From positions 1 through 64,000 of the IMG/VR virus record IMGVR_UViG_3300036766_001364: 64,000 nucleotides of DNA. The stretch is one strand, 5' to 3'. The notes beneath the pieces were generated by a model, which had not been told where the DNA came from, ran no database searches, and was given only the letters and a program-made list of their open reading frames with translations. Source of the DNA: a virus. Lineage: Duplodnaviria; Heunggongvirae; Uroviricota; Caudoviricetes. This document shows positions 1-64,000 of this stretch, in pieces (positions within the stretch are counted from its first letter, which is position 1; every line of letters begins with the position of its first letter). Position numbers and translations under genes: made by a program.

Positions 1-10
1 CCAGCTAATC

Positions 11-307
11 ATGCAAACATTCAAACTCAACACCGAATCAGCCGCAGCCGTCGACCGCACCTACGACAACGACACTACCGTCACGTCGACCGTCCTCGAT
101 TTCATCGGCCCCGCCATCGCCCAAGCCGTCGATGCCGCCGTCGCCATCGACCACGACACCGACTTCATCAGCTCACTCGACTTCAAGGCCACCTTCGTCT
201 GCGACCACACATTCTACTTTCTCGACGACCTCATCCTCACCGTCCGCGTCCCCAACATCGACGACGACATCGTCATCACGCACAACGTCCAAGCTCACAA
301 CAACTAA
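11..307 (+). CDS. Possible acidic 98-aa protein with atypical codon usage (almost only NNC/NNA codons, + strand strongly G-depleted). It may instead be a non-coding stretch with strand asymmetry.
   Basis: ORF in track. No Gly/Arg-rich junk. Third positions nearly all C or A, unlike the rest of the window. Only 10 nt upstream inside the window. Confidence 0.3.
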   Translation: MQTFKLNTESAAAVDRTYDNDTTVTSTVLDFIGPAIAQAVDAAVAIDHDTDFISSLDFKATFVCDHTFYFLDDLILTVRVPNIDDDIVITHNVQAHNN

Positions 308-1024
308 CGCCCGTCAGCAGCCAGCCGGCCCTCACCGGCCGGCTGCGCTGTAACCGCTCTCGTCCCCCTCTCCAGCTCTCTCTGTGGCAGCCCTCCACCC
401 CTGACCCGGGTCGGAGGGTTTTCCCATGTCCGGGCGCTGGCCCTCTCTCCCTCCTTCTCTCTGTCTCTCGCCCCCCCGCACAGAAAAAGGCCGACCGGGG
501 GTGGGGGCGCCTCCGTATATGGCGAACAGGGGGCGGGGGGTACCTCTAAGGTCCCCCGAACGGTCTCGATGCTCATCGCCCCGTCTGGACCGTCTCTCCC
601 CAGAGCCCCACGGGTCCGTCGGTGGAGAGAGGCCGCCCGCCCGCGTGGCCGACGCGGCGAGGAGTCCACGGGCGCGACCGGACCGGGAGCCTCCGTCTGT
701 CCGAGAACGGGCGGGGGGAGGACCGCGCGATCGCCCGCTGCCGACGGGCGACCCCCTTTCCCACGCCGCGGGCGCGCCGCGCTCTGCCGGCCCCGCCGTC
801 GCCGTGCCGAGCCGGGCTTCGCCGCGGCCTTGCGTTGCCCGGCTGTGCATTGCCGTCGCCGAGCCGTGCGACGCGTCGCCGACGCATTTCCCTGCCATGC
901 ACAGCCGTAGCCACGCTACGCTCCGCCACGCTCCGCCAGCGCAGCGCGTAGCATCGCCTTGCCCGTGCTCTGCTGTCTCCGCGCGTTGCCCGGCCTTGCG
1001 TTTCTCGCGCGAGACACCGCCGCG

Positions 1025-1062
1025 CAGGGCGTCGCCGACACAGGGCGTCGCCGACACAGGGC
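1025..1062. repeat. Exact tandem duplication of the 16-mer gtcgccgacacagggc (1031-1046 and 1047-1062), preceded by a cagggc copy
   Basis: Read directly in the sequence. Confidence 0.8.
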
Positions 1063-1200
1063 CGTGCCGCGCTCCGCTACGCAGCGCCGCGCTAGACTCT
1101 GCCGCTGCTGAGCCACGCGCGGCTGGGCTATGCCCTCGCTGCGCAGTGCCGTCGCCGGACGGGACCTCGCCGCGGCCTTGTAGCGCGTCGCCGCTGCCTG

Positions 1201-1312
1201 ACGCGGCATAGCAGTGCCGTAGCCGCGCTTATACTGTGCTGTGCCCGCGCTTCTGCCGCCGCTCGACTCTACGGCGCATCGCCGCCGCCTGACATGGCAT
1301 AGCAGTGCCGTC
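1201..1312. repeat. Imperfect direct repeat of about 30 nt, gcctgacRYggcatagcagtgccgtMgc (about 1205-1233 and 1283-1312). A third gcagtgccgtcgc copy lies at about 1143-1158.
   Basis: Read directly. Lies in a 75% GC region (340-1350) with no convincing coding frame. Confidence 0.7.
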
Positions 1313-1352
1313 GCGTCGTCGCGACCCACGGGGACGGGTCGCGCTCGCTCGC

Positions 1353-1955
1353 CTATTCGCGAGTGAGCTCGTAGGTGAACGTGCCCCAGGAACCCGAGCG
1401 CCACTGCCCGAGGCCGATGAACTGCCCGTAGTCGAGCAGCTCGCGCAGCAGGCCCTCGGTGATCTCGGGCTTCAGGACGGAGAGCTCCGCGGAGATCGAG
1501 GTGCCCGCGGGCAGCTCCTCGGAGCGCGCGAGGCCGACGCGCGGCCCCTGCTGCGTCATGGCGCGCAGCGGGCGCTCGTTGATCGTGACGCCCCCGCCGT
1601 CGGGCACTCTCAGCGGGATCAGGCGCGGGCCGACGAACACCGTCGCGGCCACCTTCGAGCGGAGGTTCTTCACCCCGCCCGAGTTGCCCGCGCCGTTGAA
1701 CACCAGCCCGGCCTCCTTGAGGAACCCCTTGACCTGGTAGTTCCAGAGCGCGGGGTCTCCGGCCGCGTCGCGGTGGAACCCCGTCGTGCCCTTCTCGATC
1801 GCCTCGGGGATGGAGTCGATCGTCTCGTCGACCTCTCCCTCGGTCGCGCCCGCGTCGAGCGCCTTCTTCCTGAGGAACTCGGTCGCCACTTCGCGCTGTG
1901 GCTGCGAGCCGAGCAGCGGCTCAGAGAACGTCAGGACCAACCTGTACTTCTGCAT
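1353..1955 (-). CDS. Hypothetical protein, 200 aa. The C-terminal Gly-rich segment GLGQWRSGSWGTF is noted.
   Basis: ORF on the minus strand with normal amino-acid composition. The overlapping + strand frames are Arg/Pro-rich junk. Confidence 0.5.
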   Translation of the reverse strand: MQKYRLVLTFSEPLLGSQPQREVATEFLRKKALDAGATEGEVDETIDSIPEAIEKGTTGFHRDAAGDPALWNYQVKGFLKEAGLVFNGAGNSGGVKNLRSKVAATVFVGPRLIPLRVPDGGGVTINERPLRAMTQQGPRVGLARSEELPAGTSISAELSVLKPEITEGLLRELLDYGQFIGLGQWRSGSWGTFTYELTRE

Positions 1956-2085
1956 CGCACGTCTCCCGTGTGTGTCGCGGCGACGGGCGGCGTCGCCGAT
2001 CCCCGGGCCACCCAGGACGGGCGCCCCGGCCCCACCGTACCATCGCGGACCGGAAGAGAGACGGATCCGCCGCTCGTGGCCGGCG

Positions 2086-2349
2086 TCACTCCGCCCGATC
2101 TGCGTTGAGCCTCGGTCTTTGCGCTTCGGAGACGGTCTCTTTCAAAGCGATGGCCGCGTACCAGTCTGCGGCCGATGCGACCGTCCCGCAGTGCTGGCAG
2201 AAGAGGTGGCGATCGACCGTCGAGTCGGAATATTCGCGCAGGACGTGCGTGCGATCGACATAGCCCGCGCCGATCTGCCTCGGCGCGGCGCACGCGTTGG
2301 TCGGCAGGAACATGGCAACCACCTCTCTCGCGATACGAGCGCATCGCAC
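2086..2349 (-). CDS. Hypothetical small protein (87 aa or shorter)
   Basis: Minus-strand ORF diverging from the 2375 promoter region. Confidence 0.3.
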   Translation of the reverse strand: MRCARIAREVVAMFLPTNACAAPRQIGAGYVDRTHVLREYSDSTVDRHLFCQHCGTVASAADWYAAIALKETVSEAQRPRLNADRAE

Positions 2350-2370
2350 CGCGGCTGAACGCGCTCTCCG

Positions 2371-2380
2371 GTACTATAAT
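2371..2380 (+). promoter_or_regulatory. Promoter-like gtacTATAAT, a perfect -10 hexamer at 2375-2380, 30 nt upstream of the GTG at 2410
   Basis: AT-rich island in a GC-rich genome, followed by the RBS GAGGAGG at 2393-2399. Confidence 0.5.
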
Positions 2381-2409
2381 AGCGCCACGACGCAGAGGAG
2401 GACCGATCA

Positions 2410-2796
2410 GTGAACGACCGAACCGATCCGTCGCCGACGGGCCGCCTCGGCGGGCGTGGCCCCAGCATCCAGAACGCGACGGTCCGCACCGCGAGGGGCG
2501 GCGAGATCCGAGACGCTTTCACGGGCGCGCGCCTTCCGACCGGGGCAGAGAGAGCGGCCCTCGCCGTCGCCGCGAGAGGGACGGTCCACGACTGGCCCTA
2601 CGAGATCCGCGACGAGGAGATACGCGAATGCCGCCGCCGGGGATGGCTCTTCACGTGGCACTCGGTCGTCACGTCGGCGGGCGGCGGCGCTGTGGGCGGC
2701 CGGAACAAGGACGAGATCACGGCGCTTGGGCTGCGCGCACTCCACGCCTATTCGACGCCGGCCAGCGGGCCGTCATCGCTCGCGGAGGGATCGTGA
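2410..2796 (+). CDS. Hypothetical protein (128 aa), GTG start
   Basis: GAGGAGG RBS 10 nt upstream; ORF in track. Confidence 0.6.
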   Translation: MNDRTDPSPTGRLGGRGPSIQNATVRTARGGEIRDAFTGARLPTGAERAALAVAARGTVHDWPYEIRDEEIRECRRRGWLFTWHSVVTSAGGGAVGGRNKDEITALGLRALHAYSTPASGPSSLAEGS

Positions 2797-2972
2797 CCGT
2801 CGCCAGCTGCCTGGACTGCGGGAGAGAGATCTCCGGTCGCCCGATAGAGGATCGATTGAAGATCCTCACGGCGCTGGGGATACCGGCCGCCGTCCGCAGC
2901 GTGGTCTGCGCTCCCTGCGCTCGGGCCGGTGCGGAGCGCGAGAAGGCGTCCGACGGGAGCGGCGGGCGATGA
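2793..2972 (+). CDS. Small zinc-ribbon protein (CxxC...CxxC), 59 aa, GTG start
   Basis: GGAGGGA RBS; 4-nt overlap with the previous stop. Confidence 0.4.
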   Translation: MTVASCLDCGREISGRPIEDRLKILTALGIPAAVRSVVCAPCARAGAEREKASDGSGGR

Positions 2973-3295
2973 CCAAGACCGAGATCGCGGTCTTCGTCGC
3001 CGTCGGCGCCGGCGCTTTCTTCATGCGTTTCGAGGGGTGGACGCCGAACTTCTACTTCACGTTTATCGGCGGCGTGATCGGCGGCGCGCTCATCGGGTTC
3101 GACGAGGGCAAGCGCAGCGCGATCAAGTCTGCGCGCTCGCTAGGCGAGGACGCGATCGCCGACGAGCCCTGCTTGACGTGCGGACTCCAGTACAGCGCGG
3201 GCGACTCGATCGGGCCGGCGGGCTGGCACGACGGTCACTTCTGGCGCGACCGAGCGGGCCTGACGCCGGCCCAGAAGCGGAGGACCCGTGCCTGA
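2969..3295 (+). CDS. Small membrane protein (hydrophobic N-terminal half)
   Basis: ATGA overlap with the upstream gene; hydrophobic segment FVAVGAGAFFM...FIGGVIGGALIG. Confidence 0.5.
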   Translation: MTKTEIAVFVAVGAGAFFMRFEGWTPNFYFTFIGGVIGGALIGFDEGKRSAIKSARSLGEDAIADEPCLTCGLQYSAGDSIGPAGWHDGHFWRDRAGLTPAQKRRTRA

Positions 3296-3509
3296 CGAAT
3301 TCCCACAGGACGCGATCTGCCACGGCGGGAGCTCGAACGCCTTTGGTGCCCCGTGTACGAAAGACCCGACGCACGACATCACGGTTGACGGCGGGGGTGG
3401 GTTCATCGGCAGACTCTGTGACGAGTGTCTGGATCGCTACGAGGAGCTCTTTACCGGTAACGCTCGACGAGCGCTGCGGTACAAGACTGAGCAGGAAGTG
3501 AGAGGATGA
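3288..3509 (+). CDS. Hypothetical Cys-containing small protein
   Basis: ORF in track, overlapping gene chain. Confidence 0.35.
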   Translation: MPDEFPQDAICHGGSSNAFGAPCTKDPTHDITVDGGGGFIGRLCDECLDRYEELFTGNARRALRYKTEQEVRG

Positions 3510-3793
3510 CTGAACGCGAAGACGCCGATGACTTTCGTTTTCACGGCGATGCTCCAGTCCGTCTCGTGCTGACAGACTCTTATGTGGTCGCGCCAGGTGG
3601 GATCCCGGCATTCGAGGCCGCCGCGGCTCGAGACGCCCGCGTCGAGACTCTGGTGCGCTTGCTCCGAGCGCGCGAATGGTCGCCCACCGGCGGCCCAGAG
3701 GGGCGTGAATGCGACGACTGCGGGCGCTTTCAAAGCGAGGGTCACGCCCGGGACTGCGAGCTCGCGAGGGCGATCGAGGGACGAGATGGATGA
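3506..3793 (+). CDS. Hypothetical protein (95 aa)
   Basis: ATG with GAGAGG RBS. Confidence 0.45.
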   Translation: MTEREDADDFRFHGDAPVRLVLTDSYVVAPGGIPAFEAAAARDARVETLVRLLRAREWSPTGGPEGRECDDCGRFQSEGHARDCELARAIEGRDG

Positions 3794-4196
3794 CGCCCGG
3801 CTGCCAGACGACGAACAGTTCGAGCGCGCGACGGCCGCGAAGGTGGTGCGATCCTCAGACGGCGGGTGGTCTGTCACGCGGACGAACGGCTGGGGCTGTT
3901 CGTCCAAGACGCCGGGATCACGCCCGAGGTCGGCGACGCGTTCAGGCTCTACGGGCGCGGCATCGGCTACGCCGTGCGCGGGCGAGGTGACATGCGCCCA
4001 TTTCCGTGGCACCCGCGACCCATTCGGCACGACGACGCGCATCCAGCACGGCGACGACCCCGAGGCCGCCCGCGACTTCACGGCGGGGGTCATGCCCGAG
4101 GGGGTGTGCGAGAACGGTCACGACGTGGCGCTTGAGCGGTGGCTGTTTGCCACGATGCGCCACGCCGGGTGCGCACCGACAGGAGAGGAGCGATGA
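3786..4196 (+). CDS. Hypothetical protein (136 aa)
   Basis: In-frame ATG at 3786 after GAGGGA; upstream part of track ORF 3582 is probably not translated. Confidence 0.45.
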   Translation: MDDARLPDDEQFERATAAKVVRSSDGGWSVTRTNGWGCSSKTPGSRPRSATRSGSTGAASATPCAGEVTCAHFRGTRDPFGTTTRIQHGDDPEAARDFTAGVMPEGVCENGHDVALERWLFATMRHAGCAPTGEER

Positions 4197-4642
4197 CCCA
4201 GACGAACCGCGAAGCGACGCAGGCGGTGGTGGATGCCGCGCGAAAGGACGCCGCCGCGGCGAATCACCCGTTCGCATCGCTCTGTGGGTGCGATATCCAC
4301 ATCGCCCTTCGCACCCTCGACGCCACGCTGGAGACGGAGAGCGAGCGCATCTTCCGCAAGCTGTCACTCGCCTTCAACCGATGGGCTGACGGGGAGCGAC
4401 ACAGCCACGCGGATGAATGCCTGAGCGCCGGATTCCTTACCCGCGTTACAGGCGGACGATTCACAGGCTCTCATCCATTGAACGACGTTGAAGCCACGCT
4501 AGACGCCTACCTCGCCTCCAAGCCGGAGATGCTGGATATCGCAAAGCGCGGAATACAGGATGCGCTGAACTGCTTGGGCGATACCAGATCGGTGGGGAAC
4601 CGTCTCAGCGCTCTGCTGATCGAGTTGGAGGCGGAACGATGA
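4193..4642 (+). CDS. Hypothetical protein, paralog family A (paralog at 16529..17008)
   Basis: AGGAGAGGAG RBS. Shared block ERIFRKLSLAFNRWADGER...ATLDAYLA matches DRVFRKLARSFPIWRDGQR...AALDAYLA. Confidence 0.55.
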   Translation: MTQTNREATQAVVDAARKDAAAANHPFASLCGCDIHIALRTLDATLETESERIFRKLSLAFNRWADGERHSHADECLSAGFLTRVTGGRFTGSHPLNDVEATLDAYLASKPEMLDIAKRGIQDALNCLGDTRSVGNRLSALLIELEAER

Positions 4643-4854
4643 GCGGTGAAGTCGGGCGTTCTCAACTCGATTCGATGCTGTGCGACGGCGATGGCTGTCT
4701 CGGTGATCATGACGGGCTTTTCTTCCATTCACGGTGTCACAGCAGTGTCCCGACGTGGGTGGTCTACAGCCATGGAGTTGCCACGATTACCTGCGCCGAA
4801 TGCAAAGAGCCGATAGCGCGCCTGCTCATCGGCGACTGCGAGGCGGCATCGTGA
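4639..4854 (+). CDS. Hypothetical Cys/His-rich small protein
   Basis: ORF in overlapping gene chain. Confidence 0.4.
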   Translation: MSGEVGRSQLDSMLCDGDGCLGDHDGLFFHSRCHSSVPTWVVYSHGVATITCAECKEPIARLLIGDCEAAS

Positions 4855-5033
4855 CGCAGCCCAACAGTTCTCCACAGCTACTTGGCAGAATGGAGTTCGA
4901 TGATGGCACTGGTATTGAACTGTTCCAGTGTCCTGACTGCGAGACTGTTCTCACAACCGAGATTCTTTGCCCTGTTTGTATGCTTCGTCGGGAGATAGCG
5001 GACATGCGGGAAGACTTGCGAGCGATTCGATGA
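4851..5033 (+). CDS. Small zinc-ribbon protein, paralog family B (DDGTG...CPxC...CPxC); paralog at 21310..21498
   Basis: GTG start. FDDGTGIELFQCPDCE...CPVCMLRRE matches VDDGTGFDVFLCPVC...CPICLLREE. Confidence 0.5.
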   Translation: MTQPNSSPQLLGRMEFDDGTGIELFQCPDCETVLTTEILCPVCMLRREIADMREDLRAIR

Positions 5034-5269
5034 CGCAGCCCACAAGCATCGAACTGGCAGAGGCGCTACGCACCTGTCTAGCCCGCAGTTGGCGCTATCA
5101 CGAATCAAACGACCTACAGGCCATTCTTGACGCATTTGACCCCGAGCAGGCGCGGCTAGAGGCGATGGTGGTAAAGGCGGCGCTGGTGTGGCCAAGCTCC
5201 CTCACCGAACTATGGATGGCAGTCAAATCTCTCGAAACTCACATCGCAGTGAAGGAGGCCAAGCCGTGA
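5030..5269 (+). CDS. Hypothetical protein, paralog family C (paralogs at 9327..9713 and 19545..19838)
   Basis: Shared FDPEQARLEAMVVKAAL...LETHIAVKEAKP-type C-terminus. Confidence 0.55.
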   Translation: MTQPTSIELAEALRTCLARSWRYHESNDLQAILDAFDPEQARLEAMVVKAALVWPSSLTELWMAVKSLETHIAVKEAKP

Positions 5270-5500
5270 TTAGCAGGGAACTGGCAATCGAACTGCATAA
5301 ACGGCTGAACAATGCAGGCACGCTCACTGGCTTGGGTGACGTGAAAACGGCGGTCTACGAATTAATCGAGGTAATGAGCCGACTGGTGGACGCGGCCACG
5401 GAGCACCCGCGATGAACGTACACCTGCCCGCCGAGTACCGCCTGTCGCCCGAGCGTCGTGAGCTGGTGCCGACGTGGCGGGTAATCGCGTGGAGGCCGTC

Positions 5501-5737
5501 ATGACCAAATTGCAGACCAAAGAAGTCCTGCGAGACATCGAGCGGGAACGCCGCCAGTGGGCCGATCTGATCAACCTCATCGAACGACTGGCGGAGGATA
5601 TCAGAGTCCACCTCGGCTGGTGCGAGGAACACCAGCGCTACGAACCGAACGGAGAACCGTTCGACGGGTTTCCGGGGAGCACGTACCAAGCCGACCTGCT
5701 CGCCAAAGCCGAGCGCGTGACGAAAAGAGAGGCGTAA
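5501..5737 (+). CDS. Hypothetical protein (78 aa)
   Basis: GGAGG RBS then ATG at 5501, internal to track ORF 5474. Confidence 0.45.
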   Translation: MTKLQTKEVLRDIERERRQWADLINLIERLAEDIRVHLGWCEEHQRYEPNGEPFDGFPGSTYQADLLAKAERVTKREA

Positions 5738-5738
5738 C

Positions 5739-6065
5739 ATGGGAGACATGGCGGACTTTGCCTTAGACGCCGTGATGGATGACGAAGAAGCGCGACTCGA
5801 CTTCCACATGGGTCTGACGAACATCGTCGAAGCCTATGAGCGTGGAATAGTCGATGAGCTTGGGCGCGAGCTGTCCTATCGCCTCGCTTTGCTCATCCGA
5901 TGCAAGTACTGTAGCGCTCCCGATCTTCATTGGAAAGACGTTGAACGCGGCTGGCGTCTAGTTGACGGCGCAGGAGACGTCCACAGTTGCGCGAAGTATG
6001 GACGCGCGAAGCACTCGGAGAAGCGGCGGCCCGGTTCGATGCCGGAGCTCCCGGAGGCGAAGTGA
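5739..6065 (+). CDS. Hypothetical protein (108 aa)
   Basis: AGAGAGG RBS; ORF in track. Confidence 0.45.
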   Translation: MGDMADFALDAVMDDEEARLDFHMGLTNIVEAYERGIVDELGRELSYRLALLIRCKYCSAPDLHWKDVERGWRLVDGAGDVHSCAKYGRAKHSEKRRPGSMPELPEAK

Positions 6066-6307
6066 GCGGTCTGAATCGCTATCGGCTGGCGGTCGGCCCG
6101 TGGTTGGACCGCTGGAGGGTGATGTACTCGGCGACGGTCTGCGACGGGTGGGCCCAGTCGTTCGTGGTCATCGCGCGAAGCGAGGCGGCGGCACACCTGG
6201 TCGCGAAGGGCATCAGGCTGTCGATCGCGGAAGGACTCGCCGACGCGAGCGACGTCCAGTCGCTGTACCGCGCCGCCCGGACGACCCTCGGCAGAGTCGA
6301 CTCGTGA
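6062..6307 (+). CDS. Hypothetical protein (81 aa), GTG start
   Basis: GGAGG at 6050-6054; overlap chain. Confidence 0.35.
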   Translation: MSGLNRYRLAVGPWLDRWRVMYSATVCDGWAQSFVVIARSEAAAHLVAKGIRLSIAEGLADASDVQSLYRAARTTLGRVDS

Positions 6308-6732
6308 ACGCACGTCTGTCGGTGTATTATCGCGGCGTGCGCGTCCTCGTCTGCGGAGGTCGAAACTTTGGACACCTGGCCGACTGTCGCGGTGGCGACT
6401 GCCTTTCCTGCGACCCCGTGGACTTCAAGATCATCGAGGCAGAGCTGGCGAAGCTCGGCTCGGGCGACATCGTGATCGAGGGCGACGCGCGCGGAGCCGA
6501 TCGGATCGGCGGCCACATCGCCGCGGCGTTGGGCCACGAGGTCCTCGTCTTTCCGGCGCAGTGGGATAAGTTCCACAGAGCGGCCGGACTGATCCGCAAC
6601 CAACAGATGCTCACCGAGGGGAAGCCAGACCGAGTGCTCGCGTTCCACCGCGACCTCGCGCGCTCGAAGGGGACGAAAGACATGGTAGCCCGTTCAAAGT
6701 GGGCGGGACTGCCCGTGGAGGTGTTGCCTTGA
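6304..6732 (+). CDS. SLOG / DUF2493-like Rossmann-fold protein (YspA/DprA/LOG-like)
   Basis: VLVCGGRNFG...IVIEGDARGADRIGGHIAAALG...VLVFPAQW matches the GGR...GGA.GAD SLOG signature. Confidence 0.55.
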   Translation: MNARLSVYYRGVRVLVCGGRNFGHLADCRGGDCLSCDPVDFKIIEAELAKLGSGDIVIEGDARGADRIGGHIAAALGHEVLVFPAQWDKFHRAAGLIRNQQMLTEGKPDRVLAFHRDLARSKGTKDMVARSKWAGLPVEVLP

Positions 6733-7091
6733 CTTATCCACCGGACATCCCCAAGGGGTTGTTCAGAGACGACGAGGGGTTCCTGAAGGCGGTCAAGGAC
6801 TATGACGAGAATGGCCTCCCGCGGCGGCCATCCGTCGATCCCTACGACTTGACCGGCAAAGCGTGCACGGCAGTCTCTGCGCGGGACGGGTTCAAAGGGG
6901 AGTGCGGACACCCCGCGTTCACCGTCTGGTCGTGGGCGCCTGGGCACCTCGACGGGTACCGCTGCGTCTGTTGCGTCCGCAGGGCGTGGGAGGAATCGTC
7001 TGCCAATTTGAAGAAAGAACTCGATTCCCTGCCATCGGGCTGCTCAGCGCAGTCCGAAGGACAGTCGGGAATGGAGGAAACCGATGATTAA
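6699..7091 (+). CDS. Hypothetical protein; true start is either GTG 6699 or TTG 6729
   Basis: GGAGG 7 nt before the TTG at 6729. Confidence 0.4.
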   Translation: MGGTARGGVALTYPPDIPKGLFRDDEGFLKAVKDYDENGLPRRPSVDPYDLTGKACTAVSARDGFKGECGHPAFTVWSWAPGHLDGYRCVCCVRRAWEESSANLKKELDSLPSGCSAQSEGQSGMEETDD

Positions 7092-7497
7092 GCTGGAGCG
7101 CGGCGACTATCATGTGGAGATCGAGTATCCGAAATTGGTCTGGATCGAAGGCAGACTGATTGGAGGTCACTTCGGCGACGGGTACATCGTGCGCGTGTGG
7201 CGAGACGTCCCAGAGGCCCCCGGGCCGGCGACGTGGGCCCGTTACAGCGGCGTGGGACCGGTCAATGAAGTGTACCCCTATCAGTGCTGCCTGCGGGGCG
7301 AGCTGAAGAAGCCGGGGCTGCTGTTCAACAGATCAGTTCCAAGCGTCGAGCGACAGCTCTCAGACGCCGTCGTTCGCGCCATCGTCTTGGCTGAGCGAGC
7401 TGCAGATGAGGCGCAAAAGCGACGCGTCGCCGATGAAGCGCTCGCTGATCTCATACGCAAGGAGATGGTGAGCGGACCGCATGTGGCGTCCCTGTGA
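7084..7497 (+). CDS. Hypothetical protein (137 aa)
   Basis: GGAGGAAACCG then ATG. Confidence 0.5.
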   Translation: MIKLERGDYHVEIEYPKLVWIEGRLIGGHFGDGYIVRVWRDVPEAPGPATWARYSGVGPVNEVYPYQCCLRGELKKPGLLFNRSVPSVERQLSDAVVRAIVLAERAADEAQKRRVADEALADLIRKEMVSGPHVASL

Positions 7498-7654
7498 CGA
7501 CCGTCGGGACCATATACGATCGCGTCTTACCGAGGATCAGAGAGTTGCGGGTCGGCTTCGATCGTGAGCGCGTCCTGCGCTTCGATCTATACGGATCTCC
7601 TCCGCGAGCCGTCTGGCTTCGCCTGAAGAAAGCGCGCGAAGAGAGGAAGGCGAT

Positions 7655-7975
7655 TTGACACTAAGCGTCGAAGTCAAGGCCGAACGCACGGACGCGTGGA
7701 CGGGCGCCGTCTCGGAAGGCGTCTGTCGCCTCGAGATCCGCGACGGCCACGATAAAAAGCCGTGGATCTACATTACGCGCGGGGGCGTGACCGGCTACGA
7801 GTCCCTGTCCGTCGAGTCTTTTCTGAAGCGCGACCGCTGCGATCCCGACGCGTGCGACAAATCCTGGAACGCCTGCTGGGGCACGGAGAAGCGATGGGAC
7901 GGGCTCGTCGTGCCCGCCCGCGAGTTCCACCGCGCGCTGAAAGAGCTGGGGGTCTTCGATGACGTGCGAGCGTAA
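7655..7975 (+). CDS. Hypothetical protein (106 aa), TTG start
   Basis: GAGGAAGG RBS. Confidence 0.45.
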   Translation: MTLSVEVKAERTDAWTGAVSEGVCRLEIRDGHDKKPWIYITRGGVTGYESLSVESFLKRDRCDPDACDKSWNACWGTEKRWDGLVVPAREFHRALKELGVFDDVRA

Positions 7976-8064
7976 GAACTGCGTCGGCGAGTCAGACGCA
8001 CGCGAGCACCGTCGGCCGTGCGGCCCGATCCAGCCGAACGAGGTCGTATGCGGGGAGGACGACC

Positions 8065-9222
8065 ATGCTCCAGACTGAAGGAGAGAGCGCGGTGGGCATA
8101 TTCGGTCACGTCGCGATGACGGTCTCTCCCCTGACGTACACGATTTCTGTCGCGGGCATCATCGATCTCGCGTTCGCCTCTAACCTCTCTCGATGGGAGA
8201 GCGTCTACCTCGTGCAGGTGATGAGCGAGTCGGGGCTGCCGGTCGTCGACCCGCTGCTCGCGCTCAAGGGACTCGAGTTCGCGTGTCTCGTGAGCAGGAC
8301 AGACAGCATCTCGGTGGACGCGTTCTGCTCGACAGGCGGCTGCTTCGTGCGCTCGACTTACCACCGCAGCGACCGCAGGCTCATCGCCGAGGTCGCCGCT
8401 CAGACCGCGGCGGACGCCGAGCGGATCGCCGGCCTGATCAGGGCGAACATGCCCGCGCCCGTCAAGGCCCTGGACGGGACCTGCCCGTTCACTTTCTGGA
8501 ACAGGTCTGACAGCGGCCCGCGCAGCTTCTATCGGAGGCTTGCGGTCCCGGCGTGGGACGCGATCATGGACAACTACGCCGAGAGGACAAGGGACGCGCT
8601 GGACGACCTCATGAGCATGGCGCCGCCGCTGCCCGGCGGGCGCCTGGTGCTGCTGCACGGTGACCCCGGGACGGGAAAGTCCTACGCTATCCGCGCGCTC
8701 GCGAACCGGTGGGCGCCGTGGTGCGCGGCCCACTACGTGACCGACCCCGAGGCGTTCTTCGGAGACGCTTCCTACCTGATGTCGGTGCTCCTCAGTCAGA
8801 GTGAGACGGCAGCGGCGGTGGAACCGGACGAGGGGGCGGGCAGCCGCTGGCGGCTGATCATCGCAGAAGACGCAGACCAGTACCTCTCGTCGGACGCGCG
8901 CGAGCGCAGCGGGTCGGCTCTCGGCCGCTTGCTCAACGTCACCGACGGGCTGATCGGCCAGGGGTTGAACATGATCGTCCTGCTGACGACGAACGAGCCG
9001 CTGGACAAGATCCACCCCGCCGTGAGCCGCCCCGGCCGCTGCCTCAACAGCACCGAATTCATGGCGCTGTCGCTCGAAGAATCGACGCGATGGCTGGCGA
9101 ACCGCCGCACAGACGCGCCCGTCGACAAGCCCCTCACCATCGCCGAACTGTACGAACGAGCCAGCGGTACGGAGCATGGGAACACGCGCTCGTCTCGCCG
9201 CGCGATCGGCTACTTGACCTGA
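8065..9222 (+). CDS. AAA+ family ATPase with an N-terminal domain of about 190 aa of unknown function
   Basis: Walker A LLHGDPGTGKSY, Walker B LIIAEDADQYL, sensor-2 PAVSRPGRC. Confidence 0.8.
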   Translation: MLQTEGESAVGIFGHVAMTVSPLTYTISVAGIIDLAFASNLSRWESVYLVQVMSESGLPVVDPLLALKGLEFACLVSRTDSISVDAFCSTGGCFVRSTYHRSDRRLIAEVAAQTAADAERIAGLIRANMPAPVKALDGTCPFTFWNRSDSGPRSFYRRLAVPAWDAIMDNYAERTRDALDDLMSMAPPLPGGRLVLLHGDPGTGKSYAIRALANRWAPWCAAHYVTDPEAFFGDASYLMSVLLSQSETAAAVEPDEGAGSRWRLIIAEDADQYLSSDARERSGSALGRLLNVTDGLIGQGLNMIVLLTTNEPLDKIHPAVSRPGRCLNSTEFMALSLEESTRWLANRRTDAPVDKPLTIAELYERASGTEHGNTRSSRRAIGYLT

Positions 9223-9282
9223 CTCGGCCACGCGGGCGTGTCGCCGACTGGTCTCCGTTCGCCCCATGACGCACGCTCTCGC

Positions 9283-9297
9283 GTGATATATTAGTAC
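9283..9297 (+). promoter_or_regulatory. Promoter-like gtgaTATATTagtac, 30 nt upstream of gene 9327
   Basis: AT-rich island; same motif at 14699-14714. Confidence 0.4.
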
Positions 9298-9326
9298 CAG
9301 CAACGCAACGGCGAGAGGACGACCAG

Positions 9327-9713
9327 ATGAAGTCCACGAACAGCGACATGACTGAGGCGCTGCGTTTAATTGCAGACCTTTCACCCGTAGCATCGGACGT
9401 CCGATGGGATGCAGAAGACGGCTATGCAGCCTATCGCACGCTCGACGGTAAACGTGAGTCCGTGCGGTGCTACGTTGGTGCGCATAACTCGGGGGACTCA
9501 GAGGATTTTGGCTACGAAATGGGCCTGTGGGCCGCAGCTAAAATAGCTCGGAAGTACCTTGTGGGCTTCGACCCCGCGCAGGCGCGGCTAGAGGCAGCGG
9601 TGGTAGAAGCTGCGTTGGCTACTCATACCAAAAGAGCCTATGCCAACCAAGAGTTCGATACCGCCCTTTACAATCTCGAAGCTCACATCGCAGCGCAGGA
9701 GGCAGGAGCGTGA
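9327..9713 (+). CDS. Hypothetical protein, paralog family C
   Basis: FDPAQARLEAAVVEAAL...LEAHIAAQEAGA C-terminus. Confidence 0.5.
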   Translation: MKSTNSDMTEALRLIADLSPVASDVRWDAEDGYAAYRTLDGKRESVRCYVGAHNSGDSEDFGYEMGLWAAAKIARKYLVGFDPAQARLEAAVVEAALATHTKRAYANQEFDTALYNLEAHIAAQEAGA

Positions 9714-9982
9714 ACAGGTCCACTCAAGAAGAGCGCAGAGCCGCCCGAGCGAAGCGCGCTGTCGCCTACGCTGCTCGCGACGCGGCCAAGTACGACGGCC
9801 CAGAAATCGGCTGGAGTGATCTCACGCTCGCGGAGCGGGAGCGCGTGAAAGCGATGCCCTGCTGGGGCGGTCGCGCGTGGCCGTTCGAGCGCTACGGCTA
9901 TCGGCGCGAGCGAGCGGGCGGGATGTCTGTCCGCGACTACGACGCGCTGGCCGACGTGTTCTTCGTCGAGGCCGAGCGGTGA
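9710..9982 (+). CDS. Hypothetical protein (90 aa)
   Basis: GTG overlap start. Confidence 0.4.
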   Translation: MNRSTQEERRAARAKRAVAYAARDAAKYDGPEIGWSDLTLAERERVKAMPCWGGRAWPFERYGYRRERAGGMSVRDYDALADVFFVEAER

Positions 9983-10494
9983 TGCAGCCATTCGAACGTG
10001 TCGAGCCGATTCTCAACGCGGCGATCATCGATGAGGCCAGGCGCGACCCAGAGTTCGCGAACGTGCTCGAGGAGCATCAGAGGAAGTACGCCTCTGGAGA
10101 GTCGACGCTCTGGCGCAACGACGCCTATCAGGTCGAGGTCGACACGAACCCGTCTGTCCATTCGGCGTGGCCGAAGACCGTCCACCTCTCGATCAAGCGC
10201 GTCGACAGAGAGCCGATCCACGACTGGCGCGAGCTGCAAGAGATCAAGAACGCGCTCGTCGGCCCCGAGGTCGAGGCGATGGAGCTCTACCCAGCCGAGA
10301 GCCGCGTCGTGGACACGGCCAATCAGTACCACCTGTGGGCGATCGTCGAACCCGGTGCGCGGTTCCCGGTCGGGTTTGAACAGGGATCGCGCGTCGGGGC
10401 CGACGACGCCGCGAGGGTGGGAGCGAGACAGCGCCCATTCAACAAGCCAGCGAACCGGGCCGCGCGGCGCAGGGCGATGAGGGATCGCCGATGA
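9982..10494 (+). CDS. Hypothetical protein (about 170 aa)
   Basis: ATG at 9982, inside track ORF 9877. Confidence 0.45.
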   Translation: MQPFERVEPILNAAIIDEARRDPEFANVLEEHQRKYASGESTLWRNDAYQVEVDTNPSVHSAWPKTVHLSIKRVDREPIHDWRELQEIKNALVGPEVEAMELYPAESRVVDTANQYHLWAIVEPGARFPVGFEQGSRVGADDAARVGARQRPFNKPANRAARRRAMRDRR

Positions 10495-11489
10495 AGTCGA
10501 CGCGCTACCTCCAGGCCCTCGAGACGCAGATCGACCTCAAGCGGTTCTACGAGTCCGCCGACGGGAAGGCCATCTACTTCGCCTCGCGGACGGGAGACAC
10601 GACGCCCGGCGGCAGGGATCTGGCCGACGCGCGCAGCGTCCACTACGACGCGCTGCTGTGCCTACTGGACGTCGGCACGCCGACGTATGTCGACCCGAGG
10701 ATCACGCAGGCGCTGTCTGACGCGATGCCCACCCTGCCGGACAAGATCCCGCTCCACGCCGACGACGTGCCCATGCCCAGCGGGTTCGCCTACCTCGACG
10801 GAGCGCCGTGGCGCCTGCCGCCGACGGTCGCCGGGTTCGAACAGTCGATCACCGCGATCGGCTGGCTGACGCTGAAGGACGGCCTCATCTGGGTCAGCGC
10901 GTTCGGGACCGTGCGCGAGCCGGGTCATCCGTCGGCCGTCGACCACCTGTCTCAGGTGCTGTTCTCGGAGGCCTGGCGCGTGGGAGACCCCATCGACCAC
11001 GACGGCGACCTGGCGAGAGAGCTCGCGCACGTCGGAGAAGACACGTCGGTCCACGTGAAGTTCATAGACCACACCCAGACCGCGCGCGTCATCGACGTCC
11101 CGGCCGCCGACGTGTACGCGTCTGAGTACATGCGACGGATCGAGGGGCGGCGATTCGCCTACGCGCTGTGGCACTTCATGGGGCAGCGGATCGTCTCGCT
11201 AGAGCGCGGCCACCTAGATCGGGCGACGCGACGGAGGATGCCGCCAGAGCGCCAGGACTCGGTCGTCCAGATCGTCGAACTGCGCGCGCGACAGGTGACG
11301 CCGCGCGAGCCGGGGATGGAAGAAGCGTCGCGCCAGTACAGCGTGCGCTGGGTCGTGCGCGGGCACTGGCGCTCGCAGTGGTACCCGTCGCTCGACAGGC
11401 ACAAGCCCCTCTGGATCTCGGCCTACGACAAGGGGCCAGAGGGCGCTCCCCTCAGGAGCGCTACCAAGCTCTTCGCGGTGGCGCGCTGA
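10491..11489 (+). CDS. Hypothetical protein (332 aa)
   Basis: ORF in track, overlap chain. Confidence 0.5.
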   Translation: MKSTRYLQALETQIDLKRFYESADGKAIYFASRTGDTTPGGRDLADARSVHYDALLCLLDVGTPTYVDPRITQALSDAMPTLPDKIPLHADDVPMPSGFAYLDGAPWRLPPTVAGFEQSITAIGWLTLKDGLIWVSAFGTVREPGHPSAVDHLSQVLFSEAWRVGDPIDHDGDLARELAHVGEDTSVHVKFIDHTQTARVIDVPAADVYASEYMRRIEGRRFAYALWHFMGQRIVSLERGHLDRATRRRMPPERQDSVVQIVELRARQVTPREPGMEEASRQYSVRWVVRGHWRSQWYPSLDRHKPLWISAYDKGPEGAPLRSATKLFAVAR

Positions 11490-11710
11490 TGTCGCGCGAT
11501 CTTCAGGCCCTAAGTGATGCAGCCGGATACGACGAGGCTGGCCAACTCGCCCTCGCTGAGATCCTAGACCTGGCCTCGTCCGAGGACAGATCGATCACGC
11601 GCCTGCGCGAGATCCGCGCCCTCTGCCTCGATATCCGGCGGCACCACTACGCGCTGGCAGGTATGCCGGACCCAGGCGACGACTCTTCATTCACGCGAGC
11701 GACACGCTGA
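11486..11710 (+). CDS. Hypothetical protein (74 aa)
   Basis: ATG internal to track ORF 11168. Confidence 0.4.
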   Translation: MMSRDLQALSDAAGYDEAGQLALAEILDLASSEDRSITRLREIRALCLDIRRHHYALAGMPDPGDDSSFTRATR

Positions 11711-12006
11711 TGTACGTCCACGAATGCGGGGCCTGTTTCGCGCCGATGAATCGCCACAGCGAGATGTGCGTCTTCGGCTGTTTCCACTGGCCAGCGCTCT
11801 GTTGCCCAGGCTGCGACTGCGAATCATTCCAGGAAGCTCATCCACCCGACACAGTGCTGCGCCCCGGCGTCGACCGCGTTTTTGGGCGATTCACCTATAT
11901 TGGGTTCGATCAAGCCGCGTGGAACGAGCTCGGAGCACGTGTCTCTGCACTACCTGACGGCCCTGGTGGCGCGGCGCGCGGTCGAGATGGGGAGATATAC
12001 GCATGA
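11710..12006 (+). CDS. Cys-rich protein, paralog family D (HEC..C...C...C.HW...CCPGC.C.SF.E.H); paralog at 19348..19548
   Basis: HECGACFAPMNRHSEMCVFGCFHWPALCCPGCDCESFQEAH matches HECLVCFTLIGRHGRCPLGCDHWEPFPCCPGCKCGSFEESH. Confidence 0.5.
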   Translation: MYVHECGACFAPMNRHSEMCVFGCFHWPALCCPGCDCESFQEAHPPDTVLRPGVDRVFGRFTYIGFDQAAWNELGARVSALPDGPGGAARGRDGEIYA

Positions 12007-12239
12007 GCCGCGCGAACGAAGTCAACCGCAAACTCAGAGACATCTCACAGTTCGGCAACCTCTATCCGACCGACGTCGCCTACTTGCAGCGGAAGATCTT
12101 GGCGGCGGGAGAAATGAAGTCTGCGATCAAACACTTCCTCGATCGCGTGGAAACTGATAGCGGCACGAGCTTGATGTATGAGCTCAACATCGCCGAGCTC
12201 AAGATACGGATGGAGGAGTACCTGAATGTCAAGAACTGA
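12003..12239 (+). CDS. Hypothetical protein (78 aa)
   Basis: ORF in track. Confidence 0.4.
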   Translation: MSRANEVNRKLRDISQFGNLYPTDVAYLQRKILAAGEMKSAIKHFLDRVETDSGTSLMYELNIAELKIRMEEYLNVKN

Positions 12240-12284
12240 CGAGCAGCTCATCGCGGCGACCGCCGCGCCGAGGAGGCTCATCAC

Positions 12285-12584
12285 GTGAACTGGCAGATCA
12301 TCGACATACTCACGCTTACGATCGGTCTTGCGGTCGCGATCGTGATGGTCGCGTCGCCCGGCGCGAAGACGACTCCACACGCGCCCAAGATGTCGGTCGA
12401 GTTCGTCCCAAAGTCGCTGGATGAATGGCTGGCCCAGGCAGACTGTCCGGTGCCCTGTCGCCCGCTGATGTTCCGTCAAGACGGTCACAGCTGGGAAGAC
12501 GTCCCGCTTCAGACGGTGACGTATACGGCCGCCGAGCAGTGTCATCTGTGCGGCGCGCGGCGGGCTTTCAGGCACTCGTACTGA
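12285..12584 (+). CDS. Small membrane protein (N-terminal TM segment)
   Basis: GTG start; hydrophobic ILTLTIGLAVAIVMVA. Confidence 0.4.
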   Translation: MNWQIIDILTLTIGLAVAIVMVASPGAKTTPHAPKMSVEFVPKSLDEWLAQADCPVPCRPLMFRQDGHSWEDVPLQTVTYTAAEQCHLCGARRAFRHSY

Positions 12585-12683
12585 CGGCGCTTGAGAGAGC
12601 CCGTGTCTTCGAGGCCAGAGTCGAACTCGGCAGACGGTCCCGCGCGCGCGAGGTGTATTATCATCGGGGGGGAGGTGGCGTCG

Positions 12684-13166
12684 ATGAATGACGACAACGA
12701 CTTCGTCGAACAGCTCGTTGAAGCCGTGAATGCTTCCGACAGTTTCCTCGACGAGATCGGGTTCCTCGGCCTCGCTCACCTGGAAAAGATCGAGGCGATC
12801 CCAGCCGTCCCAGCCGCTATCACGCGCGAGAACATCCCGCATCGCGAGTTCAGGATGCGCTGTCTCGCGATCTACGAGAAGCGAGACGGGCGCCGCCCCA
12901 CGATCGAGCAGTGGATGGCGCTCACCGGGGTGAGCAAGCCGACGGCCAAGAGAGACATCGAGATCGCCGAGACCGCTAACCACGCGGGTTCATTCGACGC
13001 GGGCGACGGGTCGAGGCACCTCGGGACCGTCTCCATCGGCGCTCTAGCGCGGGCCGCAGACAGAGCAGATCTCGGCGGCAATCGTGCGCTGACCATCGAC
13101 AGGCCGAGGAGTCTTCTGCCCGACGACCTCGACGACGACCTCGACGACGACTACGGCGATGAATGA
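12684..13166 (+). CDS. Putative HTH DNA-binding protein with an acidic C-terminus
   Basis: GGGGGGAGG RBS then ATG at 12684; HTH-like TIEQWMALTGVSKPTAKRDIE. Confidence 0.45.
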   Translation: MNDDNDFVEQLVEAVNASDSFLDEIGFLGLAHLEKIEAIPAVPAAITRENIPHREFRMRCLAIYEKRDGRRPTIEQWMALTGVSKPTAKRDIEIAETANHAGSFDAGDGSRHLGTVSIGALARAADRADLGGNRALTIDRPRSLLPDDLDDDLDDDYGDE

Positions 13167-13500
13167 TCGGCTCGACAGGGCGCTCAATCGCGTCACGATG
13201 TGGCGTAGCGCATTTGCGGGCTGGCAGCTGGGGACGCGCCCGAAGGGAGACCCAGAGTGCGACGCCGTCCGCGATCATCGCGAGCTGTCTATCGCGCTTC
13301 GCGTCGAAGCGTCCGCTCTCGCGCGAGTCCTGATCGACAGGGGGATCATGACAGTCCAGGAATGGGAGAACGCGGTGGCCAGCGAGGCCGACGCGCTCGA
13401 GCTCCTCTACGAAGCGAGCTTTCCCGGCATCAGCGCCACCGTTGATGGTCTCACGTTCGACGAGCGCGCCGTTAAGACGATGCGCGGCTGGAAGCCGTAG
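13159..13500 (+). CDS. Hypothetical protein (113 aa)
   Basis: ORF in track. Confidence 0.4.
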   Translation: MNDRLDRALNRVTMWRSAFAGWQLGTRPKGDPECDAVRDHRELSIALRVEASALARVLIDRGIMTVQEWENAVASEADALELLYEASFPGISATVDGLTFDERAVKTMRGWKP

Positions 13501-13901
13501 TGACGGCGGTCGCGAAGAAGCCGAAACCGAATCCGGTCATCGGCGTGGGGCAGCCGGGGCTGATCAGGCTGAACCTCTTCGGTCGGATAGTCGACGAGGT
13601 GTTCGGCACCATGCCCTACCTCGTCGGGTCTGCGGCGCGCGGGAAGCAGTGGCGAGACGTGGACGTGCGGCTGATCCTCACCGATGAAGAGTACAGGCAG
13701 TGGTGCGGAGAGCCGGCGAGACCGGAGTGGGTCAACCCGCGCTGGTCGGGGCTGTGCCTGGCGTTCGCGACGCTCGGGCGCGAGATGACGGGCCTCCCCG
13801 TCGACTTCCAGATCCAGACGATGGCTATGGCGAACGAGCTCTTTGGCGGCGAGGTCCGCGTCCCGCTCGGCCTCGCGCTCGCCTCGGGAGCGAGGCCGTG
13901 A
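13500..13901 (+). CDS. Minimal nucleotidyltransferase-fold protein (Pol-beta superfamily)
   Basis: YLVGSAARGKQWRDVDVRLIL fits the GS-x(8-13)-DhDh NTase motif. Confidence 0.5.
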   Translation: MTAVAKKPKPNPVIGVGQPGLIRLNLFGRIVDEVFGTMPYLVGSAARGKQWRDVDVRLILTDEEYRQWCGEPARPEWVNPRWSGLCLAFATLGREMTGLPVDFQIQTMAMANELFGGEVRVPLGLALASGARP

Positions 13902-14203
13902 TCGCGCTCACCCACGAAGAATATCTGAAGAGGACAGGCGCCCAAAACGTGCGTGATCGTGAGCGTTTCACGGGCGTTCGTGTCGACGCCGTGGTCTTCG
14001 ACATCAGGTCTGGACTTCCGGTGGACCTGACAGGACCAGAGCCGCGTCGCGTCGGTCCGGCCGCATTCATGCTCCACGGGATCAGCTTTCCCGTCGAGGA
14101 GATCGACGCGTCAGAACTCAGATTGAACATGGTCGCGATGCTCGCGCGGGCGTTTCAAGTTCCTGCATTCCCACGCGATGAACGCGTTGGACTCGGACGA
14201 TGA
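13898..14203 (+). CDS. Hypothetical protein (101 aa), GTG start
   Basis: Overlap chain. Confidence 0.4.
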   Translation: MIALTHEEYLKRTGAQNVRDRERFTGVRVDAVVFDIRSGLPVDLTGPEPRRVGPAAFMLHGISFPVEEIDASELRLNMVAMLARAFQVPAFPRDERVGLGR

Positions 14204-14607
14204 GCTGCGCTCACGTCGATGACGATGGCCTCTCCTGGTGGGGCGGAGCCGTCAAGATCATGCTCTCCTGCCACCACACCCCGAGGGGATATGTCCTGCT
14301 CGGGGTCGTCGAGCATCCGGAGGTCGCCGTCTACCTCGGGACGAGCCTCCACTGGGAGGAGAATCACGCGCGACCGGGCGGATGGACCGACTGCCGACAC
14401 TGGTACGGGGACGATCCGGACGACATGAGGATGGTCTACGCAGCGATGCGCCAGTGTCTCATCGCGGGCGACAGCGAAGCTCGCTGGCAGGACTTCGCGG
14501 CAGACGAGGACGTCGGCAAGCGCTCGCCGCGCGGCATGGCCGCGACTCTGGGCATCGTCTCAGCCACATTCAAGGCCCTCCTCGGCGATGAGCAGCGCTC
14601 CACCTAG
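14200..14607 (+). CDS. Hypothetical protein (135 aa)
   Basis: ORF in track. Confidence 0.45.
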   Translation: MSCAHVDDDGLSWWGGAVKIMLSCHHTPRGYVLLGVVEHPEVAVYLGTSLHWEENHARPGGWTDCRHWYGDDPDDMRMVYAAMRQCLIAGDSEARWQDFAADEDVGKRSPRGMAATLGIVSATFKALLGDEQRST

Positions 14608-14698
14608 GACAGGCAGGGGGACGCACAAACAGTCTGGTAAGATGTCTTATAATGCGCAAGAGACTGGAGATTGCCGAGCGCTTCACCCTCAATTCTCC

Positions 14699-14714
14699 CG
14701 TGGTATATTAGTAC
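14699..14714 (+). promoter_or_regulatory. Promoter-like gtggTATATTagtac directly upstream of 14724. A tcttATAATg hexamer also lies at 14648.
   Basis: AT-rich intergenic island 14610-14723. Confidence 0.4.
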
Positions 14715-14723
14715 TACACGACG

Positions 14724-14960
14724 GTGAATGATGGGGAATCGATGATCGGCTACCAGCGCTTCGGGGGTTTGGCCGAGGTGGACATCGCCAAACTGACGGC
14801 CGAGTGTTCTAAGGTCGCGTACTCGTCGGCCGCCACGGCGCACCATTCGCTGGCCGAGATCCGCGTGAAGAACCTCGATGACGGCCTGCGCGTATACCAC
14901 TGTCCGCACTGCGAGCTCTGGCATGTGGGACACAGCAAGCGGCCGCGAGTAACGCCTTGA
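14724..14960 (+). CDS. Hypothetical protein (78 aa) with a C-terminal CPHCxxWH motif
   Basis: ORF in track after the promoter-like island. Confidence 0.45.
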   Translation: MNDGESMIGYQRFGGLAEVDIAKLTAECSKVAYSSAATAHHSLAEIRVKNLDDGLRVYHCPHCELWHVGHSKRPRVTP

Positions 14961-15119
14961 CTGCCGCTGACAAGGGCGATGTTCAGGCGATCTCGATCGG
15001 CAGCCAGACGCTGTGGGGCAGGGTCGCAGCGATCGGCCTCATAGGGGGCGAGCGGTACTACTGGATGGTGGACAAGAACTCCGTGTCAACGATGCCGGCG
15101 TGCGTGGTGGAAGCGTGAA
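14958..15119 (+). CDS. Possible small ORF (53 aa, TTG start)
   Basis: GC3-rich frame after the 14960 stop; weak support. Confidence 0.2.
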
Positions 15120-15290
15120 GACTCTCTCGTTTGGACGCGTTCATCTTGGCGTCTCGACCCAGCTCATGCTCGGCGTGGCTTGGTTCGACTCCTCGCTCGA
15201 GCTGAGCGTTGGCCCGTTCTTCGTGCTCGTGCTCTTCTGGAAAATAAAGAGCGACGGCGCCCACGGCGCTGTCGAGACAGCGGGCCCCAG

Positions 15291-16532
15291 ATGATTGATG
15301 TCTTCAAGACCGAGAACGCGTTCGGGACCGGGGAAGTCCGCTCGTGGGCGTCTCTGCTCGACGAGAACTGCCGCCGGCAAGCCGAGGCGATCAGTCGCGT
15401 GCCGATCCTGGACGGCTACCTCGCGCTCATGCCCGACGCCCACTTCGGCTACGGGCCGCCTGTCGGCTCGGCGTTAATCACGACCGACGCGATCATGCCC
15501 TACGCGGTCGGGAGTGACATCGGCTGCGGGATGATCGCCATCAAGACAACCATAGAACGGGGCCGATTCGGCGAAACCGAACTGCACCGGCTGGCGGGGA
15601 ACGTCCGCACCCTGATCCCTTCGGGGCCAGCAGCACACGAGACGCCCTCGGAACTCAGCGATGAGTTCTTCGCGGGCTATGGCGATGCGCCGGGCCTCAC
15701 TCTGTTTGGGCAACGGGCGGAACACATGGCCTCAACCGCTCGGCGACAATTCGGTACTCTCGGCGCGGGCAATCATTTTGTGGAAGCGTGCGTCGGATTC
15801 GATTCGCCCGAAGCGCCCGTTTGGCTTGTGCTTCACAGCGGATCACGCGGCATCGGGAAGATGCTCTGCGACGTTCATGTAGCGGCTGCCAAGGCGGTCT
15901 GCATGAGAGACGTGGAGCGGCTGGAGTCCCCCGACTTCGCCTTCGTGCGGCGGGGCGATCCCGCGTATGGGGCATACATCGCGGACATGGTGTGGGCGCA
16001 GAATTTCGCTCACCACCAGCGCGAGGCAATGATGGAGGCGTTCATCGACGCCGTCAAGACTTCGCTCGGTATCACACACGACTCGCTCGACTACGAGACC
16101 GTGGCGAACTGCCACCACAACTACGCCGAGGAGATCGCCCCGAGTCGGTGGCTGACCCGCAAGGGCGCGATCGACGCTTCGCTCGGCGCCGTGGGCGTCA
16201 TCCCCGGCTCGATGGGCGCCGCGACATACATCGTCCGCGGCCTCGGCAACGAAGAAGCGTACTGCACGTCTCCGCACGGGGCGGGTCGACTGCTCGGACG
16301 CGGCGTCGCTCGGCGCACCCTGAGCCTCGACGACTTCAGGGCGCAGATGGGCGGCCGGACGTGGCAGGACCGAGACGCCGACGAGCTGCTCGACGAAGCG
16401 CCGGGGGCGTACAAGCCGATAGAGACCGTGATCGCAGACAGCGCGTCGCTGGTCGAGACGACCGCCGTGTTGAGTCAGTTCTTCAACTACAAGGGGGTCG
16501 GCTCGGGCCACGGGAAAGGCGTGAAGCGATGA
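15291..16532 (+). CDS. rtcB: RNA-splicing ligase RtcB (3'-phosphate/5'-hydroxyl RNA ligase)
   Basis: LMPDAHFGYGPPVGS, GSDIGCGMIA, NCHHNYAEE, SPHGAGR. ATG at 15291 is the likely start; the upstream part of track ORF 15180 is not RtcB-like. Confidence 0.9.
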   Translation: MIDVFKTENAFGTGEVRSWASLLDENCRRQAEAISRVPILDGYLALMPDAHFGYGPPVGSALITTDAIMPYAVGSDIGCGMIAIKTTIERGRFGETELHRLAGNVRTLIPSGPAAHETPSELSDEFFAGYGDAPGLTLFGQRAEHMASTARRQFGTLGAGNHFVEACVGFDSPEAPVWLVLHSGSRGIGKMLCDVHVAAAKAVCMRDVERLESPDFAFVRRGDPAYGAYIADMVWAQNFAHHQREAMMEAFIDAVKTSLGITHDSLDYETVANCHHNYAEEIAPSRWLTRKGAIDASLGAVGVIPGSMGAATYIVRGLGNEEAYCTSPHGAGRLLGRGVARRTLSLDDFRAQMGGRTWQDRDADELLDEAPGAYKPIETVIADSASLVETTAVLSQFFNYKGVGSGHGKGVKR

Positions 16533-17008
16533 GTCCCTCAACGAGCCGTGACGACGCCACCAGAATGTTGATAGAGGCCGTGCGGCTAGAACACGCGGCC
16601 CATGGGAACCCACGCGACGGCGATTGCGCGCTCTGCGTCGCTCTCCGCGACCTCGACGATGCGCCTGAAGAGACCGACGCAGACCGCGTCTTTCGCAAGC
16701 TGGCACGATCGTTCCCCATCTGGCGAGATGGCCAGCGGACGCCGGCAAACCACGATTGGCTGTGTGGACGATTTCTCAACGAAGTCTTGGGGACGACCTA
16801 CAAACACGAGTGGATAGGCGTCCAAGCCCAAGAATGGACCGATGCCGATGCGGCGCTCGACGCTTATCTCGCTCACGCTCAATCGAACGGCGGGGTGAAG
16901 CTAGAGAAGCTGCGACGCGCCGCGGCTGGCGTGTTTCCCGACGGCGATAGGAACGCGCCATCGAGGGCTTGGGATGAGCTCCGCAGCGCACTGGATGAGA
17001 CGCGATGA
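16529..17008 (+). CDS. Hypothetical protein, paralog family A
   Basis: See 4193..4642. Confidence 0.5.
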   Translation: MSPSTSRDDATRMLIEAVRLEHAAHGNPRDGDCALCVALRDLDDAPEETDADRVFRKLARSFPIWRDGQRTPANHDWLCGRFLNEVLGTTYKHEWIGVQAQEWTDADAALDAYLAHAQSNGGVKLEKLRRAAAGVFPDGDRNAPSRAWDELRSALDETR

Positions 17009-17211
17009 GCGATCGCGCTGTCGAGTGTTGGTCATATCTGTGTGCCGCGATCGTGAGTATGTCGATCGCGTGGCTCATCGGCCTGGCGGCTTTTGTAGAT
17101 TGGAACAATCGCGATCTCACTTTTCGCGCCTGCGTAGCTTACGCCTACGGAATACTGCCGTTCGTGCTGGCGGGGGTCGTCGGCGCCGTTATGGCTTGGA
17201 GGAAGCGATGA
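17005..17211 (+). CDS. Small membrane protein (2 TM segments)
   Basis: Hydrophobic ORF in overlap chain. Confidence 0.4.
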   Translation: MSDRAVECWSYLCAAIVSMSIAWLIGLAAFVDWNNRDLTFRACVAYAYGILPFVLAGVVGAVMAWRKR

Positions 17212-17606
17212 ATCACTATCACAGTTCCAAGGAGACATGTCCGGTGTGTTCTCCCGTTGCCGATATGACGACGCTACACGACAGGATGGAAGCCGCGATC
17301 ACACGAGCTGCGTCTGAGCACGACTACGGCTGCGGACACCTCGGCCTGATGATCGAGCTCGTCGCCTGTCTTCGCGGCGTCTCGGCAGAATTAGACGCGA
17401 AGCGCTCCGAGAACACAGACACCATGAACCGCATCATCGAACGAGATCTCCTGGTCGCTCAGCTCCGGCGCGTTCTCGCGATCTACGCGCAGCTTGGCAA
17501 CCCGGAGTTCATCAAGCAGTTAGTAGAATCCAAGCGGTTCTTCGACGATGGTGGCGTGGGAAAGACGCTCGCAGACTTGGTCACAGAGATCGGTGACGAC
17601 CGATGA
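17208..17606 (+). CDS. Hypothetical protein (132 aa), CPVC near the N-terminus
   Basis: ATG internal to track ORF 16974. Confidence 0.45.
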   Translation: MNHYHSSKETCPVCSPVADMTTLHDRMEAAITRAASEHDYGCGHLGLMIELVACLRGVSAELDAKRSENTDTMNRIIERDLLVAQLRRVLAIYAQLGNPEFIKQLVESKRFFDDGGVGKTLADLVTEIGDDR

Positions 17607-17782
17607 GCGTGTGCGTCTACGTCGCCTGCGATCGCTGCGGAGCCGCGACCGAGGCGTACCGCCTGAGGGCGCAGGCAGTCAGATCTGCGAAGCTCTCCGG
17701 ATTCTTGACGCGCGGAAAGAGGAACTACTGCTCTGTCGAATGCGACCGCCTCGAGAGCGTCCGACTGGAGAAGGAGGCGTAA
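17603..17782 (+). CDS. Small zinc-ribbon-like protein (59 aa)
   Basis: CDRCG...CSVEC; below the 60-aa track cutoff. Confidence 0.3.
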   Translation: MSVCVYVACDRCGAATEAYRLRAQAVRSAKLSGFLTRGKRNYCSVECDRLESVRLEKEA

Positions 17783-17980
17783 GTGGCAGGCGAGATGGCG
17801 CAGTTCCGCGGCGGCGGGCCGTGGGACGGCAAGCGCGCGAAACTGTCTGTGTGGCCGCCGCCAGAACGCATCGGCGACTACGAGCGCGTTTCTTACAGTC
17901 AGCTCACAGAAGAGCAGGCGGGACAGTACGTCGTGCGCGGTGCCGATTACAGGTACGCCCCGCAGATCGAGGAGGCGTGA
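17783..17980 (+). CDS. Hypothetical protein (65 aa)
   Basis: AAGGAGG RBS then GTG. Confidence 0.4.
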   Translation: MAGEMAQFRGGGPWDGKRAKLSVWPPPERIGDYERVSYSQLTEEQAGQYVVRGADYRYAPQIEEA

Positions 17981-18309
17981 TGTTTCGGAGAAGGGTCGCT
18001 CCCGAATCAGAATACGTCGCTCGCGCGCGAGCCAACCTCGCAATATTAGATGAGCTCATCGCCTGCGCCAGAGAGCAGGTCAGGCTCGGCGAGGAGCTCT
18101 TTGAGGTCCGTCGGAACGCGTATCTGACTATGGCGAAACTGCCCACGTCGCTAGAGGCGCTCCGCGAACTGTATGCCTCTCCCGGCGTCGTTGACGTCGA
18201 ACGAGCGCGAACGGCCAGGGAGCGGACTCGCGATGTGTTGGCATGCGTCGACGGAGATGGGGTCGATATGGGCCAGTCGACGACGATCGAGGCGGTGTCT
18301 GGGTCATGA
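17980..18309 (+). CDS. Hypothetical protein (about 110 aa)
   Basis: ATG inside track ORF 17548. Confidence 0.4.
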   Translation: MFRRRVAPESEYVARARANLAILDELIACAREQVRLGEELFEVRRNAYLTMAKLPTSLEALRELYASPGVVDVERARTARERTRDVLACVDGDGVDMGQSTTIEAVSGS

Positions 18310-18701
18310 AGATGCCGAAATTCAGGCGCTCGCCCGCGCCGCCCAAAGAGACGGGACGCGAATACGACTACACGAAACCAGGGGATGGACACGGCCTCAC
18401 GTTCGTCCACATGGACGAAAAGAACGTCCACCATGTCTCCGGCTTTGGACCAGACTGGGGCTCGTGTCAGCAGTCCAAAGACACCGTGCAGGCCATCATG
18501 CGCGTCGGTGGGATCATCAACGACTGGACGGTATTCGACCGCAAGCTCGTGCCCGGCGACGTGCTCCTGGCCCGGTTCGCCGACGCGGACGATGAGCCGT
18601 ACACGGGGCGCTGTCTCGTCATGACGGTGGAGTACTACGACGATCCCAAGGACATGTTCCAGGCGACACTGAGGAACATGGGAAGGCAGTCGGAGCCGTG
18701 A
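18306..18701 (+). CDS. Hypothetical protein (131 aa)
   Basis: ATG inside track ORF 18243. Confidence 0.45.
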   Translation: MKMPKFRRSPAPPKETGREYDYTKPGDGHGLTFVHMDEKNVHHVSGFGPDWGSCQQSKDTVQAIMRVGGIINDWTVFDRKLVPGDVLLARFADADDEPYTGRCLVMTVEYYDDPKDMFQATLRNMGRQSEP

Positions 18702-18943
18702 TCGCCCTTGAACGCAGCGACGGGACGGCAGAGCCTGAGCTCGCCGACAGTTATGGATTGGCCGTGACCTTCGCCTGCGAGGGCGGTAAACGCGCCATTT
18801 CGTTCTGTTCGCGTCCCATCGCGTACGGGCACCTCGTCCCTGATTTTGGCCCTGGCATCTGGGGGCTTCAGTGCAAGATGCACTCAGCGGGATGCAGGCG
18901 AAGCCACCCCGATCACGTGGTGGCCGTGAAGGTGGCCTCGTGA
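18698..18943 (+). CDS. Hypothetical protein (81 aa)
   Basis: GTG overlap start. Confidence 0.35.
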   Translation: MIALERSDGTAEPELADSYGLAVTFACEGGKRAISFCSRPIAYGHLVPDFGPGIWGLQCKMHSAGCRRSHPDHVVAVKVAS

Positions 18944-19167
18944 ATTCGCGTCCGATACCCGACGTGGGGACCATCGAGCGCAAGACGTTCTTTGCGGTCT
19001 TCCCGCGGTGGTGCAAGCCGACCAGGAATTGGGTGTGGCTGGCCGATGTCGTCCTCGTGTGCGAAGTCAATACTGAGCGTAAGTTCGACTGGGACTTGGA
19101 CAGGTGGGTTGACGAGCCACGATGGATCAGCTGGTATGAGATGTCACCTGAGGAAGCAGCACCGTGA
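18940..19167 (+). CDS. Hypothetical protein (75 aa)
   Basis: GTG overlap start. Confidence 0.35.
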   Translation: MNSRPIPDVGTIERKTFFAVFPRWCKPTRNWVWLADVVLVCEVNTERKFDWDLDRWVDEPRWISWYEMSPEEAAP

Positions 19168-19355
19168 CGCGGCTCAATGCCTGTTGCGAGCACCAAGTGC
19201 CGAGCGCTGGGTATGCGCGGCATGGCGACCTGTGGACGTGCCCCACCTGCGACTCGCGGTGGGTTCACGACTGCGATGAGGCCGAGGGGTGTGCGTGGTA
19301 TTTGTCCAAGCGCAGGGGGCCAGACAGCCCGACGAGGGGAGCGCACTATGCATGA
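19164..19355 (+). CDS. Hypothetical Cys-rich small protein
   Basis: ORF in track. Confidence 0.35.
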   Translation: MTRLNACCEHQVPSAGYARHGDLWTCPTCDSRWVHDCDEAEGCAWYLSKRRGPDSPTRGAHYA

Positions 19356-19548
19356 GTGCCTGGTATGCTTTACCCTCATCGGCAGGCACGGTCGATGCCC
19401 GCTTGGCTGCGACCATTGGGAGCCATTTCCCTGTTGTCCTGGCTGTAAGTGTGGCAGTTTCGAAGAATCCCACCGGGGCGTGATCCTGTCTGCTGAACAG
19501 CAAGAATGGGTGCGAGAGTTTCGAGAGACAATGGAAGCAGCATCGTGA
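19348..19548 (+). CDS. Cys-rich protein, paralog family D (CCPGC)
   Basis: ATG at 19348 after GAGGGGA; see 11710..12006. Confidence 0.5.
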   Translation: MHECLVCFTLIGRHGRCPLGCDHWEPFPCCPGCKCGSFEESHRGVILSAEQQEWVREFRETMEAAS

Positions 19549-19838
19549 CACGGCCCACGAGCGATGACGCTCTCACGCCACATGTAATCGAATTCGCCGA
19601 GGCGCTGCGCGACGCCGCGCGATTCCTCTGGGATGACTATCACGCCATCGCTGCCGAGTACCAAGCCCTGCTCACCGAGTTCGACTATCGCTTCGATCCC
19701 GAACGGGAGCGGCTAAGGGACGCGGTGGCGGACGCGGCGCTGACAGCCGCGCTTCCTCACGACGCGTGGGCGAGTCGGGTATGGAACGCCAGCCGCGCAC
19801 TCAGAGACCACATCGCGACAAAGGAGATCAAGACATGA
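19545..19838 (+). CDS. Hypothetical protein, paralog family C
   Basis: GTG at 19545; VTRPTSDDALTPHVIEFAEALR matches MTQPTSIELAEALR of 5030..5269; C-terminal FDPERERL...LRDHIATKEIKT. Confidence 0.5.
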   Translation: MTRPTSDDALTPHVIEFAEALRDAARFLWDDYHAIAAEYQALLTEFDYRFDPERERLRDAVADAALTAALPHDAWASRVWNASRALRDHIATKEIKT

Positions 19839-20029
19839 TTGATCGTCGGCACGCTCTCGGGGGAGTCTGCGTCGTCTGCTCACCGGCCTCGCACGTTGTG
19901 AAAGATGAAATTGAAGCGCAATATCTACTGGCCATCGGAAAAGCCACGAATCGGGGAGACAACGATAGGGCGCAGCACCTCTCAACGGGGCTGGCGGAAT
20001 ATCGGCATCACTACAAGGTGCTCTCATGA
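19835..20029 (+). CDS. Hypothetical protein (64 aa)
   Basis: AAGGAG RBS then ATG at 19835. Confidence 0.35.
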   Translation: MIDRRHALGGVCVVCSPASHVVKDEIEAQYLLAIGKATNRGDNDRAQHLSTGLAEYRHHYKVLS

Positions 20030-20424
20030 CCGACGCGCCGCACGAGACGATGGACGCCGCAGACAGTGTGGTCGAGTGGCTCGCTGAGCACCTATTCGGA
20101 TGGAAGCATGGCTCGGGACCACTGAGTCAGTGGTGGATCACCCCGCCGGGCGCACATGTGAGCCCGATCGGCTGGACATGTTATCTAAAGTCGTGGTCTG
20201 AGACCGGCGATGGGATGCTGCTGGTCATGGAGGCGATGCGTGAGCGCGGCTACCTGGTGGAACTAGTCAGCCACGCTCAAACGCTCCCTGCCTACATCTG
20301 GGGGGTTGAGTTCGCAGATGTCGAGAGGTCGTATGAGACCGCATACAGCGCATCAGCGCCGATGGCCGTCGCGAAGGCCGCAAAGCGGGCGTTGGAAGAT
20401 AGCGTGAGAGGGGACCGGCAATGA
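20026..20424 (+). CDS. Hypothetical protein (132 aa)
   Basis: ORF in track. Confidence 0.45.
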   Translation: MTDAPHETMDAADSVVEWLAEHLFGWKHGSGPLSQWWITPPGAHVSPIGWTCYLKSWSETGDGMLLVMEAMRERGYLVELVSHAQTLPAYIWGVEFADVERSYETAYSASAPMAVAKAAKRALEDSVRGDRQ

Positions 20425-20458
20425 CTGACGCTTCGCGTGAAGCCAGAACGACCGGGCC

Positions 20459-20881
20459 TTGAACGTCATCTTCCTCGACATCGACGGCGTGCTGAACACG
20501 CCCGAGACCCCAACCCGCACGCGCGACGGGCGTTTCCTCGGCCTGGACCCCGTCTTAGTCGCGCGGTTCTGTGAGCTGCTCGCGCGGACGGACGCGAGGG
20601 TCGTCCTGTCGTCGACGTGGCGCGGGGTTCTAGAGCTCTACGACATAGTGGCCGCGGCCGTGCCGGTCATGGACGTGACCCCGTATTTCCCAGGAGAGAT
20701 GCGCGGGACCGAGATCGCTTCTTGGCTGGGCTCTCACCCAGACGTCGAGCGATACGCGATCATCGACGACGACCGAGACATGCTGCCGTCGCAGATCGCA
20801 TTCTTCACTGACTACAGCGAGGGGTTGACAGACGGGATCGTCGAGCAGATATGCGCGCACTTCGAGAGGGGAACGCGGTGA
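20459..20881 (+). CDS. HAD-superfamily phosphatase (polynucleotide 3'-phosphatase / nucleotidase-like)
   Basis: Motif I IFLDIDGVLNT, motif AIIDDD; TTG start. Confidence 0.6.
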   Translation: MNVIFLDIDGVLNTPETPTRTRDGRFLGLDPVLVARFCELLARTDARVVLSSTWRGVLELYDIVAAAVPVMDVTPYFPGEMRGTEIASWLGSHPDVERYAIIDDDRDMLPSQIAFFTDYSEGLTDGIVEQICAHFERGTR

Positions 20882-21141
20882 CGATCTACGTCGACGCCAT
20901 GTACGCGCGGTTCGGGCGCATGAAGATGTCGCACATGATCACGGACGGAGACGACGATGAGCTGCACGCGATGGCCGACGCGATCGGGGTCGCGAGAAAG
21001 TGGTACCAGGGAGATCACTACGACGTCTGCATGTCTAAGCGCCGGCTCGCCGTGGCGCGGGGAGCGCTTGAGATCGGACCGCACGAACTGGGCGCGTGGC
21101 TCAGGAATCGCCGCAAGGACGGGAGAGCGCACCGTGGCTAA
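20878..21141 (+). CDS. DUF4031-family protein
   Basis: VTIYVDAMYARFGRMKMSHMITDGDDDELHAMADAIG...WYQGDHYDV; GTG at 20878. Confidence 0.55.
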   Translation: MTIYVDAMYARFGRMKMSHMITDGDDDELHAMADAIGVARKWYQGDHYDVCMSKRRLAVARGALEIGPHELGAWLRNRRKDGRAHRG

Positions 21142-21313
21142 GCGCTGCGCCGGCGGGTTCCCAGATCGCGGCGACCAGTGCGACAGCCCTCCCGGCCCGA
21201 GGAACCCGGTCTGGTGCGACGCGTGCGACGTGATCCGCATGGAACACTTGGACGGGCAGATGAAAGCGCTCGCCGAAAAGTTCGGGATGAAACCGAGCGA
21301 TGAACGGCGATGA
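21134..21313 (+). CDS. Small Cys-containing protein (59 aa)
   Basis: GTG overlap start. Confidence 0.3.
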   Translation: MAKRCAGGFPDRGDQCDSPPGPRNPVWCDACDVIRMEHLDGQMKALAEKFGMKPSDERR

Positions 21314-21498
21314 AACCACCAGGATACATCGGGCGGATCACCGTGGACGACGGCACTGGGTTCGACGTGTTCCTGTGTCCAGTCTGTCGCATCCTGCTGT
21401 GGGACGACGCCGCGTGCCCCATCTGTCTGCTGCGCGAAGAGGTACGGACACTGGAGCGGAGACGGATCGGTCACGAGCCGCCCGCTCTTCGGTTGTAG
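21310..21498 (+). CDS. Small zinc-ribbon protein, paralog family B
   Basis: See 4851..5033. Confidence 0.5.
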   Translation: MKPPGYIGRITVDDGTGFDVFLCPVCRILLWDDAACPICLLREEVRTLERRRIGHEPPALRL

Positions 21499-21529
21499 AA
21501 TGACGCTAACATCAAAATAGGGGAGAAAG

Positions 21530-21745
21530 ATGATGGCCGAAGGCTGGATCGATCGAGAACGCGACAAGCTGGCGCGGGCGCTCTTTGGGAAAGACGCGAA
21601 GGACCTCTCGGTGAGCGCGCTCATGCCCATCTTCAACTTTCAGGCCGCCCTCGAGCGGATGGTCGAGCGCGGGTGCGCTTGCAACGGAGACACGTTCGAC
21701 AGTCACCAGGAGACGTGCCTCGTGGGGAAGAATTCTCATGAGTGA
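21530..21745 (+). CDS. Hypothetical protein (71 aa)
   Basis: AGGGGAGAAAG RBS; AT-rich upstream with tagaat at 21496. Confidence 0.45.
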   Translation: MMAEGWIDRERDKLARALFGKDAKDLSVSALMPIFNFQAALERMVERGCACNGDTFDSHQETCLVGKNSHE

Positions 21746-22025
21746 ACAAGACAAGCGCTGCGCCAGCTACGAAGACCACGAGCGCAGTCTGTTTCACCGA
21801 CACGTTGGGCCGATCGCGCCGCGTCCGAATCTGCGATTTCGCACTCGCGACGGGTGCTCTGGTGCGGCCTGCACAGAGTGCGCGCCGCGCGTCGGGATCT
21901 GCGAAATCGTCGAGATCGATTGCGACGGGATCCCGCTCGATCGGAGCGTGTGGACCGAGGGCGACATCATTGGAGACTTGATCAGGTGGGCGCCCGAGAC
22001 CGCAGACGTGAGAATGAAGCGATGA
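21738..22025 (+). CDS. Hypothetical Cys-rich protein (95 aa)
   Basis: ORF in track. Confidence 0.4.
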   Translation: MSEQDKRCASYEDHERSLFHRHVGPIAPRPNLRFRTRDGCSGAACTECAPRVGICEIVEIDCDGIPLDRSVWTEGDIIGDLIRWAPETADVRMKR

Positions 22026-22306
22026 CGTACACGCCGCCGACGGCTGAAGCGCGTGCCGCGATCATCAAGCTAGCGGCTATCCCTTGCTTTTTTGAGATCA
22101 CGGTCGGCGGGCTGATCGACGCCTGTACTGCGTGTCGGCTCGACATCGACGCTAAAGACATGGAGATCGTCCGTCAGAAGTCGTTGATAGATAGGTTGGG
22201 CAGAGCGCTCAGGTCGGCAAAAGCGGAAGTCTCTCTGCATTTCGTGCCGATGCCAGAATGGCACGCGCTGCTCGCCGAAGCGGGCATTGAGGAGAGCGAA
22301 GAGTGA
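22022..22306 (+). CDS. Hypothetical protein (94 aa)
   Basis: ATG inside track ORF 21854. Confidence 0.4.
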   Translation: MTYTPPTAEARAAIIKLAAIPCFFEITVGGLIDACTACRLDIDAKDMEIVRQKSLIDRLGRALRSAKAEVSLHFVPMPEWHALLAEAGIEESEE

Positions 22307-22815
22307 TCCTCCGCATGCTCGTCGTCTTTGTGGTCGCCGTGGGGTTAACTGCGATGGGGGCGTCGCATCGCCTCCCGGTCATCGCCGACGCGCAGGTCTC
22401 AGACGCGACCGTCGCCGCGTCTCCGACTGTCGTGACGTCTACGCCCGCGTCCACAGTCTTGCCCGCGTCCACGGTCGCGCCGATGACCGCCGTCCCGTCT
22501 GCCCAGGTCTCGCCCGCATCGAGCCCGATCTCGACGCCCACGCGGATTTCTGCGCCGAGCCAGATCGCCTCTTCGACGCCGCCCGTTTCTACGGCGACTC
22601 CGACGCCGCAGAACGCGAACGGTTCGTTCTGCTTCACGTACAACAATCCCGGCGCGGCGATAGCGGACACCGTCAAGCGCATGGGCGCCGCCTATTATTC
22701 GGTCAACCTCCCCGGCGAAGAATGGGCGCTGGCCGTGCTGACATCGATATCATCGCTGCTCTCGGCCATCCCGTCGGGACCACAGATCTGCGTCCCGATC
22801 CCAGCGGCACGATAG
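22303..22815 (+). CDS. Secreted or membrane-anchored protein with a signal peptide and a Ser/Thr/Pro/Ala-rich linker
   Basis: N-terminal ILRMLVVFVVAVGLTAMGA followed by a low-complexity STPA tract. Confidence 0.5.
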   Translation: MILRMLVVFVVAVGLTAMGASHRLPVIADAQVSDATVAASPTVVTSTPASTVLPASTVAPMTAVPSAQVSPASSPISTPTRISAPSQIASSTPPVSTATPTPQNANGSFCFTYNNPGAAIADTVKRMGAAYYSVNLPGEEWALAVLTSISSLLSAIPSGPQICVPIPAAR

Positions 22816-22827
22816 GAGATATTTGAA

Positions 22828-23052
22828 TTGGCGATGCGACAGGCGACCTGCTATATCCCCGCCTGCGACGGGTGCGGCGTCGAAGACGAGGGCGGAGACT
22901 ATCTCGTCCATTTCGCGAGCGAGAGCGTAGCGCTCGATCAGTGTCGTGAAGGCCCGGAAGAATTCTGGAGAGTACGCGATGTCGACGGCGCGACGAAACT
23001 GTTCTGCGAGACGTGCGATCCGGGCGACGCGATCGAGAGCGGAGATGCCTGA
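22828..23052 (+). CDS. Hypothetical Cys-rich small protein
   Basis: ORF in track. Confidence 0.35.
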   Translation: MAMRQATCYIPACDGCGVEDEGGDYLVHFASESVALDQCREGPEEFWRVRDVDGATKLFCETCDPGDAIESGDA

Positions 23053-23162
23053 CGGCATGTGGACCGCTATTGCTATATTCGTCACGGCTTCTGTCGTCGG
23101 AGACATCGGATACCATTCTGCGGCGACGATCCTCGTGATATTGGGGATCGCGAGGCTGTTCG

Positions 23163-23405
23163 ATGACTGAGTCAGACGCAGACCTGATCGCGCGGATGCT
23201 CAGTGGGGCGTCTCCGGCCCCTGATGCCACGTCTATGGCGACCGATATACGGTCCCTCGCTCAGCGGCTGAGAGAGGCGGCCGGTCAGCTCGAGCTCTGT
23301 CGAGCGCAGCGCGATGAGATGACGAGGCTGGCGCTCGGACGCGCCGGAGAGATCGACGCGCTGCGGATTGAGATATCGGATCGAGCACCGAAGAGCGCGC
23401 TGTGA
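23163..23405 (+). CDS. Hypothetical protein (80 aa)
   Basis: ORF in track. Confidence 0.35.
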   Translation: MTESDADLIARMLSGASPAPDATSMATDIRSLAQRLREAAGQLELCRAQRDEMTRLALGRAGEIDALRIEISDRAPKSAL

Positions 23406-23686
23406 ACGCCGCGCCGCGCGACATGATGCTCGTCGAACTCGCCACCGACGAGGCGAAGTTTCGCGAAGCCAACGACGAGCACGCTTCCCTCAAGACGGTC
23501 GCTGAGATGCGGCTCAAGCAGTCTGAAGCCCTGCTCGACTACTTGGAAAATTACGCGGCGAAGCATCCTGACGAGCTGACCGACGATCAGAGAGAAGAAA
23601 TCCGGCGTGCCCGTGTCCAGATGGGAGAGATCAGGCCGTCGCTCTGTCGCCTGAAGCCCGTGCGTCAGAAGGGGAAGTCCGCGTGA
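23402..23686 (+). CDS. Hypothetical protein (94 aa), coiled-coil-like
   Basis: ORF in track. Confidence 0.4.
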   Translation: MNAAPRDMMLVELATDEAKFREANDEHASLKTVAEMRLKQSEALLDYLENYAAKHPDELTDDQREEIRRARVQMGEIRPSLCRLKPVRQKGKSA

Positions 23687-24018
23687 CTGACGAGACGACT
23701 GAGCTCCTCGCCGCGGCATTTCACCGAGTCGCGTTCTTCTTCATGGTCGGCGAGCGCTTCCCGCGGATCCCGGCGTCAGTCGGAGACCTGGCGATAGAAG
23801 CGTCGTCATTTCCAGGGTTCCACACGTACTTTGAGCGGATCGGATTCATCGTCGATCTAGACAGAGACGATCCCTTCGGGCCCGTGACCGTCGAGCAACT
23901 CGACGGCGCGCGCTTGAGATGGGAGAACAGCGAATGGATCGCGATGCCAGAAGGTTGCACGGGCGAGATAAGACGCGCGATGGACAGTGCGCGTGCGCGC
24001 TGGAGGAAGATCTCGTGA
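23683..24018 (+). CDS. Hypothetical protein (111 aa)
   Basis: ORF in track. Confidence 0.4.
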   Translation: MTDETTELLAAAFHRVAFFFMVGERFPRIPASVGDLAIEASSFPGFHTYFERIGFIVDLDRDDPFGPVTVEQLDGARLRWENSEWIAMPEGCTGEIRRAMDSARARWRKIS

Positions 24019-24237
24019 GTCACAACGTCTGCGGAGAGAACCACGGCGGCGAGTGCGACGAAGAGTGCTATCAGCTACTGCGAGACGCCTGCGTCTGTCG
24101 GGAGTTCCTGGTGTCTCAGGGGAGACACGCGAAGTTCTGTCCGCTGGCGCGGGCCGCAGAGCGATCTCTCCGAGCGACCGCTCTTCGGGTTTTTCTGGTG
24201 AGACGCCGAAGCTAGGCTGTGGGCGGAGGACGCTGCC

Positions 24238-24483
24238 GTGTCGATGGATCCCTTCGCGCTCCGGCGCGCCTGGCCGACGGGCGCCGACCGCGTCAAGGCC
24301 TGGCAGATCAAGTGTGACGGCTGCGGGCTGATGCGCCCGCCGCTCTTCACGCGAGCGGGAGTCCTCACGGACGCGACGCTGAGGTTCGAGGCCAAGATCT
24401 CGGGGTGGGAATCGACAGAGAGCGGAGCCGACTACTGTCCGAGGTGTTCGGCGCGACGCCCGCGCGGGATGACGCGAGGCTGA
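24238..24483 (+). CDS. Hypothetical zinc-ribbon-like protein
   Basis: CDGCG...CPRC. Confidence 0.35.
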   Translation: MSMDPFALRRAWPTGADRVKAWQIKCDGCGLMRPPLFTRAGVLTDATLRFEAKISGWESTESGADYCPRCSARRPRGMTRG

Positions 24484-24728
24484 TGGTTGGGAACAGGCTC
24501 TCGCCAGACCTTCCGAGGCGCGCGTGTCACAGGTGCGAAAAGACCTACGCTCCGTCGCAGTCGACGTCTGCGCTCCCGCTGACGTACTGCGGGTTCTTCT
24601 GCGAGAAGGGAGACCTGGGCTACGGGATGGACGGCCTCGAGAGCATGAGGTTCACGCTCGAGAAGAACGTCGCCGACGGGATCAGGAAGGCCATCGAAGA
24701 GGCGGAGTCGACGCGGTCGTCGCGGTAG
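24483..24728 (+). CDS. Hypothetical protein (81 aa)
   Basis: ATG inside track ORF 24405. Confidence 0.35.
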   Translation: MVGNRLSPDLPRRACHRCEKTYAPSQSTSALPLTYCGFFCEKGDLGYGMDGLESMRFTLEKNVADGIRKAIEEAESTRSSR

Positions 24729-24737
24729 ATTCAGTGT

Positions 24738-25274
24738 GTGAACGCGGCGCTGGATGAGGACGCGGGGGCAGTCTTTCGCGGGAACCATCGACTGGAGGCT
24801 TGGGAGACCTGGGGCCCCGGGGCGTTCGCGTGCTTCATCGTCGACTCTCCCCCTGTCTCAGGCGCGGTCGACACGGCGTTCGGCAAGTGCAGGCGTGTCG
24901 CGCGAAAGTGGGGACTCGACGGGCTCATCGTCGTCGCGCTGTGGTCTCTCCGCGGCTACTCTCCCGGAAGCGACTCAGGAGAAGACCCGATGACAGACGG
25001 GTGCGACGCGACCATAGACGCGGCCGCGTTCGGGACATCGCTCCGAGGGGGACCGGTGGTCGCGTGCTGGGGGCTGGCGGCGCACAACACGCCCAGAGCC
25101 GCCGAAGTCGCCGCGCGGCTCGGCGGGCGCGGCGTCGAGCTCGCGGCCGTGGCGATCACCGGCCACGGCGCTCCCGCGCACGCGTCGGCGCGCGTGCGAG
25201 TCCTCTCGGGACCTATCCCGTTCGCCTATTCGCCCCCCAGACGGCGCTATTTCCCCGATCGCGCGGGGATCTGA
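24738..25274 (+). CDS. DUF1643-like protein
   Basis: FACFIVDSPPVSGAVDTAFGKCRRVARKWGLDGLIVVALWSLR...VVACWG resembles the DUF1643 consensus (recalled from memory). Confidence 0.45.
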   Translation: MNAALDEDAGAVFRGNHRLEAWETWGPGAFACFIVDSPPVSGAVDTAFGKCRRVARKWGLDGLIVVALWSLRGYSPGSDSGEDPMTDGCDATIDAAAFGTSLRGGPVVACWGLAAHNTPRAAEVAARLGGRGVELAAVAITGHGAPAHASARVRVLSGPIPFAYSPPRRRYFPDRAGI

Positions 25275-25289
25275 CCATCAGTTCTGTCG

Positions 25290-25299
25290 TACTAAGATA
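25290..25299 (+). promoter_or_regulatory. Promoter-like gtacTAAGAT only 5 nt before the GTG at 25305, suggesting a leaderless transcript
   Basis: AT-rich island; motif shared with 2371, 32483 and 34495. Confidence 0.35.
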
Positions 25300-25304
25300 C
25301 GGGC

Positions 25305-26186
25305 GTGACGCTCTCTACAACATCGACTAGGGTCGTCGGCATCGACGAAGCCGGTCGCGGAGCGTGGTCTGGCCCACTCGTCGTCGGCGCTGCGGTCGAG
25401 CCCGACGGCGTCCCGCCGTGGTGGGGACAGCTCGACGACAGCAAGCTCCTCTCGCCGCGCCAGCGCGAAGGGCTCTATTCGCTCATGCTCCGCGACGGAG
25501 TCAGGCACGCGCTCGGATGGGTCTCGGCGTGGGAGATCGACGGGCGCGGCATGCAGTGGGCTTTCAGAGAGGCCGTCAGGCGGGCGCTGTTCGCGCTCGG
25601 TCCCATCGAGGGCGGCCGCACGATCCTCGACGGAGACACGACCGCGGGCGTGGCAGACGAGTGCCTCATCGGGGCCGACAAGGTCGTCCCCGCGGTGTCC
25701 GCGGCGTCGATCGCGGCGAAGGTGTCACGCGACCGCTACGTGACCGAGGTCGACGGAGCGCTCTGGCCAGAGTACGGGTTCGCCGCGCACAAGGGCTACG
25801 GCACGGGCGACCATCGGAACCGCATCGCGGAGCACGGATCGGCGATGGTCCACAGGCGATCGTTTAAGCCGCTGCGGGGGACGCGCGTCACCGAGCGCAT
25901 GGCGCGCCCGCGCTACAGGCTCGGCAGCCTGTCGATCGACCACGCCGGGACGCCGCTCCTGACGCTCAGGGGCGAGAAAGACGCCGACCGCGACGCCGTC
26001 CGTCACGGAGACCTCCGGCAGCGGCAGGTCTATCCGCTCGATCAGCAGGCCATATCTCACTTCACGCTCCATCCGGCGTTCGCCTCGGGCGCAACTGCCG
26101 CAGAGACGCGCTACGAGATGGCGCGCGTCTTCAACGCGTGGGAGATGATGAAGAGCGTCGACGACAGGTTCTGGAGGTACCAGTGA
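25305..26186 (+). CDS. rnhB: Ribonuclease HII with a C-terminal extension of about 80 aa
   Basis: VGIDEAGRGAWSGPLVVGAAV...DSKLLS...KVSRDRY...HKGYG matches the RNase HII core. Confidence 0.8.
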   Translation: MTLSTTSTRVVGIDEAGRGAWSGPLVVGAAVEPDGVPPWWGQLDDSKLLSPRQREGLYSLMLRDGVRHALGWVSAWEIDGRGMQWAFREAVRRALFALGPIEGGRTILDGDTTAGVADECLIGADKVVPAVSAASIAAKVSRDRYVTEVDGALWPEYGFAAHKGYGTGDHRNRIAEHGSAMVHRRSFKPLRGTRVTERMARPRYRLGSLSIDHAGTPLLTLRGEKDADRDAVRHGDLRQRQVYPLDQQAISHFTLHPAFASGATAAETRYEMARVFNAWEMMKSVDDRFWRYQ

Positions 26187-26272
26187 GCGTGCTCCAGACG
26201 GTCAAGAGCCGCCTTACGATCGTCCTGTCCTATTTTCCCTTATCGGCCGGCGCTCATCCGAGGTAGATTGTA

Positions 26273-26941
26273 TTGAACGACACAGCAACGATACGGAGCA
26301 AGGCGATGGACCTGTTCGGAACAGAGGCAGAAGCGCTGTCGCGCGTCAGAGAAATGCGACTGGAGTCGATCGAGACGGCGATCGGCGTCCCGGCGAAAGC
26401 GTGGGCGGGTCGATGCTACGAGATCGCGTGTCGCGCGGTGCGCGCGAAGGCCGTCGACGGATCCCCCAGGTACGGACACTGGCTCGGCCCCGTGGCGAAG
26501 GGGATTCGGTTCGACAACTCCTACCCGTTCCAGCGACACGGGTGGATCGAGAAGGGCGACGGGGCGATCGTCGACCCGACGCGGTGGGTGTTCGAGGGCG
26601 CGCAGCCGTACGTCTACGTGGGGCGCAACGACCACTACGACGCGGGCGGGAACAGGCTCAGGGAGTCCATGGAGCGACCGTGCCCGCCGTTCATGCCCGA
26701 CGACCAGTCGTTCACGGTGCGGCTGCCCGCCGAGGTGGAGGGCATGCTGCCGCCCAACGCGTTGACGTCGTTCGCCAAGGAGTCGGCGACGGTGTCGTTC
26801 CCGCAGCTCGTGTGGCTCGCGAACCTGTCGCTGAACCGGCTCGGAGACTTCGCCCGGCCCGTGTACCGCGAGATCGAGCGGGTCGGGATGCGGGCGCTCA
26901 TCCCGCTCGACAACAGGACCGCCGTGCTCGGCGAGAAATAG
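26273..26941 (+). CDS. Hypothetical protein (222 aa); possible papain-like Cys/His/Asp arrangement
   Basis: CYEIACRAV...HGWIEKGDGAIVDPT; assignment speculative. Confidence 0.4.
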   Translation: MNDTATIRSKAMDLFGTEAEALSRVREMRLESIETAIGVPAKAWAGRCYEIACRAVRAKAVDGSPRYGHWLGPVAKGIRFDNSYPFQRHGWIEKGDGAIVDPTRWVFEGAQPYVYVGRNDHYDAGGNRLRESMERPCPPFMPDDQSFTVRLPAEVEGMLPPNALTSFAKESATVSFPQLVWLANLSLNRLGDFARPVYREIERVGMRALIPLDNRTAVLGEK

Positions 26942-26952
26942 GGGGACGGGCG

Positions 26953-27204
26953 ATGGGCGCGAAGCTCAACGACGCGATGTTCCCCGGCGGCAGGCGGCGC
27001 CGTCAGATCAGTCGCAGATACGACGCCGTCGCGTTCGCGAAGACCTGCACGACGTGTTGGATTGGGTTCAGGGCCCAGAGGCCAGACGCGCGCGACTGTC
27101 CGGCGTGTGAAGACCTGATCGACATGTTGTCGGGACTGCGACGGCGCAGCCGCGACGGGTACGCCGCGCTCGTCGAATCGATGCATCGGGGGCTCGCGCG
27201 ATGA
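26953..27204 (+). CDS. Hypothetical Cys-rich small protein
   Basis: ATG inside track ORF 26401. Confidence 0.35.
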   Translation: MGAKLNDAMFPGGRRRRQISRRYDAVAFAKTCTTCWIGFRAQRPDARDCPACEDLIDMLSGLRRRSRDGYAALVESMHRGLAR

Positions 27205-27581
27205 AGAGGGGACGGCGGGACGCGGCCAGCAAGCGACCGCGGGTGGCGCTCAAGAAAGTCGTGTGGCGCGCGGCGATCGCGCGGGTCGGCCGAGATCGCG
27301 ACGCCACCGCGCTGGGGAAGGAAGCGCTCGCCGACGCGATCGCCGGGTACAAGACGCCGGCGCCGCTCGCTCTCGATTTCGATGCGCGTCGCGAGCCGAT
27401 CGGGCGGGTGCTGTCCGTGAGCATGGAGGGAGACACGGTCTTCGCCGACGTGGAGGTGGACGAGGACTTCGCCGGCCTCGCTCTCCGTCCCGCTTTCCAG
27501 ATGAGCCTGCTGGCCGCTGAGTGGAAGCTGTCGGCGATCAGCGCGACGTCGCGTCCGGGTCCGCTCCCCGAAAGGAGATAG
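27201..27581 (+). CDS. Hypothetical protein (126 aa)
   Basis: ORF in track. Confidence 0.4.
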   Translation: MKRGRRDAASKRPRVALKKVVWRAAIARVGRDRDATALGKEALADAIAGYKTPAPLALDFDARREPIGRVLSVSMEGDTVFADVEVDEDFAGLALRPAFQMSLLAAEWKLSAISATSRPGPLPERR

Positions 27582-27583
27582 AC

Positions 27584-27997
27584 ATGTTCGAACAGACCGA
27601 CATGGTGTGCGAGAAGCACCCGTTGACCGAGTGGCCGCACGACGGGTGTCTCGGTCCGGGCATGCCGATCGGCGCGGGGATCGACTGGGTCCGCGGCGTC
27701 CTGGCCAACAGCGCGAACGGCGGCTACGCCTTCTGGCAGATCATGAAGCGCGGCGTGGCGATCCCGCGGCGACCGTGGTGCTGCTACATCGATCAGATCA
27801 CGCGCGAGGGCTGTACGAGCGCGGCCGAGTGGAACATCTCGTGGCCGTTCATGGACGAGGCGCTCGCGCCGGGAGGCGTCCGCGATCCCTACGCGGCTGA
27901 CACGCAGGCCTGTTCAGACCACTTCGGGCACCTGATCCCAGACGGAGTGCACAGTCTCGAAATAGAACGCGTCAAAACGACGCAGGAGGCACGATAA
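27584..27997 (+). CDS. Hypothetical Cys/Trp-rich protein (137 aa)
   Basis: AAAGGAGATAGAC then ATG at 27584. Confidence 0.45.
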   Translation: MFEQTDMVCEKHPLTEWPHDGCLGPGMPIGAGIDWVRGVLANSANGGYAFWQIMKRGVAIPRRPWCCYIDQITREGCTSAAEWNISWPFMDEALAPGGVRDPYAADTQACSDHFGHLIPDGVHSLEIERVKTTQEAR

Positions 27998-28359
27998 TGG
28001 GTACGCGACAACAGGACCTATTCGTCATCTTCGACGGGCCCCCGGGCCCCACGTCGGGGCGCTTCGTCGAAGTCGAAGACGCCGCCGGTCAGTCCCACAG
28101 ACTGGGCGAATGGGAACAGCGCCTTGACGGAGAGTGGACGCTTGGCCCGATCGCCGCGTTCGACGACGCGTGCCTGATGAAGGTCAAGCCCGGAGAACCG
28201 ATCTTTGTGCTGCGGGCGCAAGACCTGCTCTCGCCCGTGTTCGTGCGCGGTTGGGCGCTCGCCGCACAGGCTGTCGGGCTGCCGAAGGAGAGGTTCGACG
28301 AGGCGATGGCCTGCGCCGCGGCGATGGAGGCGTGGCCGAACAGGAAGATGCCGGACTGA
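27997..28359 (+). CDS. Hypothetical protein (120 aa)
   Basis: ORF in track. Confidence 0.45.
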   Translation: MGTRQQDLFVIFDGPPGPTSGRFVEVEDAAGQSHRLGEWEQRLDGEWTLGPIAAFDDACLMKVKPGEPIFVLRAQDLLSPVFVRGWALAAQAVGLPKERFDEAMACAAAMEAWPNRKMPD

Positions 28360-28595
28360 TGGTCAAGACACCGATCCAAGTCTCCGCCTATGACGTGCGT
28401 TGGGTGGCGCAGACCGTGCACAACGCGTATCACCAGCCGCCCGAGGGGCGAGGTGGCGTTTGGCAGGACTGCTCCAAGACGGTCTGCCGATGGGCGATCC
28501 AGTTGCTGACAAAGCACGACGTAGATGTCGCTGCGCCGTTCGACGCGGCTTTCTCAGAAACGGATCACAACACTCACTCCGAGACGCGGAGATAG
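28359..28595 (+). CDS. Hypothetical protein (78 aa)
   Basis: ATGA overlap. Confidence 0.35.
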   Translation: MVKTPIQVSAYDVRWVAQTVHNAYHQPPEGRGGVWQDCSKTVCRWAIQLLTKHDVDVAAPFDAAFSETDHNTHSETRR

Positions 28596-28612
28596 CGAAA
28601 GAGGAGATTCAA

Positions 28613-28879
28613 ATGACAGAAGACCGGATCAGGCTCGGACAGGTCGTTCGCGATCGGATCACCGGATATGAGGGCACCGTGGTCGCCATCACTCACTGGC
28701 TGTACGGATGCACCAGGTTGGTCCTTCAAGCCAGTGGGCTGCACGAGGGAAAACCGATCGAATCATATGCGTGCGATGAACCACAGTGCGACATCGTCAA
28801 TAAGGACGCTCCAGAACCCGCAGCGCCGCGCCATGGAGATCGCCCACGCGTCAGTCGACACGCGGACCCATCGCGGTGA
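28613..28879 (+). CDS. Hypothetical protein (88 aa)
   Basis: AGAGGAGATTCAA then ATG. Confidence 0.4.
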   Translation: MTEDRIRLGQVVRDRITGYEGTVVAITHWLYGCTRLVLQASGLHEGKPIESYACDEPQCDIVNKDAPEPAAPRHGDRPRVSRHADPSR

Positions 28880-29112
28880 CGGAGGCGACGATCTCAGATT
28901 GCGCGTGTGGCAGATCGCTGCACTACAACGATCCTGAGATCGGCGCGATCATCCGCGACATCTCAGACACGAACGGCGAGTTCATAACCATCAACATCGG
29001 CGAGCGCGCGTTCAAGGTGCAGCGCCACTACATCGCACTCCACGGCATCAAAGCGCAGGACCTCCTGGCGGCGCGCGTGCCGTGCGAGGAGATAACGGAG
29101 AAGAGCGAATGA
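28876..29112 (+). CDS. Hypothetical protein (78 aa)
   Basis: ORF in track. Confidence 0.35.
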   Translation: MTEATISDCACGRSLHYNDPEIGAIIRDISDTNGEFITINIGERAFKVQRHYIALHGIKAQDLLAARVPCEEITEKSE

Positions 29113-29342
29113 ATCCCATATGCGTCACGCACGCGTGCGAGTTCAAGATCCACAAGAACGGCTTCGACGTCCTCGAGAAACACGCTGACGATCGCCCGTA
29201 CCGCGTGAGGTCGGGAGACGCGTACGTCTGTCCCGTGGGCGGCGAGTCGATCGTGTCCGGCTTCGGGAGCCCGATCTATCCCGACCATCCCGCGTTCGAG
29301 CGCGACGCTGGACACGCAGACCTCACCGTGGCGGTGGCGTAG
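29109..29342 (+). CDS. Hypothetical protein (77 aa)
   Basis: ATG inside track ORF 29082. Confidence 0.4.
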   Translation: MNPICVTHACEFKIHKNGFDVLEKHADDRPYRVRSGDAYVCPVGGESIVSGFGSPIYPDHPAFERDAGHADLTVAVA

Positions 29343-29758
29343 TGTCCGCCGACCTGCACATCCACGTCTACCGAGGGCTGACCGAAGACGACCTGCGAGC
29401 GTTCTTCGCCAACACGATGGGTTCGAAATACTTCGCAGGCTGGGACAACCTTACGGACACACCCAAAGAGCGCGCGTACGAGAAGATCAGTAGAACGCCC
29501 GATTTCTGGATCGGTGAGGTGTCGTGGCTGAAGGCCGCGCTGTTCGATGACGGAGCACAGTTCATCCCGTCCACCGTGCAACTGGTGCACGACGCGATCG
29601 GCGAAGACCTTCCCGTACTGACCGACGAGCTCGTGGGCGAGATCGTCGCGGCGTTCGACGCTCCGAACGACACGGGCTACAGGCTCGCCAAGCGCGGCGA
29701 CGTCGAGCGCTTCCTCGCCGAACACGCGGGCGAGAGGCTCTTTACGGTGAGCTGGTGA
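29342..29758 (+). CDS. Hypothetical protein (138 aa)
   Basis: ORF in track. Confidence 0.45.
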   Translation: MSADLHIHVYRGLTEDDLRAFFANTMGSKYFAGWDNLTDTPKERAYEKISRTPDFWIGEVSWLKAALFDDGAQFIPSTVQLVHDAIGEDLPVLTDELVGEIVAAFDAPNDTGYRLAKRGDVERFLAEHAGERLFTVSW

Positions 29759-29973
29759 TGGATATTTTATCGTTGAACAGTCGGAGACATCGGTGGGCCG
29801 TGTGCGGCCCGCGTGAGATGGCGGTCGTCCGCCTTCCCGCCGATGAATGGCGCGCGATGCGCGACCTGATGCAGCGCTACGCCGACGACGTCGCCGCGTG
29901 GGGCGGATCGGTCGCCATCGCCGAGGACTTCCTCAACGCTATCGACACGCTGGACATCGAGGACGAGCCGTGA
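29755..29973 (+). CDS. Hypothetical protein (72 aa)
   Basis: ORF in track. Confidence 0.35.
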   Translation: MMDILSLNSRRHRWAVCGPREMAVVRLPADEWRAMRDLMQRYADDVAAWGGSVAIAEDFLNAIDTLDIEDEP

Positions 29974-30182
29974 AGCCGATCCTCTCTCGCGATCTTTACG
30001 TGGCGGTGCTCGTGATCCAGGTGTTCGCGCTTGGAATGATCGCGACGCTGATCGCGAGCGCGATGTTCTCGCCTGCGACCGCCGCCGCGTTTGGAGTCTT
30101 CTTGAGCGCCGTCGTCGTCGTCGCGTCGTGTGTCGCGATATACTTGCGCCACAGAGCGCGTGAACAGAGCGCGCGCCGTTGA
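29970..30182 (+). CDS. Small membrane protein (2 TM segments)
   Basis: GTG start; hydrophobic. Confidence 0.35.
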   Translation: MKPILSRDLYVAVLVIQVFALGMIATLIASAMFSPATAAAFGVFLSAVVVVASCVAIYLRHRAREQSARR

Positions 30183-30438
30183 ACAGGGCTCTCAAACACA
30201 GACGGCCACGAGTCGTCACGATCGAGATCTGTCTTCGCCACAGACCGCTGCGGCTGGACTATGCGGCCTGGCACGAGGAAGCCGAGCGTCGCCACTCGGC
30301 GGGTCGGAAACAGAAGCGGTGTCCAGACTGCGAGCACTGGTTCTGGAGCGACGAGATGGGATCGAAGCGATGATTTAAACGATTCACTCAGTCATCCATC
30401 GACATACATCTCAGAGCATCGATCTACAGGAGGTCCCA

Positions 30439-31431
30439 ATGGCTTGGATAGGTTTCGTCATCTTTTTCACGCTCGCGCTCGGTGGGGCGATCGCCTTCGC
30501 GCGATTCTACGACGCCGAACCCAGACCCACAACGGGCGAATATGGGAATGCCATTGCGCCAACCGACACGCGCCCGTGGACGCGACGCATTAGGCGTTAC
30601 TCGGTCATCGCGTACGCCGTGCTCGTGGCGCTCTTCTCGTTCCTCTTTTCGGTCAACGTCATCCAAGCGGGAGACGTCGGCATCGTCTATCAGTTCGGCT
30701 CGATCGTCGGACAGCGGGACGCGGGGTTCCAGCTCACCTTCCCGTGGCAGAGCATCACGACTCAGAGCGTCCAGGTCCAGCGGTTCTCGAACAACGGCGA
30801 GAAGGACCAGCCGTACGTCGGCTTCTCGAAAGAGACCCAGGACGTCTTCATCAGGGCCACGGTCAACTACTCGGTCTCGCCGGACGCCGTCCAGAACCTC
30901 TATCGCACGGTCGGCAGCGATTGGTTCAACAAGCTCGTCGCCCCGAGAGTGCAGAACTTTCTCAAGGAAGAGACCGTCAAGTACTCTGTTACAGACATCG
31001 CGCCGCAGCGCGAACAGATCCGCCTCGCCGTGAAACAGCGGCTCATCAACGAGCTGAAGCCCTACTCGATCACGGTCCAGGACTTCCTCCTCGACAACGT
31101 CGACTTCGACCAGTCGTTCAAGGATTCTATCCTCGCAAAACAGCGGGCCGTCCAGGACGCCGAAGCGGCCAAGAACAAGGTCGAGCAGACGAAGGCAGAA
31201 GCGCAGCAGGCCGTCGAGCAGGCGACGGGTCAGGCGAACGCGGCCGTCGCGTTGGCCACCGGTCAGGCCAAAGCGAACGACCTGCTCAACGCGTCGCTGA
31301 CGCAGAACGTGCTCGAATACGCGGCCATCAACAAGTTCTCGCCCAACGTCCAGATCGCGCTCATCCCGTCTGGGCAGGGGCTCATCTTGGACCCGTCGAC
31401 GTTCCTGAAGCCGGTGACGGCGGGGAAGTGA
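30439..31431 (+). CDS. SPFH/band-7 (prohibitin/HflK-like) membrane protein with a C-terminal coiled coil
   Basis: N-terminal TM, then the SPFH core VNVIQAGDVGIVYQFGSIV...FIRATVNYSV...ILAKQRAVQDAEAAKN. Confidence 0.8.
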   Translation: MAWIGFVIFFTLALGGAIAFARFYDAEPRPTTGEYGNAIAPTDTRPWTRRIRRYSVIAYAVLVALFSFLFSVNVIQAGDVGIVYQFGSIVGQRDAGFQLTFPWQSITTQSVQVQRFSNNGEKDQPYVGFSKETQDVFIRATVNYSVSPDAVQNLYRTVGSDWFNKLVAPRVQNFLKEETVKYSVTDIAPQREQIRLAVKQRLINELKPYSITVQDFLLDNVDFDQSFKDSILAKQRAVQDAEAAKNKVEQTKAEAQQAVEQATGQANAAVALATGQAKANDLLNASLTQNVLEYAAINKFSPNVQIALIPSGQGLILDPSTFLKPVTAGK

Positions 31432-31815
31432 ACGCAGAGATCCTCAGCGGTCCCTTCCGCCACGGCGTCCGCGCCGATGGGCGGGAGGGACGCTGCAACA
31501 GGCCGGGCTGCCCGGGTTCGCACGCGTATGCGTTCGACAACGCGCACCCGATCTACAGTTCGGACGGCGCCTTGAAGCACTACAGCGCCTGCAGACGGGC
31601 AGACTGTAAGATAGCGCGATGAGAAAGAGGCTGGGGATTCTCTCAACGCTCCGCCAGGGTAGAGTATCGCGAAGCACGGCGGTAACGCGCCGGTCGAGGA
31701 GAAGACGCACAATGTTGTATGCGAACGGACGCCCGACGATCGGGCTGATCGAGCCGGTGCACGCGCCGGCGCCGACAGAGAGAGAGCCCTGAGGGCGGCA
31801 CTGTGCGCTGCGACG

Positions 31816-32457
31816 TTGACCGTGGCGCTGCTCGCGATGGCCTGCCAGGCCGTCGGAGAAAGAGAAGATCAACAGGAAATTCGCGTGGGGACCGATCGCG
31901 CCCTGTCGGCGTCCACGCCCATCGAGGCAACGGCGCCCGTGGGGGAGACGCCGACGATGCCGAGCGTGCCGGCGACGGTCAGCGCAGAGACGGGCGCGGT
32001 CGACGCGGCCAGCGCTGGGGTCGCTTCGCCGATCTCATCGAGACCGACGGCCGCGGTATCTGCGACTGTCACAGTAGAAAACAGAGTCTTGGCGGTCGCC
32101 CATTACCTGCGCGGGACGCCTCTCGAGGGCGAGGCCGCGATGCTCGTGAGAGTGGCCGCAGACTTCGACATAGACTGGAGGACGCTCCCGGCGATCGCGA
32201 TCAGAGAATCGTCGGGCGGGGCAGCGGCCTGTGGTTTCAACGCGTGGGGGCTCGGCAACTGCGAGGGCCCGGCGTTCTCGTCGTGGGAAGAAGCGGCGCG
32301 CGCATCGGCGAAGCTCTTCGTCGAAGTGGGGGGACGCGACGACCCGTATTACGCGCTGCGCGTGTGGCAGGCGGGCGGAAACGGCGCCGCGGCCGGCGGG
32401 GGACTGTCCTACGCCACCGAGGTCGCTCAGATGATGGACGCCATGGGCCCGGCGTGA
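31816..32457 (+). CDS. Putative lipoprotein; its C-terminal domain may be lytic-transglycosylase-like
   Basis: LLAMAC lipobox-like signal, S/T/A-rich linker, AIAIRESSGG...NAWGLG; start is uncertain (31804-31816). Confidence 0.45.
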   Translation: MTVALLAMACQAVGEREDQQEIRVGTDRALSASTPIEATAPVGETPTMPSVPATVSAETGAVDAASAGVASPISSRPTAAVSATVTVENRVLAVAHYLRGTPLEGEAAMLVRVAADFDIDWRTLPAIAIRESSGGAAACGFNAWGLGNCEGPAFSSWEEAARASAKLFVEVGGRDDPYYALRVWQAGGNGAAAGGGLSYATEVAQMMDAMGPA

Positions 32458-32482
32458 TGGGACGCGCATTCGACGCTCTCCT

Positions 32483-32492
32483 GTACTAAAAT
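32483..32492 (+). promoter_or_regulatory. Promoter-like tgtacTAAAAT 20 nt upstream of the ATG at 32513 (RBS GAGGAGG)
   Basis: AT-rich island; identical core at 34495. Confidence 0.45.
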
Positions 32493-32512
32493 AGAATACA
32501 CGAGGAGGCGCG

Positions 32513-32737
32513 ATGCCAGACTTCACGATCAATCCCGTGCGGAGCACGTTCCACGTGCGCGAGTACCGCATCGTCAGCGTCGACTTGGACAAGTACTACG
32601 GTCGCGTCTTCACCGACCACGATTCGCGCGGGTGGATCGCAGTCGACGTAGACGACGGTGAGGCGTCCGGGTTCACCAACAAGCATCGGGCGGCAGCCCA
32701 CCTGTTCGGGCTCGGCGGCAAGGCGTGGAAGTGGTGA
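32513..32737 (+). CDS. Hypothetical protein (74 aa)
   Basis: Good RBS and promoter-like motif. Confidence 0.45.
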   Translation: MPDFTINPVRSTFHVREYRIVSVDLDKYYGRVFTDHDSRGWIAVDVDDGEASGFTNKHRAAAHLFGLGGKAWKW

Positions 32738-32798
32738 TCCTCCAGAGAGTCTCACGTGGTAGGATCCCCCGAGACTAAAAACCGAGGAGATCAAACCC

Positions 32799-33842
32799 GT
32801 GAAGATCGCGACCGTCGAGACGGGCAAGGGCACAGACCTGGAGAGCGCGCTGGCGTACGCCACGCCGCGCGCGAGAGAGCACATGCTCGTGGGCATGGAC
32901 GAGCTGCGGATCGACGGCGATTCGGGCGAGCTCGTCTACGGTGACGGGCGCTACACGATGACGGGCAGGGCCGCCGAGCGACTCGCGGGACGCTTGGGCA
33001 TCAACCCGCGCTACGCTCTGAAGATCCCCAACGACCTGGCGGCGACCAACTTCAACACGTTCCTCGAGACTGCCCAAGGCCACGCTCAGATGTGCGTCGA
33101 GGTCAGACCAGACGGCGAGCACGTCGTGACCGGGTTCCTCCGCGAAGGGACGATGCCAGTCGAGCCCATCCAGCTCATCGAGGCGTTGGGAGACAGGCTC
33201 AACGACAACCTCAGGCTCCACACGTGGACGTCGAACGACGCCGGCCTCATCTTTCGCACGGGCTGGCAGTCGATGGCGGTCGAGCCGCGCGTGGGAGACA
33301 TCGTCTACGGCGGCGCAGACGTCACTCTCTACGAGGACGAAGACGTCGCGCTCTCGACGCGCGGGATACTCTTGCGGCTCATCTGCACGAACGGCGCGAC
33401 GACGCCGATCATGTCGTCGGTCCGTCGGAGCGTGCGGCGCGACATGGGCGCGGACCCCGCCGCGCGGATCCAGACGGCGCTCGACGCGGGCGAGGACGCT
33501 GCTCAGATCGCTCACGGCGCGTCTGAGAACCTCCGGCGCATGACGACCATGGAGCTCGCTGACATGCCCGTCGAGTTCGAAGACCGGGTGGGATACGTCG
33601 GGCTCGCCTGCCGAGCGATCGCCTCTCGACCGATCCGTGGCACGGCGAACATCGAGGCCGTGGCCGAGGCGATATCGACCGAAGAACGCACCCTCTACGG
33701 CCTCTACAACGCGATCACGCGGATCGGTCGCGACGCCGTGTGGGACCGTCGGCGCGAGCGGTACGAGTCGGCGGGGCTGTGCCTGGCAGTCGACCCGGAC
33801 CCCGTGGCCGCGGCGCTGCTCGAGTTCGACTCAGAAGACTGA
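32799..33842 (+). CDS. Hypothetical protein (347 aa)
   Basis: GAGGAG RBS then GTG; normal composition. Confidence 0.55.
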   Translation: MKIATVETGKGTDLESALAYATPRAREHMLVGMDELRIDGDSGELVYGDGRYTMTGRAAERLAGRLGINPRYALKIPNDLAATNFNTFLETAQGHAQMCVEVRPDGEHVVTGFLREGTMPVEPIQLIEALGDRLNDNLRLHTWTSNDAGLIFRTGWQSMAVEPRVGDIVYGGADVTLYEDEDVALSTRGILLRLICTNGATTPIMSSVRRSVRRDMGADPAARIQTALDAGEDAAQIAHGASENLRRMTTMELADMPVEFEDRVGYVGLACRAIASRPIRGTANIEAVAEAISTEERTLYGLYNAITRIGRDAVWDRRRERYESAGLCLAVDPDPVAAALLEFDSED

Positions 33843-33944
33843 TCTGAGCGTTCTGGATGGTCAAGAGCGGCCGCGACGCCGTTCAGTCGGGGAATCCTGC
33901 CGGATCGGACGGTATCCTATACGCGTGGATGAAGAGGCGTCGCC

Positions 33945-34463
33945 GTGACGACAGACGCGATCGCTCGACTGCTCGCCGAGCTCGGGTTCACGGTGACGGC
34001 TCAGGACGGCGACGCGGTGATCGCCACGGTCACCGATCCCGTCCGAGACTCGGTCCTGGTCATGGCCGTGCTCGCGAGCTTTGGCGCCCACCTCAGTTCC
34101 ATCAACTACGGGAAGAGCGTCAGCGGGATGTTCGACCCGCTGCGCCGAAGCGCGACCGTGGCGGTGACGGGGATCGGTGACGCCGACATCGTCCGCGGCG
34201 CCACCGTCAAGAAGCCGGCGGCGAACGCGCGCGTCGGCGGGGACAATTATATCCACTCGACGTTCGATCACGCCGTGACGGCGTGCGGTCGGGCCGCGAG
34301 CTACGTGTACCGGACAGAACCGGGACCCGTCGACTGTCCTGAGTGCGCCGAGTGGGCGCGAAGGATCATCGCCGCCGTCGGCGCCACCGGACCAGAGGGT
34401 CGGATGGCCATCGCCAAGATGGCGGTGAGGCGCGCCGAGTACGAGGAGCGCATGGGCGACTGA
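33945..34463 (+). CDS. Hypothetical protein (172 aa)
   Basis: ORF in track. Confidence 0.45.
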   Translation: MTTDAIARLLAELGFTVTAQDGDAVIATVTDPVRDSVLVMAVLASFGAHLSSINYGKSVSGMFDPLRRSATVAVTGIGDADIVRGATVKKPAANARVGGDNYIHSTFDHAVTACGRAASYVYRTEPGPVDCPECAEWARRIIAAVGATGPEGRMAIAKMAVRRAEYEERMGD

Positions 34464-34494
34464 AGAGAGAGCCCGTGTTCTTCTTCCACTTTGT

Positions 34495-34504
34495 GTACTA
34501 AAAT
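34495..34504 (+). promoter_or_regulatory. Promoter-like tgtgtacTAAAAT 30 nt upstream of the ATG at 34534
   Basis: AT-rich island; identical to 32483. Confidence 0.45.
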
Positions 34505-34533
34505 AAGGGCATCACAACAAAGGGAATAAGCAG

Positions 34534-35049
34534 ATGCCGACCAATACGCTCACGCGACCGAGCGCGAAGACGCCGAGATCCAAGAAGAAATCGCTTCCCA
34601 AGATCCGCAAGCCCCTCAGCAGCGCGACGCGCGCCGCCCTGCAGCCGCTCATCGTCAAGCTGAACGAGGCCAAGACCCAGAAAGCCGCGGCCGAGAAAGA
34701 ACACGACGCGGTTCGCGACCAGATCGTCGCGATCGTCCGCGATCGGCAGCTGCCGATCGTGGGACCGAAGTCCGAGTACCTCAACTCGAACACCATCGAC
34801 AAGGCGCTCTGCGTCACCCGCCCCGAGCCCAAGCTCACCGTCGACCCGACCAAGCTCTTCGAAGCCGTCGGGCCCGCCGTGTTCTTCAAGGTCTGTCGGG
34901 TGCTCAAGGTCGACTTCAACCTCGCGATGTGGGAAGTCCTCAAGGAGCAGGAGATGGTCACCGACGAGCAGCTGACCAGGTCGCTGCCCGACGAGGACCC
35001 AGACGCTAAGGACTCGATCACGATCTCGCTCGCCGCGATCCAGAAATAG
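34534..35049 (+). CDS. Hypothetical protein with a basic N-terminus (171 aa)
   Basis: AAGGGAATAAG RBS; strong promoter-like motif upstream. Confidence 0.5.
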   Translation: MPTNTLTRPSAKTPRSKKKSLPKIRKPLSSATRAALQPLIVKLNEAKTQKAAAEKEHDAVRDQIVAIVRDRQLPIVGPKSEYLNSNTIDKALCVTRPEPKLTVDPTKLFEAVGPAVFFKVCRVLKVDFNLAMWEVLKEQEMVTDEQLTRSLPDEDPDAKDSITISLAAIQK

Positions 35050-35104
35050 CGGATCGCGCGGGCGATCTCGACCGCGACGACCGAACACTGAAGGAGACGA
35101 AAGC

Positions 35105-35326
35105 ATGGCAGACACGTGTAGCCACGGGTTCATCGATCCGCTCGCGTTGGATGCGCTTCTCTCTGAGATGCGCGACATCACCGGTGCAGAATGCGTCGAG
35201 GTGCGCATCTCGCGATCTCCGACGGGGACCGGCGCAGTCCTGTGGGTGAACACGGAGAAGGGGTGCGTCCTGCGGATCTGCCGGGTCAAGGAGCTGAACA
35301 TCGAGGACGAGAGGAAGACGCGATGA
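35105..35326 (+). CDS. Hypothetical protein (73 aa)
   Basis: AAGGAGACGAAAGC then ATG. Confidence 0.4.
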   Translation: MADTCSHGFIDPLALDALLSEMRDITGAECVEVRISRSPTGTGAVLWVNTEKGCVLRICRVKELNIEDERKTR

Positions 35327-35787
35327 GCCGAGAAGCGCGGCGCGCGCCCAAGAACTTCAACTGGCCGCTGCACGAGGTCTGGTGGGGGTACGTCCTCGAT
35401 CCGATGCCGTGCCAGGAACGGTTCGAGGACGGCGACCACGCCGAGTGTCAGGTCTGCGAGGGTGAAGGCCGCGTCTACTCCAGGATCGAATGTCCCGCGT
35501 TCGCCGTGAACGACCAGACTGACGGGCAGAAGCGCCGCGCTGAGCGCCTCGACTACGGCTGGCAGATGTGGGAGACGACGAGTGAGGGTTCACCGACGTC
35601 TCCCGTGTGCGACTCGCCCGAGGAGCTCGCGCACTGGCTGACCGACAGCGGCGCTTCGACGTTCGCGGGCATGACGACCACCTACAAGAGATGGCTCGCG
35701 ATGATCCGGGCCGGGAGCAGCGTCGCGTCCACGGTCGCGATCGGCGATCAGCTGGTGTCTGGAGTCGACGCGGTCTCAGATGTCTAG
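35323..35787 (+). CDS. Hypothetical protein (154 aa)
   Basis: ATG inside track ORF 35191. Confidence 0.45.
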   Translation: MSREARRAPKNFNWPLHEVWWGYVLDPMPCQERFEDGDHAECQVCEGEGRVYSRIECPAFAVNDQTDGQKRRAERLDYGWQMWETTSEGSPTSPVCDSPEELAHWLTDSGASTFAGMTTTYKRWLAMIRAGSSVASTVAIGDQLVSGVDAVSDV

Positions 35788-35823
35788 GGTGAGGCGAAGG
35801 ATCTCATCGATCAGATCTGCGAC

Positions 35824-37857
35824 GTGACGAACCTCTCGACAGAGACGGTCAGTCGGCCAGATCGGCTCTCGCGTGATAAGATTGTCCCAACAGCAACGGG
35901 ACAGGGATGTCGCATGCGGGTCAACGATCTAGTCAACGACGCGCTCTTGAGATGGGCCGGTCTGCACGCGGGCGAGAAGAACTCCTGGGAATTCAATGAA
36001 CAGCGCCGGGACCTGAACGCAAGCCGGGACCTCGATCCCACGGGCCTGACCGCGTTCATGATGGTCCGCGGCCTGCTCGAAGAGTGGCTGAAAGATCGGA
36101 CGTTCACCGGCCTCGATATCGTCACCGATTTCGCCGACGTCTCCGAGAAATTAGCGCCCGCGCGCGCGCTCAGAGAACTGCTGGAAGACCCCCAGATCGC
36201 GGCGATCAGCGACGCGTTCGTCGACAAACTCAGGGACGCGGCGAAACACTACGCTCTGTCTGAGGGACGGGCGCTGGCATTCGAGGACCTCCTGGCAGAC
36301 AAGTACGACCTCGCTTACGTCCGCCGAGACGCCCTCCGGTCTATGGAGCGTCTCGCTGCGCACCAGTTCGTCCAGGGAGAGCCAGACGCCGCTCCGCTCA
36401 AGTTCAACCCCGAGATCTTCGAGTTCTGGAACGTGAACTCGCTGCTCAGGGCGATGATCGGACAGAAGGAGTCTGGCATCACTCTCTGCCTCATCAGGGA
36501 CCCCGAGTTAGAATTGGCCTCGTACTTCGTTTTCGCGGTGCGCAACGGCGAGACCCTGACGATCCTCACCGACCGGGAAGAAGGGCCTCATCCCGCCTTC
36601 AACAGGATGTCAAGGCGCCCAGACAGGAACTTTGAAAGACGAGCGGCGAAGCACTGGTTTCCGTACCACTTGCTCGATCTTGAGCGGACGCCGGACGACG
36701 AGTACCTCAAGGTGAAAGCGCGCAGCGCACTGGTGCCGATCGACGCGAAAGCGGTCGTGCTGGCTTGCGTCGGAGACCTCTATCCAGAAGAGTTCGTCTG
36801 GCTGACGCTCGTCTTTGAGCTGATCCTCGACCGCTACGGTCGGCAGAACGCCCTCCTTCCTGAGGTCTCCTACACCGGTGAGATGGTGGTCGCGCCCAAC
36901 GCTCTCATCGGCGAACACGGCGCCCTGGCGGTCGCGGAACGGTACACGCCGCTTGCCATGGCCTCACTCACCAGGAAAGACGTGACCGCGAAGACGACCA
37001 GAAAGCAGTGGGCCAGAGAGCCCGTGCTCTGGAACCGGTGGATGATCGAGCGCTACGGTGATCAAGTCCCAGACGAAGTCCTCAATCCGGTCGGAGAGGG
37101 TGCTCGCCTCATCGTTGAAGCCGCTGTCGACGCGCTCGCGCTCGATCCCGCAGACCGTCGCCTCGCGCTCTTCGAGAAGAAGCCAAGGCGCGTAGAAACG
37201 CTCTCTCCGGTCACCTTTGGGACGCGCGACAAGCTCGAGAAAGACAGGCTCTGGGTGGCGCGCGTGAACCAGATGCGGACCATCGACAGGCTCGCCAGAG
37301 ACGAGTACGAGCGCGAGAATAAAGCGATCCGCGCCTGGTGCAAGGAACGCCTCAGCGCTAACCGCGAGGCGCTCCTCGACGCCGCAGCGTGCGGCGAATT
37401 GCTCGGGCCGCGTCAGTCGTTCTGGGAAAAGGGAACGATCGGATTTTTGCACGGGTACGCCAAAGAGGAGCGCACAAACCTGCTCTCGCAGCGCGTCGAT
37501 CGGCCAAACGGGGGCGGGTACGCGGACTTCGGCGTCGACGAGGGCGAGACGCCCGCGCTCTACTCTCACGTCGCGCCGACATGTCCGGGAGCGTTGGCCA
37601 TCCTGTACGGCGTGGCCGAAGAAGACCTGCCGTGGCCCCTGAGGCACTGGTACCCCGACGAGCCGTATAGGGGGAACTCGATCCTGGAGCGTCTTGACCC
37701 CGAGGACTGGATCCTTAAGAATCCGTGGAGAGGGATTGGCCTCTCCCTCCGTATCGCGCAGTCTCGCAGTGCCTACAACGCGCGCCGCAAGGCTCTAGGG
37801 TTGCCGCTCAAGCGGCTGCCAGAGCCTCCGCCGAAAGATGATGAGAGATGGCGATGA
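35824..37857 (+). CDS. Large hypothetical protein (about 677 aa) of unknown function; alternative ATG start at 35911
   Basis: Long ORF with balanced composition; no motif recognised. Confidence 0.6.
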   Translation: MTNLSTETVSRPDRLSRDKIVPTATGQGCRMRVNDLVNDALLRWAGLHAGEKNSWEFNEQRRDLNASRDLDPTGLTAFMMVRGLLEEWLKDRTFTGLDIVTDFADVSEKLAPARALRELLEDPQIAAISDAFVDKLRDAAKHYALSEGRALAFEDLLADKYDLAYVRRDALRSMERLAAHQFVQGEPDAAPLKFNPEIFEFWNVNSLLRAMIGQKESGITLCLIRDPELELASYFVFAVRNGETLTILTDREEGPHPAFNRMSRRPDRNFERRAAKHWFPYHLLDLERTPDDEYLKVKARSALVPIDAKAVVLACVGDLYPEEFVWLTLVFELILDRYGRQNALLPEVSYTGEMVVAPNALIGEHGALAVAERYTPLAMASLTRKDVTAKTTRKQWAREPVLWNRWMIERYGDQVPDEVLNPVGEGARLIVEAAVDALALDPADRRLALFEKKPRRVETLSPVTFGTRDKLEKDRLWVARVNQMRTIDRLARDEYERENKAIRAWCKERLSANREALLDAAACGELLGPRQSFWEKGTIGFLHGYAKEERTNLLSQRVDRPNGGGYADFGVDEGETPALYSHVAPTCPGALAILYGVAEEDLPWPLRHWYPDEPYRGNSILERLDPEDWILKNPWRGIGLSLRIAQSRSAYNARRKALGLPLKRLPEPPPKDDERWR

Positions 37858-38020
37858 TCGACGCGCGTGGAGACCGAGTGATGGTGCTCTATCGGGGGTC
37901 GTGGCCGCTCTACATGGATCGAGGCGTGGTGGTCGCCTTCTATCAGACGCGCGTCGAGGTCCAATTCGATCAGGTCGTCGGCGCGCAGCGTGGCGATCCG
38001 AAGCACCTGAGGCGGCTGCC

Positions 38021-38365
38021 GTGAGCGCTCGCGACGAGGCAGACGTGGCGATCGGCCTCGAAGAAGCGCGTCGCTTGAACGCGGGAGAGACGATCCTGAT
38101 TGACTATGCCTCGGATCGGTACGGCGTGGACAGCTCTGTCGCCGTCGCGCTGAGCATCGAGGCCATAGAATGCGATGCGCTCAGAGGCGCGGTCCTGCGG
38201 GCAGCGCTCCGCGTGACGACGGCCTTCCAGAAGGCGAACGAATCTGGCGAGAGAAGCGTCCAGGTCTATGTCACTGACGACGCCGCGTCGCCGATCGGGC
38301 GGCTGGTGCTGGCGGCGCGCCGTCTCGAAGAGTTCGAGGCGCTATTTGAGAGGAGACAGAGATGA
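38021..38365 (+). CDS. Hypothetical protein (114 aa)
   Basis: GTG in frame of track ORF 37838. Confidence 0.4.
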   Translation: MSARDEADVAIGLEEARRLNAGETILIDYASDRYGVDSSVAVALSIEAIECDALRGAVLRAALRVTTAFQKANESGERSVQVYVTDDAASPIGRLVLAARRLEEFEALFERRQR

Positions 38366-38568
38366 TCACCGATTTCGATCGCGAGCACGTCCAGGAGATC
38401 CTCGTCAACAAAGATGGTCGGTTCGACTGGTACTCGTGCCACGTGATCCGCACAGTCGCGAAGGCAGATCGCGCCAACAGGGAAGTCATGCGCGCGGCCT
38501 ATCCAGAGCACGTCGCGGCCTACGAGCGCTGGCTGTTTTCATCGACCGACGGGAGGACACTGAGATGA
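38362..38568 (+). CDS. Hypothetical protein (68 aa)
   Basis: ORF in track. Confidence 0.35.
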   Translation: MITDFDREHVQEILVNKDGRFDWYSCHVIRTVAKADRANREVMRAAYPEHVAAYERWLFSSTDGRTLR

Positions 38569-38984
38569 CCAAGACGTATCGCGGCCACCGGGCAGCAGAC
38601 GGCCATGTCGTCGTGCAGCGCTCAGACGGAGACGGTCCGCCGTGGAAAGCCCTGCCCCACGTCGCTTTCCATTCGCCCACGGGATTCGAGTGGGGGTACG
38701 GAGGATCGGGACCCGCTGACCTCTCGCTCTCGCTGCTGTGCGACGCTTTAGGCGTCGCGCCCAGCTCGATGCGGTCTTACGCGAAGGGGTCGATCAGGGA
38801 CTTTCCGGTCGAGCGCTACGTCTCGTGCCACGCCGTATACGGGATGCACCAGCGGTTCAAGTTCGAGGTCGTGGCGAAGCTCGATCACAACCAGTGGGAG
38901 CTGACTCAGGACAAGATCTCGTCCTGGTCGCTGAGGGCGTCGGCGCAGGATCGAGACCAAGAACACTCGGAGGACGAACGGTGA
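38565..38984 (+). CDS. Hypothetical protein, possibly DUF6166-like
   Basis: ATG inside track ORF 38268; motif HSPTGFEWGYGGSGPADLSLSLL. Confidence 0.45.
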   Translation: MTKTYRGHRAADGHVVVQRSDGDGPPWKALPHVAFHSPTGFEWGYGGSGPADLSLSLLCDALGVAPSSMRSYAKGSIRDFPVERYVSCHAVYGMHQRFKFEVVAKLDHNQWELTQDKISSWSLRASAQDRDQEHSEDER

Positions 38985-39538
38985 CGCATTTCACGTGCCT
39001 GGTGATCGGGGGCGACGTCGCGCGCCAGCTAGCGCCCTACGACAGGGGACTCGCCATGGAACCGTATCGCGACTACAAAGACGACCCAAAGATAGAACGG
39101 TTAGCCGAGATCTACGGAGTCGACGCCTCCGATCTCGAAGCGCTCGCCGCGACGCTCATCAAAGATGGGGACAGGCTGTGTGGCATTGACGAGACCGGTC
39201 TCTACGAAGTCACGACGTACAATCCAGACTCGAAGTGGGATTGGTACACAGTCGAAGGGCGCTGGTCTGGCTACTTCGCCCTCAAGGACGGGAGCCGGGT
39301 CGACGAAGCGCTGAAGGGCGACGTCGACTGGGAGAAGATGCGCTCAGAAGATGAACACAGTGGACGCCACCACACGGTGGCGATCGTCGGAGAAGGCGTC
39401 TACCAGGCGGTGGGCGTCGTCGGCTGGTTCGGCGCGGTCGACACGTCTCACGAGAGCGAATGGAGAGAGCGCTGGTGGAAGGTCGTCGACGGTCTGTCAG
39501 ACGACGCCCCGCTGACGCTCGTCGACATGCACATATGA
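38981..39538 (+). CDS. Hypothetical protein (185 aa)
   Basis: GTG inside track ORF 38738. Confidence 0.45.
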   Translation: MTHFTCLVIGGDVARQLAPYDRGLAMEPYRDYKDDPKIERLAEIYGVDASDLEALAATLIKDGDRLCGIDETGLYEVTTYNPDSKWDWYTVEGRWSGYFALKDGSRVDEALKGDVDWEKMRSEDEHSGRHHTVAIVGEGVYQAVGVVGWFGAVDTSHESEWRERWWKVVDGLSDDAPLTLVDMHI

Positions 39539-39579
39539 TACGACGCCTCCGGAGTCGAGCCCCCCTCGTTAGTAGTACA

Positions 39580-39903
39580 ATGACGCGGCGTATGACGATC
39601 AACGGTCTGCTTCGACACATCGGCTTTCGGGCGAGATTTCCACGTCAGAGTTCTCTGTCAGCGACAGAAAAGGCACTGATCGACGTTCTCGGTGACTGGT
39701 GGAACGCCTACTGTAAGTTGCCGGACCGCCACCTGACGGAGGAAAATGAGGTCGCGTCGATGGTCCACGAACTCCAACGGATCATCATGGCTCGCGTGGC
39801 CGAGCGGACAGATCCTGACGTGTTCAAGAGATCCGTGCGATCGACGAGACATCTCGCAGACGCTGGTAGAGATCCACGGATGGTGAAATATGAGCGTTCT
39901 TGA
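39580..39903 (+). CDS. Hypothetical protein (107 aa), apparently leaderless (tagtagtacaATG)
   Basis: ATG immediately after an AT-rich GTAC motif; no RBS. Confidence 0.4.
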   Translation: MTRRMTINGLLRHIGFRARFPRQSSLSATEKALIDVLGDWWNAYCKLPDRHLTEENEVASMVHELQRIIMARVAERTDPDVFKRSVRSTRHLADAGRDPRMVKYERS

Positions 39904-40056
39904 ATGGTGGTTCTTCTTCGGTGGACTGGTGCTGACGATCGCGATCGCCGCGTTCTGCGTCGGCTTCTATCTTGGCGTGTCGATGAAGCTGAAAGACCTC
40001 GAAGAGTACCTCAAAGGGAAGGTGGTAGAGAGCGATGAACCAGCCCGTCGAACTTG
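39890..40056 (+). CDS. Small membrane protein (55 aa)
   Basis: Hydrophobic WWFFFGGLVLTIAIAAFCVGFYLGV. Confidence 0.3.
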
Positions 40057-40247
40057 AGAGGGCGATGCAGGCGGCTCGGGAACTGTATTTTGAGTTCACG
40101 CAGGCCGACTTTCTCGAACAAGAACTGCGGCGAAAGCACGACGCTGCGATGGCCGACGTGACCCGACTCGTGGACAAGAAAGCCAAAGCAGAAGAACTGG
40201 TCAGAAGACTGGCCGTCGAAGCCTGCTATCAAGAAGTTTTCGAATGA
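40035..40247 (+). CDS. Hypothetical protein (70 aa)
   Basis: ORF in track. Confidence 0.35.
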   Translation: MNQPVELERAMQAARELYFEFTQADFLEQELRRKHDAAMADVTRLVDKKAKAEELVRRLAVEACYQEVFE

Positions 40248-40469
40248 CTCGCGGCCGTATGACCACGAGACAAGCCTGGCTGCAAGCGCGGTGAGAGCGG
40301 CGCGCGGCGTGAACCTCTCTGACGCGACACGCAGATGGGCCGCGACCGTCGACCTCGGAAACGTGGCCCCGGTCCTGGCCTGCGCGATATGTTCTCCCGT
40401 GGACCGCTGCAAAGCGTGCGGACGCCGAGAGATCTCACAGACTGAGATCGAGACCAAAGGTACCACGGT

Positions 40470-40649
40470 GTGAGCTGGAATTTCGTCGGTTGGTATCTGG
40501 TCGCGATGGAATGCTCAGTTTTTGCTGTGGTCGCGTGGGCGCGACAGTACGGTGGACGGATCGATCCCGTGAGGACTGGCGTCGTCGTGGTCGGTTTCGC
40601 GGCAGCGATCGTTGTTTGCTTCGGCTTCGGGGCGAGAGACTCCAGATGA
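40470..40649 (+). CDS. Small membrane protein (59 aa)
   Basis: GTG; two hydrophobic segments. Confidence 0.3.
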   Translation: MSWNFVGWYLVAMECSVFAVVAWARQYGGRIDPVRTGVVVVGFAAAIVVCFGFGARDSR

Positions 40650-40894
40650 GCGCGTTCGAGATCGTCAAGGGCATGCGGGCGTTCGTCGTCACAGACTGCG
40701 CTGGGCTCGGGCGCGTGGGGTTTGGGCGCGTGGCGCGCTACGACCCGGAGCGTTACCTCGTCCTGATCGCGCTCGATGACGGGCGCGAGATCTACGGCTG
40801 GGAGTGTTGGTGGCTCGACGGCGTTCAAGCAGAGCGCGACCTCTCGACGATAGCGCTTCCGATGTCGTTTGGGGTCGAAGACTCGGTGCCGTGA
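40646..40894 (+). CDS. Hypothetical protein (82 aa)
   Basis: ATG inside track ORF 40490. Confidence 0.4.
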   Translation: MSAFEIVKGMRAFVVTDCAGLGRVGFGRVARYDPERYLVLIALDDGREIYGWECWWLDGVQAERDLSTIALPMSFGVEDSVP

Positions 40895-41202
40895 TCTTCC
40901 TTACGCGTGTACGCGCGCAAGAGACCTGCGGTCTCTGGGCTGGAGGGCTCTGCTGATCCCGGTCTCTGGCTCTCTTGTCCTTCAGGAAACAGGAGCGCTA
41001 GGCCTCTCGGTCCAGAAATCCAGAGTTCCCGAGGGACGCGTCCTTCGAGGGGTCCAGTGCGCGGTCGGACGCCCCTGCGGGCGCCGCGGCGAACAGATGT
41101 TACCCGTGCTGGATCGGTCTCCGTCTCAACCGCGGGTGGGTACCATCGGTGCATGCTACAGGACGCTTCTGAGTGACGCGACAGACGAGCCTCGTCCCGC
41201 CG

Positions 41203-42369
41203 ATGAGATCGGGTGAGCTGGACCCGGCGAATGCGCAGAGCGTGAGCCTCGCCGACAGCTATCGAGACTCGAAGTGCACGCGGTGCTCGCTGTCAGAGTA
41301 CGCGCAAAACGTGTGCCTCCCCGGCGAGGGACCGGTGCCAGCGCGCGGGATGATCGTCGCCGACGCCCCCGGCATCCCAGACGACGAGAACGGGAGGCCG
41401 CTCCACCAATCGACCGAGGCGGCGGCCTATTTCGACGCCGTGATCAGGGACGCCGACCTCGATCGCGCCGACCTGTACGTCACGTATGCGGTCAAGTGCC
41501 GACCGCCGTACGGAGACCGGCGCGCCGACCTCATCAAGGTCGCCCAGAAGGAGTGCGCGGTCTATCTCGACAGCGAGATCGCGGCCGTGAAGCCGCGGGC
41601 GGTGCTGTCGATGGGGGCGCCGGGTTACTACTACTTCACGCACGCGCAGGGCATCATGAAGCACCGCGGACAGGCGGTCTACGACGCCGCGCGCGGGCTG
41701 TGGGTCGTCCCCACGGTGTCTCCGATCGCCGTCCTCACGAACCCCGCGCTCGAGGAGGATTTCACCGCCGACGTGAAGAAGTTCAGGAGGCTGATGCTCG
41801 GGATCGACGACGCGCCGAGGGTCAACGTCATCGAGGTCCGCACGATCGAGGACCTGCGCGCGATGGTCTCCGACCTGGATTCGCAGGCGCCCGCCGTGCT
41901 CACGTTCGACCTCGAGACGCGCGGGTTCAACGACGTCAGGGTCGACGGGACGAGCTTCGTCTGGACCGTGGCGCTGACGCGCGGGCACCGGACGCGGGGC
42001 CTGATCGACTCCTACGTCGTGCCGTTGGAGCACCCCGAGTCTCCGTTCCTGGACGACGTCGGACAGCTCAGGGAGGCGGTGGGCTCGGTCGTCGGGCTCG
42101 TGCAGGGGTCTCGGTGCAGCGGGCACAACGTCAAGTTCGACTATCGCTGGCTCGAAATGCTGCGGCTCCGCTACGCCGAGTGCGGCGACGAGGCGCTCAG
42201 AGACGCAGCGCGACGGCTGAAGGAGCGCGAGTACTGGCCCGTGGTCGCTCCAAAGCGCCGCGGCAAGAAGGCGATCCTCGCAGAGCAGCCAGAGCTCCCC
42301 ATGGGATCGGGAGCGATCGATCGCTCCAGCGACGACGATCCGCGCTCCACGCTCTCCGATGAGTTATAG
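41203..42369 (+). CDS. Fusion of a family-4-like uracil-DNA glycosylase to a 3'-5' exonuclease (Exo I and Exo II motifs of a family-A polymerase proofreading domain)
   Basis: CTRCSLSEY...CLPGEGPVPARGMIVADAPG (UDG-4 Fe-S Cys plus GEAPG-like motif); VLTFDLETRGF (Exo I DxE); HNVKFDYRWLE (Exo II); low-complexity C-terminal tail. Confidence 0.8.
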   Translation: MRSGELDPANAQSVSLADSYRDSKCTRCSLSEYAQNVCLPGEGPVPARGMIVADAPGIPDDENGRPLHQSTEAAAYFDAVIRDADLDRADLYVTYAVKCRPPYGDRRADLIKVAQKECAVYLDSEIAAVKPRAVLSMGAPGYYYFTHAQGIMKHRGQAVYDAARGLWVVPTVSPIAVLTNPALEEDFTADVKKFRRLMLGIDDAPRVNVIEVRTIEDLRAMVSDLDSQAPAVLTFDLETRGFNDVRVDGTSFVWTVALTRGHRTRGLIDSYVVPLEHPESPFLDDVGQLREAVGSVVGLVQGSRCSGHNVKFDYRWLEMLRLRYAECGDEALRDAARRLKEREYWPVVAPKRRGKKAILAEQPELPMGSGAIDRSSDDDPRSTLSDEL

Positions 42370-42377
42370 TTGACTGG

Positions 42378-42905
42378 ATGACCGAGCAACTCGTGCACTT
42401 CTTGTTCCCCACTCCAAAGGCCGAACGCGACCTGTTGGCGAAGCTGGCGTCGAGCGACGGCCAGGAGGCCGTCGTGATCACGTCGGGAGAACGCGAGGTC
42501 GCCCTCGCCGCGATGCAGCGGGCGCACCGCGGAGACCGCCTCGCCGAGAGCGTCGCCGCCACGCGACACGTCCTCTTCGCGGTCGACGCGCACTCGTGCG
42601 CCACCGTCGAACAGTGTCGGGACGACTTCGAGAACGATCGCCTCGCTCCCGGAGACATGTGTCCCTGGCAGGCGTCTCAGATCATGGGCTACTACGCCGA
42701 TGACGATTCCCCCAAGGTCAGCGGCGTCAACGGTGAGCTCCTCGCGGCGCTGGTCGCGTACACGCTGTGGCCCGCGTGGGCGGTCGCGATGGGTTCGATC
42801 AAGCTCTATCGCAAGCGGTTCAGAAGCAGACCGGGCGGAGACCCGTTTGCATACGATGATATCGAGAACGTAGATCGATCAGGACGCATGCGCTCGGCTT
42901 CGTAG
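42378..42905 (+). CDS. Hypothetical protein (175 aa) interposed between the exonuclease and polymerase parts of the PolA-like gene
   Basis: ORF in a third frame; no polymerase or nuclease motif recognised. Confidence 0.45.
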   Translation: MTEQLVHFLFPTPKAERDLLAKLASSDGQEAVVITSGEREVALAAMQRAHRGDRLAESVAATRHVLFAVDAHSCATVEQCRDDFENDRLAPGDMCPWQASQIMGYYADDDSPKVSGVNGELLAALVAYTLWPAWAVAMGSIKLYRKRFRSRPGGDPFAYDDIENVDRSGRMRSAS

Positions 42906-43129
42906 GGACGCGGCCCTGACGCACGAGGCGCTGTGGCGCCTGCAGAGGCGCGTCGAACCGCTGCTGGACCTCATGAGAGCGGCGAGAGAGGCAGACAGGC
43001 TCGCGTCCCTTGGAGACCACCCCGACGCCCGCGCGGCGCTCTTCCTGAGGGCAGCGATAGAGAAGTTTGAGGCGGACATCAGGCCGATCGGTTGAGCCGC
43101 CCGCCGGGACCGTCAGGTACCATCTCCGT

Positions 43130-44743
43130 ATGTCCATCTTCTACGACACGATGCTGGCCGCGCACTGCCTCGGAGAGGAGCGCGGCCTCTCGCTGCTGAA
43201 CCAAGCGAGCACCGAGCTTGGCGTCGACGACTGGGGCAAGGGCACCCACTCGTTCGGCGATGCGAAGACGCCTCCCGACCCGCTCTGGGGACCAGACGGA
43301 CTTGCGTACTACAACGCCCGCGACGCCGGGTACACCCACCTCCTCTACGAGGCGCAGCGCGATCAGCTCGTGGCGCACCAGGACCAGGCGAGGCTGATGA
43401 AGCTGCTCGCTTTCCCCGGGATGAACGCTGTGTGTCAGATGGAGCTCAACGGCATCTGGGTCGACCTCGACCGCCTTGAAAAGAGGCGCGAAGAGCTCCT
43501 CGCCAGGCGCGAGGCGGCCAGGATCGAGATGCTGCAGTACGTGTCTGATGATTTTCGAGAGAGCGCAGATTTCGCCAACGAACACTTCCTGCGCAGATGG
43601 ATCTTCGGCCAGCTCCCCGACGGGCTCGGTCTCGAGCCCGTCTCGTTCACCGAGAAGACGCAGAAACCGCAGGTCGACGAGGCGGCGCTCACGGCGCTCT
43701 CGGCGAAGCATCCCGCGATGGAGGTGCTCATGCGATTCCGTCGCGCGACGAAGCACGTGCAGTTCCTCGATGGGTGGAAGACGTTCATGGATCGCGGGCA
43801 CCGACTGCACCCGAGGTTCAACATGACGGGGACGGTCACTGGGCGGAGGTCGTGTTCCGATCCGAACCTCCAGCAGGTCCCGCGCGACAAGTACATCAGG
43901 TCGATCATCGGTGCGCCGCCAGGATGGCGGCTGCTCGAGATCGACTATTCACAGATTGAGGTGCGCCTGTCTGCGTGGTTCGCTGAGGAAGACACGATGC
44001 TCGCCCTCTACGCCGACGACAAGGACGTCTACATCCACATCGCGTCGCTCATCTACGAGAAACCAGAGTCCGAAGTCACGAGGTCCGAGCGGCAGGGAGC
44101 GAAGGCCGTCGTGCTCGGGTTCCTGTACGGCATGGGTCCGCGCAGTTTCGTCATCTACGCCAAGGAAACATTCGACGTCGACTTCACGCTCGACCAGGGG
44201 CGCGCGTTCCGAGAGACGTTCTTCAGCGCGTACCCGCGCCTGCTGCCGTGGCACGATCGCCAGCGCAAGCTCGTCAGGCAGCACCTCCAGGTCTCGTCGC
44301 CGATCGGCAGGGTGCGCCACCTCAAGAGGGTGCTCAGCCTGGACGAATTCACGCGGGCGAAGGCCGAGCGCCAGGCGATCAACAGCCCCGTGCAGGGGTT
44401 CGGCGGGGACCTGACGCTCGCCACCAACCTGAGCCTCATGCCCGAGCTCGACCCCGAAGAGTGTCTCGTCGTGGGCGACATCCACGACGCGCTGCTCTTT
44501 CAGGTGCGCGACGACGTGTGGGAGAAGTGGGCCCATCGGATACTCACCGTCATGCAGGACCCGCCAGCGCTGAGCCCGTTCAACGCCAACGCGCCCGTCA
44601 GGTTCCTCGCCGAGGGCAAGATCGGCCAGCACTGGGGGCAGGGGCTCGAGTTCCTGCTGAAGGACTTCGGTCCAGACGGGACGCTCCCCGTCCAGTGGCA
44701 CGAAGAGTGGGAGAAGCTCTTGGCCGGATACGCGGTGGCGTGA
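43130..44743 (+). CDS. Family-A DNA polymerase, polymerase domain, beginning with the Exo III motif
   Basis: YYNARDAGY (Exo III YxxxD); motif A DYSQIEVRL; RRSCSDPNLQQVPRD; motif B RQGAKAVVLGFLYGMG; motif C VGDIHDALLF. The start may be further upstream (43067). Confidence 0.85.
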   Translation: MSIFYDTMLAAHCLGEERGLSLLNQASTELGVDDWGKGTHSFGDAKTPPDPLWGPDGLAYYNARDAGYTHLLYEAQRDQLVAHQDQARLMKLLAFPGMNAVCQMELNGIWVDLDRLEKRREELLARREAARIEMLQYVSDDFRESADFANEHFLRRWIFGQLPDGLGLEPVSFTEKTQKPQVDEAALTALSAKHPAMEVLMRFRRATKHVQFLDGWKTFMDRGHRLHPRFNMTGTVTGRRSCSDPNLQQVPRDKYIRSIIGAPPGWRLLEIDYSQIEVRLSAWFAEEDTMLALYADDKDVYIHIASLIYEKPESEVTRSERQGAKAVVLGFLYGMGPRSFVIYAKETFDVDFTLDQGRAFRETFFSAYPRLLPWHDRQRKLVRQHLQVSSPIGRVRHLKRVLSLDEFTRAKAERQAINSPVQGFGGDLTLATNLSLMPELDPEECLVVGDIHDALLFQVRDDVWEKWAHRILTVMQDPPALSPFNANAPVRFLAEGKIGQHWGQGLEFLLKDFGPDGTLPVQWHEEWEKLLAGYAVA

Positions 44744-44744
44744 C

Positions 44745-45218
44745 ATGGCGATCAGGACGCGGAAGCCGGCGAACAGGGTGTTGCCAGAGCAGGACATCGT
44801 CGACAGGATATACGCCGACCTGCAGGAGACGGGCGTCCCGATGCCTCTCCATCGAGCGGTCGTCAAGCGGGTCTCGAGCTTCCTCCAGGACGTCGACGAC
44901 AGGGCGCTCGTCGAGCTGGTCATCCGCGAGAGCGTGCGCGCAGACGGCGCGAACTTCAGCATCCCATTCACGCTCGACCCAGTGGCGTTCGAGCACACGC
45001 GCCGGCGGCTCGACATCCCGGACGGAGCGTGGCGATACGCGCTCTGGGCGTACGACTGCGATCGGCCCGATCTGAAGCAGAGCGTCGAGTACTGGATCAA
45101 CGCGTGGCGCGACGGCATCGACGCCGAGGACGGGGCGATCGTCGAGCGCGCCAGAGAGATGCTCGCGAAGCTGATGGACTATACGGGCGACGGCACGCTC
45201 GAGGAGATCGTGATTTGA
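44745..45218 (+). CDS. Hypothetical protein (157 aa)
   Basis: ORF in track. Confidence 0.45.
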   Translation: MAIRTRKPANRVLPEQDIVDRIYADLQETGVPMPLHRAVVKRVSSFLQDVDDRALVELVIRESVRADGANFSIPFTLDPVAFEHTRRRLDIPDGAWRYALWAYDCDRPDLKQSVEYWINAWRDGIDAEDGAIVERAREMLAKLMDYTGDGTLEEIVI

Positions 45219-46504
45219 CGGTCCACATCGGCGAGGCCAGCCCAGAGGAGGTCGAGCTGTACGTCCTCTCGTCGCTTCGGACGCCCGAGGCCGTCGCGCG
45301 CGCCGCCGACGCCGGCATAAACGACGAATCTTGGCAGGTCGACGACCACGCTGAGGCGTGGAAATACGTCCGTGAGCGCCTGCGCGGCGGCGGCGAGATG
45401 CCGAGCGTCGCAGACGTCGAGGCCGCGTGCGGCATCGCGCTCATCAGGGACGTCACGGACGAAGACACGTTCCTCTCAGAGCTAGTCAAGCGGACGATCG
45501 AGCGCCAGGCGACGCGTCGCATCTTGGAGGGGGTCGAAGGGCTGCGCGACGACCCGCGAGCGGCGGTGGCGAAGCTCATCGGCGACCTGTCTGAGATCTC
45601 GGCCTCGACGACGGCGCATTCGGCCGTGTACGACGGATCGATCCAGAGCCGGCTCGACTTGATGCGCGAACGGACCGATCGGAAGGCCAGAGGGGAAGTG
45701 ATCGGCATACGCACTGGGCTGCGCGTGCTCGACGACGCCGGCTACACTTTTCGCCCGGGCGTGCTCGTCTGCCTCCAGGGGCCCATGAACGTCGGAAAAT
45801 CGGGGCTCCTGCTCTGGTTCTGCGCTCGCGCGTACCACCACGACCGGGCGCGCATACTGTTCCTCACGCCCGAGTCGACGATCAACGACATCCACGACCG
45901 GCTCGATCCCATGCTCGCGCGCTTCAGGGGGTACGAGCTGTCGAACCACGACCTCCGCATGGGCACGGTCGACATGGACCTGTATTCGCAGTACGTCGCG
46001 GACGTCGCGCTCGACGGGCGGAACGACTGGATCACGCGCGACTCGGGCGACTCGGGCGTGTTCAGCGTCGGCGAGATCATCCAGCTCGCTCGCGAGCACA
46101 GGCCAGACATCATCGCGATCGACGGCGTGCACCTGATCAGCGGAGAGGGTCGCACGTGGGAGCGCATCAAGGACGCTGCGGAGATGCTCAAGGGGCTCGC
46201 CCAGAGCATGGGACTCGTCGTCATCGGCGGGACGCAGGTCACGCGCGAGGCCATGCTCTCAGACGACCCGGCCGAGCTCGGACAATCGGCGTACGGCCTC
46301 GCCTTCTTAGAGGCGTCGAACATGGTCATCAGCCTCGCGACGAAGCGCGGAGACTCGATGCAGCGCACCTGGAAGCTGGTCAAGAACAGGGACGGACGCC
46401 AGATCTTGGCGCGACAGTACCTCAGGTTCGACATCGACGCGGGGAACCTCGGCGACGTCCAGATCAACGTCGACGGGTCCACCGGGATCGTGGGGTTCGA
46501 TTGA
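45215..46504 (+). CDS. DnaB-like replicative helicase (RecA-fold C-terminal domain)
   Basis: Walker A GVLVCLQGPMNVGKSGLLLWF, Walker B DIIAIDGVHLI, GLVVIGGTQVTRE; TTG at 45215 after GAGGAG. Confidence 0.8.
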   Translation: MTVHIGEASPEEVELYVLSSLRTPEAVARAADAGINDESWQVDDHAEAWKYVRERLRGGGEMPSVADVEAACGIALIRDVTDEDTFLSELVKRTIERQATRRILEGVEGLRDDPRAAVAKLIGDLSEISASTTAHSAVYDGSIQSRLDLMRERTDRKARGEVIGIRTGLRVLDDAGYTFRPGVLVCLQGPMNVGKSGLLLWFCARAYHHDRARILFLTPESTINDIHDRLDPMLARFRGYELSNHDLRMGTVDMDLYSQYVADVALDGRNDWITRDSGDSGVFSVGEIIQLAREHRPDIIAIDGVHLISGEGRTWERIKDAAEMLKGLAQSMGLVVIGGTQVTREAMLSDDPAELGQSAYGLAFLEASNMVISLATKRGDSMQRTWKLVKNRDGRQILARQYLRFDIDAGNLGDVQINVDGSTGIVGFD

Positions 46505-47058
46505 GCCAGACCGAGCTGCCGACGACAGAGGGCGGTTTCAGGACGGTCGTGGCGGACCCCCCGTGGCCGTACAACGACAGGCTCCCCGGAAAGGGCCGAG
46601 GCGCAGCGAAGCACTACGGACTCATGGACGTCGACGCGATATCGGCGCTGCCGGTCGCGGACGTCGCCGCAGACGCCGCGCATCTCTACGTGTGGACGAC
46701 GAACGGTTTCCTCGGCGAAGCGATCGCGGTGTGTCGCGCTTGGGGCTTCGACCCGAAGACGGTGCTCACGTGGGTCAAGGTGTCGCGCGCCGGCAACGTG
46801 CGCATCGGCATGGGGAGGACCTTCAGGAACGCCACAGAACACGCGGTATTCGGCGTGCGCGGAAAGCTGCCGGCGCTGCGACGCGACGTCCCCAACGTCT
46901 TCTTCGCCGAGCGCACAGAACACTCGCGCAAGCCCGATCGGTTCTATGAGATAGTCCGCTCGATGTCCCCCGGACCGTACCTAGAACTGTTCGCGCGGCG
47001 ACACGAGCCCGACTTCGTCGCTTGGGGCGATGAAGCGCCGCGATCGGACCTCGGCTGA
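46501..47058 (+). CDS. MT-A70-like DNA N6-adenine (or N4-cytosine) methyltransferase
   Basis: VVADPPWPY catalytic motif with the downstream WTTNGFLGEA...WGF...LTWVK core; TTG at 46501; track ORF 46156 is extended upstream by GC bias. Confidence 0.75.
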   Translation: MSQTELPTTEGGFRTVVADPPWPYNDRLPGKGRGAAKHYGLMDVDAISALPVADVAADAAHLYVWTTNGFLGEAIAVCRAWGFDPKTVLTWVKVSRAGNVRIGMGRTFRNATEHAVFGVRGKLPALRRDVPNVFFAERTEHSRKPDRFYEIVRSMSPGPYLELFARRHEPDFVAWGDEAPRSDLG

Positions 47059-48017
47059 TGCAGTACGGGTCGGAAGTCGTCCTGATGGTCATCGAAGAAC
47101 TCGGCATCGCCGAGGTCCGTCCCGACGCATTCGGGTGGATGGACGCCTGCTGCCCGCTCCACGAAGAGAACAATCCGTCGTTCTCCATCAACCTCAACCA
47201 CGGCGGCTGGGTCTGCCGTTCGAGCTGCGGGACTGGCGGCCTGGAGTCGCTCGTCGCCGGGGCTACGGGAGAGCCGACCAGGGACGTGGCGCGACGCCTT
47301 CGCAACAGGATGCCGATGGACTCCTCGACCATCGAGCGACTCTTGGGCCGCACGGAAGGGGTCGAGATCGATTCTGCTGGGGAGCCGCTTTTCTACGAGA
47401 GGAACAGGGTCCCAAAATACATGGTCGACCGCGGGTTCGACGTCGACACTCTTAAGCGGTGGCAGGTCGGCTACGACGCAGAGAGCGATTCGGCTGTGAT
47501 GCCCGTGCGCTTAGACGGAAAGCTCGTCGGGCTGATCAGGCGCCTGGTCGATCCCGGAGACGGTCCAAAATACCTCTATACGCGCGGCATGGCGAAGGAT
47601 CAGGTCCTGTTCGGCGAATGGATGATCGGGCCGGACGTCAGAGACGTCATCGTCGTAGAGGGCCCGCTCGACGCGATGTGGCTCGACCAGCACGGGCTCC
47701 CCGCCGTGGCCATCCTGGGATCGGCGATGAGCGATCAGCAGGCCGCGATGCTCAAGAAGCGGTTCTGGGGGGCCGTCTTGGCGTTCGACGCAGATTACGC
47801 CGGAAGGCGCGCGACCAAGCTCGTGGCCGAGAAGCTCGGGCGGATGAGGCTGAGCGTGGCGGCGCTTCCAGACGGCCGAAAGGACGTCCAGGAATGTTCA
47901 GAAATTGAGCTGAAGACGATGTTTTCATCAGTCTCGGACGTGTGGTATGATCGCCTGCGCTCGAGACGCCGCGGTCGTCGAGAAGTGGATCGATGGGCCC
48001 GGCCAGCGGCGTCATGA
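47058..48017 (+). CDS. DnaG-like DNA primase (zinc-binding domain plus TOPRIM)
   Basis: CCPLHEENNPSFSIN...WVCRSSCG; TOPRIM VIVVEGPLDAMWL ... AFDADYAGRRA. Confidence 0.8.
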   Translation: MQYGSEVVLMVIEELGIAEVRPDAFGWMDACCPLHEENNPSFSINLNHGGWVCRSSCGTGGLESLVAGATGEPTRDVARRLRNRMPMDSSTIERLLGRTEGVEIDSAGEPLFYERNRVPKYMVDRGFDVDTLKRWQVGYDAESDSAVMPVRLDGKLVGLIRRLVDPGDGPKYLYTRGMAKDQVLFGEWMIGPDVRDVIVVEGPLDAMWLDQHGLPAVAILGSAMSDQQAAMLKKRFWGAVLAFDADYAGRRATKLVAEKLGRMRLSVAALPDGRKDVQECSEIELKTMFSSVSDVWYDRLRSRRRGRREVDRWARPAAS

Positions 48018-48047
48018 CGACAGCTTAACGCGTGGGGATGGAAGAGC

Positions 48048-48800
48048 ATGGATGCATCGGATAACGGTCGCCTCGAGAGCGTCGCAGGACTGTCAGCGGC
48101 CCAGATACGCGGACTTAGCGACGACGAGTTCCTCAGGCTGATGCACCCGCTGATGATCAAGTTCGCCCATCGGTCATACATCCCCGGATACGAATTCGAC
48201 GACAAGATGCAGGAGCTCGCGATCGTCCTGTTGCGGTGCAAGAAGCAATATGCGCCCGACGACCCGAGCAAGCTCGGTCACGGCGGGAAGCCGTCGGGCT
48301 TTATGAACTATACGATCAGGGCCGTGCGCAATTTCCTAGGCAAGCTCGACGAGGCCGGCAAGCGCGGAAGCTTCGTGGCGAGCCACATGGAGTGCAAGGC
48401 GTGCGGCAACGTCGTCATCGCGCGGCGCAAGGACACGTGTTCCTTCTGTAGCGGCCGACGCTGGCAGCTCGTGCGCGTCTCTCCCGCCTCGGTGGACGCG
48501 CTCAAGGAAGCCCTCGTCCCGTGGGAACCGATGTCCATGGATGACTACCCGATCGAGATCGAGGACCTCGTGGACAGGGTCCTGGCGCTCTTGCCCGCGG
48601 CGCAGCGCGACTCGGCCGTCGGCTACTTTTACGGGCACGCGTCGCTCACGGCGCCGCTCAGGCGATCGATCACGGAAGCGATCATTTCTCATCCCGGTAT
48701 CCTCATGGGTGGCCCATTTGATGCGATTCGAAACGACGCAGACGTTGAGGGCCGGGAGCACTCAGAGAGATGCCTTCAGGTGGATTCGGCAGAGGTCTAG
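48048..48800 (+). CDS. Sigma-70-like factor (region-2-like) with an inserted CxxC...CxxC zinc ribbon
   Basis: FLRLMHPLMIKFAHRSYIPGYEFDDKMQELAIVLLRCKKQYAPD resembles sigma region 2; CKACGN...CSFCSG. Confidence 0.45.
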   Translation: MDASDNGRLESVAGLSAAQIRGLSDDEFLRLMHPLMIKFAHRSYIPGYEFDDKMQELAIVLLRCKKQYAPDDPSKLGHGGKPSGFMNYTIRAVRNFLGKLDEAGKRGSFVASHMECKACGNVVIARRKDTCSFCSGRRWQLVRVSPASVDALKEALVPWEPMSMDDYPIEIEDLVDRVLALLPAAQRDSAVGYFYGHASLTAPLRRSITEAIISHPGILMGGPFDAIRNDADVEGREHSERCLQVDSAEV

Positions 48801-49600
48801 CATTCCTCAAGTCCCAGCAGGACAAGATGCCCAAGGGCTGGGGCCAGCGCACGAACAAGCTCTGGCTGAGGACGAACGAGACGGCGCAGTTCTATTTTCT
48901 GGTGGAATACGACCAGCTCACGAACCTGTTCCTCCACGTGATCGAGAAGCCGCGCGGCGGCGGGAAGAACCCGATCAAGCTTGACGTCCTGTGCACGCGA
49001 AGGGACTACGACGACGATTCGTCGACGTGCCCGATATGCGTCGAACAGGAGCGCGGCCCGATGCTCCGCATCGTCACCCCCGTCTGGGTGAAGCAGATCA
49101 TCCATCCCAACAACGTTCCCGGGTCGAAGTGGCGCCAGATCAACACGCGCGACGGGGCGACGGGCGAGCAGAAGGCCATGTTCGCCGAGTCGATCGAGGA
49201 CGTCATGCTGTGGAACATCCGTCCCAAGGTGGCGGACCAGCTCATCTCCTACTTGAGCACGGGTGGAGACGACGTGAACCCGACGCCGGTGGACACGATC
49301 CTCGACCGTGGGTTCCGCGTCCGCATCCTCGGCGAGGGGCAGCAGCGCAACGATGTCTTCTCGCACGAGCACGTCCCCGGCGTCCCCGACGCCGTGCTCG
49401 ACGCTCGCAAGAACGCGCGCGACATCGACGAGTGGATGGCGGCCGAATTCACGGACGAGATGCCCAAGGCGACGGCCGCGGGCGGCGCTAAGAAGGCCGC
49501 CGCGTCGGCCGGTCAGACCGTGAGCTACGCGACCGGCCCAGACACCGACGCCGACGCCGACGAAGCCGCGTCGGACGATGAGGAGTTCAACTTTGACTGA
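48770..49600 (+). CDS. T4 gp32-like single-stranded DNA-binding protein with a zinc site and an acidic C-terminal tail
   Basis: H...CTRRDYDDDSSTCPICV (compare gp32 C-x9-C-x2-C with DYD); tail DADADEAASDDEEFNFD; alternative start at 48827. Confidence 0.6.
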   Translation: MPSGGFGRGLAFLKSQQDKMPKGWGQRTNKLWLRTNETAQFYFLVEYDQLTNLFLHVIEKPRGGGKNPIKLDVLCTRRDYDDDSSTCPICVEQERGPMLRIVTPVWVKQIIHPNNVPGSKWRQINTRDGATGEQKAMFAESIEDVMLWNIRPKVADQLISYLSTGGDDVNPTPVDTILDRGFRVRILGEGQQRNDVFSHEHVPGVPDAVLDARKNARDIDEWMAAEFTDEMPKATAAGGAKKAAASAGQTVSYATGPDTDADADEAASDDEEFNFD

Positions 49601-49946
49601 TGAGGCGGGCCGTTCTCTTACGGTCGAACTCGGCCTCACGATCCAGTGGGGCGAGATGAACTTCATAAAGCCGTGCATCACGATCTCGATCGACCCGGAC
49701 GGGGACGTCGAGGCTCAGTTGGACCGCGGGCTCGCCGCTGCTGACGTGGCGTTCGCGCGCATCGACGGCCACATCGAGAACGTGATCGCCGACCTCATCG
49801 CGCCGAACGCGGGGCAGCCGGGGTTCAACGAGCGCGTCGAGAAGATGGAGAAGGCGCTAGAGATCGCTCGGAAGAACATCAAGACGATCAAGGAAAAGAT
49901 CGACGAACTGATCGCCGCGCCGCAGCGCGGGGCCGGCGTGACGTGA
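49578..49946 (+). CDS. Hypothetical protein (122 aa)
   Basis: ORF in track. Confidence 0.35.
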   Translation: MRSSTLTDEAGRSLTVELGLTIQWGEMNFIKPCITISIDPDGDVEAQLDRGLAAADVAFARIDGHIENVIADLIAPNAGQPGFNERVEKMEKALEIARKNIKTIKEKIDELIAAPQRGAGVT

Positions 49947-51049
49947 CAGCGAAGGCCGATCGGAAGGCGCCGATCCAGCCCCGAGCCGCGGCCGGCCGGA
50001 GCGTCGACCTCATCGGACCGTCAGACGGGATGCTCACGCTCGACGACCTGGCCGACCTGCGGAAGTCTGTCGAGAAGGACCTCGGCGCGCGCATCTATTT
50101 CGGCAACGACGAGCGGTTGAAGCTCAGGAAGCTCACCCTCGGGATCGCGCCGATAGACAGGGTGCTCGCCGGCGGGTTCGCCTTCGATCGGATGTCGCTG
50201 ATCATCGGCGAGTTCTCGGCGGGCAAGACGCTGCTCGCGCTGTTCGCCCTCAAGGCGGCGATCGAGCTGGGCGTGTCGTGCGCGTACATCGACGGAGAGA
50301 AGACGTGGACCCCCGAATGGTCTGAGAGCCTCGGCGTTGACACGTCGAAGGTCCTCGTCGTGAGGCCCCGCTCGGGAGAGGACGCGTTCAACACGGCCCT
50401 GACGCTCGTGAAGCGGCGCGTCGGTGTGCTGATCATCGATTCTCTCGCGTCGCTCAGGCCGAAGACCGAGATCGAGGGGGACGAGAAAGAGATATTCGAC
50501 CGCCAGCACGTGGCCGTGCACGCTCGCCTCATCAACCGCGGGATCGAGGACCTCGAGCAGGTCAATGACGGGACGCTCATCATCGCGATCAACCAGCTCA
50601 GGTCTGGCGTCAACGCGTACGGCAACCCCGAGACGCTGCCGGGTGGAAAGGCGCAGGGGTTCTACGCGTGGCAGCTGATCCGCGTGAGGCGCACCGCGTT
50701 CATCGAGGAGGGCGTCGGGGCCAAGAAGAAGAAGATCGGCTACAAGCTGCTGATCAGGGTGGAGAAGAGCAAGCAGTCAGAGCCGTATCGCGAAGTCGAG
50801 GTGTCATACTACTACACCGGCCAGATCGACGAGCTCATGGGCATCATCGAGATGTGCATCGAGGCCGGCGTCATCAGGCAGGAGGGCACCTATTACTTCA
50901 TCGATGACGTGGTCGACGAGGCGACGGGAGAGCTGAGCCAGCTCAAGATCTGGGGTCGACCGCGCCTGCTCGAGGCGCTCAAGGCTTCAGAGGCGCTCCA
51001 GGAGCTCATCGTCAAGCGCGTCGAATCAATGCCATCGATCGAGATCTGA
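49943..51049 (+). CDS. RecA/UvsX/RadA-family recombinase ATPase
   Basis: Walker A LIIGEFSAGKTLLAL; Walker B VLIIDSLAS; overall RecA-fold layout. Confidence 0.75.
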   Translation: MTAKADRKAPIQPRAAAGRSVDLIGPSDGMLTLDDLADLRKSVEKDLGARIYFGNDERLKLRKLTLGIAPIDRVLAGGFAFDRMSLIIGEFSAGKTLLALFALKAAIELGVSCAYIDGEKTWTPEWSESLGVDTSKVLVVRPRSGEDAFNTALTLVKRRVGVLIIDSLASLRPKTEIEGDEKEIFDRQHVAVHARLINRGIEDLEQVNDGTLIIAINQLRSGVNAYGNPETLPGGKAQGFYAWQLIRVRRTAFIEEGVGAKKKKIGYKLLIRVEKSKQSEPYREVEVSYYYTGQIDELMGIIEMCIEAGVIRQEGTYYFIDDVVDEATGELSQLKIWGRPRLLEALKASEALQELIVKRVESMPSIEI

Positions 51050-51050
51050 G

Positions 51051-51425
51051 ATGCCGCAGTGGGATCGACCGGTCGAAGACACGACGGGGACGCGCGGTCA
51101 CCGCGCGCTCCACGACGCTATCGTGGCGGTGGGGTTCGACGTCGAGGACGAGCACGCCGTGGGCCGATATTCGATCGATTGTTACGTGCGCGAAGCGCAC
51201 CTCGGCTTTGAGTTTGACGGCCCCAAGCACGGCTGGAGGAGCGCCAAGAAGCGCGATTCAGAACGCGACCTGTGGATCCGTGAGAACGGCGGGATACCGA
51301 TCATGCGCGTGACCGATAGAGACGTCTCACGGCGGAGCGAGCTGGCCGGTAGGATCCGACAGTTCATCATCGACAATGAGCACGACATCGCCGACAGGAG
51401 GGCCCAAGGATGGGCGCTGGTATAG
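51051..51425 (+). CDS. DUF559 / Vsr-like (PD-(D/E)xK) endonuclease-domain protein
   Basis: YSIDCYVREAHLGFEFDGPKHGW...RDLWIRENGGIPIMRV. Confidence 0.55.
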   Translation: MPQWDRPVEDTTGTRGHRALHDAIVAVGFDVEDEHAVGRYSIDCYVREAHLGFEFDGPKHGWRSAKKRDSERDLWIRENGGIPIMRVTDRDVSRRSELAGRIRQFIIDNEHDIADRRAQGWALV

Positions 51426-51793
51426 CGGACAACCTCCAGCAGATCATGGACGCGCAGGGACGCCTCCAGGAGCGCATGCTCCCGAAGTGGGTCGCGATGG
51501 GCGAAGCGCTCGGCCTGGACTACATGTCGCTCTACCTCAAGGAGAACTGCGTCATGCTGGTTGACGAAGCGCTCGAGGCGATGCACGAGACGCCGTGGAA
51601 GTTCCACAAGAATGACTTCGGACGAGCGATGCTTGACGGCGAGCGCGACCGCTATCTCCATGAGACGATCGACTGCCTCCATTTCGTGGTGAACATGCTC
51701 ATCTTCGCGGGCGTCACGTCTGCCGACGAGGTCTTGGCGCTCTATATGGAAAAGAACGAAATCAATCACGATCGCCAGGATCGGGGGTACTGA
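51410..51793 (+). CDS. MazG-like / dimeric-dUTPase-like all-alpha NTP pyrophosphohydrolase (candidate dCTPase/dUTPase, like T4 gp56)
   Basis: Alpha-helical protein with VDEALEAMHETPWKFHK...LHETIDCLHF acidic motifs; assignment from memory. Confidence 0.45.
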   Translation: MGAGIADNLQQIMDAQGRLQERMLPKWVAMGEALGLDYMSLYLKENCVMLVDEALEAMHETPWKFHKNDFGRAMLDGERDRYLHETIDCLHFVVNMLIFAGVTSADEVLALYMEKNEINHDRQDRGY

Positions 51794-51833
51794 GACGCCA
51801 CAGCTCCAGCCGAGGCAGACCCATAGCGCGATC

Positions 51834-52241
51834 GTGTGGATGCTCTCGGGCATGAGCGGGGTGTCGCGCGAGACGGTGCACGAGAAGTTCCAGGCGTTTC
51901 TGCAAGAGATATATGACAACCCAGACTTCAGGAAGAAGAAGGACGGATCGAAGATCAATTTCACGACGTTCAGGGGGAACGTCCACGACGCGTTCAGGAT
52001 GATCGAGACGGTGATCTACGAGCTGGACACGGCGAACGGCGCCGTCCTGAAGGCCATGCACGAGGGATACTTCGGCGGCGGGAATCTGAAGTCGATCAGG
52101 GAGAAGGTCGTGAGACTGGTCCGCGAACGGAAGCGCATCCCGATGCGAGCGAAGCGCGAGGGGATCAGAGTCGACCAGAAGCACAGGGGCGCGATCATCA
52201 CCGATCCCGCCGCAGCCGAAGCTCGACCGAGAGCAAGCTGA
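51834..52241 (+). CDS. Hypothetical protein (135 aa)
   Basis: ORF in track. Confidence 0.4.
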   Translation: MWMLSGMSGVSRETVHEKFQAFLQEIYDNPDFRKKKDGSKINFTTFRGNVHDAFRMIETVIYELDTANGAVLKAMHEGYFGGGNLKSIREKVVRLVRERKRIPMRAKREGIRVDQKHRGAIITDPAAAEARPRAS

Positions 52242-52699
52242 TGGCGGCAGATGACATCAATCGGTTCGAGGGAGAGTTCGAGTTCCTGTCGAACTTTTCG
52301 ACGTGTCGGATCGAATTCCGTGGACGGACGTTTCCGACCGTGGAGCACGCGTACCAGTCGGCTAAGACCGACGAACACCACTGGATCGACGCGATCCGGC
52401 AGGCGCCGACGCCGGCCGAGGCCAAGAAGCTCGGGCGGAAATCTCCCGTCCGGTCCGACTGGGAAGAAGTGAAGGAGGGCGCGATGATCGGTCTCCTCCG
52501 CGAGAAGTTCACGAACGAAATGCTGAGGTCGCTCCTCGTCGCTACCGGAGATCGGAAGCTCATCGAGGGAAACTGGTGGGGCGACCGATACTGGGGAGTC
52601 CATCGCGGCGAGGGCCTGAACCGGCTCGGCGAACTGCTGATGCAGGTCAGGAAAGAGATCGCGTCCGTGTATCCTCAGCCTGAGGAGTTTGTGTACTAG
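52241..52699 (+). CDS. NADAR (YbiA-like, DUF1768) domain protein
   Basis: FEGEFEFLSNFS...FPTVEHAYQSAKT...KKLGRK...REKF...LLVATGDRKLIEGNWWGDRYWG. Confidence 0.8.
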   Translation: MAADDINRFEGEFEFLSNFSTCRIEFRGRTFPTVEHAYQSAKTDEHHWIDAIRQAPTPAEAKKLGRKSPVRSDWEEVKEGAMIGLLREKFTNEMLRSLLVATGDRKLIEGNWWGDRYWGVHRGEGLNRLGELLMQVRKEIASVYPQPEEFVY

Positions 52700-53815
52700 A
52701 TGAACATCGCGCTCTTCAGGATCATGAAAAGCTTCAACTCTGGCCGCCAGGCCCTCGGAATGGGCGGGGGCGAGGAGTTCTCGACGATCGCGCGCGAGAT
52801 GGCGCGACGCGGACACCGCGTGACGGTCTACTGTGAGGTAGCGCGCACGTCCCGCGACGACCTCCTCGAGTGGGGCCTCAGGCTGAAGCCCGACGCCGCG
52901 CGCCTCGACGACGACGAGAACTGCCTGATCGTGGACAACGGGGCCGGGATCAATCTCCTGTGGGCGCCGAACCAGCTCGTCTTACCGCGGAGACTCGCTC
53001 GGTTCTACCAGCTCGTGTCGACGTGCGACGTACCGATCTTCTACTCGCAGAGCGACCCGGCGGTCAGCATGGCGATCGTCACCGAGATCGACGACTGGCT
53101 CAAGCTCCCGTCGAAGGTGGGCGTGCTCGAGTATATCACCGTACCAGAACGGGCGCTCGACGGCAAGCAGGTCATCGTGATGTTCACGCAGCATTGGCCA
53201 GACGAGTTCGCCACCAAGATCAAGTCGCGCTACGTGCAGATGGCGAAACACGGCATGAAGTACGAGCACCTCGACCTCTCGCCGACGGCGCTCATCGGCC
53301 GCGAGCGCCAGAACCCAAAGCAAGACCCCGAATACGACATCGTCTACGTGGGGAATTCACGCCGCCGAAAACGGCTGATCCCATACGTCAATCGTCCCGA
53401 CGCGCATGTGTGGGGCCAGTGGTCAGACCGCGTCCGCGCAGATCAGGTGCCGCTCGCCACGATGCACGGGAAGGTCGGCGTGCACCTGGTCCCCGGTGTG
53501 TACCACGACGGGCGCATGACGTTCGTCGTGCGCGACGACCACGAGCTCGGGTTCAACGCGCGGCCGACGCGCATATTCGAGTCAGTGCAGGCGGGATGCC
53601 CGACGTGGGTCGACGCGAAGACGTTCCGGGAGGGGTCTGAGCCGTATTGGCCGTGGCTGATCGAGCACGCCGACATCGATGCGCGGCTCGACGAGATGCG
53701 CGATCCGAATCGGCGTCGGAGCCTGGTCGGCCTGCAGCAGGACTTGGTCTCGTCTGTCGACCCGTTGCAGCCGATCGACGATCTTGAGGCCATCCTCGAG
53801 AAGCACCTGCGGTGA
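52700..53815 (+). CDS. GT-B fold glycosyltransferase (GT4-like); candidate DNA (hydroxymethylcytosine) glycosyltransferase
   Basis: N-terminal MNIALFRIMKSF..GGGEEFSTIAREMARRGHRVTVYC; C-terminal RIFESVQAGCPTWV (E...G.P motif). Confidence 0.6.
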   Translation: MNIALFRIMKSFNSGRQALGMGGGEEFSTIAREMARRGHRVTVYCEVARTSRDDLLEWGLRLKPDAARLDDDENCLIVDNGAGINLLWAPNQLVLPRRLARFYQLVSTCDVPIFYSQSDPAVSMAIVTEIDDWLKLPSKVGVLEYITVPERALDGKQVIVMFTQHWPDEFATKIKSRYVQMAKHGMKYEHLDLSPTALIGRERQNPKQDPEYDIVYVGNSRRRKRLIPYVNRPDAHVWGQWSDRVRADQVPLATMHGKVGVHLVPGVYHDGRMTFVVRDDHELGFNARPTRIFESVQAGCPTWVDAKTFREGSEPYWPWLIEHADIDARLDEMRDPNRRRSLVGLQQDLVSSVDPLQPIDDLEAILEKHLR

Positions 53816-54243
53816 GGCCGCCGCGAAAGCAGGCGTATTTCGACACCGCAGCGGTGTGGGCGCAGCAGTCCACCTGCAATCGGAAGCACGTGGGCTGCGT
53901 CCTGGTCAGTCCAGATGGGTTCGTGATCGCGACCGGGTACAACGGGTCTGAGCGCGGCCGACCGCACTGCGTGGATGTCGGGTGCTACGTTGTCGAGGGG
54001 CACTGCGCGCGGACGATCCACGCCGAGAAGAACGCCCTGCTGCAGGCCGCTTTTCGGGGCGAATCGACGCGGGGGGCGGGCTGCTACAGCACCATGAAAC
54101 CGTGCTTCCGATGTCAGATGGAACTGCGCCAAGCCGGGGTCGCCGAGTTCTTCTGGGTCGAAGACTACGACGACTATCCCGACAACCCGGGCGACATGTT
54201 CGACCTCGACGGGACGATTCGCGAGAGCTCAGAAACAGGATAA
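53812..54243 (+). CDS. dCMP deaminase (cytidine/deoxycytidylate deaminase family)
   Basis: HAEKNALLQAA ... PCFRCQMEL zinc-binding motifs; GTG start overlapping the upstream stop. Confidence 0.85.
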   Translation: MRPPRKQAYFDTAAVWAQQSTCNRKHVGCVLVSPDGFVIATGYNGSERGRPHCVDVGCYVVEGHCARTIHAEKNALLQAAFRGESTRGAGCYSTMKPCFRCQMELRQAGVAEFFWVEDYDDYPDNPGDMFDLDGTIRESSETG

Positions 54244-54282
54244 TATCCGGTCCATACGGTAGACGAGGGTGAATGTCAACGC

Positions 54283-55089
54283 ATGACAGCGCGATCGATG
54301 TCGATTGAGACTAGAGAGAAGATCAGCATTGCGACTCGGGGCCGTCCAAAGGGACCGATGCCGGTTGAGACGCGCGCGAAAATTGGTCAATCGCTCATTG
54401 GAAAGCCATGGGACACTGAGCGTAAACAGCGATATACGTCGCCGATGTTCGGTAAAACGCATACTGCCGAGTCGCGCGCCAAGATAAAGGCCGCCCGGGC
54501 ACTGCAGGTTATGACGCCGATGAGCGAAGACACACGAGAAAAATTAAGGGTCGCCAAGATCGGGTGGAATCCATCGGTTGAGACACGTAAAAAGATTGGT
54601 GATGCGCATCGCGGCAAGGCGGCCTGGAACAAGGGAATTGCATGCCCTGATGACGTGAAAGAGAAACTTCGTCAGGCGAATCTCGGCAAGAAGGCGTCTT
54701 TCGAGACTCGTGAAAAGCTCAGTCTGTTCTTCAGGAATGTGCCACGAACGCCAGAGTGGTGTCAGCGCATAGCTGAAGGTAAGCGACGGCACATTGTTGC
54801 TGGGACAGATTGCGCGGGCGCGTGCTGTCGCCCTAAATGGAGCAATACGCTCCTCGAACAGGCCCTCGCTAGATTGCTTGGCGATTTTCCGCACGTCGTT
54901 CAGTGGAAACGTTTTGGACATTTCACGGTCGACGCATATCTGCCTCATCCATATCATTTAGCGTTTGAAGCGGACGGCTGGCATCATCAGTTCAGGATAG
55001 AGCGCGATCTTGAGAGAGATCAATGGTTGCTTAAAAATCATCAGTTGATCGTCATTCGCCTGACCACTGATGATTTGAAAGGAATATAA
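54283..55089 (+). CDS. Free-standing homing-endonuclease-like protein: about 7 N-terminal NUMOD3 repeats plus a C-terminal DUF559/Vsr-like nuclease domain
   Basis: Repeats ETREKIS / ETRAKIG / ESRAKIK / DTREKLR / ETRKKIG / DVKEKLR / ETREKLS; C-terminal FGHFTVDAYLPHPYHLAFEADGWHH...RIERDLERDQWLL. Confidence 0.65.
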   Translation: MTARSMSIETREKISIATRGRPKGPMPVETRAKIGQSLIGKPWDTERKQRYTSPMFGKTHTAESRAKIKAARALQVMTPMSEDTREKLRVAKIGWNPSVETRKKIGDAHRGKAAWNKGIACPDDVKEKLRQANLGKKASFETREKLSLFFRNVPRTPEWCQRIAEGKRRHIVAGTDCAGACCRPKWSNTLLEQALARLLGDFPHVVQWKRFGHFTVDAYLPHPYHLAFEADGWHHQFRIERDLERDQWLLKNHQLIVIRLTTDDLKGI

Positions 55090-57315
55090 GTGAACTCTCA
55101 GCCTACGGCCATTGGGGTTCACATATACTCTGGCGCCTTTGTTTTAGGATTCCGTGAAAAATTCAAGGTGCTTGGAAAGTGGGAGGAGCTCGACGCTGGC
55201 GCTGAGACATTCAGAATAAACTTGGGTCACGAGATCCCACAGATCATTTCACGACAGGGATTAGACGGTTGGCCGATCGATCAGCATCGCGGCCGTGTGA
55301 ACGTCGTGTTCGCGAACCCGCCGTGCTTTTCGGCGGACACTGTCGTTCTGACTGAGAACGGTTGGGAGAAGATCGGCAAGCTCGTGAAATCCAGATCCAC
55401 CGATAGGGTCTGGGCTATCGGCAGCGACGGCGCGATGGGTTTTCATCGCATCGACGGCTGGCACGACAATCCGTATACAGGCGATCTGTACGCCGTGTCG
55501 TTGAAACACGGCAGGGGCGGAAGTTGGGGGAAGCGACCCGCGATCGCGACGTATAACCATCGCTTTTTGACGACGCGCGGGTGGGTTCAGGCCGCGTCGC
55601 TTCAGCAGGATGATCTGGTGGCCACCGGTGAGATCGCTCCCAATGCGCGGCAGCGCGAGCTCATCGACGGCATGATGCTTGGAGACGCCACTATCAAGGC
55701 ACGACAAGCGCAGTTTGGCACGTCACAGACGTGTGAGGAGCTCGTCGCCATGAAACGCGATGCTCTGGGCGATCTCGTGTGTGGCGACGGTGTCGAACCG
55801 CGAGGGATGGGCGGAGACGGATATTTTCGCCGGCCGCTTCATGGCTTTTATTGCAAGACGTTGAACTGGGCGAAGGTCGAACGCGAGCGCTGGTACGGGG
55901 GCGACGGTCGGAAGATCGTGCCTGTCGACGTCCGATTGACCGACCTCGCTCTCGCCGTTTGGTTTATGGACGATGGCCACGGGATAGGTCAGAGATGGTC
56001 ACATCGCCCCGAGTATAAAACTCGGTATCACGGTCCTTGGCTGTCGATGGCTACCTGCAGTTTCGATGCGACGAGCCTTGAGATACTCACGCGCGGTCTG
56101 GAAGCGATCGGCATAACGGCGGTTCAACACCGGCGAAAGAGCGGCTACGTGGATCTCGAGATAAGGGGCGAATCGGCGATCGCGTTCATCGATCGTATCG
56201 GGCGGTTCGTGCCGCCATCGATGCGCTACAAGCTGCCCGACTGGGCTCCGGGGTTTGAACAGGACAACTGGCAGCTTGGCGCGTCGATCACCGGTTGGGA
56301 CAGTCCCGTGGTCGTGAATCGCGGTCCGGCGCCAGACAGTTTTAGAGCGTACTGTCTGGACGTTCCCGAAGCCCAGAATTTCGTGACGCGCGGCGGCGTC
56401 GTCCATAACTGTGCTATCTGGTCGACGATGGGGTCGCGGCTGGGCGAGAACGACCCGCGGATCGTGTTCACCAAGAACTGCGCAGAACTCGCAAAGCGGC
56501 TCGAACCGGATTTCTTCGTCATGGAGTCCGTCTGTAGAGCGTGGAGCCCGACAGGCGGCAGGCCGACCTACACGCGCATGGCGCAGGAATTTGGCGCTCT
56601 CGGGTACGCGACGACTATATTCATGACGAACACCATGCTCCACGGAGCTCCGCAGTCGCGCGAACGCTTTCACTTCATCGCGCATCGATACGCCATAGAC
56701 CTCCACGGGCCAGACATGCGAACGTTCAGGCCGGCGACCGTCAGAGACGCGATCGGAGACCTCGAAGAGAGCGCGGTGTCGACGGTCTCAGGGAGGGATC
56801 CGACGCTCGCGAACCATGTCTATCCCGTGCTCTCTCCGAGCGAGATGAACGTCGTGAAGCGCATGTGCCCGGGCGAGGGCTGGGACGTCGGCATCGGACG
56901 CTGCATCGAGGACGGCGTCCCGTTCCGCAAGTCCAGGTTCCTGGCCGGACGCATGGAATACGATCGGCCGTCGCGCACGATGGTCGACATCTCGTGTGTG
57001 TTCCATCCCGCGCGCGATCGCATCATTACGATGCGCGAGGGGGCGAGGCTCTGCGGGTACCCAGACTGGTTCAGGTTCTCGGACTCTCCGTCGAACCGCA
57101 CGTATGGGGCAGAGCACGTCGAGCTCACCCAGGCGGCCCTGCCGTTCATGGGCAGGTTCCTCGGAGACGAATTCGCGCGCGCCCTAGACAGGGCCGACGG
57201 CGTCCGACCGACGGCGTCCGCAGACGACATCAAGGTGGTGGACCTGAGGCCGCTCACGGCGCGGTTCGGGCCGCGTTCGCTCAGAGAGCTGCAGACCGAC
57301 GACACGGTAGCATGA
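55090..57315 (+). CDS. DNA (cytosine-5)-methyltransferase-like protein interrupted by an intein (extein about 379 aa)
   Basis: Extein motif IV FANPP|C-AIWSTMGSRLGENDPR (compare GPPCQAFSxxGKxKGxxDxR), ESV (ENV-like), HGAPQSRERFHFIA (motif VIII QxRxR); N-terminal IYSGAFVLGF is a degenerate motif I. Confidence 0.75.
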   Translation: MNSQPTAIGVHIYSGAFVLGFREKFKVLGKWEELDAGAETFRINLGHEIPQIISRQGLDGWPIDQHRGRVNVVFANPPCFSADTVVLTENGWEKIGKLVKSRSTDRVWAIGSDGAMGFHRIDGWHDNPYTGDLYAVSLKHGRGGSWGKRPAIATYNHRFLTTRGWVQAASLQQDDLVATGEIAPNARQRELIDGMMLGDATIKARQAQFGTSQTCEELVAMKRDALGDLVCGDGVEPRGMGGDGYFRRPLHGFYCKTLNWAKVERERWYGGDGRKIVPVDVRLTDLALAVWFMDDGHGIGQRWSHRPEYKTRYHGPWLSMATCSFDATSLEILTRGLEAIGITAVQHRRKSGYVDLEIRGESAIAFIDRIGRFVPPSMRYKLPDWAPGFEQDNWQLGASITGWDSPVVVNRGPAPDSFRAYCLDVPEAQNFVTRGGVVHNCAIWSTMGSRLGENDPRIVFTKNCAELAKRLEPDFFVMESVCRAWSPTGGRPTYTRMAQEFGALGYATTIFMTNTMLHGAPQSRERFHFIAHRYAIDLHGPDMRTFRPATVRDAIGDLEESAVSTVSGRDPTLANHVYPVLSPSEMNVVKRMCPGEGWDVGIGRCIEDGVPFRKSRFLAGRMEYDRPSRTMVDISCVFHPARDRIITMREGARLCGYPDWFRFSDSPSNRTYGAEHVELTQAALPFMGRFLGDEFARALDRADGVRPTASADDIKVVDLRPLTARFGPRSLRELQTDDTVA
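55324..56409 (+). mobile_element. Intein (362 aa) with a LAGLIDADG homing-endonuclease domain, inserted directly before the PC-motif catalytic Cys
   Basis: Block A CFSADTVVLTENG, block B ATYNHRF, two LAGLIDADG blocks LIDGMMLGDATI and AVWFMDDGHGIG, C-terminal VVHN followed by Cys+1. Confidence 0.75.
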
Positions 57316-57319
57316 TCGC

Positions 57320-58267
57320 ATGACAGATCCCTTCGTCGTCATAGAGGGCATAGATGGAGCGGGGAAATCTACGCTCGCCAGGGCTTTCGTCGCTCAAGGG
57401 ATGGCGTACGGACACTTTGGTCCACCCGACAGACCCGCGTACCGATTCTACTCAGAGATCTTTGACCGCCACCCACACCAGGCGACCGTCGTCGATCGGA
57501 TGCACGTCGGGAGCTTCGTGTATGGCACGATCTTTCGCGGGATGGACGAACTGACGCCCTACGAGCACTGGCTCATCGAGGGCCGGCTCATGGGCCGGAA
57601 CAGCGTCATGGTCTACGCGTGTCCCCCGGCGGTCGCCTCGGATCGCGCGCTCGACCGCGGTCCGCGCGACGCCGTTGAGGAGCTCTATGAGGACGCGAGC
57701 CGACGAGACGACGTGCGCCGGCTCTACGAACAGTACATGAGCAGCATGTCTGCATTGCCGATCTTCGCTTACGATTTCACGGCCGCTCCAGACGCGATGC
57801 AGCGCACTGTGTCTGAGGTGATGGCGACGCTCGCGTATTTCTCTGATGCGCCCCGCCCCGTGGCGTCGGCAGACCCATTTGGGAATGCCTATTCTCCACA
57901 GTACTGTCTCGTCGGCGCTGCGCCGAGTCGCTACCTGCACGGGGCGCTCGTCGCCGCTCGAATACGGTTGAATGCCACGTGCATCGTTGGGCGGCTGCCG
58001 GACGATTATGAACCGAGCGAGTTCTGGCTGTCGACAGTCTTCGTCGCGCTTGGCAGGAAGGCGCACGCGCAGCTCGATGAGATGGGAATCAAGCACGTCG
58101 CCGTGCCCCATCCCGGCCTCGTCGAGGCGGCGCATTACGCCGACATCGTCCGCTATGCGAAGGCGATCAGGGGCGATACAGACTTCCCGCTCGATCGCCC
58201 GACGAAGCGCGAAGAGCTCGCAGCGACCGCGTCTAGGCTCAGGAAGATCGGGCTTGTTCTGCCGTGA
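57320..58267 (+). CDS. P-loop deoxynucleoside monophosphate kinase (thymidylate-kinase-like; T4 gp1 analogue) with a C-terminal extension of about 110 aa
   Basis: VVIEGIDGAGKSTLARAF Walker A of the Tmk/dNMP kinase type. Confidence 0.7.
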   Translation: MTDPFVVIEGIDGAGKSTLARAFVAQGMAYGHFGPPDRPAYRFYSEIFDRHPHQATVVDRMHVGSFVYGTIFRGMDELTPYEHWLIEGRLMGRNSVMVYACPPAVASDRALDRGPRDAVEELYEDASRRDDVRRLYEQYMSSMSALPIFAYDFTAAPDAMQRTVSEVMATLAYFSDAPRPVASADPFGNAYSPQYCLVGAAPSRYLHGALVAARIRLNATCIVGRLPDDYEPSEFWLSTVFVALGRKAHAQLDEMGIKHVAVPHPGLVEAAHYADIVRYAKAIRGDTDFPLDRPTKREELAATASRLRKIGLVLP

Positions 58268-59109
58268 AGGTCTACAGGCTCGATGCCCTTGGCACGGGAT
58301 ACGCAGACCTCCTCAGAGACGTCGAGCAGAGCGGCGACATCGTGAGGCCGCGCGGGATGGAGGTCCGCGAGGTCAGGCCGCTCGTGCTCGAGATCTTAGA
58401 TCCGACGCGATCGCTCGTGAAGCGTCCGGGGATCAACCGCGCGCTGATGTGGATGGAGATCGCGCAGCTCATCGCGGGTGAATGGGACGAGGGGCTCATG
58501 CGCGCGATGTCCGCGCAGGCAGCCGTACTCATGTCCGCTCAGGGCGCGTACGGGCCGCGCACGGCGATGCAGCTCGAGCAGGCCGTCCTCGAGCTGGTCC
58601 ACGACGCGGACTCGCGTCGTGCGACTGTGATCGTGGCGCGCGAGAGCGACCTGTTGAAAGCGCGGGCCGGCGCGAATGAACAGCCGTGCACGCTGTCTTG
58701 GCAAGTTTTCGCGAGAGGCGGCAGGCTCGAGATGGTGGTCAGCATGCGCTCGTGGGACCTCGTCTGGGGGCTCGCAAACGACGTGCCGATGTTCACCATG
58801 ATCCAGCGATGTCTCGCGTGGGCGCTCGGCCTCGAAGTCGGGACGTACACCCATGTCGCGGGCAGCGGCCACGTCTATAGCCGCCACTACGGGCTCTGGG
58901 AGCGGGTGTCGCCGACGACCGAGCGGCTCGCGCTCGTGATTCCACGCGATCTGCCAAGCGGCTTCATGGCGCAGGACAGGTGGGTCGGCGTCGTCGCTGG
59001 AGCGATATCGGCTCTCAGGCTCGCGAGGGTCGGTAAGCTTGACGAGCTGCCCGCGCATTGGAGCCACGTCGCTCCCCTCTGGAAGAAGAAGCTGGAGAAT
59101 CATGGCTGA
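58264..59109 (+). CDS. ThyA-fold pyrimidine hydroxymethylase/methylase, predicted deoxycytidylate hydroxymethylase (T4 gp42-like)
   Basis: DSRRATVIVAR; catalytic QPCTLSWQ; MRSWDLVWGLANDVPMF aligns with E. coli [17 protein letters not shown] so that ThyA Asn177 becomes Asp, the cytosine-specificity determinant of gp42; LEVGTYTHVAGSGHVYSRHY. Confidence 0.75.
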   Translation: MKVYRLDALGTGYADLLRDVEQSGDIVRPRGMEVREVRPLVLEILDPTRSLVKRPGINRALMWMEIAQLIAGEWDEGLMRAMSAQAAVLMSAQGAYGPRTAMQLEQAVLELVHDADSRRATVIVARESDLLKARAGANEQPCTLSWQVFARGGRLEMVVSMRSWDLVWGLANDVPMFTMIQRCLAWALGLEVGTYTHVAGSGHVYSRHYGLWERVSPTTERLALVIPRDLPSGFMAQDRWVGVVAGAISALRLARVGKLDELPAHWSHVAPLWKKKLENHG

Positions 59110-60004
59110 CGCCGTGGCCGATCGCCGCATCGGGCTCGACAGGCTCCTCAGGCAGCTGAAGTCCAATGACTGGGTGTCGCGTGCGCTCGACGGGATCGGC
59201 GTCCAGCCGGAAGACGCGTGGGTCCCTCCCAAGCTCGAGATAAACCCGTCGGGGACGGGAGGGCCGTGCGCTCTCGACATCCAGTTCGGCATGCTCGGGC
59301 ACAGGACGCCGATCGCGCCCAAGAATCGACGGCGCATGGACAACGGGACGATGGCCCACCGGAGGTGGTCTGAGTACTTCGAACAGACCAATCTGCTCGT
59401 GGTCGCGTCCAAGAGGCTCAAGCAGGCGGGCGTCTGGAGCGGAGAGATCGATGTCATCGTGAAGAGCCCGGCGACGGGGTCGTTCCATGTCGGCGAGATC
59501 AAGACGACCAACTCGAACAGTTTCGGTCGACTCCCGCGGCAGGTCGCCGACCTCGACGCGATGGCCCTCGCGATGGCGGGGCACAACAAGGCCTACCTCT
59601 TCCAGCTTGCGCAGTACGTCGTCAAGTTCAAGCAGGCGTACTCAGCGCTGTCAGACGAAGCGTTCTTCCTGTTCGAGAACACCGATGACCAGGACTATCG
59701 CGTCCTGTGGCTGCGGATCGGCGCGAACCTCAAGCGCGACGCGTTCCTCAACGGCGAACTCGCGCGACAGGCCACGATCGATGGGCGAGTCATCGAGAGG
59801 CCGTTCGCCAAGGGATCGAGCACGTGCAAGCGTTGCTATCGCAGGAAGGTCTGCGACGACTATCACGCCGGGATCGGGGACGTCGTCCAGCGCGTCGAAG
59901 AAGCGATGTTCAAGGCGGGACAGCTTCCTCCGCCGAGCACGGTATGGACCGAGGGGTTCGACCGCGATCAGTCTGACGAATTCGACGAGGAGATCGCGTG
60001 GTGA
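59101..60004 (+). CDS. PD-(D/E)xK nuclease (RecB/Cas4-like) with a C-terminal Cys cluster
   Basis: IDVIVKSPATGSFHVGEIKTTN (D...E.K); C-terminal CKRCYRRKVCDDYH; ATG at 59101 after GGAG. Confidence 0.55.
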
Positions 60005-60555
60005 CGACAGATTTTGAACTCATCGACACCCAGGTCGAGGAGGGGACTCAGCAGGCTCCCGAGGACGGCATGACGGTGGGAGAGCTGTTCGAGAACGGTC
60101 GCCGCTTCATGCGCGGTCTGAACATGCCGGCGATGCGCAAACCCGTGGGTCACGAGAGTGAGTATGATTTCCCCACCGACGTGACCGTGTTGAGGTCTCC
60201 TCAGCTCGGAGCGTTGCAATTGCGATTGGCGGCGTGGTACACCTATTCGCTGTCGATCATCGGCCGTGAGGAGTCTGAACTCGGGGTCTTCAAAGAGATC
60301 TTCGACGTGAAGGTCGGAGCGGCGATGGCGGTGGAGAAGACGAGGCACGACAAGCTGGTCGCGAAGGAGATCCTGCGATCGATCTGCATCCAGAACGTAC
60401 TGGAGCTCAGGAAGCTGCACAAGGCCATCCTCGCGCGTCAGCACCGTGTGGACCTCATCAAGGCTCAGGCGAACGTCTATCACGAGCAGCTCGTGAGGCT
60501 TTCGCGTGAGCAGAGCAGGCGGGAATCCGAGGCCTCAGTCGGACGCGCGTACTGA
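59998..60555 (+). CDS. Hypothetical protein (185 aa), coiled-coil-like C-terminus
   Basis: ORF in track. Confidence 0.4.
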   Translation: MVTTDFELIDTQVEEGTQQAPEDGMTVGELFENGRRFMRGLNMPAMRKPVGHESEYDFPTDVTVLRSPQLGALQLRLAAWYTYSLSIIGREESELGVFKEIFDVKVGAAMAVEKTRHDKLVAKEILRSICIQNVLELRKLHKAILARQHRVDLIKAQANVYHEQLVRLSREQSRRESEASVGRAY

Positions 60556-60913
60556 TGAGGGCAAGCGCTCGAACAGCCTCGGGTGGGTCGCCGGCGCGTT
60601 CGCGCTTACGACTCCGTCTTCGATGCTCTCGCAAATCACCTGCATCGACGACTGTCCAAACTGTCCGCTGTTCATGAAAGGATGCGCGGGCATGTGCGTC
60701 AGGTGGGACGAATTGGTCTGTCACAACTGTCCCTGTCTGGGGTCTCAATACGCCGACAAGGACGGCGATCCGACGACGGTCGACGCGGTCACGAACGAGC
60801 CGAAGGGTGCTCGCGCAGAGCTTCTAGAGATCCGTCGGATCAGGCGGTTCTTGTGGGACGGTGAACAGGTACCGCTAGAATTGATACTATCTACAAAGGA
60901 GTCAGTCCCATGA
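60506..60913 (+). CDS. Cys-rich hypothetical protein (CIDDCPNCP...CAGMC...CHNCPC); start uncertain
   Basis: ORF in track; overlaps the upstream gene by about 50 nt; an internal Met at about 60623 is an alternative start. Confidence 0.35.
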   Translation: MSRAGGNPRPQSDARTDEGKRSNSLGWVAGAFALTTPSSMLSQITCIDDCPNCPLFMKGCAGMCVRWDELVCHNCPCLGSQYADKDGDPTTVDAVTNEPKGARAELLEIRRIRRFLWDGEQVPLELILSTKESVP

Positions 60914-61527
60914 AGCATCCTACGATAGAACGGGGGTCAAGAAGGCGGGCGGCGAAGCCCGTCGACGGCGTCTCCTCGGTGGACACGCTGACAGAGATCG
61001 ACGCGATCAGAGACGAATACATCGGCGCCAGCGTGGCAGCGATCGAACCGCCTAGTGCCGACGTCGCGGTCAAAGACGAGTCGACGGGACCCGATGAGAC
61101 AGAATCGCTCATTTTACCCACGGCGCCAGGCGAGCTCGTGTCGAGCTGGTACGCGCTCAGGACAGAATACGACGCGGCGCTCGCGCGGACGACGACGATC
61201 GCCGGCGACCTCGAGAAGATCAGGAGCGATCTCCAGCGCTACTATCAGATCGCCGTGCCGTCGTTCGTGTCTGACGACCGGCCCGTGGTGTCGCGCGTCT
61301 CCTCGATATCTGAGAACGCCGACGTCGCCAGCGGCGTCAAGACTTCCGACGCCGTTCAGGGTGAATGGAGCCTTCCCGTGCAGATGCCAGTAAACACAGA
61401 TCAGCTTCAGGACGCTGAGATCGCGAGGATCAGGAGAGAGGCGACGCTCGGCGATTCAGATCAGAGCTTCGCCACGGGCATCGCCAACAAATTCAAGATG
61501 ATCACGGACGGAGGGAAATACAGATGA
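60910..61527 (+). CDS. Hypothetical protein (205 aa)
   Basis: ORF in track. Confidence 0.45.
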   Translation: MKHPTIERGSRRRAAKPVDGVSSVDTLTEIDAIRDEYIGASVAAIEPPSADVAVKDESTGPDETESLILPTAPGELVSSWYALRTEYDAALARTTTIAGDLEKIRSDLQRYYQIAVPSFVSDDRPVVSRVSSISENADVASGVKTSDAVQGEWSLPVQMPVNTDQLQDAEIARIRREATLGDSDQSFATGIANKFKMITDGGKYR

Positions 61528-62126
61528 GCGACGGATTCGGACCGCCGATCACGGTGAGGCCGTCTGTGCTCCTCGACCCGACGGCACAGACGACGGACGT
61601 CCCGTACTACGAGATGATGAGCATGGAGCGCCTCGTGCCGCGGTTCGATCAGTACGGGCCAGAGCTCAAGACGCTCTCGGCCGCGGTGGCGATGCCAGCG
61701 CCAGACGCAGTCGCGGCTTCAGACCCAGAGACCATCGACTTCCTATTCGAGGTCCCGGGCGTGGAGCCAGGACTCTCGTTTGAGGACTTCATCAGGGGCG
61801 CGGCGATCGCGACGCGGACCATCGACAATCGCTGGCATAACGCGATACGCGACGCTCTCATCAGCGTTGGACAGAGCGTGATCGACGGGGGGATGTTGCC
61901 GACGATCGACGTCGACTTCTACGATTCGTTCAAAGTCGTAGAGCGGACGATTTTCGCGAACGGTGAATCGGTGAGCTGGAAGCCGCTCATCGCGTTCACG
62001 GAGGGCGCGTACTGGCTTCTCAGTTTCGTTCAATCGCCCGAGCGACGCCGAGGGAGCATGAGCCCGCTCGAGTTCGTCGAGCGCCGCGTGATGCTCTCGG
62101 CGAGCCTCGGGTACGTCCCGCGATAG
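61524..62126 (+). CDS. Hypothetical protein (200 aa)
   Basis: ORF in track. Confidence 0.45.
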   Translation: MSDGFGPPITVRPSVLLDPTAQTTDVPYYEMMSMERLVPRFDQYGPELKTLSAAVAMPAPDAVAASDPETIDFLFEVPGVEPGLSFEDFIRGAAIATRTIDNRWHNAIRDALISVGQSVIDGGMLPTIDVDFYDSFKVVERTIFANGESVSWKPLIAFTEGAYWLLSFVQSPERRRGSMSPLEFVERRVMLSASLGYVPR

Positions 62127-62143
62127 GGAGGGAGACTGCCGGC

Positions 62144-62830
62144 GTGTCGCTCGTTTCATCGTCTAATATAGAGCGCTTGACGTTGGGCCACCCGTTCTGG
62201 GATGAGGCCGTCGCTATGCGACAGAATCAGTCGGCGATCGGAGCGATCGCCGAACGCGCGCACGCGCTCGGTTACGACGGACTCACCTACGGCGAGATAT
62301 CGCGTGGGCTCAGGCGCGCTCCTGCAGATCTACATCTTCCCATCCAGACGTCGGCGTTCCTGCGCAGACGCTATCTAGAAGTGGCGCGCGATTTCAATTC
62401 GTTCAAGATAATGAAGGACCTCGTCCAGGAGGCGCTGAGCAAGATTGGTGAGTTGGAAGAAGAACTCATGGACCCCGGGATCTCTGGGTCGCGAAAGGCG
62501 ATCATAGAGAGTGAGCTGTACCGCTGGTACGGGCGCGCATTCGGCTGGTCAGAACAGTGTTCTGTCCTCGCGATCAAGATGCAGGGCGTCAACGTCAGGA
62601 GCCCATTCGGCGATGACGATGTCCCAGATCAGGCGCGCGACCAGCGACGGACGACGGACGACATCAAGACTGAGATCGAGGAGTTGGCGAAAGAGTTTCA
62701 ACGGCAGCTGCCATCCCCGCCGTCGCACGACGGCCTCGTCATGCTGTACGGCCCGGACAACGTGCGCCCCGTCGGGGTGGTCATCGACGGCGACACGGGC
62801 GACCTCGACGACGATGACGACGAGGGCTAG
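62144..62830 (+). CDS. Hypothetical protein with an acidic C-terminal tail (DTGDLDDDDDEG)
   Basis: ORF in track. Confidence 0.45.
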   Translation: MSLVSSSNIERLTLGHPFWDEAVAMRQNQSAIGAIAERAHALGYDGLTYGEISRGLRRAPADLHLPIQTSAFLRRRYLEVARDFNSFKIMKDLVQEALSKIGELEEELMDPGISGSRKAIIESELYRWYGRAFGWSEQCSVLAIKMQGVNVRSPFGDDDVPDQARDQRRTTDDIKTEIEELAKEFQRQLPSPPSHDGLVMLYGPDNVRPVGVVIDGDTGDLDDDDDEG

Positions 62831-64000
62831 AGGGCCGATCGAGCCGTTCACCGTCCGCGAACGCGCGGTCATCCGCGCGGGTCAAGCGTCGTTCCAGTTC
62901 TTCCTCATGCACATCTACCCGCTCTCGTTCGAGAAGCGCATGTGGAAGATGGCAGACGGTCAGAAGCACGCGTTCTCGCTCGGCTATATCCACTACCTGT
63001 GGGCGAAGATCGTCGAAGAGAACCCGCGCGCGTGCGTATTGGCGCCGCGCATGCACCTCAAGTCCACTGTCTTGAATCACGCATTCATCTTCTGGAAGCT
63101 CTTTGGAGCCAACGAGGATCACGACGCGATCGTCATATCGTACAAGGACGAGCTGGCGTCAGACCACGTCGAGAAGATCAAGAAGGCGATCGACGCCAAT
63201 GCCTTCTGTCGTTTTTGGAAGGACAATAAGCCGCTCGCCGAATCGATCGTCGACTACGATATCTCATTCGATGACGGGCACACGTGGAACGGTAAAGTGG
63301 ACGCGCATGGCATATTTTCGACCGTCCGTGGACTGCACCCGCGCACGGTCGTCTGCGACGACATCTTGAGCGACTTCGCGAACGCGCTCGAGCCCGTGCA
63401 GATAAAGCGCATCGACCAGATATTCCGCCAGTCGCTCGAGTCGCTCCCCGACGAGGCCGACAGCCTCGTGGTGATCGGAACGTCGCAGTCGTACGAAGAC
63501 ACGCTCTTCAAGCTGAAGAAGAACGAGCAGTACGCCTGGTTCAGGTTCCCGGCTGAGCTCCCCAACGGGTCCGTCCTCTGGCCCGAGAAGTTCGACGCGG
63601 CTCGGCTCGCGCGCACGAAGCGCCGCGTCGGCCCGACGGCGTACCAGGTCGAGTACCTGCTCGTCCCGTTCATGGCCGTCGACAGCTTCCTGCCCATCGA
63701 GGTCGTGCAGGCGTGCCTCGACCCACGGCTCAGGCAGTTCGAGCTCGATGCCGAGTTCGACTCAGCTGGGATCGCCGGAGTGTACGGCGGCATGGACATC
63801 GGAAAGAACGTCCATCCGAGCCACATATCGATCGGGGCGCTCATGCCGACGGGCGACATCATCCAGATCTACCAGCAGTTCCTCGACGGCATGGACTATC
63901 GATCGCAAGCCAGGCACGTCAAACACATCATCGATCACTTCGGGGTGAAGCGCTTCTACTACGACTCCACGCGGTCAGAGATGGACGATCGCGACATGAC
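62814..64000 (+). CDS. Terminase large subunit-like ATPase, N-terminal part; the ORF runs past the end of the window
   Basis: Frame opened at ATG 62814 (traced by hand; not one ORF in the track because of the window end); Walker-A-like ACVLAPRMHLKSTVL, Walker-B-like RTVVCDDILSD, motif III VVIGTSQ. Confidence 0.55.
   Translation, partial: MTTRARGPIEPFTVRERAVIRAGQASFQFFLMHIYPLSFEKRMWKMADGQKHAFSLGYIHYLWAKIVEENPRACVLAPRMHLKSTVLNHAFIFWKLFGANEDHDAIVISYKDELASDHVEKIKKAIDANAFCRFWKDNKPLAESIVDYDISFDDGHTWNGKVDAHGIFSTVRGLHPRTVVCDDILSDFANALEPVQIKRIDQIFRQSLESLPDEADSLVVIGTSQSYEDTLFKLKKNEQYAWFRFPAELPNGSVLWPEKFDAARLARTKRRVGPTAYQVEYLLVPFMAVDSFLPIEVVQACLDPRLRQFELDAEFDSAGIAGVYGGMDIGKNVHPSHISIGALMPTGDIIQIYQQFLDGMDYRSQARHVKHIIDHFGVKRFYYDSTRSEMDDRDM

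Follow-up and report, generated by a model that had tools for sequence, protein, structure and literature searches.

Genes of the polymerase locus

In the analysed stretch of phage DNA (64,000 nucleotides, hereafter the window), the genes of a family-A DNA polymerase were located on the plus strand. An ORF scan disclosed ORF1 (41173..42369), ORF2 (42378..42905) and ORF3 (43130..44743) in frames 1, 0 and 2, respectively. A preliminary description of this DNA had placed the break in the polymerase after Exo II and before Exo III, with its ORFs in three different frames, and the ORFs, the Pfam matches and the motif coordinates agreed with this. The three ORFs listed there were also recovered, but a fourth coding segment at 42874..43095 (plus strand, frame 1) had been overlooked. 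According to the GC3 periodicity, ORF2, ORF3 and the tail of ORF1 each code in their own frame. A single PHROG polymerase profile (phrog_17) was covered contiguously across ORF1 and ORF3, its positions 496-746 by aa 73-328 of ORF1 and its positions 757-1232 by aa 25-525 of ORF3 if counted from TTG 43067 (approximately aa 4-504 from ATG 43130). The gene order polymerase, a gene for ~157 aa, DnaB, MT-A70, primase and RecA was common to the related loci L035/L036 and L037, and partly to L001. A Dcm methylase gene with a LAGLIDADG intein resides 10 kb downstream of the locus in the same genome.

ORF1 starts with GTG and encodes 398 aa, comprising a UDG-like domain, Exo I, Exo II and a C-terminal tail; the ORF scan gave an in-frame ATG at 41203 as alternative start. 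Homologs in L004 and L005 likewise begin with V-T… and show a GTGA overlap. The N-terminus had been described as a family-4-like UDG with an Fe-S Cys motif, which was corroborated by the Pfam domain PF03167 (aa 50-193, E 8.4e-15) and by an alignment to the family-4 UDG structure 4zbx (E 4e-18 in a PDB sequence search). The family-4 UDG-like domain spans aa ~33-208, N-terminal to the exonuclease domain, and its match to TIGR00758 (E 6.9e-24) lay under the equivalog cutoff of NCBIfam. All four Fe-S cysteines (C35, C38, C109 and C128) are kept in comparison with 4zbx and 1l9g. The AF2 model of ORF1 (pLDDT 77) matched 4zbx in Foldseek with a target-normalised TM of 0.80, which refers to the UDG domain only (0.40 query-normalised). 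The motifs of active glycosylases, GE[AG]PG, the stacking Phe of G-x-P-F and the His of HP[SA], were not found in ORF1; GEAPG is changed to ADAPG, GRPF to GRPL, and the motif-B His to Ser (TVSPIA in the window). Because of the loss of these key uracil-pocket residues, the domain may not be an active glycosylase. In the alignment, some relatives (L003, L005, P0006, P0009-P0011) have kept the motif-B His.

Downstream of this domain, a motif search located Exo I (FDLET, 41905-41919) and Exo II (HNVKFD, 42124-42141) on the plus strand, and D246, E248, N319 and D323 were invariant across the aligned N-halves. The remaining 62 aa constitute the tail (42181-42366, 42181..42369 with the stop codon). 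In the AF2 model, its only confident helix is formed by aa 339-350 (DEALRDAARRLK…W), and the ~45 charged residues behind it are disordered, the pLDDT being ~90 at aa 331-350 and <40 at aa 357-398. A counterpart of the tail is absent from contiguous polymerases. The long tail is kept in the window and in six of ten aligned homologues (P0003-P0007, P0010), also in L015/L016/L018 and L036/L037, and is absent in other, short-tail split forms.

ORF3 is open from TTG 43067 on, its true start being ATG 43130. The resulting protein of 537 aa, assigned by Pfam, PHROG and NCBIfam, begins with M-S-I-F-Y-D-T in agreement with nearly all 32 retrieved polymerase-half homologs. It contains DNA_pol_A (PF00476, E 1.1e-62), covers positions 399-886 of the NCBIfam PolI profile and harbors thumb, palm and fingers. 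Within PF00476 we found the family-A motifs A (DYSQIEVR, 43943-43966), B (RQGAKAVVLGFLYG, 44090-44131, with Leu at the position of E. coli F762) and C (VGDIHDALLFQV, 44471-44506, including VGDIHDALLF). Exo III (YYNARD, 43307-43324) is situated upstream of them, and its Y-x3-D was invariant across the aligned sequences. Thus, the DEDDy motifs are not united on the polymerase polypeptide, Exo I and Exo II being encoded by ORF1 and Exo III by ORF3, though all three keep their catalytic residues.

In the window, no strong Shine-Dalgarno sequence precedes ORF3, only AGGT 11 nt upstream. Its ATG belongs to the sequence GGTACCATC-N5-ATG (43116..43132), and the identical 9-mer with the same spacing occurs at 41139-41155 in front of a 7-codon uORF; the stop of this uORF and the GTG of ORF1 overlap. 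These two copies in 64 kb compare with 0.19 expected, and at least two copies were obtained in 0 of 100 shuffles. The element probably has a role in initiation.

Between the halves lies ORF2 (175 aa), whose own frame showed GC3 values of 0.85-0.90. It had no family match in Pfam, PHROGs, NCBIfam, PADLOC or a PDB sequence search, and none of the catalytic motifs HNH, GIY-YIG, LAGLIDADG, His-Cys box, PD-(D/E)xK or EDxHD was found in these five libraries, as the preliminary description had anticipated for homing endonucleases. A word search of 5.8 billion proteins matched nothing but ORF2 itself, and a full phmmer search returned one homolog, P0024 (E 5.7e-25), which occupies the matching position upstream of the polymerase half in L014. 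A 106-aa ORF at the equivalent position in L015/L016 was weakly similar (E 0.004). H72, C74, C80 and W97 were invariant in the three aligned sequences, C95 only in ORF2 and P0024. The AF2 model of ORF2 was unusable (pLDDT 42).

The fourth segment (42874..43095), which showed a moderate GC3 signal, belongs to a conserved family of small helical ORFs (61-73 aa in relatives) and lies directly upstream of the polymerase half. Its match to a 64-aa ORF of L003 had an E value of 7e-6 in BLASTP. An alignment with members from L014, L015, L018, L003 and L001 disclosed an invariant Trp and C-terminal endings of the kind …RPIG, RPIS or RPIE; further members were supplied by L036 and L037. The segment has a single canonical start, ATG 42973, which would drop the invariant Trp; CTG 42916 or ATC 42874 might serve instead. 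The small ORF was present in at least eight lineages and always alongside a long ORF1-type tail, the eight long-tail lineages being the window, L014 (with reservation), L015/16, L018, L003/17, L001, L036 and L037.

Cut site and junction in related phages

The preliminary description had raised the question of whether related PolAs are contiguous; some are, and others are split at the same loop. More than 12 related metagenomic loci show the cut …RY/HG | M-x-[IV]-x-[FY]-D-[TS], as do ~36 polymerase-half clusters; the split is common to dozens of related uncultured phages. The N-halves comprise 336-405 aa, every one ending shortly past Exo II, and nearly all polymerase halves start with the motif given. 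Among the 47 highest-ranking clusters of polymerase homologs, ~36 were 518-600 aa long with PF00476 as the only Pfam match. Identities to the window ranged from 37 to 57% for the N-halves and from ~41 to 65% for the polymerase halves. In contiguous relatives (L019, L023, L025, L026, L028, GTE2 and MW202455) the two cut-site motifs are just 8-10 residues apart. As contiguous and split relatives interleave in the trees, fission or re-fusion at this loop has evidently occurred more than once.

In relatives without an interposed gene, the cut falls at the identical residue, and the halves adjoin by ATGA/TTGA overlaps or TAATAAATG. The junction consists of TTGA in L020 and of ATGA in L027; in L004 the halves overlap by 10 nt and GGAGGA precedes the ATG, and L022 reads TAA-TAA-ATG in the same frame. 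Other relatives carry diverse genes at this site. L003/L017 contain a homing endonuclease, its HNH (23.9 bits) and NUMOD3 (26.2 bits) domains both scoring over the Pfam cutoffs, L021 a Dcm methylase (E 2.5e-38), L005 a 123-aa DxDxT protein, and L014/L033 and L036 Cys-rich ORFs. The insert of L034 encodes ~257 aa with no assigned function, and the start of its polymerase gene is 90% nt-identical to that of L027, which has no insert. In L014, the polymerase half is accompanied by the small ORF and an ORF2-like gene but has no N-half directly upstream. The two halves therefore need not be neighbours, and some lineages may do without the N-half or have it elsewhere.

Probable gene fission and competing explanations

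The two halves are adjacent ORFs with starts of their own that are kept separate in related genomes. We consider it very probable that the locus represents a UDG-PolA split by gene fission into two polypeptides, which would form a non-covalent two-subunit enzyme. The fission would have affected a replicative UDG-PolA in the surface loop that connects the Exo II helix with the subsequent 'FDTM' element. Both halves are probably co-transcribed, and two polypeptides would be produced from one transcript by independent initiation. Around ORF2, neither promoter-like nor plus-strand terminator-like sites were found, the sole terminator match lying on the minus strand within ORF3 (43488-43503). The N-subunit would contribute the UDG-like domain with Exo I and Exo II, the C-subunit Exo III and the polymerase, and their non-covalent assembly would restore the exonuclease fold and an active site extending over the interface. 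After fission, the new intergenic junction probably became a permissive insertion site, whose contents differ by lineage; the window phage would have acquired ORF2, while the adjoining small ORF was kept in a subclade with long-tail N-subunits.

Some junction genes are perhaps functional partners and not passengers, since ORF2 recurs at the exact junction position in two to three lineages and the small ORF tracks the long tail. According to this explanation, which we regard as possible but not probable, they are accessory subunits of the polymerase, and the tail helix together with the small ORF, possibly also ORF2, would staple the halves or contact DNA. It is favored by the joint presence of tail and small ORF in the eight long-tail lineages and the absence of both from short-tail forms, by the confident prediction of the first tail helix, and by the insert of three to six helices near DNA in the exonuclease domain of SP15-like enzymes (bioRxiv 10.1101/2025.03.26.645540). 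The module may be likened to this helical 'Insert 1' of the SP15-like UDG-PolAs. However, the small ORF of the window has no canonical start, and the co-occurrence may reflect shared ancestry, as the long-tail lineages form one clade (62% bootstrap). A more far-reaching version appears unlikely to us: the clade would possess a multi-subunit family-A replicase, whose proofreading site forms only when N- and C-subunit meet, aided by the ~65-aa protein and, in this phage, possibly ORF2, and repeated fission or re-fusion at one loop would result from selection or from targeting of this site by homing endonucleases and not from accident. If it applied, proofreading or uracil sensing could be regulated via the subunit stoichiometry.

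It is still less probable that ORF2 is a new mobile element or homing endonuclease that made or maintains the split. Its patchy distribution (the window, L014 and perhaps L015/L016), its conserved His and Cys residues, its occupation of the slot that holds the bona fide HNH endonuclease in L003/L017 and the presence of other selfish elements in the genome, such as the intein in Dcm, would fit a mobile gene. On the other hand, the five libraries gave neither a nuclease motif nor a family match, no flanking repeats were found around ORF2, and its AF2 model was uninformative. Furthermore, many lineages are split without ORF2, which therefore did not create the split. The idea that an interposed gene caused the division does not hold, as L004, L020, L027 and L022 share exactly this cut without such a gene and other relatives carry unrelated genes there. 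Judged by these comparisons, ORF2 is probably a passenger at a pre-existing junction.

We see hardly any room for a rejoining of the halves by an ORF-bearing group I/II intron, a split intein ('fractured gene'), programmed frameshifting or bypass. Phage polymerase genes commonly host introns and inteins, the polymerase halves of the relatives P0032 and P0046 contain an intein at a different place, and there are known fractured genes in which the split-intein halves flank a free-standing endonuclease (PMC2677866). Yet a permissive Rfam scan of 40500-45500 disclosed no group I/II intron, and introns or any splicing element are excluded because the minimal junctions of relatives (0-9 nt) leave no room for them. 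With regard to a split intein, the residue after the conserved RY, i.e. the first tail residue, is C, V or Y and thus no conserved Cys/Ser nucleophile, the polymerase halves open directly with extein sequence without a preceding HN motif, and the small ORFs end with RPIG, RPIS or EPLT and not with HN. Ribosomal frameshifting, which the preliminary description had considered, and hopping are excluded as routes across the gap of 760 nt with stops in all frames in the window, and L022 has two tandem in-frame stops.

Three frames inside 1 kb and a small ORF lacking a canonical start might suggest that the true gene is a single frame, obscured by faulty sequencing or assembly or by pseudogene decay. 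This explanation is refuted for practical purposes by contigs from three separate runs or assemblies (SRR9617649, SRR11714510 and ERZ27247924), which differ in 41128-45905 by SNPs only (41404, 44146, 44605 and 45571) and by no indel, by the same cut across the lineages, by the strong GC3 coding signal in each frame and by the conserved catalytic residues.

Relation to known polymerases

The fusion of a UDG to the exonuclease, which had been highlighted as notable, is real; its novelty was overstated, as UDG-PolA fusions have already been described in SPO1-like, N4-like (cluster 17) and SP15-like phages, the latter including YerA41 and phiLo (Czernecki et al. 2023, PMC10201439; Missoury et al. 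2025, bioRxiv 10.1101/2025.03.26.645540). As in the window, these phages keep the Fe-S cysteines, and the contiguous relatives L019, GTE2, MW202455, PMBT14 and SM1 possess exactly the UDG-PolA architecture. In contrast, two genes encode the chain in the window, with the break after Exo II and before Exo III, and its motif B differs by the Leu mentioned above. The uracil pocket (E→D, F→L, His→Ser) is intermediate between the 'active' SPO1/SP15-like and the 'inactive' N4-like forms.

Split PolAs are known, too. In S-SBP1-like T7-like cyanophages, a small frameshift with overlapping stop and start separates exonuclease and polymerase, and AF2 predicts an intact complex of both (PMC10201439). The short-tail loci L020, L027 and L004 look mechanistically identical. 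However, the S-SBP1-like split leaves the exonuclease domain intact and detached from the polymerase domain, lacks inserted genes and was described as a single event, whereas the cut reported here lies within the exonuclease domain, so that the active site would be shared between two chains, recurs or reverts across the tree, and has gathered diverse genes. In the OM43 phages MEP401 and MEP402, as in the window, the family-A polymerase is encoded by two ORFs that flank a small ORFan, and an intron is not recognisable (PMC10580990). The cut of these phages resides inside the polymerase domain (ORF13, exonuclease and N-terminal polymerase; ORF15, C-terminal polymerase), and they belong to an unrelated lineage without a UDG domain.

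Essential replication enzymes made of two polypeptides also occur in T4-like phages, where they reassemble: the PolB proteins gp43A/43B of the Aeromonas phages 25 and 44RR co-purify and are active (PMC2988022), and nrdA of Aeh1 and gene 39/60 of T4 are split by mobE and with mobA, respectively (Edgell et al. 2010, PMC2988022). Such junctions sometimes hold a free-standing homing endonuclease, and whether it is the cause or a later invader is debated, the HNH gene of L003/L017 being a parallel. The phages studied here differ by family A instead of B, by their hosts, by the far wider range of junction genes and by the conserved small ORF. What is new is that a UDG-PolA is cut within its exonuclease domain, which extends known themes and opens no new one.

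For enzymology, a DEDDy site distributed over two chains provides a natural experiment on the tolerance of PolA to fission and possibly a ready-made scaffold for split polymerases. With respect to evolution, repeated fission or re-fusion at one loop and the subsequent capture of HNH, Dcm, DxDxT and Zn-ribbon-like ORFs and of ORFans make the clade a compact case study of how insertion sites of phage 'morons' and homing endonucleases arise inside essential genes. There are also consequences for annotation. The N-halves of the clade match only the UDG Pfam family and the polymerase halves appear to lack an exonuclease; surveys that sort viral PolAs by their domains or by residue 762 will miscount split halves. 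The names given by JGI describe the halves in part or mislead, as with 'DNA polymerase' for an N-half of 372 aa.

Position of the cut in the polymerase genes

The N-half of the polymerase is encoded by ORF1 (41173..42369, +; 398 aa), which opens with GTG; the ATG at 41203 taken as its start in the preliminary description lies in the same frame. ORF1 is followed by ORF2 (42378..42905, +; 175 aa) and by the open frame of ORF3 (43067..44743, +), which encodes the polymerase half. The three ORFs reside in frames 1, 0 and 2, respectively. According to third-position GC periodicity, each of ORF2, ORF3 and the tail of ORF1 is coding in the frame assigned to it, and a weaker frame-1 coding signal was also present at ~42870-43095. 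By Pfam, ORF1 contains a UDG domain at aa 50-193 (E 8.4e-15), and ORF3 contains DNA_pol_A (E 1.1e-62). One and the same PHROG polymerase profile, phrog_17, was covered back to back, its positions 496-746 by aa 73-328 of ORF1 and its positions 757-1232 by ORF3; thus, ORF1 and ORF3 are consecutive pieces of one polymerase. All motifs named in the preliminary description were located in the window, Exo I (FDLET, 41905-41919, +) and Exo II (HNVKFD, 42124-42141, +) within ORF1, and Exo III (YYNARD, 43307-43324, +) as well as the polymerase motifs A, B and C (43943-43966, 44090-44131 and 44471-44506, all +) within ORF3. Both halves have kept their catalytic residues across the clade of split polymerases, those of the three Exo motifs as well as those of the polymerase.

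Frameshifts or sequencing errors had been considered as a source of the three ORFs. The exact ORF2 protein recurred on contigs from three separate sources, the runs or assemblies SRR9617649, SRR11714510 and ERZ27247924; these contigs showed no indels against the window in 41128-45905 and four SNPs, none of them within 42170-43130. An error is thereby dismissed.

In a collection of 5.8 billion proteins, the closest homologs to ORF1 shared 37-57% identity with it; all were 336-402 aa long and matched the UDG family solely. We compared the cut in the contigs of these homologs and in 20 loci from a metagenome scan. The same cut was found in those loci: the N-half stops few residues past the Exo II helix (…R-Y/H-G…), while the polymerase half starts with M-x-[IV]-x-[FY]-D-[TS], in the window MSIFYDTM at ATG 43130. 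Because of this conserved beginning, ATG 43130 is the true start of the polymerase half, as initially proposed, and the upstream TTG 43067 is unused. Of the top 47 clusters of polymerase halves, approximately 36 measured 518-600 aa and matched PF00476 alone, and nearly all of the 32 retrieved polymerase halves start at the same residue. In relatives with a contiguous UDG-PolA gene (the metagenomic loci L019, L023, L025, L026 and L028, the cultured phages GTE2, PMBT14 and SM1, and the uncultured viral genome MW202455), the flanking motifs are separated by just 8-10 residues.

Megablast of 24 kb against phages gave no match, and distant blastn revealed PolA patches only (~65-70% identity). IMG/VR scans with ORF1 and with ORF2 gave zero matches, and GTDB genomes scanned with the N-half alignment contained no relative, so that no host could be assigned. 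In a collection of 50,697 records, none of the cultured phages was a member of the split clade; the best N-half matches were contiguous and at most 32% identical, the best polymerase-half matches at most 36%.

Motif B of the window (44090-44131, +) reads RQGAKAVVLGFLYG and has Leu at the position of F762 in E. coli Pol I, a residue by which environmental viral PolAs are classified. Of the aligned split members, the four that are full-length (L001, L004, L005 and the window) all have Leu here, and the contiguous outgroups GTE2 and MW202455 have Phe.

Genes at the junction

According to the preliminary description, the polymerase was split by an interposed gene. This view is not tenable, since relatives possess the same cut with an empty junction or with other genes. 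Empty junctions were seen at L020 and L027, with the stop/start overlaps TTGA and ATGA, respectively, at L004, where the genes overlap by 10 nt and GGAGGA precedes the ATG, and at L022, where TAA-TAA-ATG joins the halves in the same frame. The junctions of L001, L018 and L037 contain a helical ORF of 62-72 aa, that of L003/L017 the same small ORF together with a homing endonuclease whose HNH and NUMOD3 matches both score over the Pfam cutoff, and that of L015/L016 a 106-aa ORF in addition to this small ORF. Other occupants are a DxDxT protein of 123 aa (L005), a Dcm methylase (L021, E 2.5e-38), an uncharacterised ORF of ~257 aa (L034) and Cys-rich mini-ORFs (L014/L033 and L036). As the occupants vary by lineage, the split predates ORF2, which is one among many alternatives at a pre-existing junction. 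The comparison of the cargo-less L027 with L034 as empty and filled site is suggestive rather than clean, because the nucleotide sequences align on the polymerase-start side only (90% over 164 nt).

ORF2 itself had been described as devoid of a recognisable homing-endonuclease motif, and it gave indeed no family match in Pfam, PHROGs, NCBIfam, PADLOC and PDB sequences. A word-indexed search returned ORF2 alone, and exhaustive phmmer against 1.84 billion representatives revealed one real homolog, P0024 (E 5.7e-25, 43% identity), on the 2-kb contig L014, where it again directly precedes the small ORF, ahead of a polymerase half. The 106-aa ORF of L015/L016 is probably a distant homolog, judged by its pairwise E value (0.004), the same position and common His and Cys columns. 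The AF2 model of ORF2 from a two-sequence alignment (pLDDT 41.9) was unusable.

Contig L014 (1-2020; Logan SRR22808004) carries, besides the polymerase half, the homolog of ORF2, the small ORF and a Cys-rich mini-ORF. The gene directly upstream is homologous to the one at ~39.65-39.9 kb in the window and is not the UDG-exonuclease N-half; the latter is either encoded elsewhere in this phage genome or lost. The zinc-ribbon-like Cys-rich mini-ORF (CC..CC…C.IWC..CG…RCDE) is common to two lineages, L033 (~170-340) and L014 (~950-1150), and is situated directly upstream of the polymerase half, overlapping its start.

The helical ORF of ~65 aa upstream of the polymerase half has a homolog in the window in frame 1 (42874-43095, +; BLASTP to the L003 protein, E 7e-6). 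In the alignment of this family a Trp is invariant, and the members end alike at the C-terminus, for example in …RPIG or …RPIS. The window copy, identical in three assemblies, lacks ATG, GTG or TTG before the invariant Trp and upstream of ATG 42973, and initiation at the latter would remove the conserved N-terminal helix. A candidate start is CTG 42916, 11 nt past the ORF2 stop and preceded by AGGGA; initiation at ATC 42874, a +1 shift from ORF2 or decay could also apply. The small ORF was seen only in lineages with a long C-terminal tail on the N-half. In the AF2 model of ORF1 (pLDDT 77), aa 339-350 of this tail form a confident helix, while aa 357-398 are disordered. The 66-aa ORF of L001 had no BLAST match among the remaining small ORFs and is tentatively included in the family, as it aligns by position and the common Trp alone.

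Expression and history of the split

Ribosomal frameshifting or bypass is ruled out by stops in every frame of the 760-nt gap. A split intein was rejected, since no intein signatures exist in the sequences of the tail and the small ORFs, and the polymerase halves open directly with conserved polymerase sequence. An intron would not fit into the 0-9-nt junctions seen in relatives, and a permissive Rfam scan gave none, the single match (pRNA, E 8.9) being at chance level. Around the junction, scans for promoter-like and plus-strand terminator-like sites and for repeat boundaries flanking ORF2 gave nothing above chance. With none of these routes or boundaries found and the catalytic residues kept, a two-subunit enzyme with separate initiation is the best-supported model. 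Both subunits would be translated from a single transcript; the N- and C-subunits of the split clade would then associate, rebuilding the DEDDy site across their interface. A precedent are gp43A and gp43B of T4-like phages, which co-purify and are active (PMC2988022).

The sequence GGTACCATC-N5-ATG occurs at two sites in 64 kb (41139-41155 and 43116-43132, +; 0.19 expected, two or more in 0/100 shuffles). The first site precedes a uORF of seven codons (MLQDASE*), which ends in a TGA overlapping the GTG of the N-half, and the second precedes the start of the polymerase half. The two halves may have this sequence in common as a translation-initiation or regulatory element.

Neighbour-joining trees were calculated for the polymerase halves (506 columns) and the N-halves (303 columns); in both, split and contiguous forms were intermixed. 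The polymerase tree united the split L005, L020 and L027 with the contiguous L023, L025 and L026 (bootstrap 100%), and placed the long-tail small-ORF group in a separate clade (62%) with the window, L014 and L015 together (90%). This interleaving implies that the gene must have been split or re-fused several times at this one loop; for the number and direction of the events, these distance trees of few taxa are no firm guide.

T7-like cyanophages have a PolA split between the exonuclease and polymerase domains, in 2023 called the first PolA split (PMC10201439), and in the OM43 phages MEP401/402 PolA is cut inside the polymerase domain (PMC10580990). In contrast to both, the clade of the window is cut between Exo II and Exo III. 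We found no literature report of an Exo II/Exo III split or of a split UDG-PolA. The clade is real and of considerable size in metagenomes; its cut site is unusual and its junction rich in cargo, but it does not represent a new principle.

UDG domain and genome context

UDG-PolA fusions are established; in some, the SP15-like and SPO1-like ones, the glycosylase domain is active and reads dU ahead of the fork, and in others, the N4-like ones, it is degenerate (PMC10201439; bioRxiv 10.1101/2025.03.26.645540). The window domain aligned with family-4 UDGs (4zbx, E 4e-18; Foldseek TM 0.80) and retains the four Fe-S cysteines, which bears out its initial classification. Its pocket is changed (motif A GEAPG to ADAPG, stacking Phe to Leu, motif-B His to Ser), and this copy looks partly degenerate; the motif-B His is still present in some relatives. 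Given Ser in motif B, the glycosylase activity is expected to be low or absent. For the suggested connection between the UDG and deaminated modified cytosine, the analysis provided no support.

The window is part of a large phage, as a contig of up to 172 kb carries the same proteins. The replication module has the order pol – 157 aa – DnaB – MT-A70 – primase – … – RecA. The MT-A70 adenine methyltransferase (46501-47058, +) keeps its position between DnaB and primase in L035/L036/L037. Further genes encode an RtcB-type RNA ligase (15180-16532, +; phrog_1075, E 6e-108), a Cas4-like exonuclease (59039-60004, +) and, by a weak match, a GT4-like glycosyltransferase (52700-53815, +).

An intein (Intein_splicing, E 9e-6) bearing a LAGLIDADG_2 endonuclease (PF03161, E 9.6e-11) is inserted in a C5 cytosine DNA methylase gene (55090-57315, +; PF00145, E 2.4e-19); selfish elements are thus active in the genome. 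Polymerases or polymerase halves of relatives contain an insert of ~330 aa at QAIN|C…HN|SPVQG (L037 7001-9634, encoding P0032; the protein P0046; L028 ~7214-8202). The insert looks like an intein and, taken as such, marks another site within this polymerase that mobile elements have targeted.

Follow-up and report, generated by a model that had tools for sequence, protein, structure and literature searches.

A predicted, highly divergent relative of T4 beta-glucosyltransferase and a stand-alone NADAR protein in the nucleotide-modification genes of a high-GC phage

We analysed a 64,000-nucleotide stretch of a Caudoviricetes record (IMG/VR IMGVR_UViG_3300036766_001364), referred to here as the window. 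The phage genome has 64% GC and carries replication genes of PolA, DnaB and DnaG type as well as a C5 cytosine DNA methyltransferase (C5-MTase); a megablast search of the region against 50,697 phage records returned no match. Two plus-strand ORFs in the ORF list fill exactly the interval in which the original prediction had placed a NADAR-domain protein (152 aa) and a glycosyltransferase (371 aa), both within one co-directional phage gene string (Table 1). The two genes are real, and their ORFs show strong codon-position bias of the coding type (GC3 of 0.80 for NADAR and 0.87 for the glycosyltransferase, versus GC2 of 0.41). The NADAR TAG is followed without a gap by the glycosyltransferase ATG, the stop of the glycosyltransferase overlaps the start of the dCMP deaminase by 4 nt, and the junction upstream of NADAR is a TGATG at 52239-52243. 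Tight gene packing is the rule across the whole phage genome. NADAR had been described as sitting between a pyrophosphatase and a glycosyltransferase; the glycosyltransferase does adjoin it, but an orphan ORF separates it from the pyrophosphatase. This orphan ORF had no match in Pfam, NCBIfam or PADLOC and a weak one in PHROGs (phrog_25626, 5.8e-4), and its sole match among 5.8 bn proteins was itself. It is unlike the 147-aa ORF found at the same position in a related lineage (L004, below). By eye, its sequence appears mostly helical. We considered it as a YarT-like ART partner of NADAR and set this aside, finding neither homologues nor family matches.

Table 1. Genes of the nucleotide-modification region, in window coordinates
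Feature	Coordinates	Strand	Remarks
dNTP pyrophosphatase, all-alpha (dUTPase_2/MazG-like), related to T4 gp56 dCTPase/dUTPase	51410..51793	+	PF08761, phrog_173
Orphan ORF, 135 aa, function unknown	51834..52241	+	Stop overlaps NADAR start
NADAR-domain protein, stand-alone, YbiA-type active site	52241..52699	+	PF08719, phrog_1017
Glycosyltransferase, GT-B, predicted divergent T4 beta-glucosyltransferase-like (GT63-like), 371 aa	52700..53815	+	
dCMP deaminase, T4 cd analogue	53812..54243	+	PF00383 5e-19, phrog_174 1.9e-40
NUMOD3/DUF559 homing endonuclease	54283..55089	+	PF07460 3.9e-17
C5 cytosine DNA methyltransferase with LAGLIDADG intein	55090..57315	+	PF00145, PF03161, Intein_splicing
P-loop nucleotide kinase-like (N-terminal) plus extra C-terminal domain	57320..58267	+	phrog_761
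ThyA homologue with 5-hydroxymethyl-dCMP synthase (T4 gp42/MilA-type) active-site signature	58264..59109	+	MilA and gp42 alignments

The surroundings had been called a nucleotide-modification island, a description borne out by the dUTPase_2 pyrophosphatase, the dCMP deaminase, the C5-MTase, the kinase and the ThyA homologue. The pyrophosphatase matched PF08761 (2e-13) and phrog_173 (1.6e-15), and BLASTP aligned it to T4 gp56 with 47% identity over the C-terminal 43 aa (E 2e-10). For the ThyA homologue, the best PDB match was MilA (9e-16); its identity to T4 gp42 is 32%, over the core only (E 1e-12), and its overall score is closer to MilA. When aligned with E. coli ThyA and gp42, it retains C146 and D169 and carries L143E and N177D. 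Of the published diagnostics for these enzymes, C146 is catalytic, N177D marks a dCMP substrate, L143D/E a hydroxymethyl product, and D169N the 5hodCMP synthases (PMC13326640). At all four positions the ThyA homologue has the residue of the 5-hydroxymethyl-dCMP synthase branch, to which its sequence would assign it. The catalytic Cys, L143E, D169 and N177D are shared with gp42/MilA-type hydroxymethylases, and the same product is predicted. A flavin-dependent 5-hydroxy-dCMP synthase was rejected because D169 is retained (criteria of PMC13326640), and a dUMP hydroxymethylase producing hmU was rejected on account of N177D. The kinase matched phrog_761 ‘thymidylate kinase’ at 2.5e-12; its Pfam and NCBIfam dTMP-kinase matches fell below cut-off and spanned the P-loop only, and its best PDB match, YorR, was not significant (E 0.1). 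In DLP3/RB69, the glycosyltransferase and ThyA homologues are flanked by YorR-like kinases (PMC13326640, Table 1), and we infer that the P-loop protein is an hm-dCMP kinase. The C5-MTase matched PF00145 (2.4e-19), PF03161 (9.6e-11) and Intein_splicing (9e-6); no TET/5mYOX partner for it was found among the 20 proteins scanned from 46156 to 62830. The homing endonuclease is a mobile insertion outside the pathway. Local GC dips to 0.56 over this gene.

Three other metagenomic phage lineages, L001, L004 and L011, carry a syntenic modification module. The order dUTPase_2, glycosyltransferase, C5-MTase recurs in all four lineages, the window phage included, with glycosyltransferase identities of 27-53%. 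Throughout the three relatives, the pyrophosphatase lies directly upstream of the glycosyltransferase slot and an intein-free C5-MTase homologue occupies the same position as in the window; the homing endonuclease is absent from all three. A dCMP deaminase likewise follows the glycosyltransferase module in L001. The kinase and a ThyA homologue lie downstream in L004 and L011, the L001 contig stopping earlier, and the ThyA homologues of L004, L011 and the window phage all combine N177D with L143D/E. Beside the glycosyltransferase is a variable slot, where the relatives have sugar-tailoring or extra glycosyltransferase genes: an oxidoreductase plus aminotransferase, a second glycosyltransferase, an ADDT or a GT-A. 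NADAR is absent from the glycosyltransferase neighbourhood in each of the three. The L004 and L011 modules also include a Nuc_deoxyrib_tr N-glycosidase-like gene, and L004 encodes an ADDT/aGPT-Pplase3 gene, a type typical of hmU hypermodification.

The glycosyltransferase had been labelled GT4-like, with no similarity to either T4 enzyme, a-gt or b-gt. The Pfam GT4 families scored below cut-off (Glyco_trans_4_4, 21 bits against 29.7 and in the N-terminal part only; Glyco_transf_4, 17 bits against 28.5) and the C-terminal Glycos_transf_1 did not match, so the label does not hold, even though the enzyme does belong to the GT-B glycosyltransferases. It had no match in PHROGs, NCBIfam or PADLOC, and none by tblastn against the 50,697 phage records; an IMG/VR pattern scan using the family alignment did not find relatives. 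In a sequence-only comparison with the PDB, the family profile had no significant match (top, CalG4, E 0.17). PF09198, the Pfam family of T4 beta-glucosyltransferase (BGT; b-gt; CAZy GT63; PDB 1c3j), did not match the protein directly at E<=0.01; it was matched by 2 of 37 distant relatives (best E 1.3e-6), and Glyco_trans_1_2 by 13. The absence of similarity was upheld at the sequence level for a-gt (GT72), to which we detected no sequence-profile homology. It was overturned for b-gt by profile, structure and catalytic residues.

The profile of the four close family members matched 130 proteins among 1.84 bn representatives, 42 of them BGT relatives by phmmer. Two bridging proteins, P0043 and P0057, matched both the family (4.4e-9 and 1.7e-7) and BGT (2.7e-27 and 1.5e-40). 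Compared with BGT by hhalign, the family aligned at full length (Prob 99.2, E 2.3e-19, 322 columns), and removal of all nine members with any BGT similarity left this almost unchanged (Prob 99.0, E 2.6e-18); the four close members alone gave a weak match in the C-terminal third (Prob 33, E 4.6e-4). Identity between the glycosyltransferase and BGT is only about 13-14%. BGT residues E22, D100, R191, R195, R269 and E272 nevertheless align with invariant family residues, the last five corresponding to D119, R221, R223, R291 and E294, which are invariant in 4/4 family members. From the BGT structures of Morera and Lariviere, we take Asp100 to be the catalytic base and Arg191, Arg195, Arg269 and Glu272 to bind UDP. 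An initial AF2 model from 4 sequences had only moderate confidence (pLDDT 68) and a poor C-domain, and was rebuilt with 37 sequences. The high-confidence model, whose underlying alignment included some BGT-like sequences, has a predicted GT-B fold, with BGT as its nearest solved structure by a wide margin. Taken on sequence and model, the protein appears to be a detectable remote homologue of BGT and a highly divergent member of its lineage, in a phage to which T4 is unrelated. Unlike BGT, its relatives have amino-sugar or extra glycosyltransferase genes nearby.

We infer that the 371-aa protein is an inverting UDP-sugar:5-hmC-DNA glycosyltransferase. In the proposed pathway, the ThyA homologue would make 5-hydroxymethyl-dCMP, the adjacent kinase would phosphorylate it, the gp56-like pyrophosphatase would deplete competing dCTP, and hmC would be built into DNA at replication. 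The glycosyltransferase would then flip hmC from duplex DNA and move a sugar from a UDP-sugar onto the 5-CH2OH, by a putatively inverting mechanism in which D119 would act as general base, with the ribose contacted by E294 and the diphosphate by R221, R223 and R291. UDP-glucose is the probable donor, since no sugar-nucleotide genes are present, and the product may protect the phage DNA from restriction and CRISPR. The hm-dCMP synthase signature and the synteny of the module in three lineages make sugar transfer to hmC DNA well supported as a prediction; the glycosyltransferase had been put forward as the candidate for transfer to hydroxymethylated bases, and the evidence is stronger than was then supposed. 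A conserved C5-MTase beside a supposedly full replacement of C by hmC is a point against this pathway. The L004 ADDT/aGPT-Pplase3 gene suggests that the acceptor chemistry of this phage group may be more complex than hmC only.

Phage GT-B DNA glycosyltransferases that resemble T4 beta-GT in structure and are linked to ThyS have been documented in metaviromes (Pyle et al., 10.1101/2023.12.21.572611). These enzymes (subclass III GT53/66/94 and ThyS-linked GT-B hits), to which we liken ours by description, glycosylate 5hmC, and ThyS and dCMP deaminase genes often adjoin them. The characterised ones act post-replicatively, after C5-MT and 5mYOX/TET, whereas the window phage would use a ThyA-type, pre-replicative route.

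An acceptor other than 5-hmC DNA appears quite unlikely. The enzyme might instead act on 5-hmU DNA, add a second sugar to an already glycosylated base, or build cell-envelope glycans as GT4-type enzymes do. The sub-threshold GT4 N-domain matches and the 13 distant relatives with Glyco_trans_1_2 would fit such a role, as would the L004 gene known from hmU pathways and a dCMP deaminase that provides dUMP. However, the ThyA homologues in three of the lineages carry the dCMP hydroxymethylase signature, BGT is by far the closest structure with its catalytic and UDP residues conserved, and the gene lies within a replication/nucleotide module with no envelope genes nearby. Since no other glycosyltransferase in the slot is constant, the enzyme is also most likely base-proximal.

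The neighbouring 152-aa protein has the NADAR (YbiA/DUF1768) domain attributed to it, matching PF08719 at E 5.6e-26 and 92.2 bits (gathering cut-off 35.1) over profile positions 9-162 of 163, and phrog_1017 at 5.7e-43. All three motifs quoted in its favour, EFLSNFS, VEHAYQSAKT and NWWGDRYWG, are present in the translation. Residues E35, K42, E109, D115 and W118 align with catalytic or ADPr-binding residues, and the catalytic E35/K42/E109 are intact. E35 and K42 lie seven residues apart in VEHAYQSAK, the catalytic Glu/Lys spacing of PnNADAR (E43/K50) and AdfN (E36/K43), in which a third acidic residue lies near the distal ribose (PMC11543638, PMC11257639); E109 (LIEGN) aligns with PnNADAR E125. 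PF08010, the T4 gp30.3 clade, gave no match at E<=0.01, and E109 stands where that clade has His. The sequence places the protein outside this clade, in the branch that includes Bas32: it is 47% identical (66/139, E 6e-28) to bas32_0066 of phage IrisVonRoten (Bas32), the only NADAR-like gene found within the 50 kb of Bas32 searched. The Bas32 protein is also stand-alone and about 150 aa long, has the same E...K and LIEGN.WGD.YWG motifs, and is likewise sited among nucleotide-metabolism genes; the DNA of the window phage is predicted to contain glycosylated hmC, whereas no DNA modification is known for Bas32.

Among solved structures, the best match to NADAR was E. coli YbiA (2b3w, 1.9e-23), with PnNADAR (8bau) at 1.5e-8. 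NADAR scores above the curated cut-off of TIGR02464, the family of riboflavin-intermediate N-glycosidases such as YbiA (88.3 bits, cut-off 73.7), and shares with YbiA the subfamily-defining glutamate, here E109. These features would suit, in place of a DNA de-ADP-ribosylase, a metabolic N-glycosidase of YbiA type that destroys reactive intermediates of the riboflavin pathway or some other ribosylated compound, be it a small molecule or a nucleotide. We regard this as unlikely. Riboflavin genes (ribA/ribD) are neither fused to NADAR nor nearby, its neighbours being the pyrophosphatase, the orphan ORF, the glycosyltransferase and the dCMP deaminase; the LexA/dinG operon context of YbiA is also lacking, and the ThyA homologue has the signature of a folate-type hydroxymethylase and not the flavin-dependent D169N. 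Riboflavin damage control is of no evident use to a phage. YbiA itself removes guanine-ADPr in vitro, as did all NADAR subtypes tested (PMC11125620), and the Bas32 NADAR protected phages against DarTG1 and neutralised DarT1, all phage NADARs tested countering DarTG1 (PMC11257639).

On this evidence, the anti-DarT-type role suggested in the original prediction is the best-supported reading: judged by sequence, NADAR is most likely a guanine-ADP-ribose DNA glycohydrolase serving counter-defence, apart from the modification chemistry. It would hydrolyse ADP-ribose off guanine in phage DNA, countering DNA ADP-ribosyltransferase defences of DarT1 or a similar type, with a guanine-specific DarT1-type system as the presumed target. 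In uninfected cells, neither YbiA nor T4 gp30.3 relieved the toxicity of DarT1 (PMC11125620); the in vivo specificity of a NADAR is therefore unreadable from sequence.

The alternative drawn from its placement, a part in base modification or its reversal, fared worse. A NADAR coupled to DNA modification could act on a base or sugar adduct, by trimming, reversing or proof-reading it, or could process a nucleotide precursor, as with MilB and the Nuc_deoxyrib_tr glycosidases that accompany hydroxymethylases. It is packed tightly upstream of the glycosyltransferase, in the slot that holds glycan-tailoring genes in relatives, two of which have a Nuc_deoxyrib_tr N-glycosidase-like gene in the module, and T4 AdfN is most effective in an hmC DNA context (PMC11257639). 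Such packing is genome-wide, however, and NADAR is missing from all three related modules. Its homologues are spread across 463 phage records and many hosts, and the nearest (55-60% identity) have unrelated phage neighbourhoods, with genes for RlaP, EndoVII, NUDIX, Ro60 and RNA ligase. Its placement therefore says little about function, and we hold a coupled role to be very improbable.

Considering both genes together, it is fairly probable that they have separate jobs, as a BGT-lineage hmC-DNA glycosyltransferase and an independent counter-defence NADAR, the latter acquired independently and lodged in what would be the variable slot of the module. A wider scenario is possible but doubtful. 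The window phage and its three metagenomic relatives may form an undescribed, non-Straboviridae high-GC lineage that converts C to 5-hmC before replication, with a constant, ancient beta-GT-like base-proximal enzyme and a hypervariable slot that diversifies the adduct. The window phage would then carry a plain hexose and L001 an amino sugar, while L004 would bear a disaccharide or an added amino acid and L011 additions of the GT-A kind. In place of such genes, the window phage would have acquired in this slot a NADAR specialised in removing ADP-ribose from glycosyl-hmC DNA, and the conserved C5-MTase would be a second, post-replicative layer.

Both proteins are additions to known kinds and not a new system. 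The NADAR gene matches a counter-defence role already in the literature, and is a caution that neighbouring positions in a string of phage genes say little about shared function. The glycosyltransferase would extend the BGT lineage, described as phage-confined and with its best-known members in T-even phages, to an unrelated group of high-GC phages, and the roughly 130 intermediates may serve as a sequence bridge for annotating BGT-like enzymes, to which neither Pfam nor PHROG now gives a label. In the related phages, the variable slot beside the enzyme may be a compact region in which to look for new chemistries of DNA glycans.

The predicted pairing of a NADAR gene with a glycosyltransferase gene at 52241-53815 was confirmed, as exactly two + strand ORFs occur there and fill the interval. 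In each, GC is strongly enriched at the third codon position (0.80 for NADAR, 0.87 for the glycosyltransferase), within a phage-like metagenomic contig of ~64% GC. Many window proteins are covered by PHROG families, and the replication module (PolA, DnaB, primase, RecA) is of phage type; among 50,697 deposited phage genomes, the region had no nucleotide match and the glycosyltransferase no protein match. No spacers separate the genes around the pair: the stop of an orphan 135-aa ORF overlaps the NADAR ATG (TGATG), the glycosyltransferase ATG directly follows the NADAR TAG, and the glycosyltransferase stop overlaps the dCMP deaminase start. Promoter- or terminator-like sites around the two genes were not above chance. 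The orphan ORF, translationally coupled to NADAR, has no family assignment and matched only itself among 5.8 billion proteins. GC drops locally to 0.56, against about 0.63, at a homing endonuclease gene between the dCMP deaminase and methyltransferase genes, and the window holds another small nuclease gene.

Coordinates of genes in the window and in three metagenomic phage lineages (L001, L004, L011) carrying relatives of its glycosyltransferase
Sequence	Feature	Position	Strand	Remark
Window	RtcB-type RNA ligase	15180-16532		phrog_1075, E 6e-108
Window	MT-A70-family (N6-adenine) methyltransferase	46156-47058		between DnaB and primase
Window	small nuclease	51051-51425		DUF559/MTES_1575
Window	orphan ORF	51834-52241		135 aa
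Window	NADAR	52241-52699	+	152-aa ORF
Window	glycosyltransferase	52700-53815	+	371-aa ORF
Window	homing endonuclease	54283-55089		NUMOD3 + DUF559-type
Window	C5 cytosine DNA methyltransferase	55090-57315		
Window	P-loop kinase with C-terminal domain	57320-58267		
Window	ThyA homologue	58264-59109		
L001	glycosyltransferase, oxidoreductase, aminotransferase	10001-12985		also L002, L003
L004	further genes	11260-13499 and 15582-17005		
L004	P-loop kinase with C-terminal domain	14575-15585		
L011	further genes	7100-7951 and 10324-11588		
L011	P-loop kinase with C-terminal domain	11851-12912		

Pfam gave the glycosyltransferase only sub-threshold matches to GT4 N-domains, PHROGs, NCBIfam and PADLOC gave none, and its close family comprises four clusters among 5.8 billion proteins (identities 100, 53, 45 and 30%). 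A profile of these four sequences recovered 130 proteins from 1.84 billion representatives, 42 of them clear relatives of T4 beta-glucosyltransferase (BGT, b-gt) by phmmer. In profile comparison, a 37-sequence alignment matched BGT end to end over 322 columns (Prob 99.2%, E 2.3e-19), and at Prob 99.0% (E 2.6e-18) once all nine members with any BGT similarity were removed; the four-sequence alignment matched the C-terminal part only, in unchanged register (Prob 33, E 4.6e-4). T4 a-gt was not detectably homologous to the 37-sequence alignment (Prob 6%). BGT Asp100, the catalytic base in the Morera/Lariviere structures, aligns with D119; Arg191, Arg195 and Arg269, which hold the UDP phosphates there, with R221, R223 and R291; Glu272, which binds the ribose, with E294; and Glu22 with E26. 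None of these six window positions varies within the family. The original prediction saw no resemblance to b-gt; identity of only 13% makes this easy to understand, yet the profile and structure comparisons contradict it. Taking homology and predicted action on hmC in DNA jointly, we consider it highly probable that this protein is a T4 beta-GT-like DNA glycosyltransferase.

The ThyA homologue best matched MilA (9e-16) and T4 gp42 (1e-12); an alignment to E. coli ThyA shows C146 and D169 retained and the substitutions L143E and N177D. N177D denotes a dCMP substrate, L143D/E a hydroxymethyl product, and D169N the flavin-dependent 5-hydroxy-dCMP synthases (PMC13326640). Flavin-type D169N is absent here, and the four residues therefore form an hm-dCMP synthase signature. 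The 127-aa dUTPase_2 protein resembles T4 gp56. The remaining members of this T4-like precursor set are the dCMP deaminase and the P-loop kinase; T4 itself has uvsX, a homing endonuclease gene, b-gt and gene 42 side by side. The P-loop protein (dTMP-kinase/YorR-like) has an additional conserved C-terminal domain of ~150 aa, with VPHP(G/Q) as its terminal motif. By eye this domain is like uracil-DNA-glycosylase-superfamily proteins, and it might provide the kinase with a fused module for base recognition. The C5-methyltransferase is interrupted by a LAGLIDADG intein inserted exactly before the motif IV catalytic Cys (FANPP/CFSADTV...VVHN/CAIWSTMG), and its predicted spliced sequence matches the intein-less L004 homologue (FANPPCAPWSPAG). 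Each of the four related lineages keeps a methyltransferase at this position, even though the cluster has the look of a pre-replicative hmC pathway; no TET/5mYOX-like partner was found among the 20 proteins scanned (46156-62830). Counting the MT-A70 enzyme, there are therefore at least two phage-encoded DNA methyltransferases besides the hmC/glycosylation module.

The NADAR domain call proved solid, with catalytic E35, K42 and E109 in place; a homologue is encoded by 463 deposited phage genomes from many hosts. A role in base modification, proposed from the gene's placement, is the least supported reading: NADAR is present in the window phage only, being missing from the L001, L004 and L011 modules, and the proteins most similar to it (55-60% identity) are encoded on other phage-like contigs in unrelated gene surroundings. 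The original interpretation is partly supported: its reading of the glycosyltransferase as a candidate DNA-hmC enzyme gains support, that of NADAR as part of the pathway does not. Its other proposal, counter-defence against DarT-type ADP-ribosylation, is favoured. The protein shares 47% identity (E 6e-28) with bas32_0066 from phage IrisVonRoten (Bas32), whose NADAR rescued phages from DarTG1 and neutralised DarT1 (PMC11257639), and all NADAR subtypes tested hydrolysed guanine-ADP-ribose in vitro (PMC11125620, PMC11543638). The main rival, a YbiA-type N-glycosidase of riboflavin intermediates, has a passed TIGR02464 match behind it and no contextual support; with moderate confidence, we regard a stand-alone counter-defence gene as most likely. 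T4, an hmC phage also carrying a NADAR (AdfN), is an apt parallel, the window protein belonging to a different branch because it has no PF08010 match and Glu rather than His. The RtcB-type RNA ligase is likely an additional counter-defence or RNA-repair accessory gene.

The order RecA, dUTPase_2, a variable slot with the BGT-like glycosyltransferase, and C5-methyltransferase is the same in the window and the three other lineages. Downstream, L004 and L011 share with the window the kinase and then the ThyA(N177D) homologue, a position that the L001 contig stops short of. The slot holds the orphan ORF, NADAR, glycosyltransferase, dCMP deaminase and homing endonuclease in the window; the glycosyltransferase (53% identical), a GFO/IDH/MocA oxidoreductase, a DegT/DnrJ/EryC1 aminotransferase and dCMP deaminase in L001; a 147-aa ORF, the glycosyltransferase, a second one and ADDT/aGPT-Pplase3 in L004; and a TAGT-like GT-A and the glycosyltransferase in L011, with a second GT-A paralogue, also TAGT-like, just downstream of the C5-methyltransferase. 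ADDT/aGPT-Pplase3 is known from thymidine hypermodification; the ThyA homologues of L004 and L011 nonetheless bear the dCMP (N177D) signature. Both modules also contain, elsewhere, a Nuc_deoxyrib_tr N-glycosidase-like gene and DUF6899. The usual products of such an oxidoreductase and aminotransferase pair are 3- or 4-amino sugars, suggesting that the L001 relative carries an amino-hexose on its hmC DNA. Sugar-tailoring enzymes beside the glycosyltransferase in relatives support the idea that DNA is decorated with sugar. A published metavirome catalogue (10.1101/2023.12.21.572611) already includes GT-B enzymes that resemble T4 beta-GT and are linked to ThyS and dCMP deaminase, so the window glycosyltransferase is a very divergent addition to a known kind.

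Follow-up and report, generated by a model that had tools for sequence, protein, structure and literature searches.

What lies between the two halves of the catalytic Pro-Cys motif in a cytosine methyltransferase-like phage gene, and why does that gene stand beside genes predicted to hydroxymethylate cytosine before it enters DNA? Both questions arise from one locus in the window, by which we mean the whole 64,000-nucleotide stretch of viral DNA that was analysed.

The insert at the catalytic cysteine

An earlier look at the letters of the window, which we call the sequence-only reading, had proposed a 362-aa intein at 55324–56409, and translation matches these coordinates exactly, to the base. 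The precursor open reading frame (Table 1) begins with a GTG codon, 8 nt downstream of an AAAGGA Shine-Dalgarno sequence, and the insert (CFSADTVV...GGVVHN) occupies precursor residues 79–440 in frame. An identical 741-aa protein is P0136 on the Logan contig SRR11714510_2722, and the precursor protein is known from one contig in one sample. We interpret the element, with a probability of roughly 0.88, as a class-1 intein carrying a two-motif, I-SceI-like LAGLIDADG homing endonuclease and lying between Pro78 and the catalytic Cys of motif IV (NPP/C, where the slash marks the junction). That the +1 nucleophile is also the catalytic Cys of the PC motif, as had been proposed, is borne out by a profile alignment that pairs the +1 Cys with the Cys of the M.HaeIII PPCQ motif.

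Table 1. Positions of the split methyltransferase-like gene, the parts of its insert, and neighboring genes in the window.
Feature	Position	Strand	Details
All-alpha dUTPase/dCTPase-like NTP pyrophosphatase	51428..51790	+	PF08761, 51.7 bits vs cut-off 22.9
dCMP deaminase	53812..54243	+	PF00383, 68.5 bits
Free-standing homing-endonuclease-like gene	54283..55089	+	NUMOD3 repeats, DUF559/Vsr-like nuclease; PHROG label homing endonuclease
C5-methyltransferase-like precursor ORF with putative intein inside	55090..57315	+	741 aa, stop codon included
N-extein	55090..55323	+	aa 1-78; motif I HIYSGAFVLG, motif II WEE, 3' end NPP of motif IV
Class-1 intein (predicted)	55324..56409	+	362 aa, 40.3 kDa; profile, alignment and fold evidence
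N-terminal splicing (Hint) region	55324..55653	+	block A = Cys1; TIGR01445 over residues 1-83; fold match
Block B TYNH	55549-55560	+	T76-Y-N-H79, intein numbering
LAGLIDADG_2 (I-SceI-like) homing endonuclease domain	55654..56238	+	PF03161 over insert residues 111-285
LAGLIDADG motif 1 LIDGMMLGDA	55660-55689	+	
LAGLIDADG motif 2 LAVWFMDDGH	55951-55980	+	
Conserved FVPPSMRYKLP	56206-56238	+	
C-terminal splicing region	56350..56409	+	block F YCLDVPEAQNFV; block G GGVVHN; TIGR01443 residues 342-362
C-extein	56410..57315	+	first residue is the +1 Cys, the motif IV catalytic Cys (NPP/CAIWS); later motifs VI (ESV), VIII (QSRER), target-recognition region, IX (RIITMREGARLCGYPDWF), X (TQAALP)
P-loop dNMP/thymidylate-kinase-like protein	57320..58267	+	PHROG 761, thymidylate kinase, E 2.5e-12
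Thymidylate-synthase homologue, predicted dCMP-specific	58264..59109	+	L143E, D169 kept, N177D (ThyA numbering)

The sequence-only reading had named blocks A and B, two LAGLIDADG motifs and a terminal His-Asn, and on each of these profiles, alignment and the predicted fold agree. It had also suggested an intein and HMM search; run on the insert, this placed three models above their cut-offs, namely NCBIfam intein_Nterm (TIGR01445, 25.5 bits vs 24.5), NCBIfam intein_Cterm (TIGR01443, 22.0 bits vs 15.6) and Pfam LAGLIDADG_2 (PF03161, 44.4 bits vs 25), and one below, Pfam Intein_splicing (PF14890, 29.1 bits against a gathering cut-off of 35.8). The endonuclease insertion divides the PF14890 model in two; both NCBIfam end models pass. 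All residues required for splicing are kept: Cys1, the TxxH of block B, and a C-terminus in which a penultimate His and a terminal Asn are followed by the +1 Cys (GGVVHN/C). The AlphaFold2 model of the insert (pLDDT 85, pTM 0.83) matches PI-SceI in a fold search (E 4e-12). The splicing domain of the Mtu RecA intein superposes on it with an rmsd of 1.7–1.9 Å, and those of Mtu RecA, Ssp DnaB and Npu DnaE taken together with 1.7–2.5 Å over ∼103 columns. A search of the window with crude Hint HMMs built for the analysis gave no further intein.

The endonuclease domain is similarly well preserved. The acidic residues of both motifs (D121 and D216/D217) are invariant across 15 aligned sequences, and G116, L119, G120, D121 and A211–G218 are invariant in an alignment with free-standing 207-aa LAGLIDADG genes. 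Foldseek pairs the domain with I-SceI and I-WcaI at target TM scores of 0.64–0.68 (0.66 for I-SceI), and the model of the insert contains the characteristic alpha-beta-beta-alpha-beta-beta-alpha double fold. The agreement of profile, fold and comparative evidence for an intein is far beyond chance.

The closest relatives of the element are the inteins of P0121–P0124 and P0126, which align over the full length at 31–37% identity; the C-terminal blocks of the insert line up with those of P0121–P0124. They share the LAGLIDADG_2 endonuclease, the FVPPSMRYKLP motif and the GGVVHN/C end, but interrupt other host proteins (a Cas4-like nuclease, family-4 UDG-like proteins and a helicase) at other insertion sites, suggesting that this intein lineage has moved between unrelated DNA-metabolism genes. 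Neither the phage collection nor a set of 5.8 billion proteins yielded a copy of the 362-aa intein in any methyltransferase, or any relative above 37% identity. As this nearest relative resides in a different host protein, the searches give no direct sign that the intein homed recently into the methyltransferase family. The insert is likewise absent from 77 of 77 aligned homologues and from 77 IMG/VR loci, that is, from ∼150 intein-less homologues.

Base composition divides the locus. The intein (GC3 0.68–0.73), the N-extein (0.60) and the adjacent free-standing homing-endonuclease gene (0.55) are compositionally foreign to a genome with a median GC3 of 0.80; the C-extein, at 0.82, is typical of it. 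The free-standing gene scores 62.3 bits for NUMOD3 and 17.2 bits, under the cut-off, for DUF559 (Pfam), and its TAA stop codon directly abuts the GTG of the methyltransferase gene.

The host protein and its predicted cytosine-modification neighborhood

With the intein removed, the exteins join into a 379-aa, 42.5-kDa protein, a predicted C5-cytosine DNA methyltransferase-like protein. It scores 84.7 bits against PF00145 (cut-off 22) and 69.9 against the NCBIfam 'dcm' model TIGR00675, below the cut-off of 100.65. Its AlphaFold2 model (pLDDT 94.7) has M.HaeIII, M.HhaI and DNMT1 as top fold matches, M.HaeIII being the best, and shows a two-domain fold with a target-recognition domain (target TM 0.75 to M.HaeIII and 0.71 to M.HhaI). 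Motifs IV, VI and VIII, of which the sequence-only reading had recognized the PC, ENV-like and QxRxR signatures, are found in the alignment as NPPC, ESV and QSRER; their residues C79, E117, V119, R162 and R164 (spliced numbering) are invariant in the clade, as are N76, P77, P78 and C79 around the insertion site. The +3 residue after the junction is Ile, where the family has Pro. All 13 invariant columns of a 78-sequence family alignment are intact in the spliced extein, which indicates that selection acts on the host gene and that its product needs splicing in order to function.

The gene belongs to a large, apparently virus-only clade of C5-methyltransferase-like proteins with a shortened motif I. 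The degenerate IYSGAF that had been singled out in this gene is real, and it is common to the whole clade, whose consensus (H/N)I(Y/F)(S/G/A)G(G/A)F(T/S)LG is two residues shorter than the canonical FxGxGG. Compared with M.HaeIII and M.HhaI, clade members thus share the fold, the catalytic Cys, the motif VI Glu, the motif VIII Arg-x-Arg and motifs IX and X in unchanged order, but differ in this shorter glycine loop (Y/F-S/G/A-G-G/A-F-T), in motif IV (NPPCAPWS, canonically GPPCQxFS) and in motif X (TQAV, canonically GNAV), so that neither the FxGxGG of motif I nor the GN of motif X is found. A conserved Asp at the motif III position was not found in the clade. Clade members retain the Cys/Glu/Arg apparatus of C6 attack, despite the short AdoMet loop and the Gln of motif X. 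In some of them a DNA polymerase A, a UDG-like domain or a MazG-like pyrophosphatase forms part of the same protein. Among 50,697 phage records, the whole gene had no megablast match; tblastn of the extein returned generic C5 methylases only, at 23–28% identity, and no cultured relative. In a scan of 185,579 species genomes a single true family member turned up; it lies on a 216-kb contig from a Dehalococcoidia MAG and offers no useful hint of a host.

The genes around the methyltransferase point to cytosine modification at the nucleotide level. The best solved relative of the thymidylate-synthase homologue is the CMP 5-hydroxymethylase MilA (E 9e-16), and the residues of the homologue at the positions diagnostic for dCMP specificity (PMC13326640, PMC8670742) predict 5-hydroxymethyl-dC in the DNA. 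Together with the kinase-like, dCTPase-like and dCMP deaminase genes, it completes a T4-type pre-replicative 5hm-dC gene set. The dUTPase/dCTPase-like protein is 40% identical to the equivalent gene of a related locus (L003), and homologues of the kinase-like gene occupy the same place, between methyltransferase and thymidylate-synthase homologue, in 14 loci of closer relatives. A gene of the methyltransferase clade followed by the thymidylate-synthase homologue recurs in 53 of 54 related loci.

The sequence-only reading had found a C5 methyltransferase puzzling in a genome that appears to hydroxymethylate or glycosylate cytosine. The puzzle is real, and it concerns the whole clade and not this genome alone (the adjacent thymidylate-synthase homologue has the dCMP-specific Asp at ThyA position 177); the glycosylation part is weak, since Pfam gave only sub-threshold GT4 matches, the GT-like gene being at 52700–53815, and no solved relative was found by sequence. 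In the literature, nucleotide-level modification of cytosine through thymidylate-synthase homologues and DNA-level modification by a C5 methyltransferase plus TET are treated as alternative routes. We rejected the latter, post-replicative C5-MT/5mYOX (TET) pathway to 5hmC, as no TET/JBP gene adjoins the methyltransferase; no TET/JBP or 2OG-Fe(II) dioxygenase came up when ∼80 ORFs of the window were scanned, nor do the gene tables for the related loci L001–L004 list one. The window also holds no homologues of the HMUDK, ADDT and DSP-phosphatase genes that lie beside the homologues in L001 and L003. We found no published explanation for the pairing of a C5-methyltransferase-like gene with a dCMP-specific thymidylate-synthase homologue.

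A precedent for altered chemistry in this fold is CmoX, the cytosine C5-carboxymethyltransferase of Synechococcus phage S-B43 (PDB 8yf3), which is a relative of the extein in sequence and fold. CmoX, a phage homologue of C5 methyltransferases, has a changed cofactor pocket and attaches a handle on which hypermodification can build; it is recognized by an SPPC motif, a conserved carboxylate-binding Arg (R350) and a link to CmoA (PMC12783734). The present clade differs in having NPPC and a Gln at the Asn position of motif X, no counterpart of the R350 position was located, and no CmoA neighbors the gene (Pfam scans of ∼80 window ORFs contained no CmoA-like or class-I methyltransferase domain); a Cx-SAM carboxymethyltransferase of the CmoX type is thus not supported.

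The most likely reaction of the host enzyme would be to attach a one-carbon (or related) group at the C5 position of cytosines in phage DNA, with its Cys attacking C6, and it would act within a module that also makes 5-hydroxymethyl-dCMP. We tentatively raise the less probable idea that the clade is an integral partner of thymidylate-synthase-type, pre-replicative cytosine modification and either transfers a group other than methyl or acts on 5-hydroxymethylcytosine itself; covalent activation at C6 could then serve to exchange or extend the 5-substituent of 5-hydroxymethylcytosine in DNA. If true, this would be a DNA-modification step so far undescribed, which the intein would make dependent on splicing in the present phage. 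For the biology of phage DNA modification the host gene matters more than its intein: the two gene types are paired systematically, without TET, in hundreds of uncultured phages, and the role of the enzyme on DNA predicted to hold 5-hydroxymethylcytosine could reveal a new modification step.

Proposed splicing and homing, and the alternatives

The 83-kDa precursor would be catalytically dead because the intein splits its catalytic loop. Splicing would begin with an N-S acyl shift by Cys79, whose thioester would be handed to Cys441 (the +1 residue); Asn440 would then cyclize, and an S-N shift would re-form the Pro-Cys bond. The products would be the free 40.3-kDa intein and a 42.5-kDa enzyme whose NPPC loop is whole again. 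Once released, the intein may in turn cut intein-less alleles near AACCCGCCG/TGYGC in co-infecting relatives, and the cut allele would gain the intein through recombinational repair, that is, by homing. The reconstructed intein-less junction reads AACGTCGTGTTCGCGAACCCGCCG/TGTGCTATCTGGTCGACGATGGGG, and a candidate homing target bearing it is AACGTCGTGTTCGCGAACCCGCCGTGTGCTATCTGGTCGACGATGGGG. The NPP/C site is presumably favored because conservation in the gene is highest there and because it provides an obligatory Cys. The 362-aa intein, whose I-SceI-like nuclease seems intact and for which a 48-bp candidate target is defined, could serve as a tool.

Whether the endonuclease half of this cycle still turns is the point on which another reading deserves most thought. 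The intein may splice normally while its endonuclease is inactive or without a target, so that the element would be a fixed passenger late in its homing cycle and no longer mobile. Its single known occurrence would fit such a history, with nearest relatives of 31–37% identity in other host proteins, as would its GC3, which lies between that of the clearly foreign homing-endonuclease gene and that of the genome and suggests some residence time, maybe that of an old, partly ameliorated element; the AlphaFold2 model also has three low-confidence loops in or near the endonuclease domain. We nevertheless regard this as unlikely, since the acidic residues of both LAGLIDADG motifs are kept together with K144, K197, P200 and MRYKL, which are invariant in the free-standing relatives, and the domain is of full length and models well against I-SceI. 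A defect in splicing itself, which would leave the methyltransferase gene an effective pseudogene or a mere carrier of the endonuclease, might be read from the sub-threshold Intein_splicing score, but is made very improbable by the presence of Cys1, TxxH, His-Asn and the +1 Cys in an intact 741-codon reading frame; conserved family-invariant residues and genome-like codon usage in the C-extein would also be unexpected for a dead gene.

Conditional protein splicing exists as a phenomenon, and splicing could here act as a switch, a Cys1/Cys+1 disulfide keeping the precursor inactive until conditions become reducing and so confining the DNA-modifying activity to a particular stage or redox state. 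The junction geometry of Cys1 and Cys+1 is suitable, and structural neighbors of the model include a redox-trapped precursor (3nzm, a DnaE intein in a redox trap). Yet Cys1/Cys+1 is the commonest arrangement among inteins, and because nearly all relatives of the host protein have no intein, control through splicing cannot be something that the family generally requires; we consider a switch improbable. Hardly credible, finally, is a non-splicing endonuclease domain fused into the methylase with no intein involved. LAGLIDADG insertions that are not inteins are known in some actinophage N6/N4 methylases (PMC9957025), but here complete N- and C-terminal Hint regions flank the endonuclease, and the catalytic Pro-Cys dipeptide is split, which would be intolerable for a permanent insert. 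Our preferred reading therefore remains a class-1 intein that splices and carries an I-SceI-like homing endonuclease.

Inteins at the Pro-Cys junction and related systems

In architecture, a Hint splicing domain combined with a LAGLIDADG endonuclease, the element resembles PI-SceI (the VMA1 intein) and, in its nuclease, I-SceI, on which the endonuclease core superposes at 4.1–4.7 Å with 20–24% identity. It differs from PI-SceI in that no extra DNA-recognition region of the PI-SceI type is detectable and in that host protein and target site are unrelated.

Closer parallels come from inteins at the same position. Within the clade, a 653-aa relative (P0028, 44% identity, on a 95.8-kb contig of GCA_040961615.1) has an intein at the same NPP/C and shares the neighborhood of a kinase-like gene, a thymidylate-synthase homologue and PolA. 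The P0028 intein, however, is 288 aa long, has no recognizable LAGLIDADG domain, is related to inteins of head-morphogenesis proteins in Salmonella and Escherichia phages and resembles the 362-aa intein around block B only, which points to an independent invasion of the NPP/C site. Outside the clade, gp50 of Propionibacterium phage B22 (KX620750) carries an intein at the identical P/C site (GGSP/C...VVHN/CQ), listed as a C-5 methylase intein in bioRxiv 10.1101/2025.01.02.630785, whose supplement gives its endonuclease as LAGLIDADG. It too is of class 1, with Cys1, His-Asn, Cys+1 and a homing-endonuclease domain inside, but the two inteins have no sequence relation beyond block A, and the host methylase in B22 has the canonical FxGxGG and PCQ, as against the NPPC(A)PWS and short motif I of the present host. 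Relatives of the B22 intein occur in ∼16 metagenomic PF00145 proteins, in six of which the P/C start was read directly; the identical P/C site is thus probably occupied in ∼16 metagenomic C5 methyltransferases, at least six. As significant similarity does not extend beyond blocks A and B, we rejected the possibility that the present element is the same as the P0028 or the B22 intein.

The sequence-only reading had called inteins rare in reports on DNA methyltransferases. This holds for the written literature on C5 enzymes but not for N6/N4 methylases, in which phage inteins are well documented (PMC5050341, PMC9957025). The P/C insertion site itself is already known, and the present element, though clean, is an ordinary example, since further C5 methyltransferases of phages have unrelated inteins in exactly this place. 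It is, on this comparison, a third independent intein lineage at the Pro-Cys junction of C5-cytosine methyltransferases. With three such lineages the junction looks like a recurrent insertion hot-spot, at which one and the same residue is needed by the intein for splicing and by the host enzyme for catalysis.

Anatomy and fold of the insert

The window lies on a metagenomic phage contig of 89 kb (Logan SRR11714510_2722), has a G+C content of ~63% and carries almost all of its genes on the + strand. The boundaries proposed for the insert in the sequence-only reading coincide exactly with the residues and nucleotides listed in the table, and deletion of the insert leaves a spliced protein of 379 aa (42.5 kDa). 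The insert scored above the cut-offs of LAGLIDADG_2 (Pfam; 44.4 bits, cut-off 25), intein_Nterm (NCBIfam; 25.5, cut-off 24.5), and intein_Cterm (NCBIfam; 22.0, cut-off 15.6), and under that of Intein_splicing (Pfam; 29.1, cut-off 35.8). Cys1, block B (T76-Y-N-H79), block F (YCLDVPEAQNFV), block G (GGVVHN), and the +1 Cys can all be read from the sequence. The central part of the insert can be aligned with free-standing LAGLIDADG genes of 207 aa, and in this alignment the two dodecapeptide motifs (LIDGMMLGD121 and AVWFMDD216/217G) are invariant together with their acidic residues. An AlphaFold2 model of the insert (pLDDT 85, pTM 0.83) matched PI-SceI (E = 4e-12), I-SceI (TM 0.66, 24% identity), and the splicing domains of Mtu RecA, Ssp DnaB, and Npu DnaE (1.7–2.5 Å). 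Together, the scores, blocks, alignment, and predicted fold identify the insert as a standard two-part class-1 intein; the LAGLIDADG intein originally proposed is thus borne out by the profile searches and by the model's match to Hint-type splicing domains and I-SceI. The intein is real, complete, and probably active, a good textbook-type case that holds no surprise. No second intein was detected in the window.

Coordinates of the precursor, its intein, and other window features
Feature	Position	Strand	Remarks
Precursor ORF, 741 aa	55090-57315	+	GTG start, AAAGGA upstream
Intein insert, 362 aa	55324-56409	+	residues 79-440 of precursor
NUMOD3/DUF559 homing-endonuclease-like gene (HEG)	54283-55089	+	NUMOD3 repeats and DUF559/Vsr-like nuclease
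398-aa protein, UDG-superfamily domain	41173-42369	+	DNA-polymerase PHROG match
Unannotated ORF, 175 aa	42378-42905	+	
Polymerase domain	43067-44743	+	
dUTPase/dCTPase-like pyrophosphatase	51428-51790	+	PF08761, 51.7 bits; dimeric type
RtcB RNA ligase	15180-16532		ORF assignment provisional; Pfam E 6e-87
NADAR domain protein	52241-52699		
Cas4-like exonuclease	59039-60004		

The DNA polymerase A of the window is apparently split (41173–44743, + strand). As annotated, the Cas4-like ORF begins ~70 nt before the thymidylate-synthase homologue ends.

The interrupted methyltransferase and its clade

The spliced extein scored 84.7 bits on PF00145, and its model (pLDDT 94.7) has M.HaeIII (TM 0.75), M.HhaI, and DNMT1 as top structural matches, in keeping with the C5-methyltransferase-like assignment made at the outset. 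The family profile alignment places vyaNPPCApWS opposite IIGGPPCQSWS of M.HaeIII; the +1 Cys is therefore homologous to the catalytic nucleophile, the PC-motif Cys with which it had been equated. In the unspliced precursor the catalytic loop is interrupted between Pro and Cys, and would be rebuilt by splicing alone. All 13 invariant alignment columns are preserved in the extein, which speaks for a functional, and hence spliced, gene. The residue two after the catalytic Cys is Ile in the window protein (Cys-Ala-Ile-Trp-Ser, 56410–56424), Cys in P0028 (the other intein-bearing clade member), and Pro in 58 of 78 family members; Pro near the splice junction may be disfavoured.

The clade shares motif I (H/N)I(Y/F)(S/G/A)G(G/A)F(T/S)LG, motif II QWEE, motif IV (Y/F)ANPPCAPWS, motif VI ESV, motif VIII QxRERFH, and motif X TQAV in place of the usual GNAV. 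Motif I is two residues shorter than FxGxGG throughout the clade alignment, so that the degeneracy noted in the window protein is real and a trait of the whole family. An exhaustive profile search of the clade returned 828 clusters (50% identity) at E <= 1e-30. In 50,697 phage records there was no member, and in 185,579 species genomes one true match; the clade is virus-only in practice. Some members retrieved by the profile search (P0165, P0255, P0168, P0212) are fusion proteins, joined to DNA polymerase A together with its 3'-5' exonuclease, to a MazG/PRA-PH-like pyrophosphatase, to a domain of the UDG superfamily, or to a further class-I methyltransferase domain, hinting at a replication-coupled or nucleotide-pool-coupled role.

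Nearly all of the ~80 relatives of the spliced sequence (30–55% identity) are 345–405 aa long and lack the insert; the few longer ones have terminal extensions and no insertion at the NPP/C site (the slash marking the junction), and 77 additional IMG/VR loci also lack it. Third-position G+C rises from the HEG (0.55) through the N-extein (0.60) and intein (0.68–0.73) to the C-extein (0.82; genome median 0.80), a gradient consistent with imported selfish DNA. The HEG, a second selfish element adjoining the intein-bearing gene, lies between the dCMP deaminase and methyltransferase genes, in frame with the latter, and only its TAA stop, which abuts the methyltransferase start, intervenes. The similar values of N-extein and HEG suggest possible co-conversion of the N-extein with either the HEG or the intein.

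Pairing with predicted cytosine-modification genes

Methyltransferase gene and thymidylate-synthase homologue together span 55090–59109 in the window. Among the related viral loci (L002–L078), such a homologue lies downstream of the clade gene in 53 of the 54 that extend 5 kb or more beyond it, and most of these also have dCMP deaminase and DNA polymerase A downstream; the 14 closest loci have a dNMP-kinase-like gene between methyltransferase and homologue. Of the 56 homologues read over the full set of loci, 55 have Asp at the equivalent of E. coli ThyA Asn177, and at position 143 most residues are polar. Such residues mark dCMP-specific, non-methylating enzymes (PMC13326640, PMC8670742). The window homologue has L143E, D169, and N177D, and MilA, a CMP hydroxymethylase, is its closest relative of solved structure; a 5-hydroxy-dCMP synthase is less likely, since D169 is kept. 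Other genes of the window code for a dCMP deaminase, a weak GT4-like protein, and the dUTPase/dCTPase-like pyrophosphatase, which shares 40% identity with its positional counterpart in the related viral locus L003 (a longer antisense ORF over it, 51182–51964, is probably spurious). This T4-like gene set predicts 5-hydroxymethyl-dC DNA.

A C5 methyltransferase had seemed puzzling in a genome thought to hydroxymethylate or glycosylate cytosine. The pairing itself recurs in the 53 loci; glycosylation finds weak support, in the GT4-like protein. Neither TET/JBP nor CmoA was found in Pfam scans of the window ORFs or in the gene tables of the related loci L001–L004. The literature consulted presents the thymidylate-synthase and C5-MT/TET routes as alternatives, and we found no description there of this clade paired with a dCMP-specific thymidylate-synthase homologue. 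By default, the clade enzyme would be a sequence-specific methylase that targets residual or early unmodified cytosines; the less likely and more interesting reading is that it uses another chemistry, in which the donor differs as in CmoX, or acts on 5hmC. What the host clade does is the question worth following.

Comparison with known inteins

The closest relatives of the window intein (31–37% identity) reside in a Cas4-like nuclease, family-4 UDG-like proteins (at KC/RPP), and a helicase, and all share FVPPSMRYKLP and GGVVHN/C. The lineage has evidently moved between genes of DNA metabolism. Among 5.8 billion proteins there is no copy above 37% identity, and recent homing is therefore not demonstrable.

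The Pro/Cys insertion site is already known. P0028 (653 aa) carries an intein at the same NPP/C junction; this 288-aa element, similar to inteins of Salmonella and Escherichia phage head proteins, has no recognisable LAGLIDADG domain and is unrelated to the window intein except in block B. On the same contig, a DNA polymerase A gene (L001:14035-17133, 1032 aa) with a faint LAGLIDADG_3 match may carry another intein. Inteins had been called rarely reported in DNA methyltransferases; this fails for phage N6/N4 methylases, whose inteins are well documented (PMC5050341, PMC9957025), and holds only for the published record on C-5 methylases, the sole such host among 784 surveyed actinophage inteins being Propionibacterium phage B22 gene 50 (2025 preprint, bioRxiv 10.1101/2025.01.02.630785). 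GenBank labels its product only "DNA methylase". Translation of that gene (L094:8941-11040) places an intein at the identical position (GGSP/CFVAGT...IVVHN/CQDLS), unrelated to that of the window. Relatives of the B22 intein occur in ~16 metagenomic proteins with PF00145; the intein starts at P/C in all 6 sequences read and ends at HN/C in the 5 complete ones. The B22 protein and P0276–P0292 carry one family of related inteins at this junction, in canonical C5 methyltransferases. With the window, P0028, and B22-type inteins, at least three unrelated lineages therefore occupy the Pro/Cys junction of C5 methyltransferases. Thus, what is new in the window is the host clade of a Pro/Cys intein, not the site itself.
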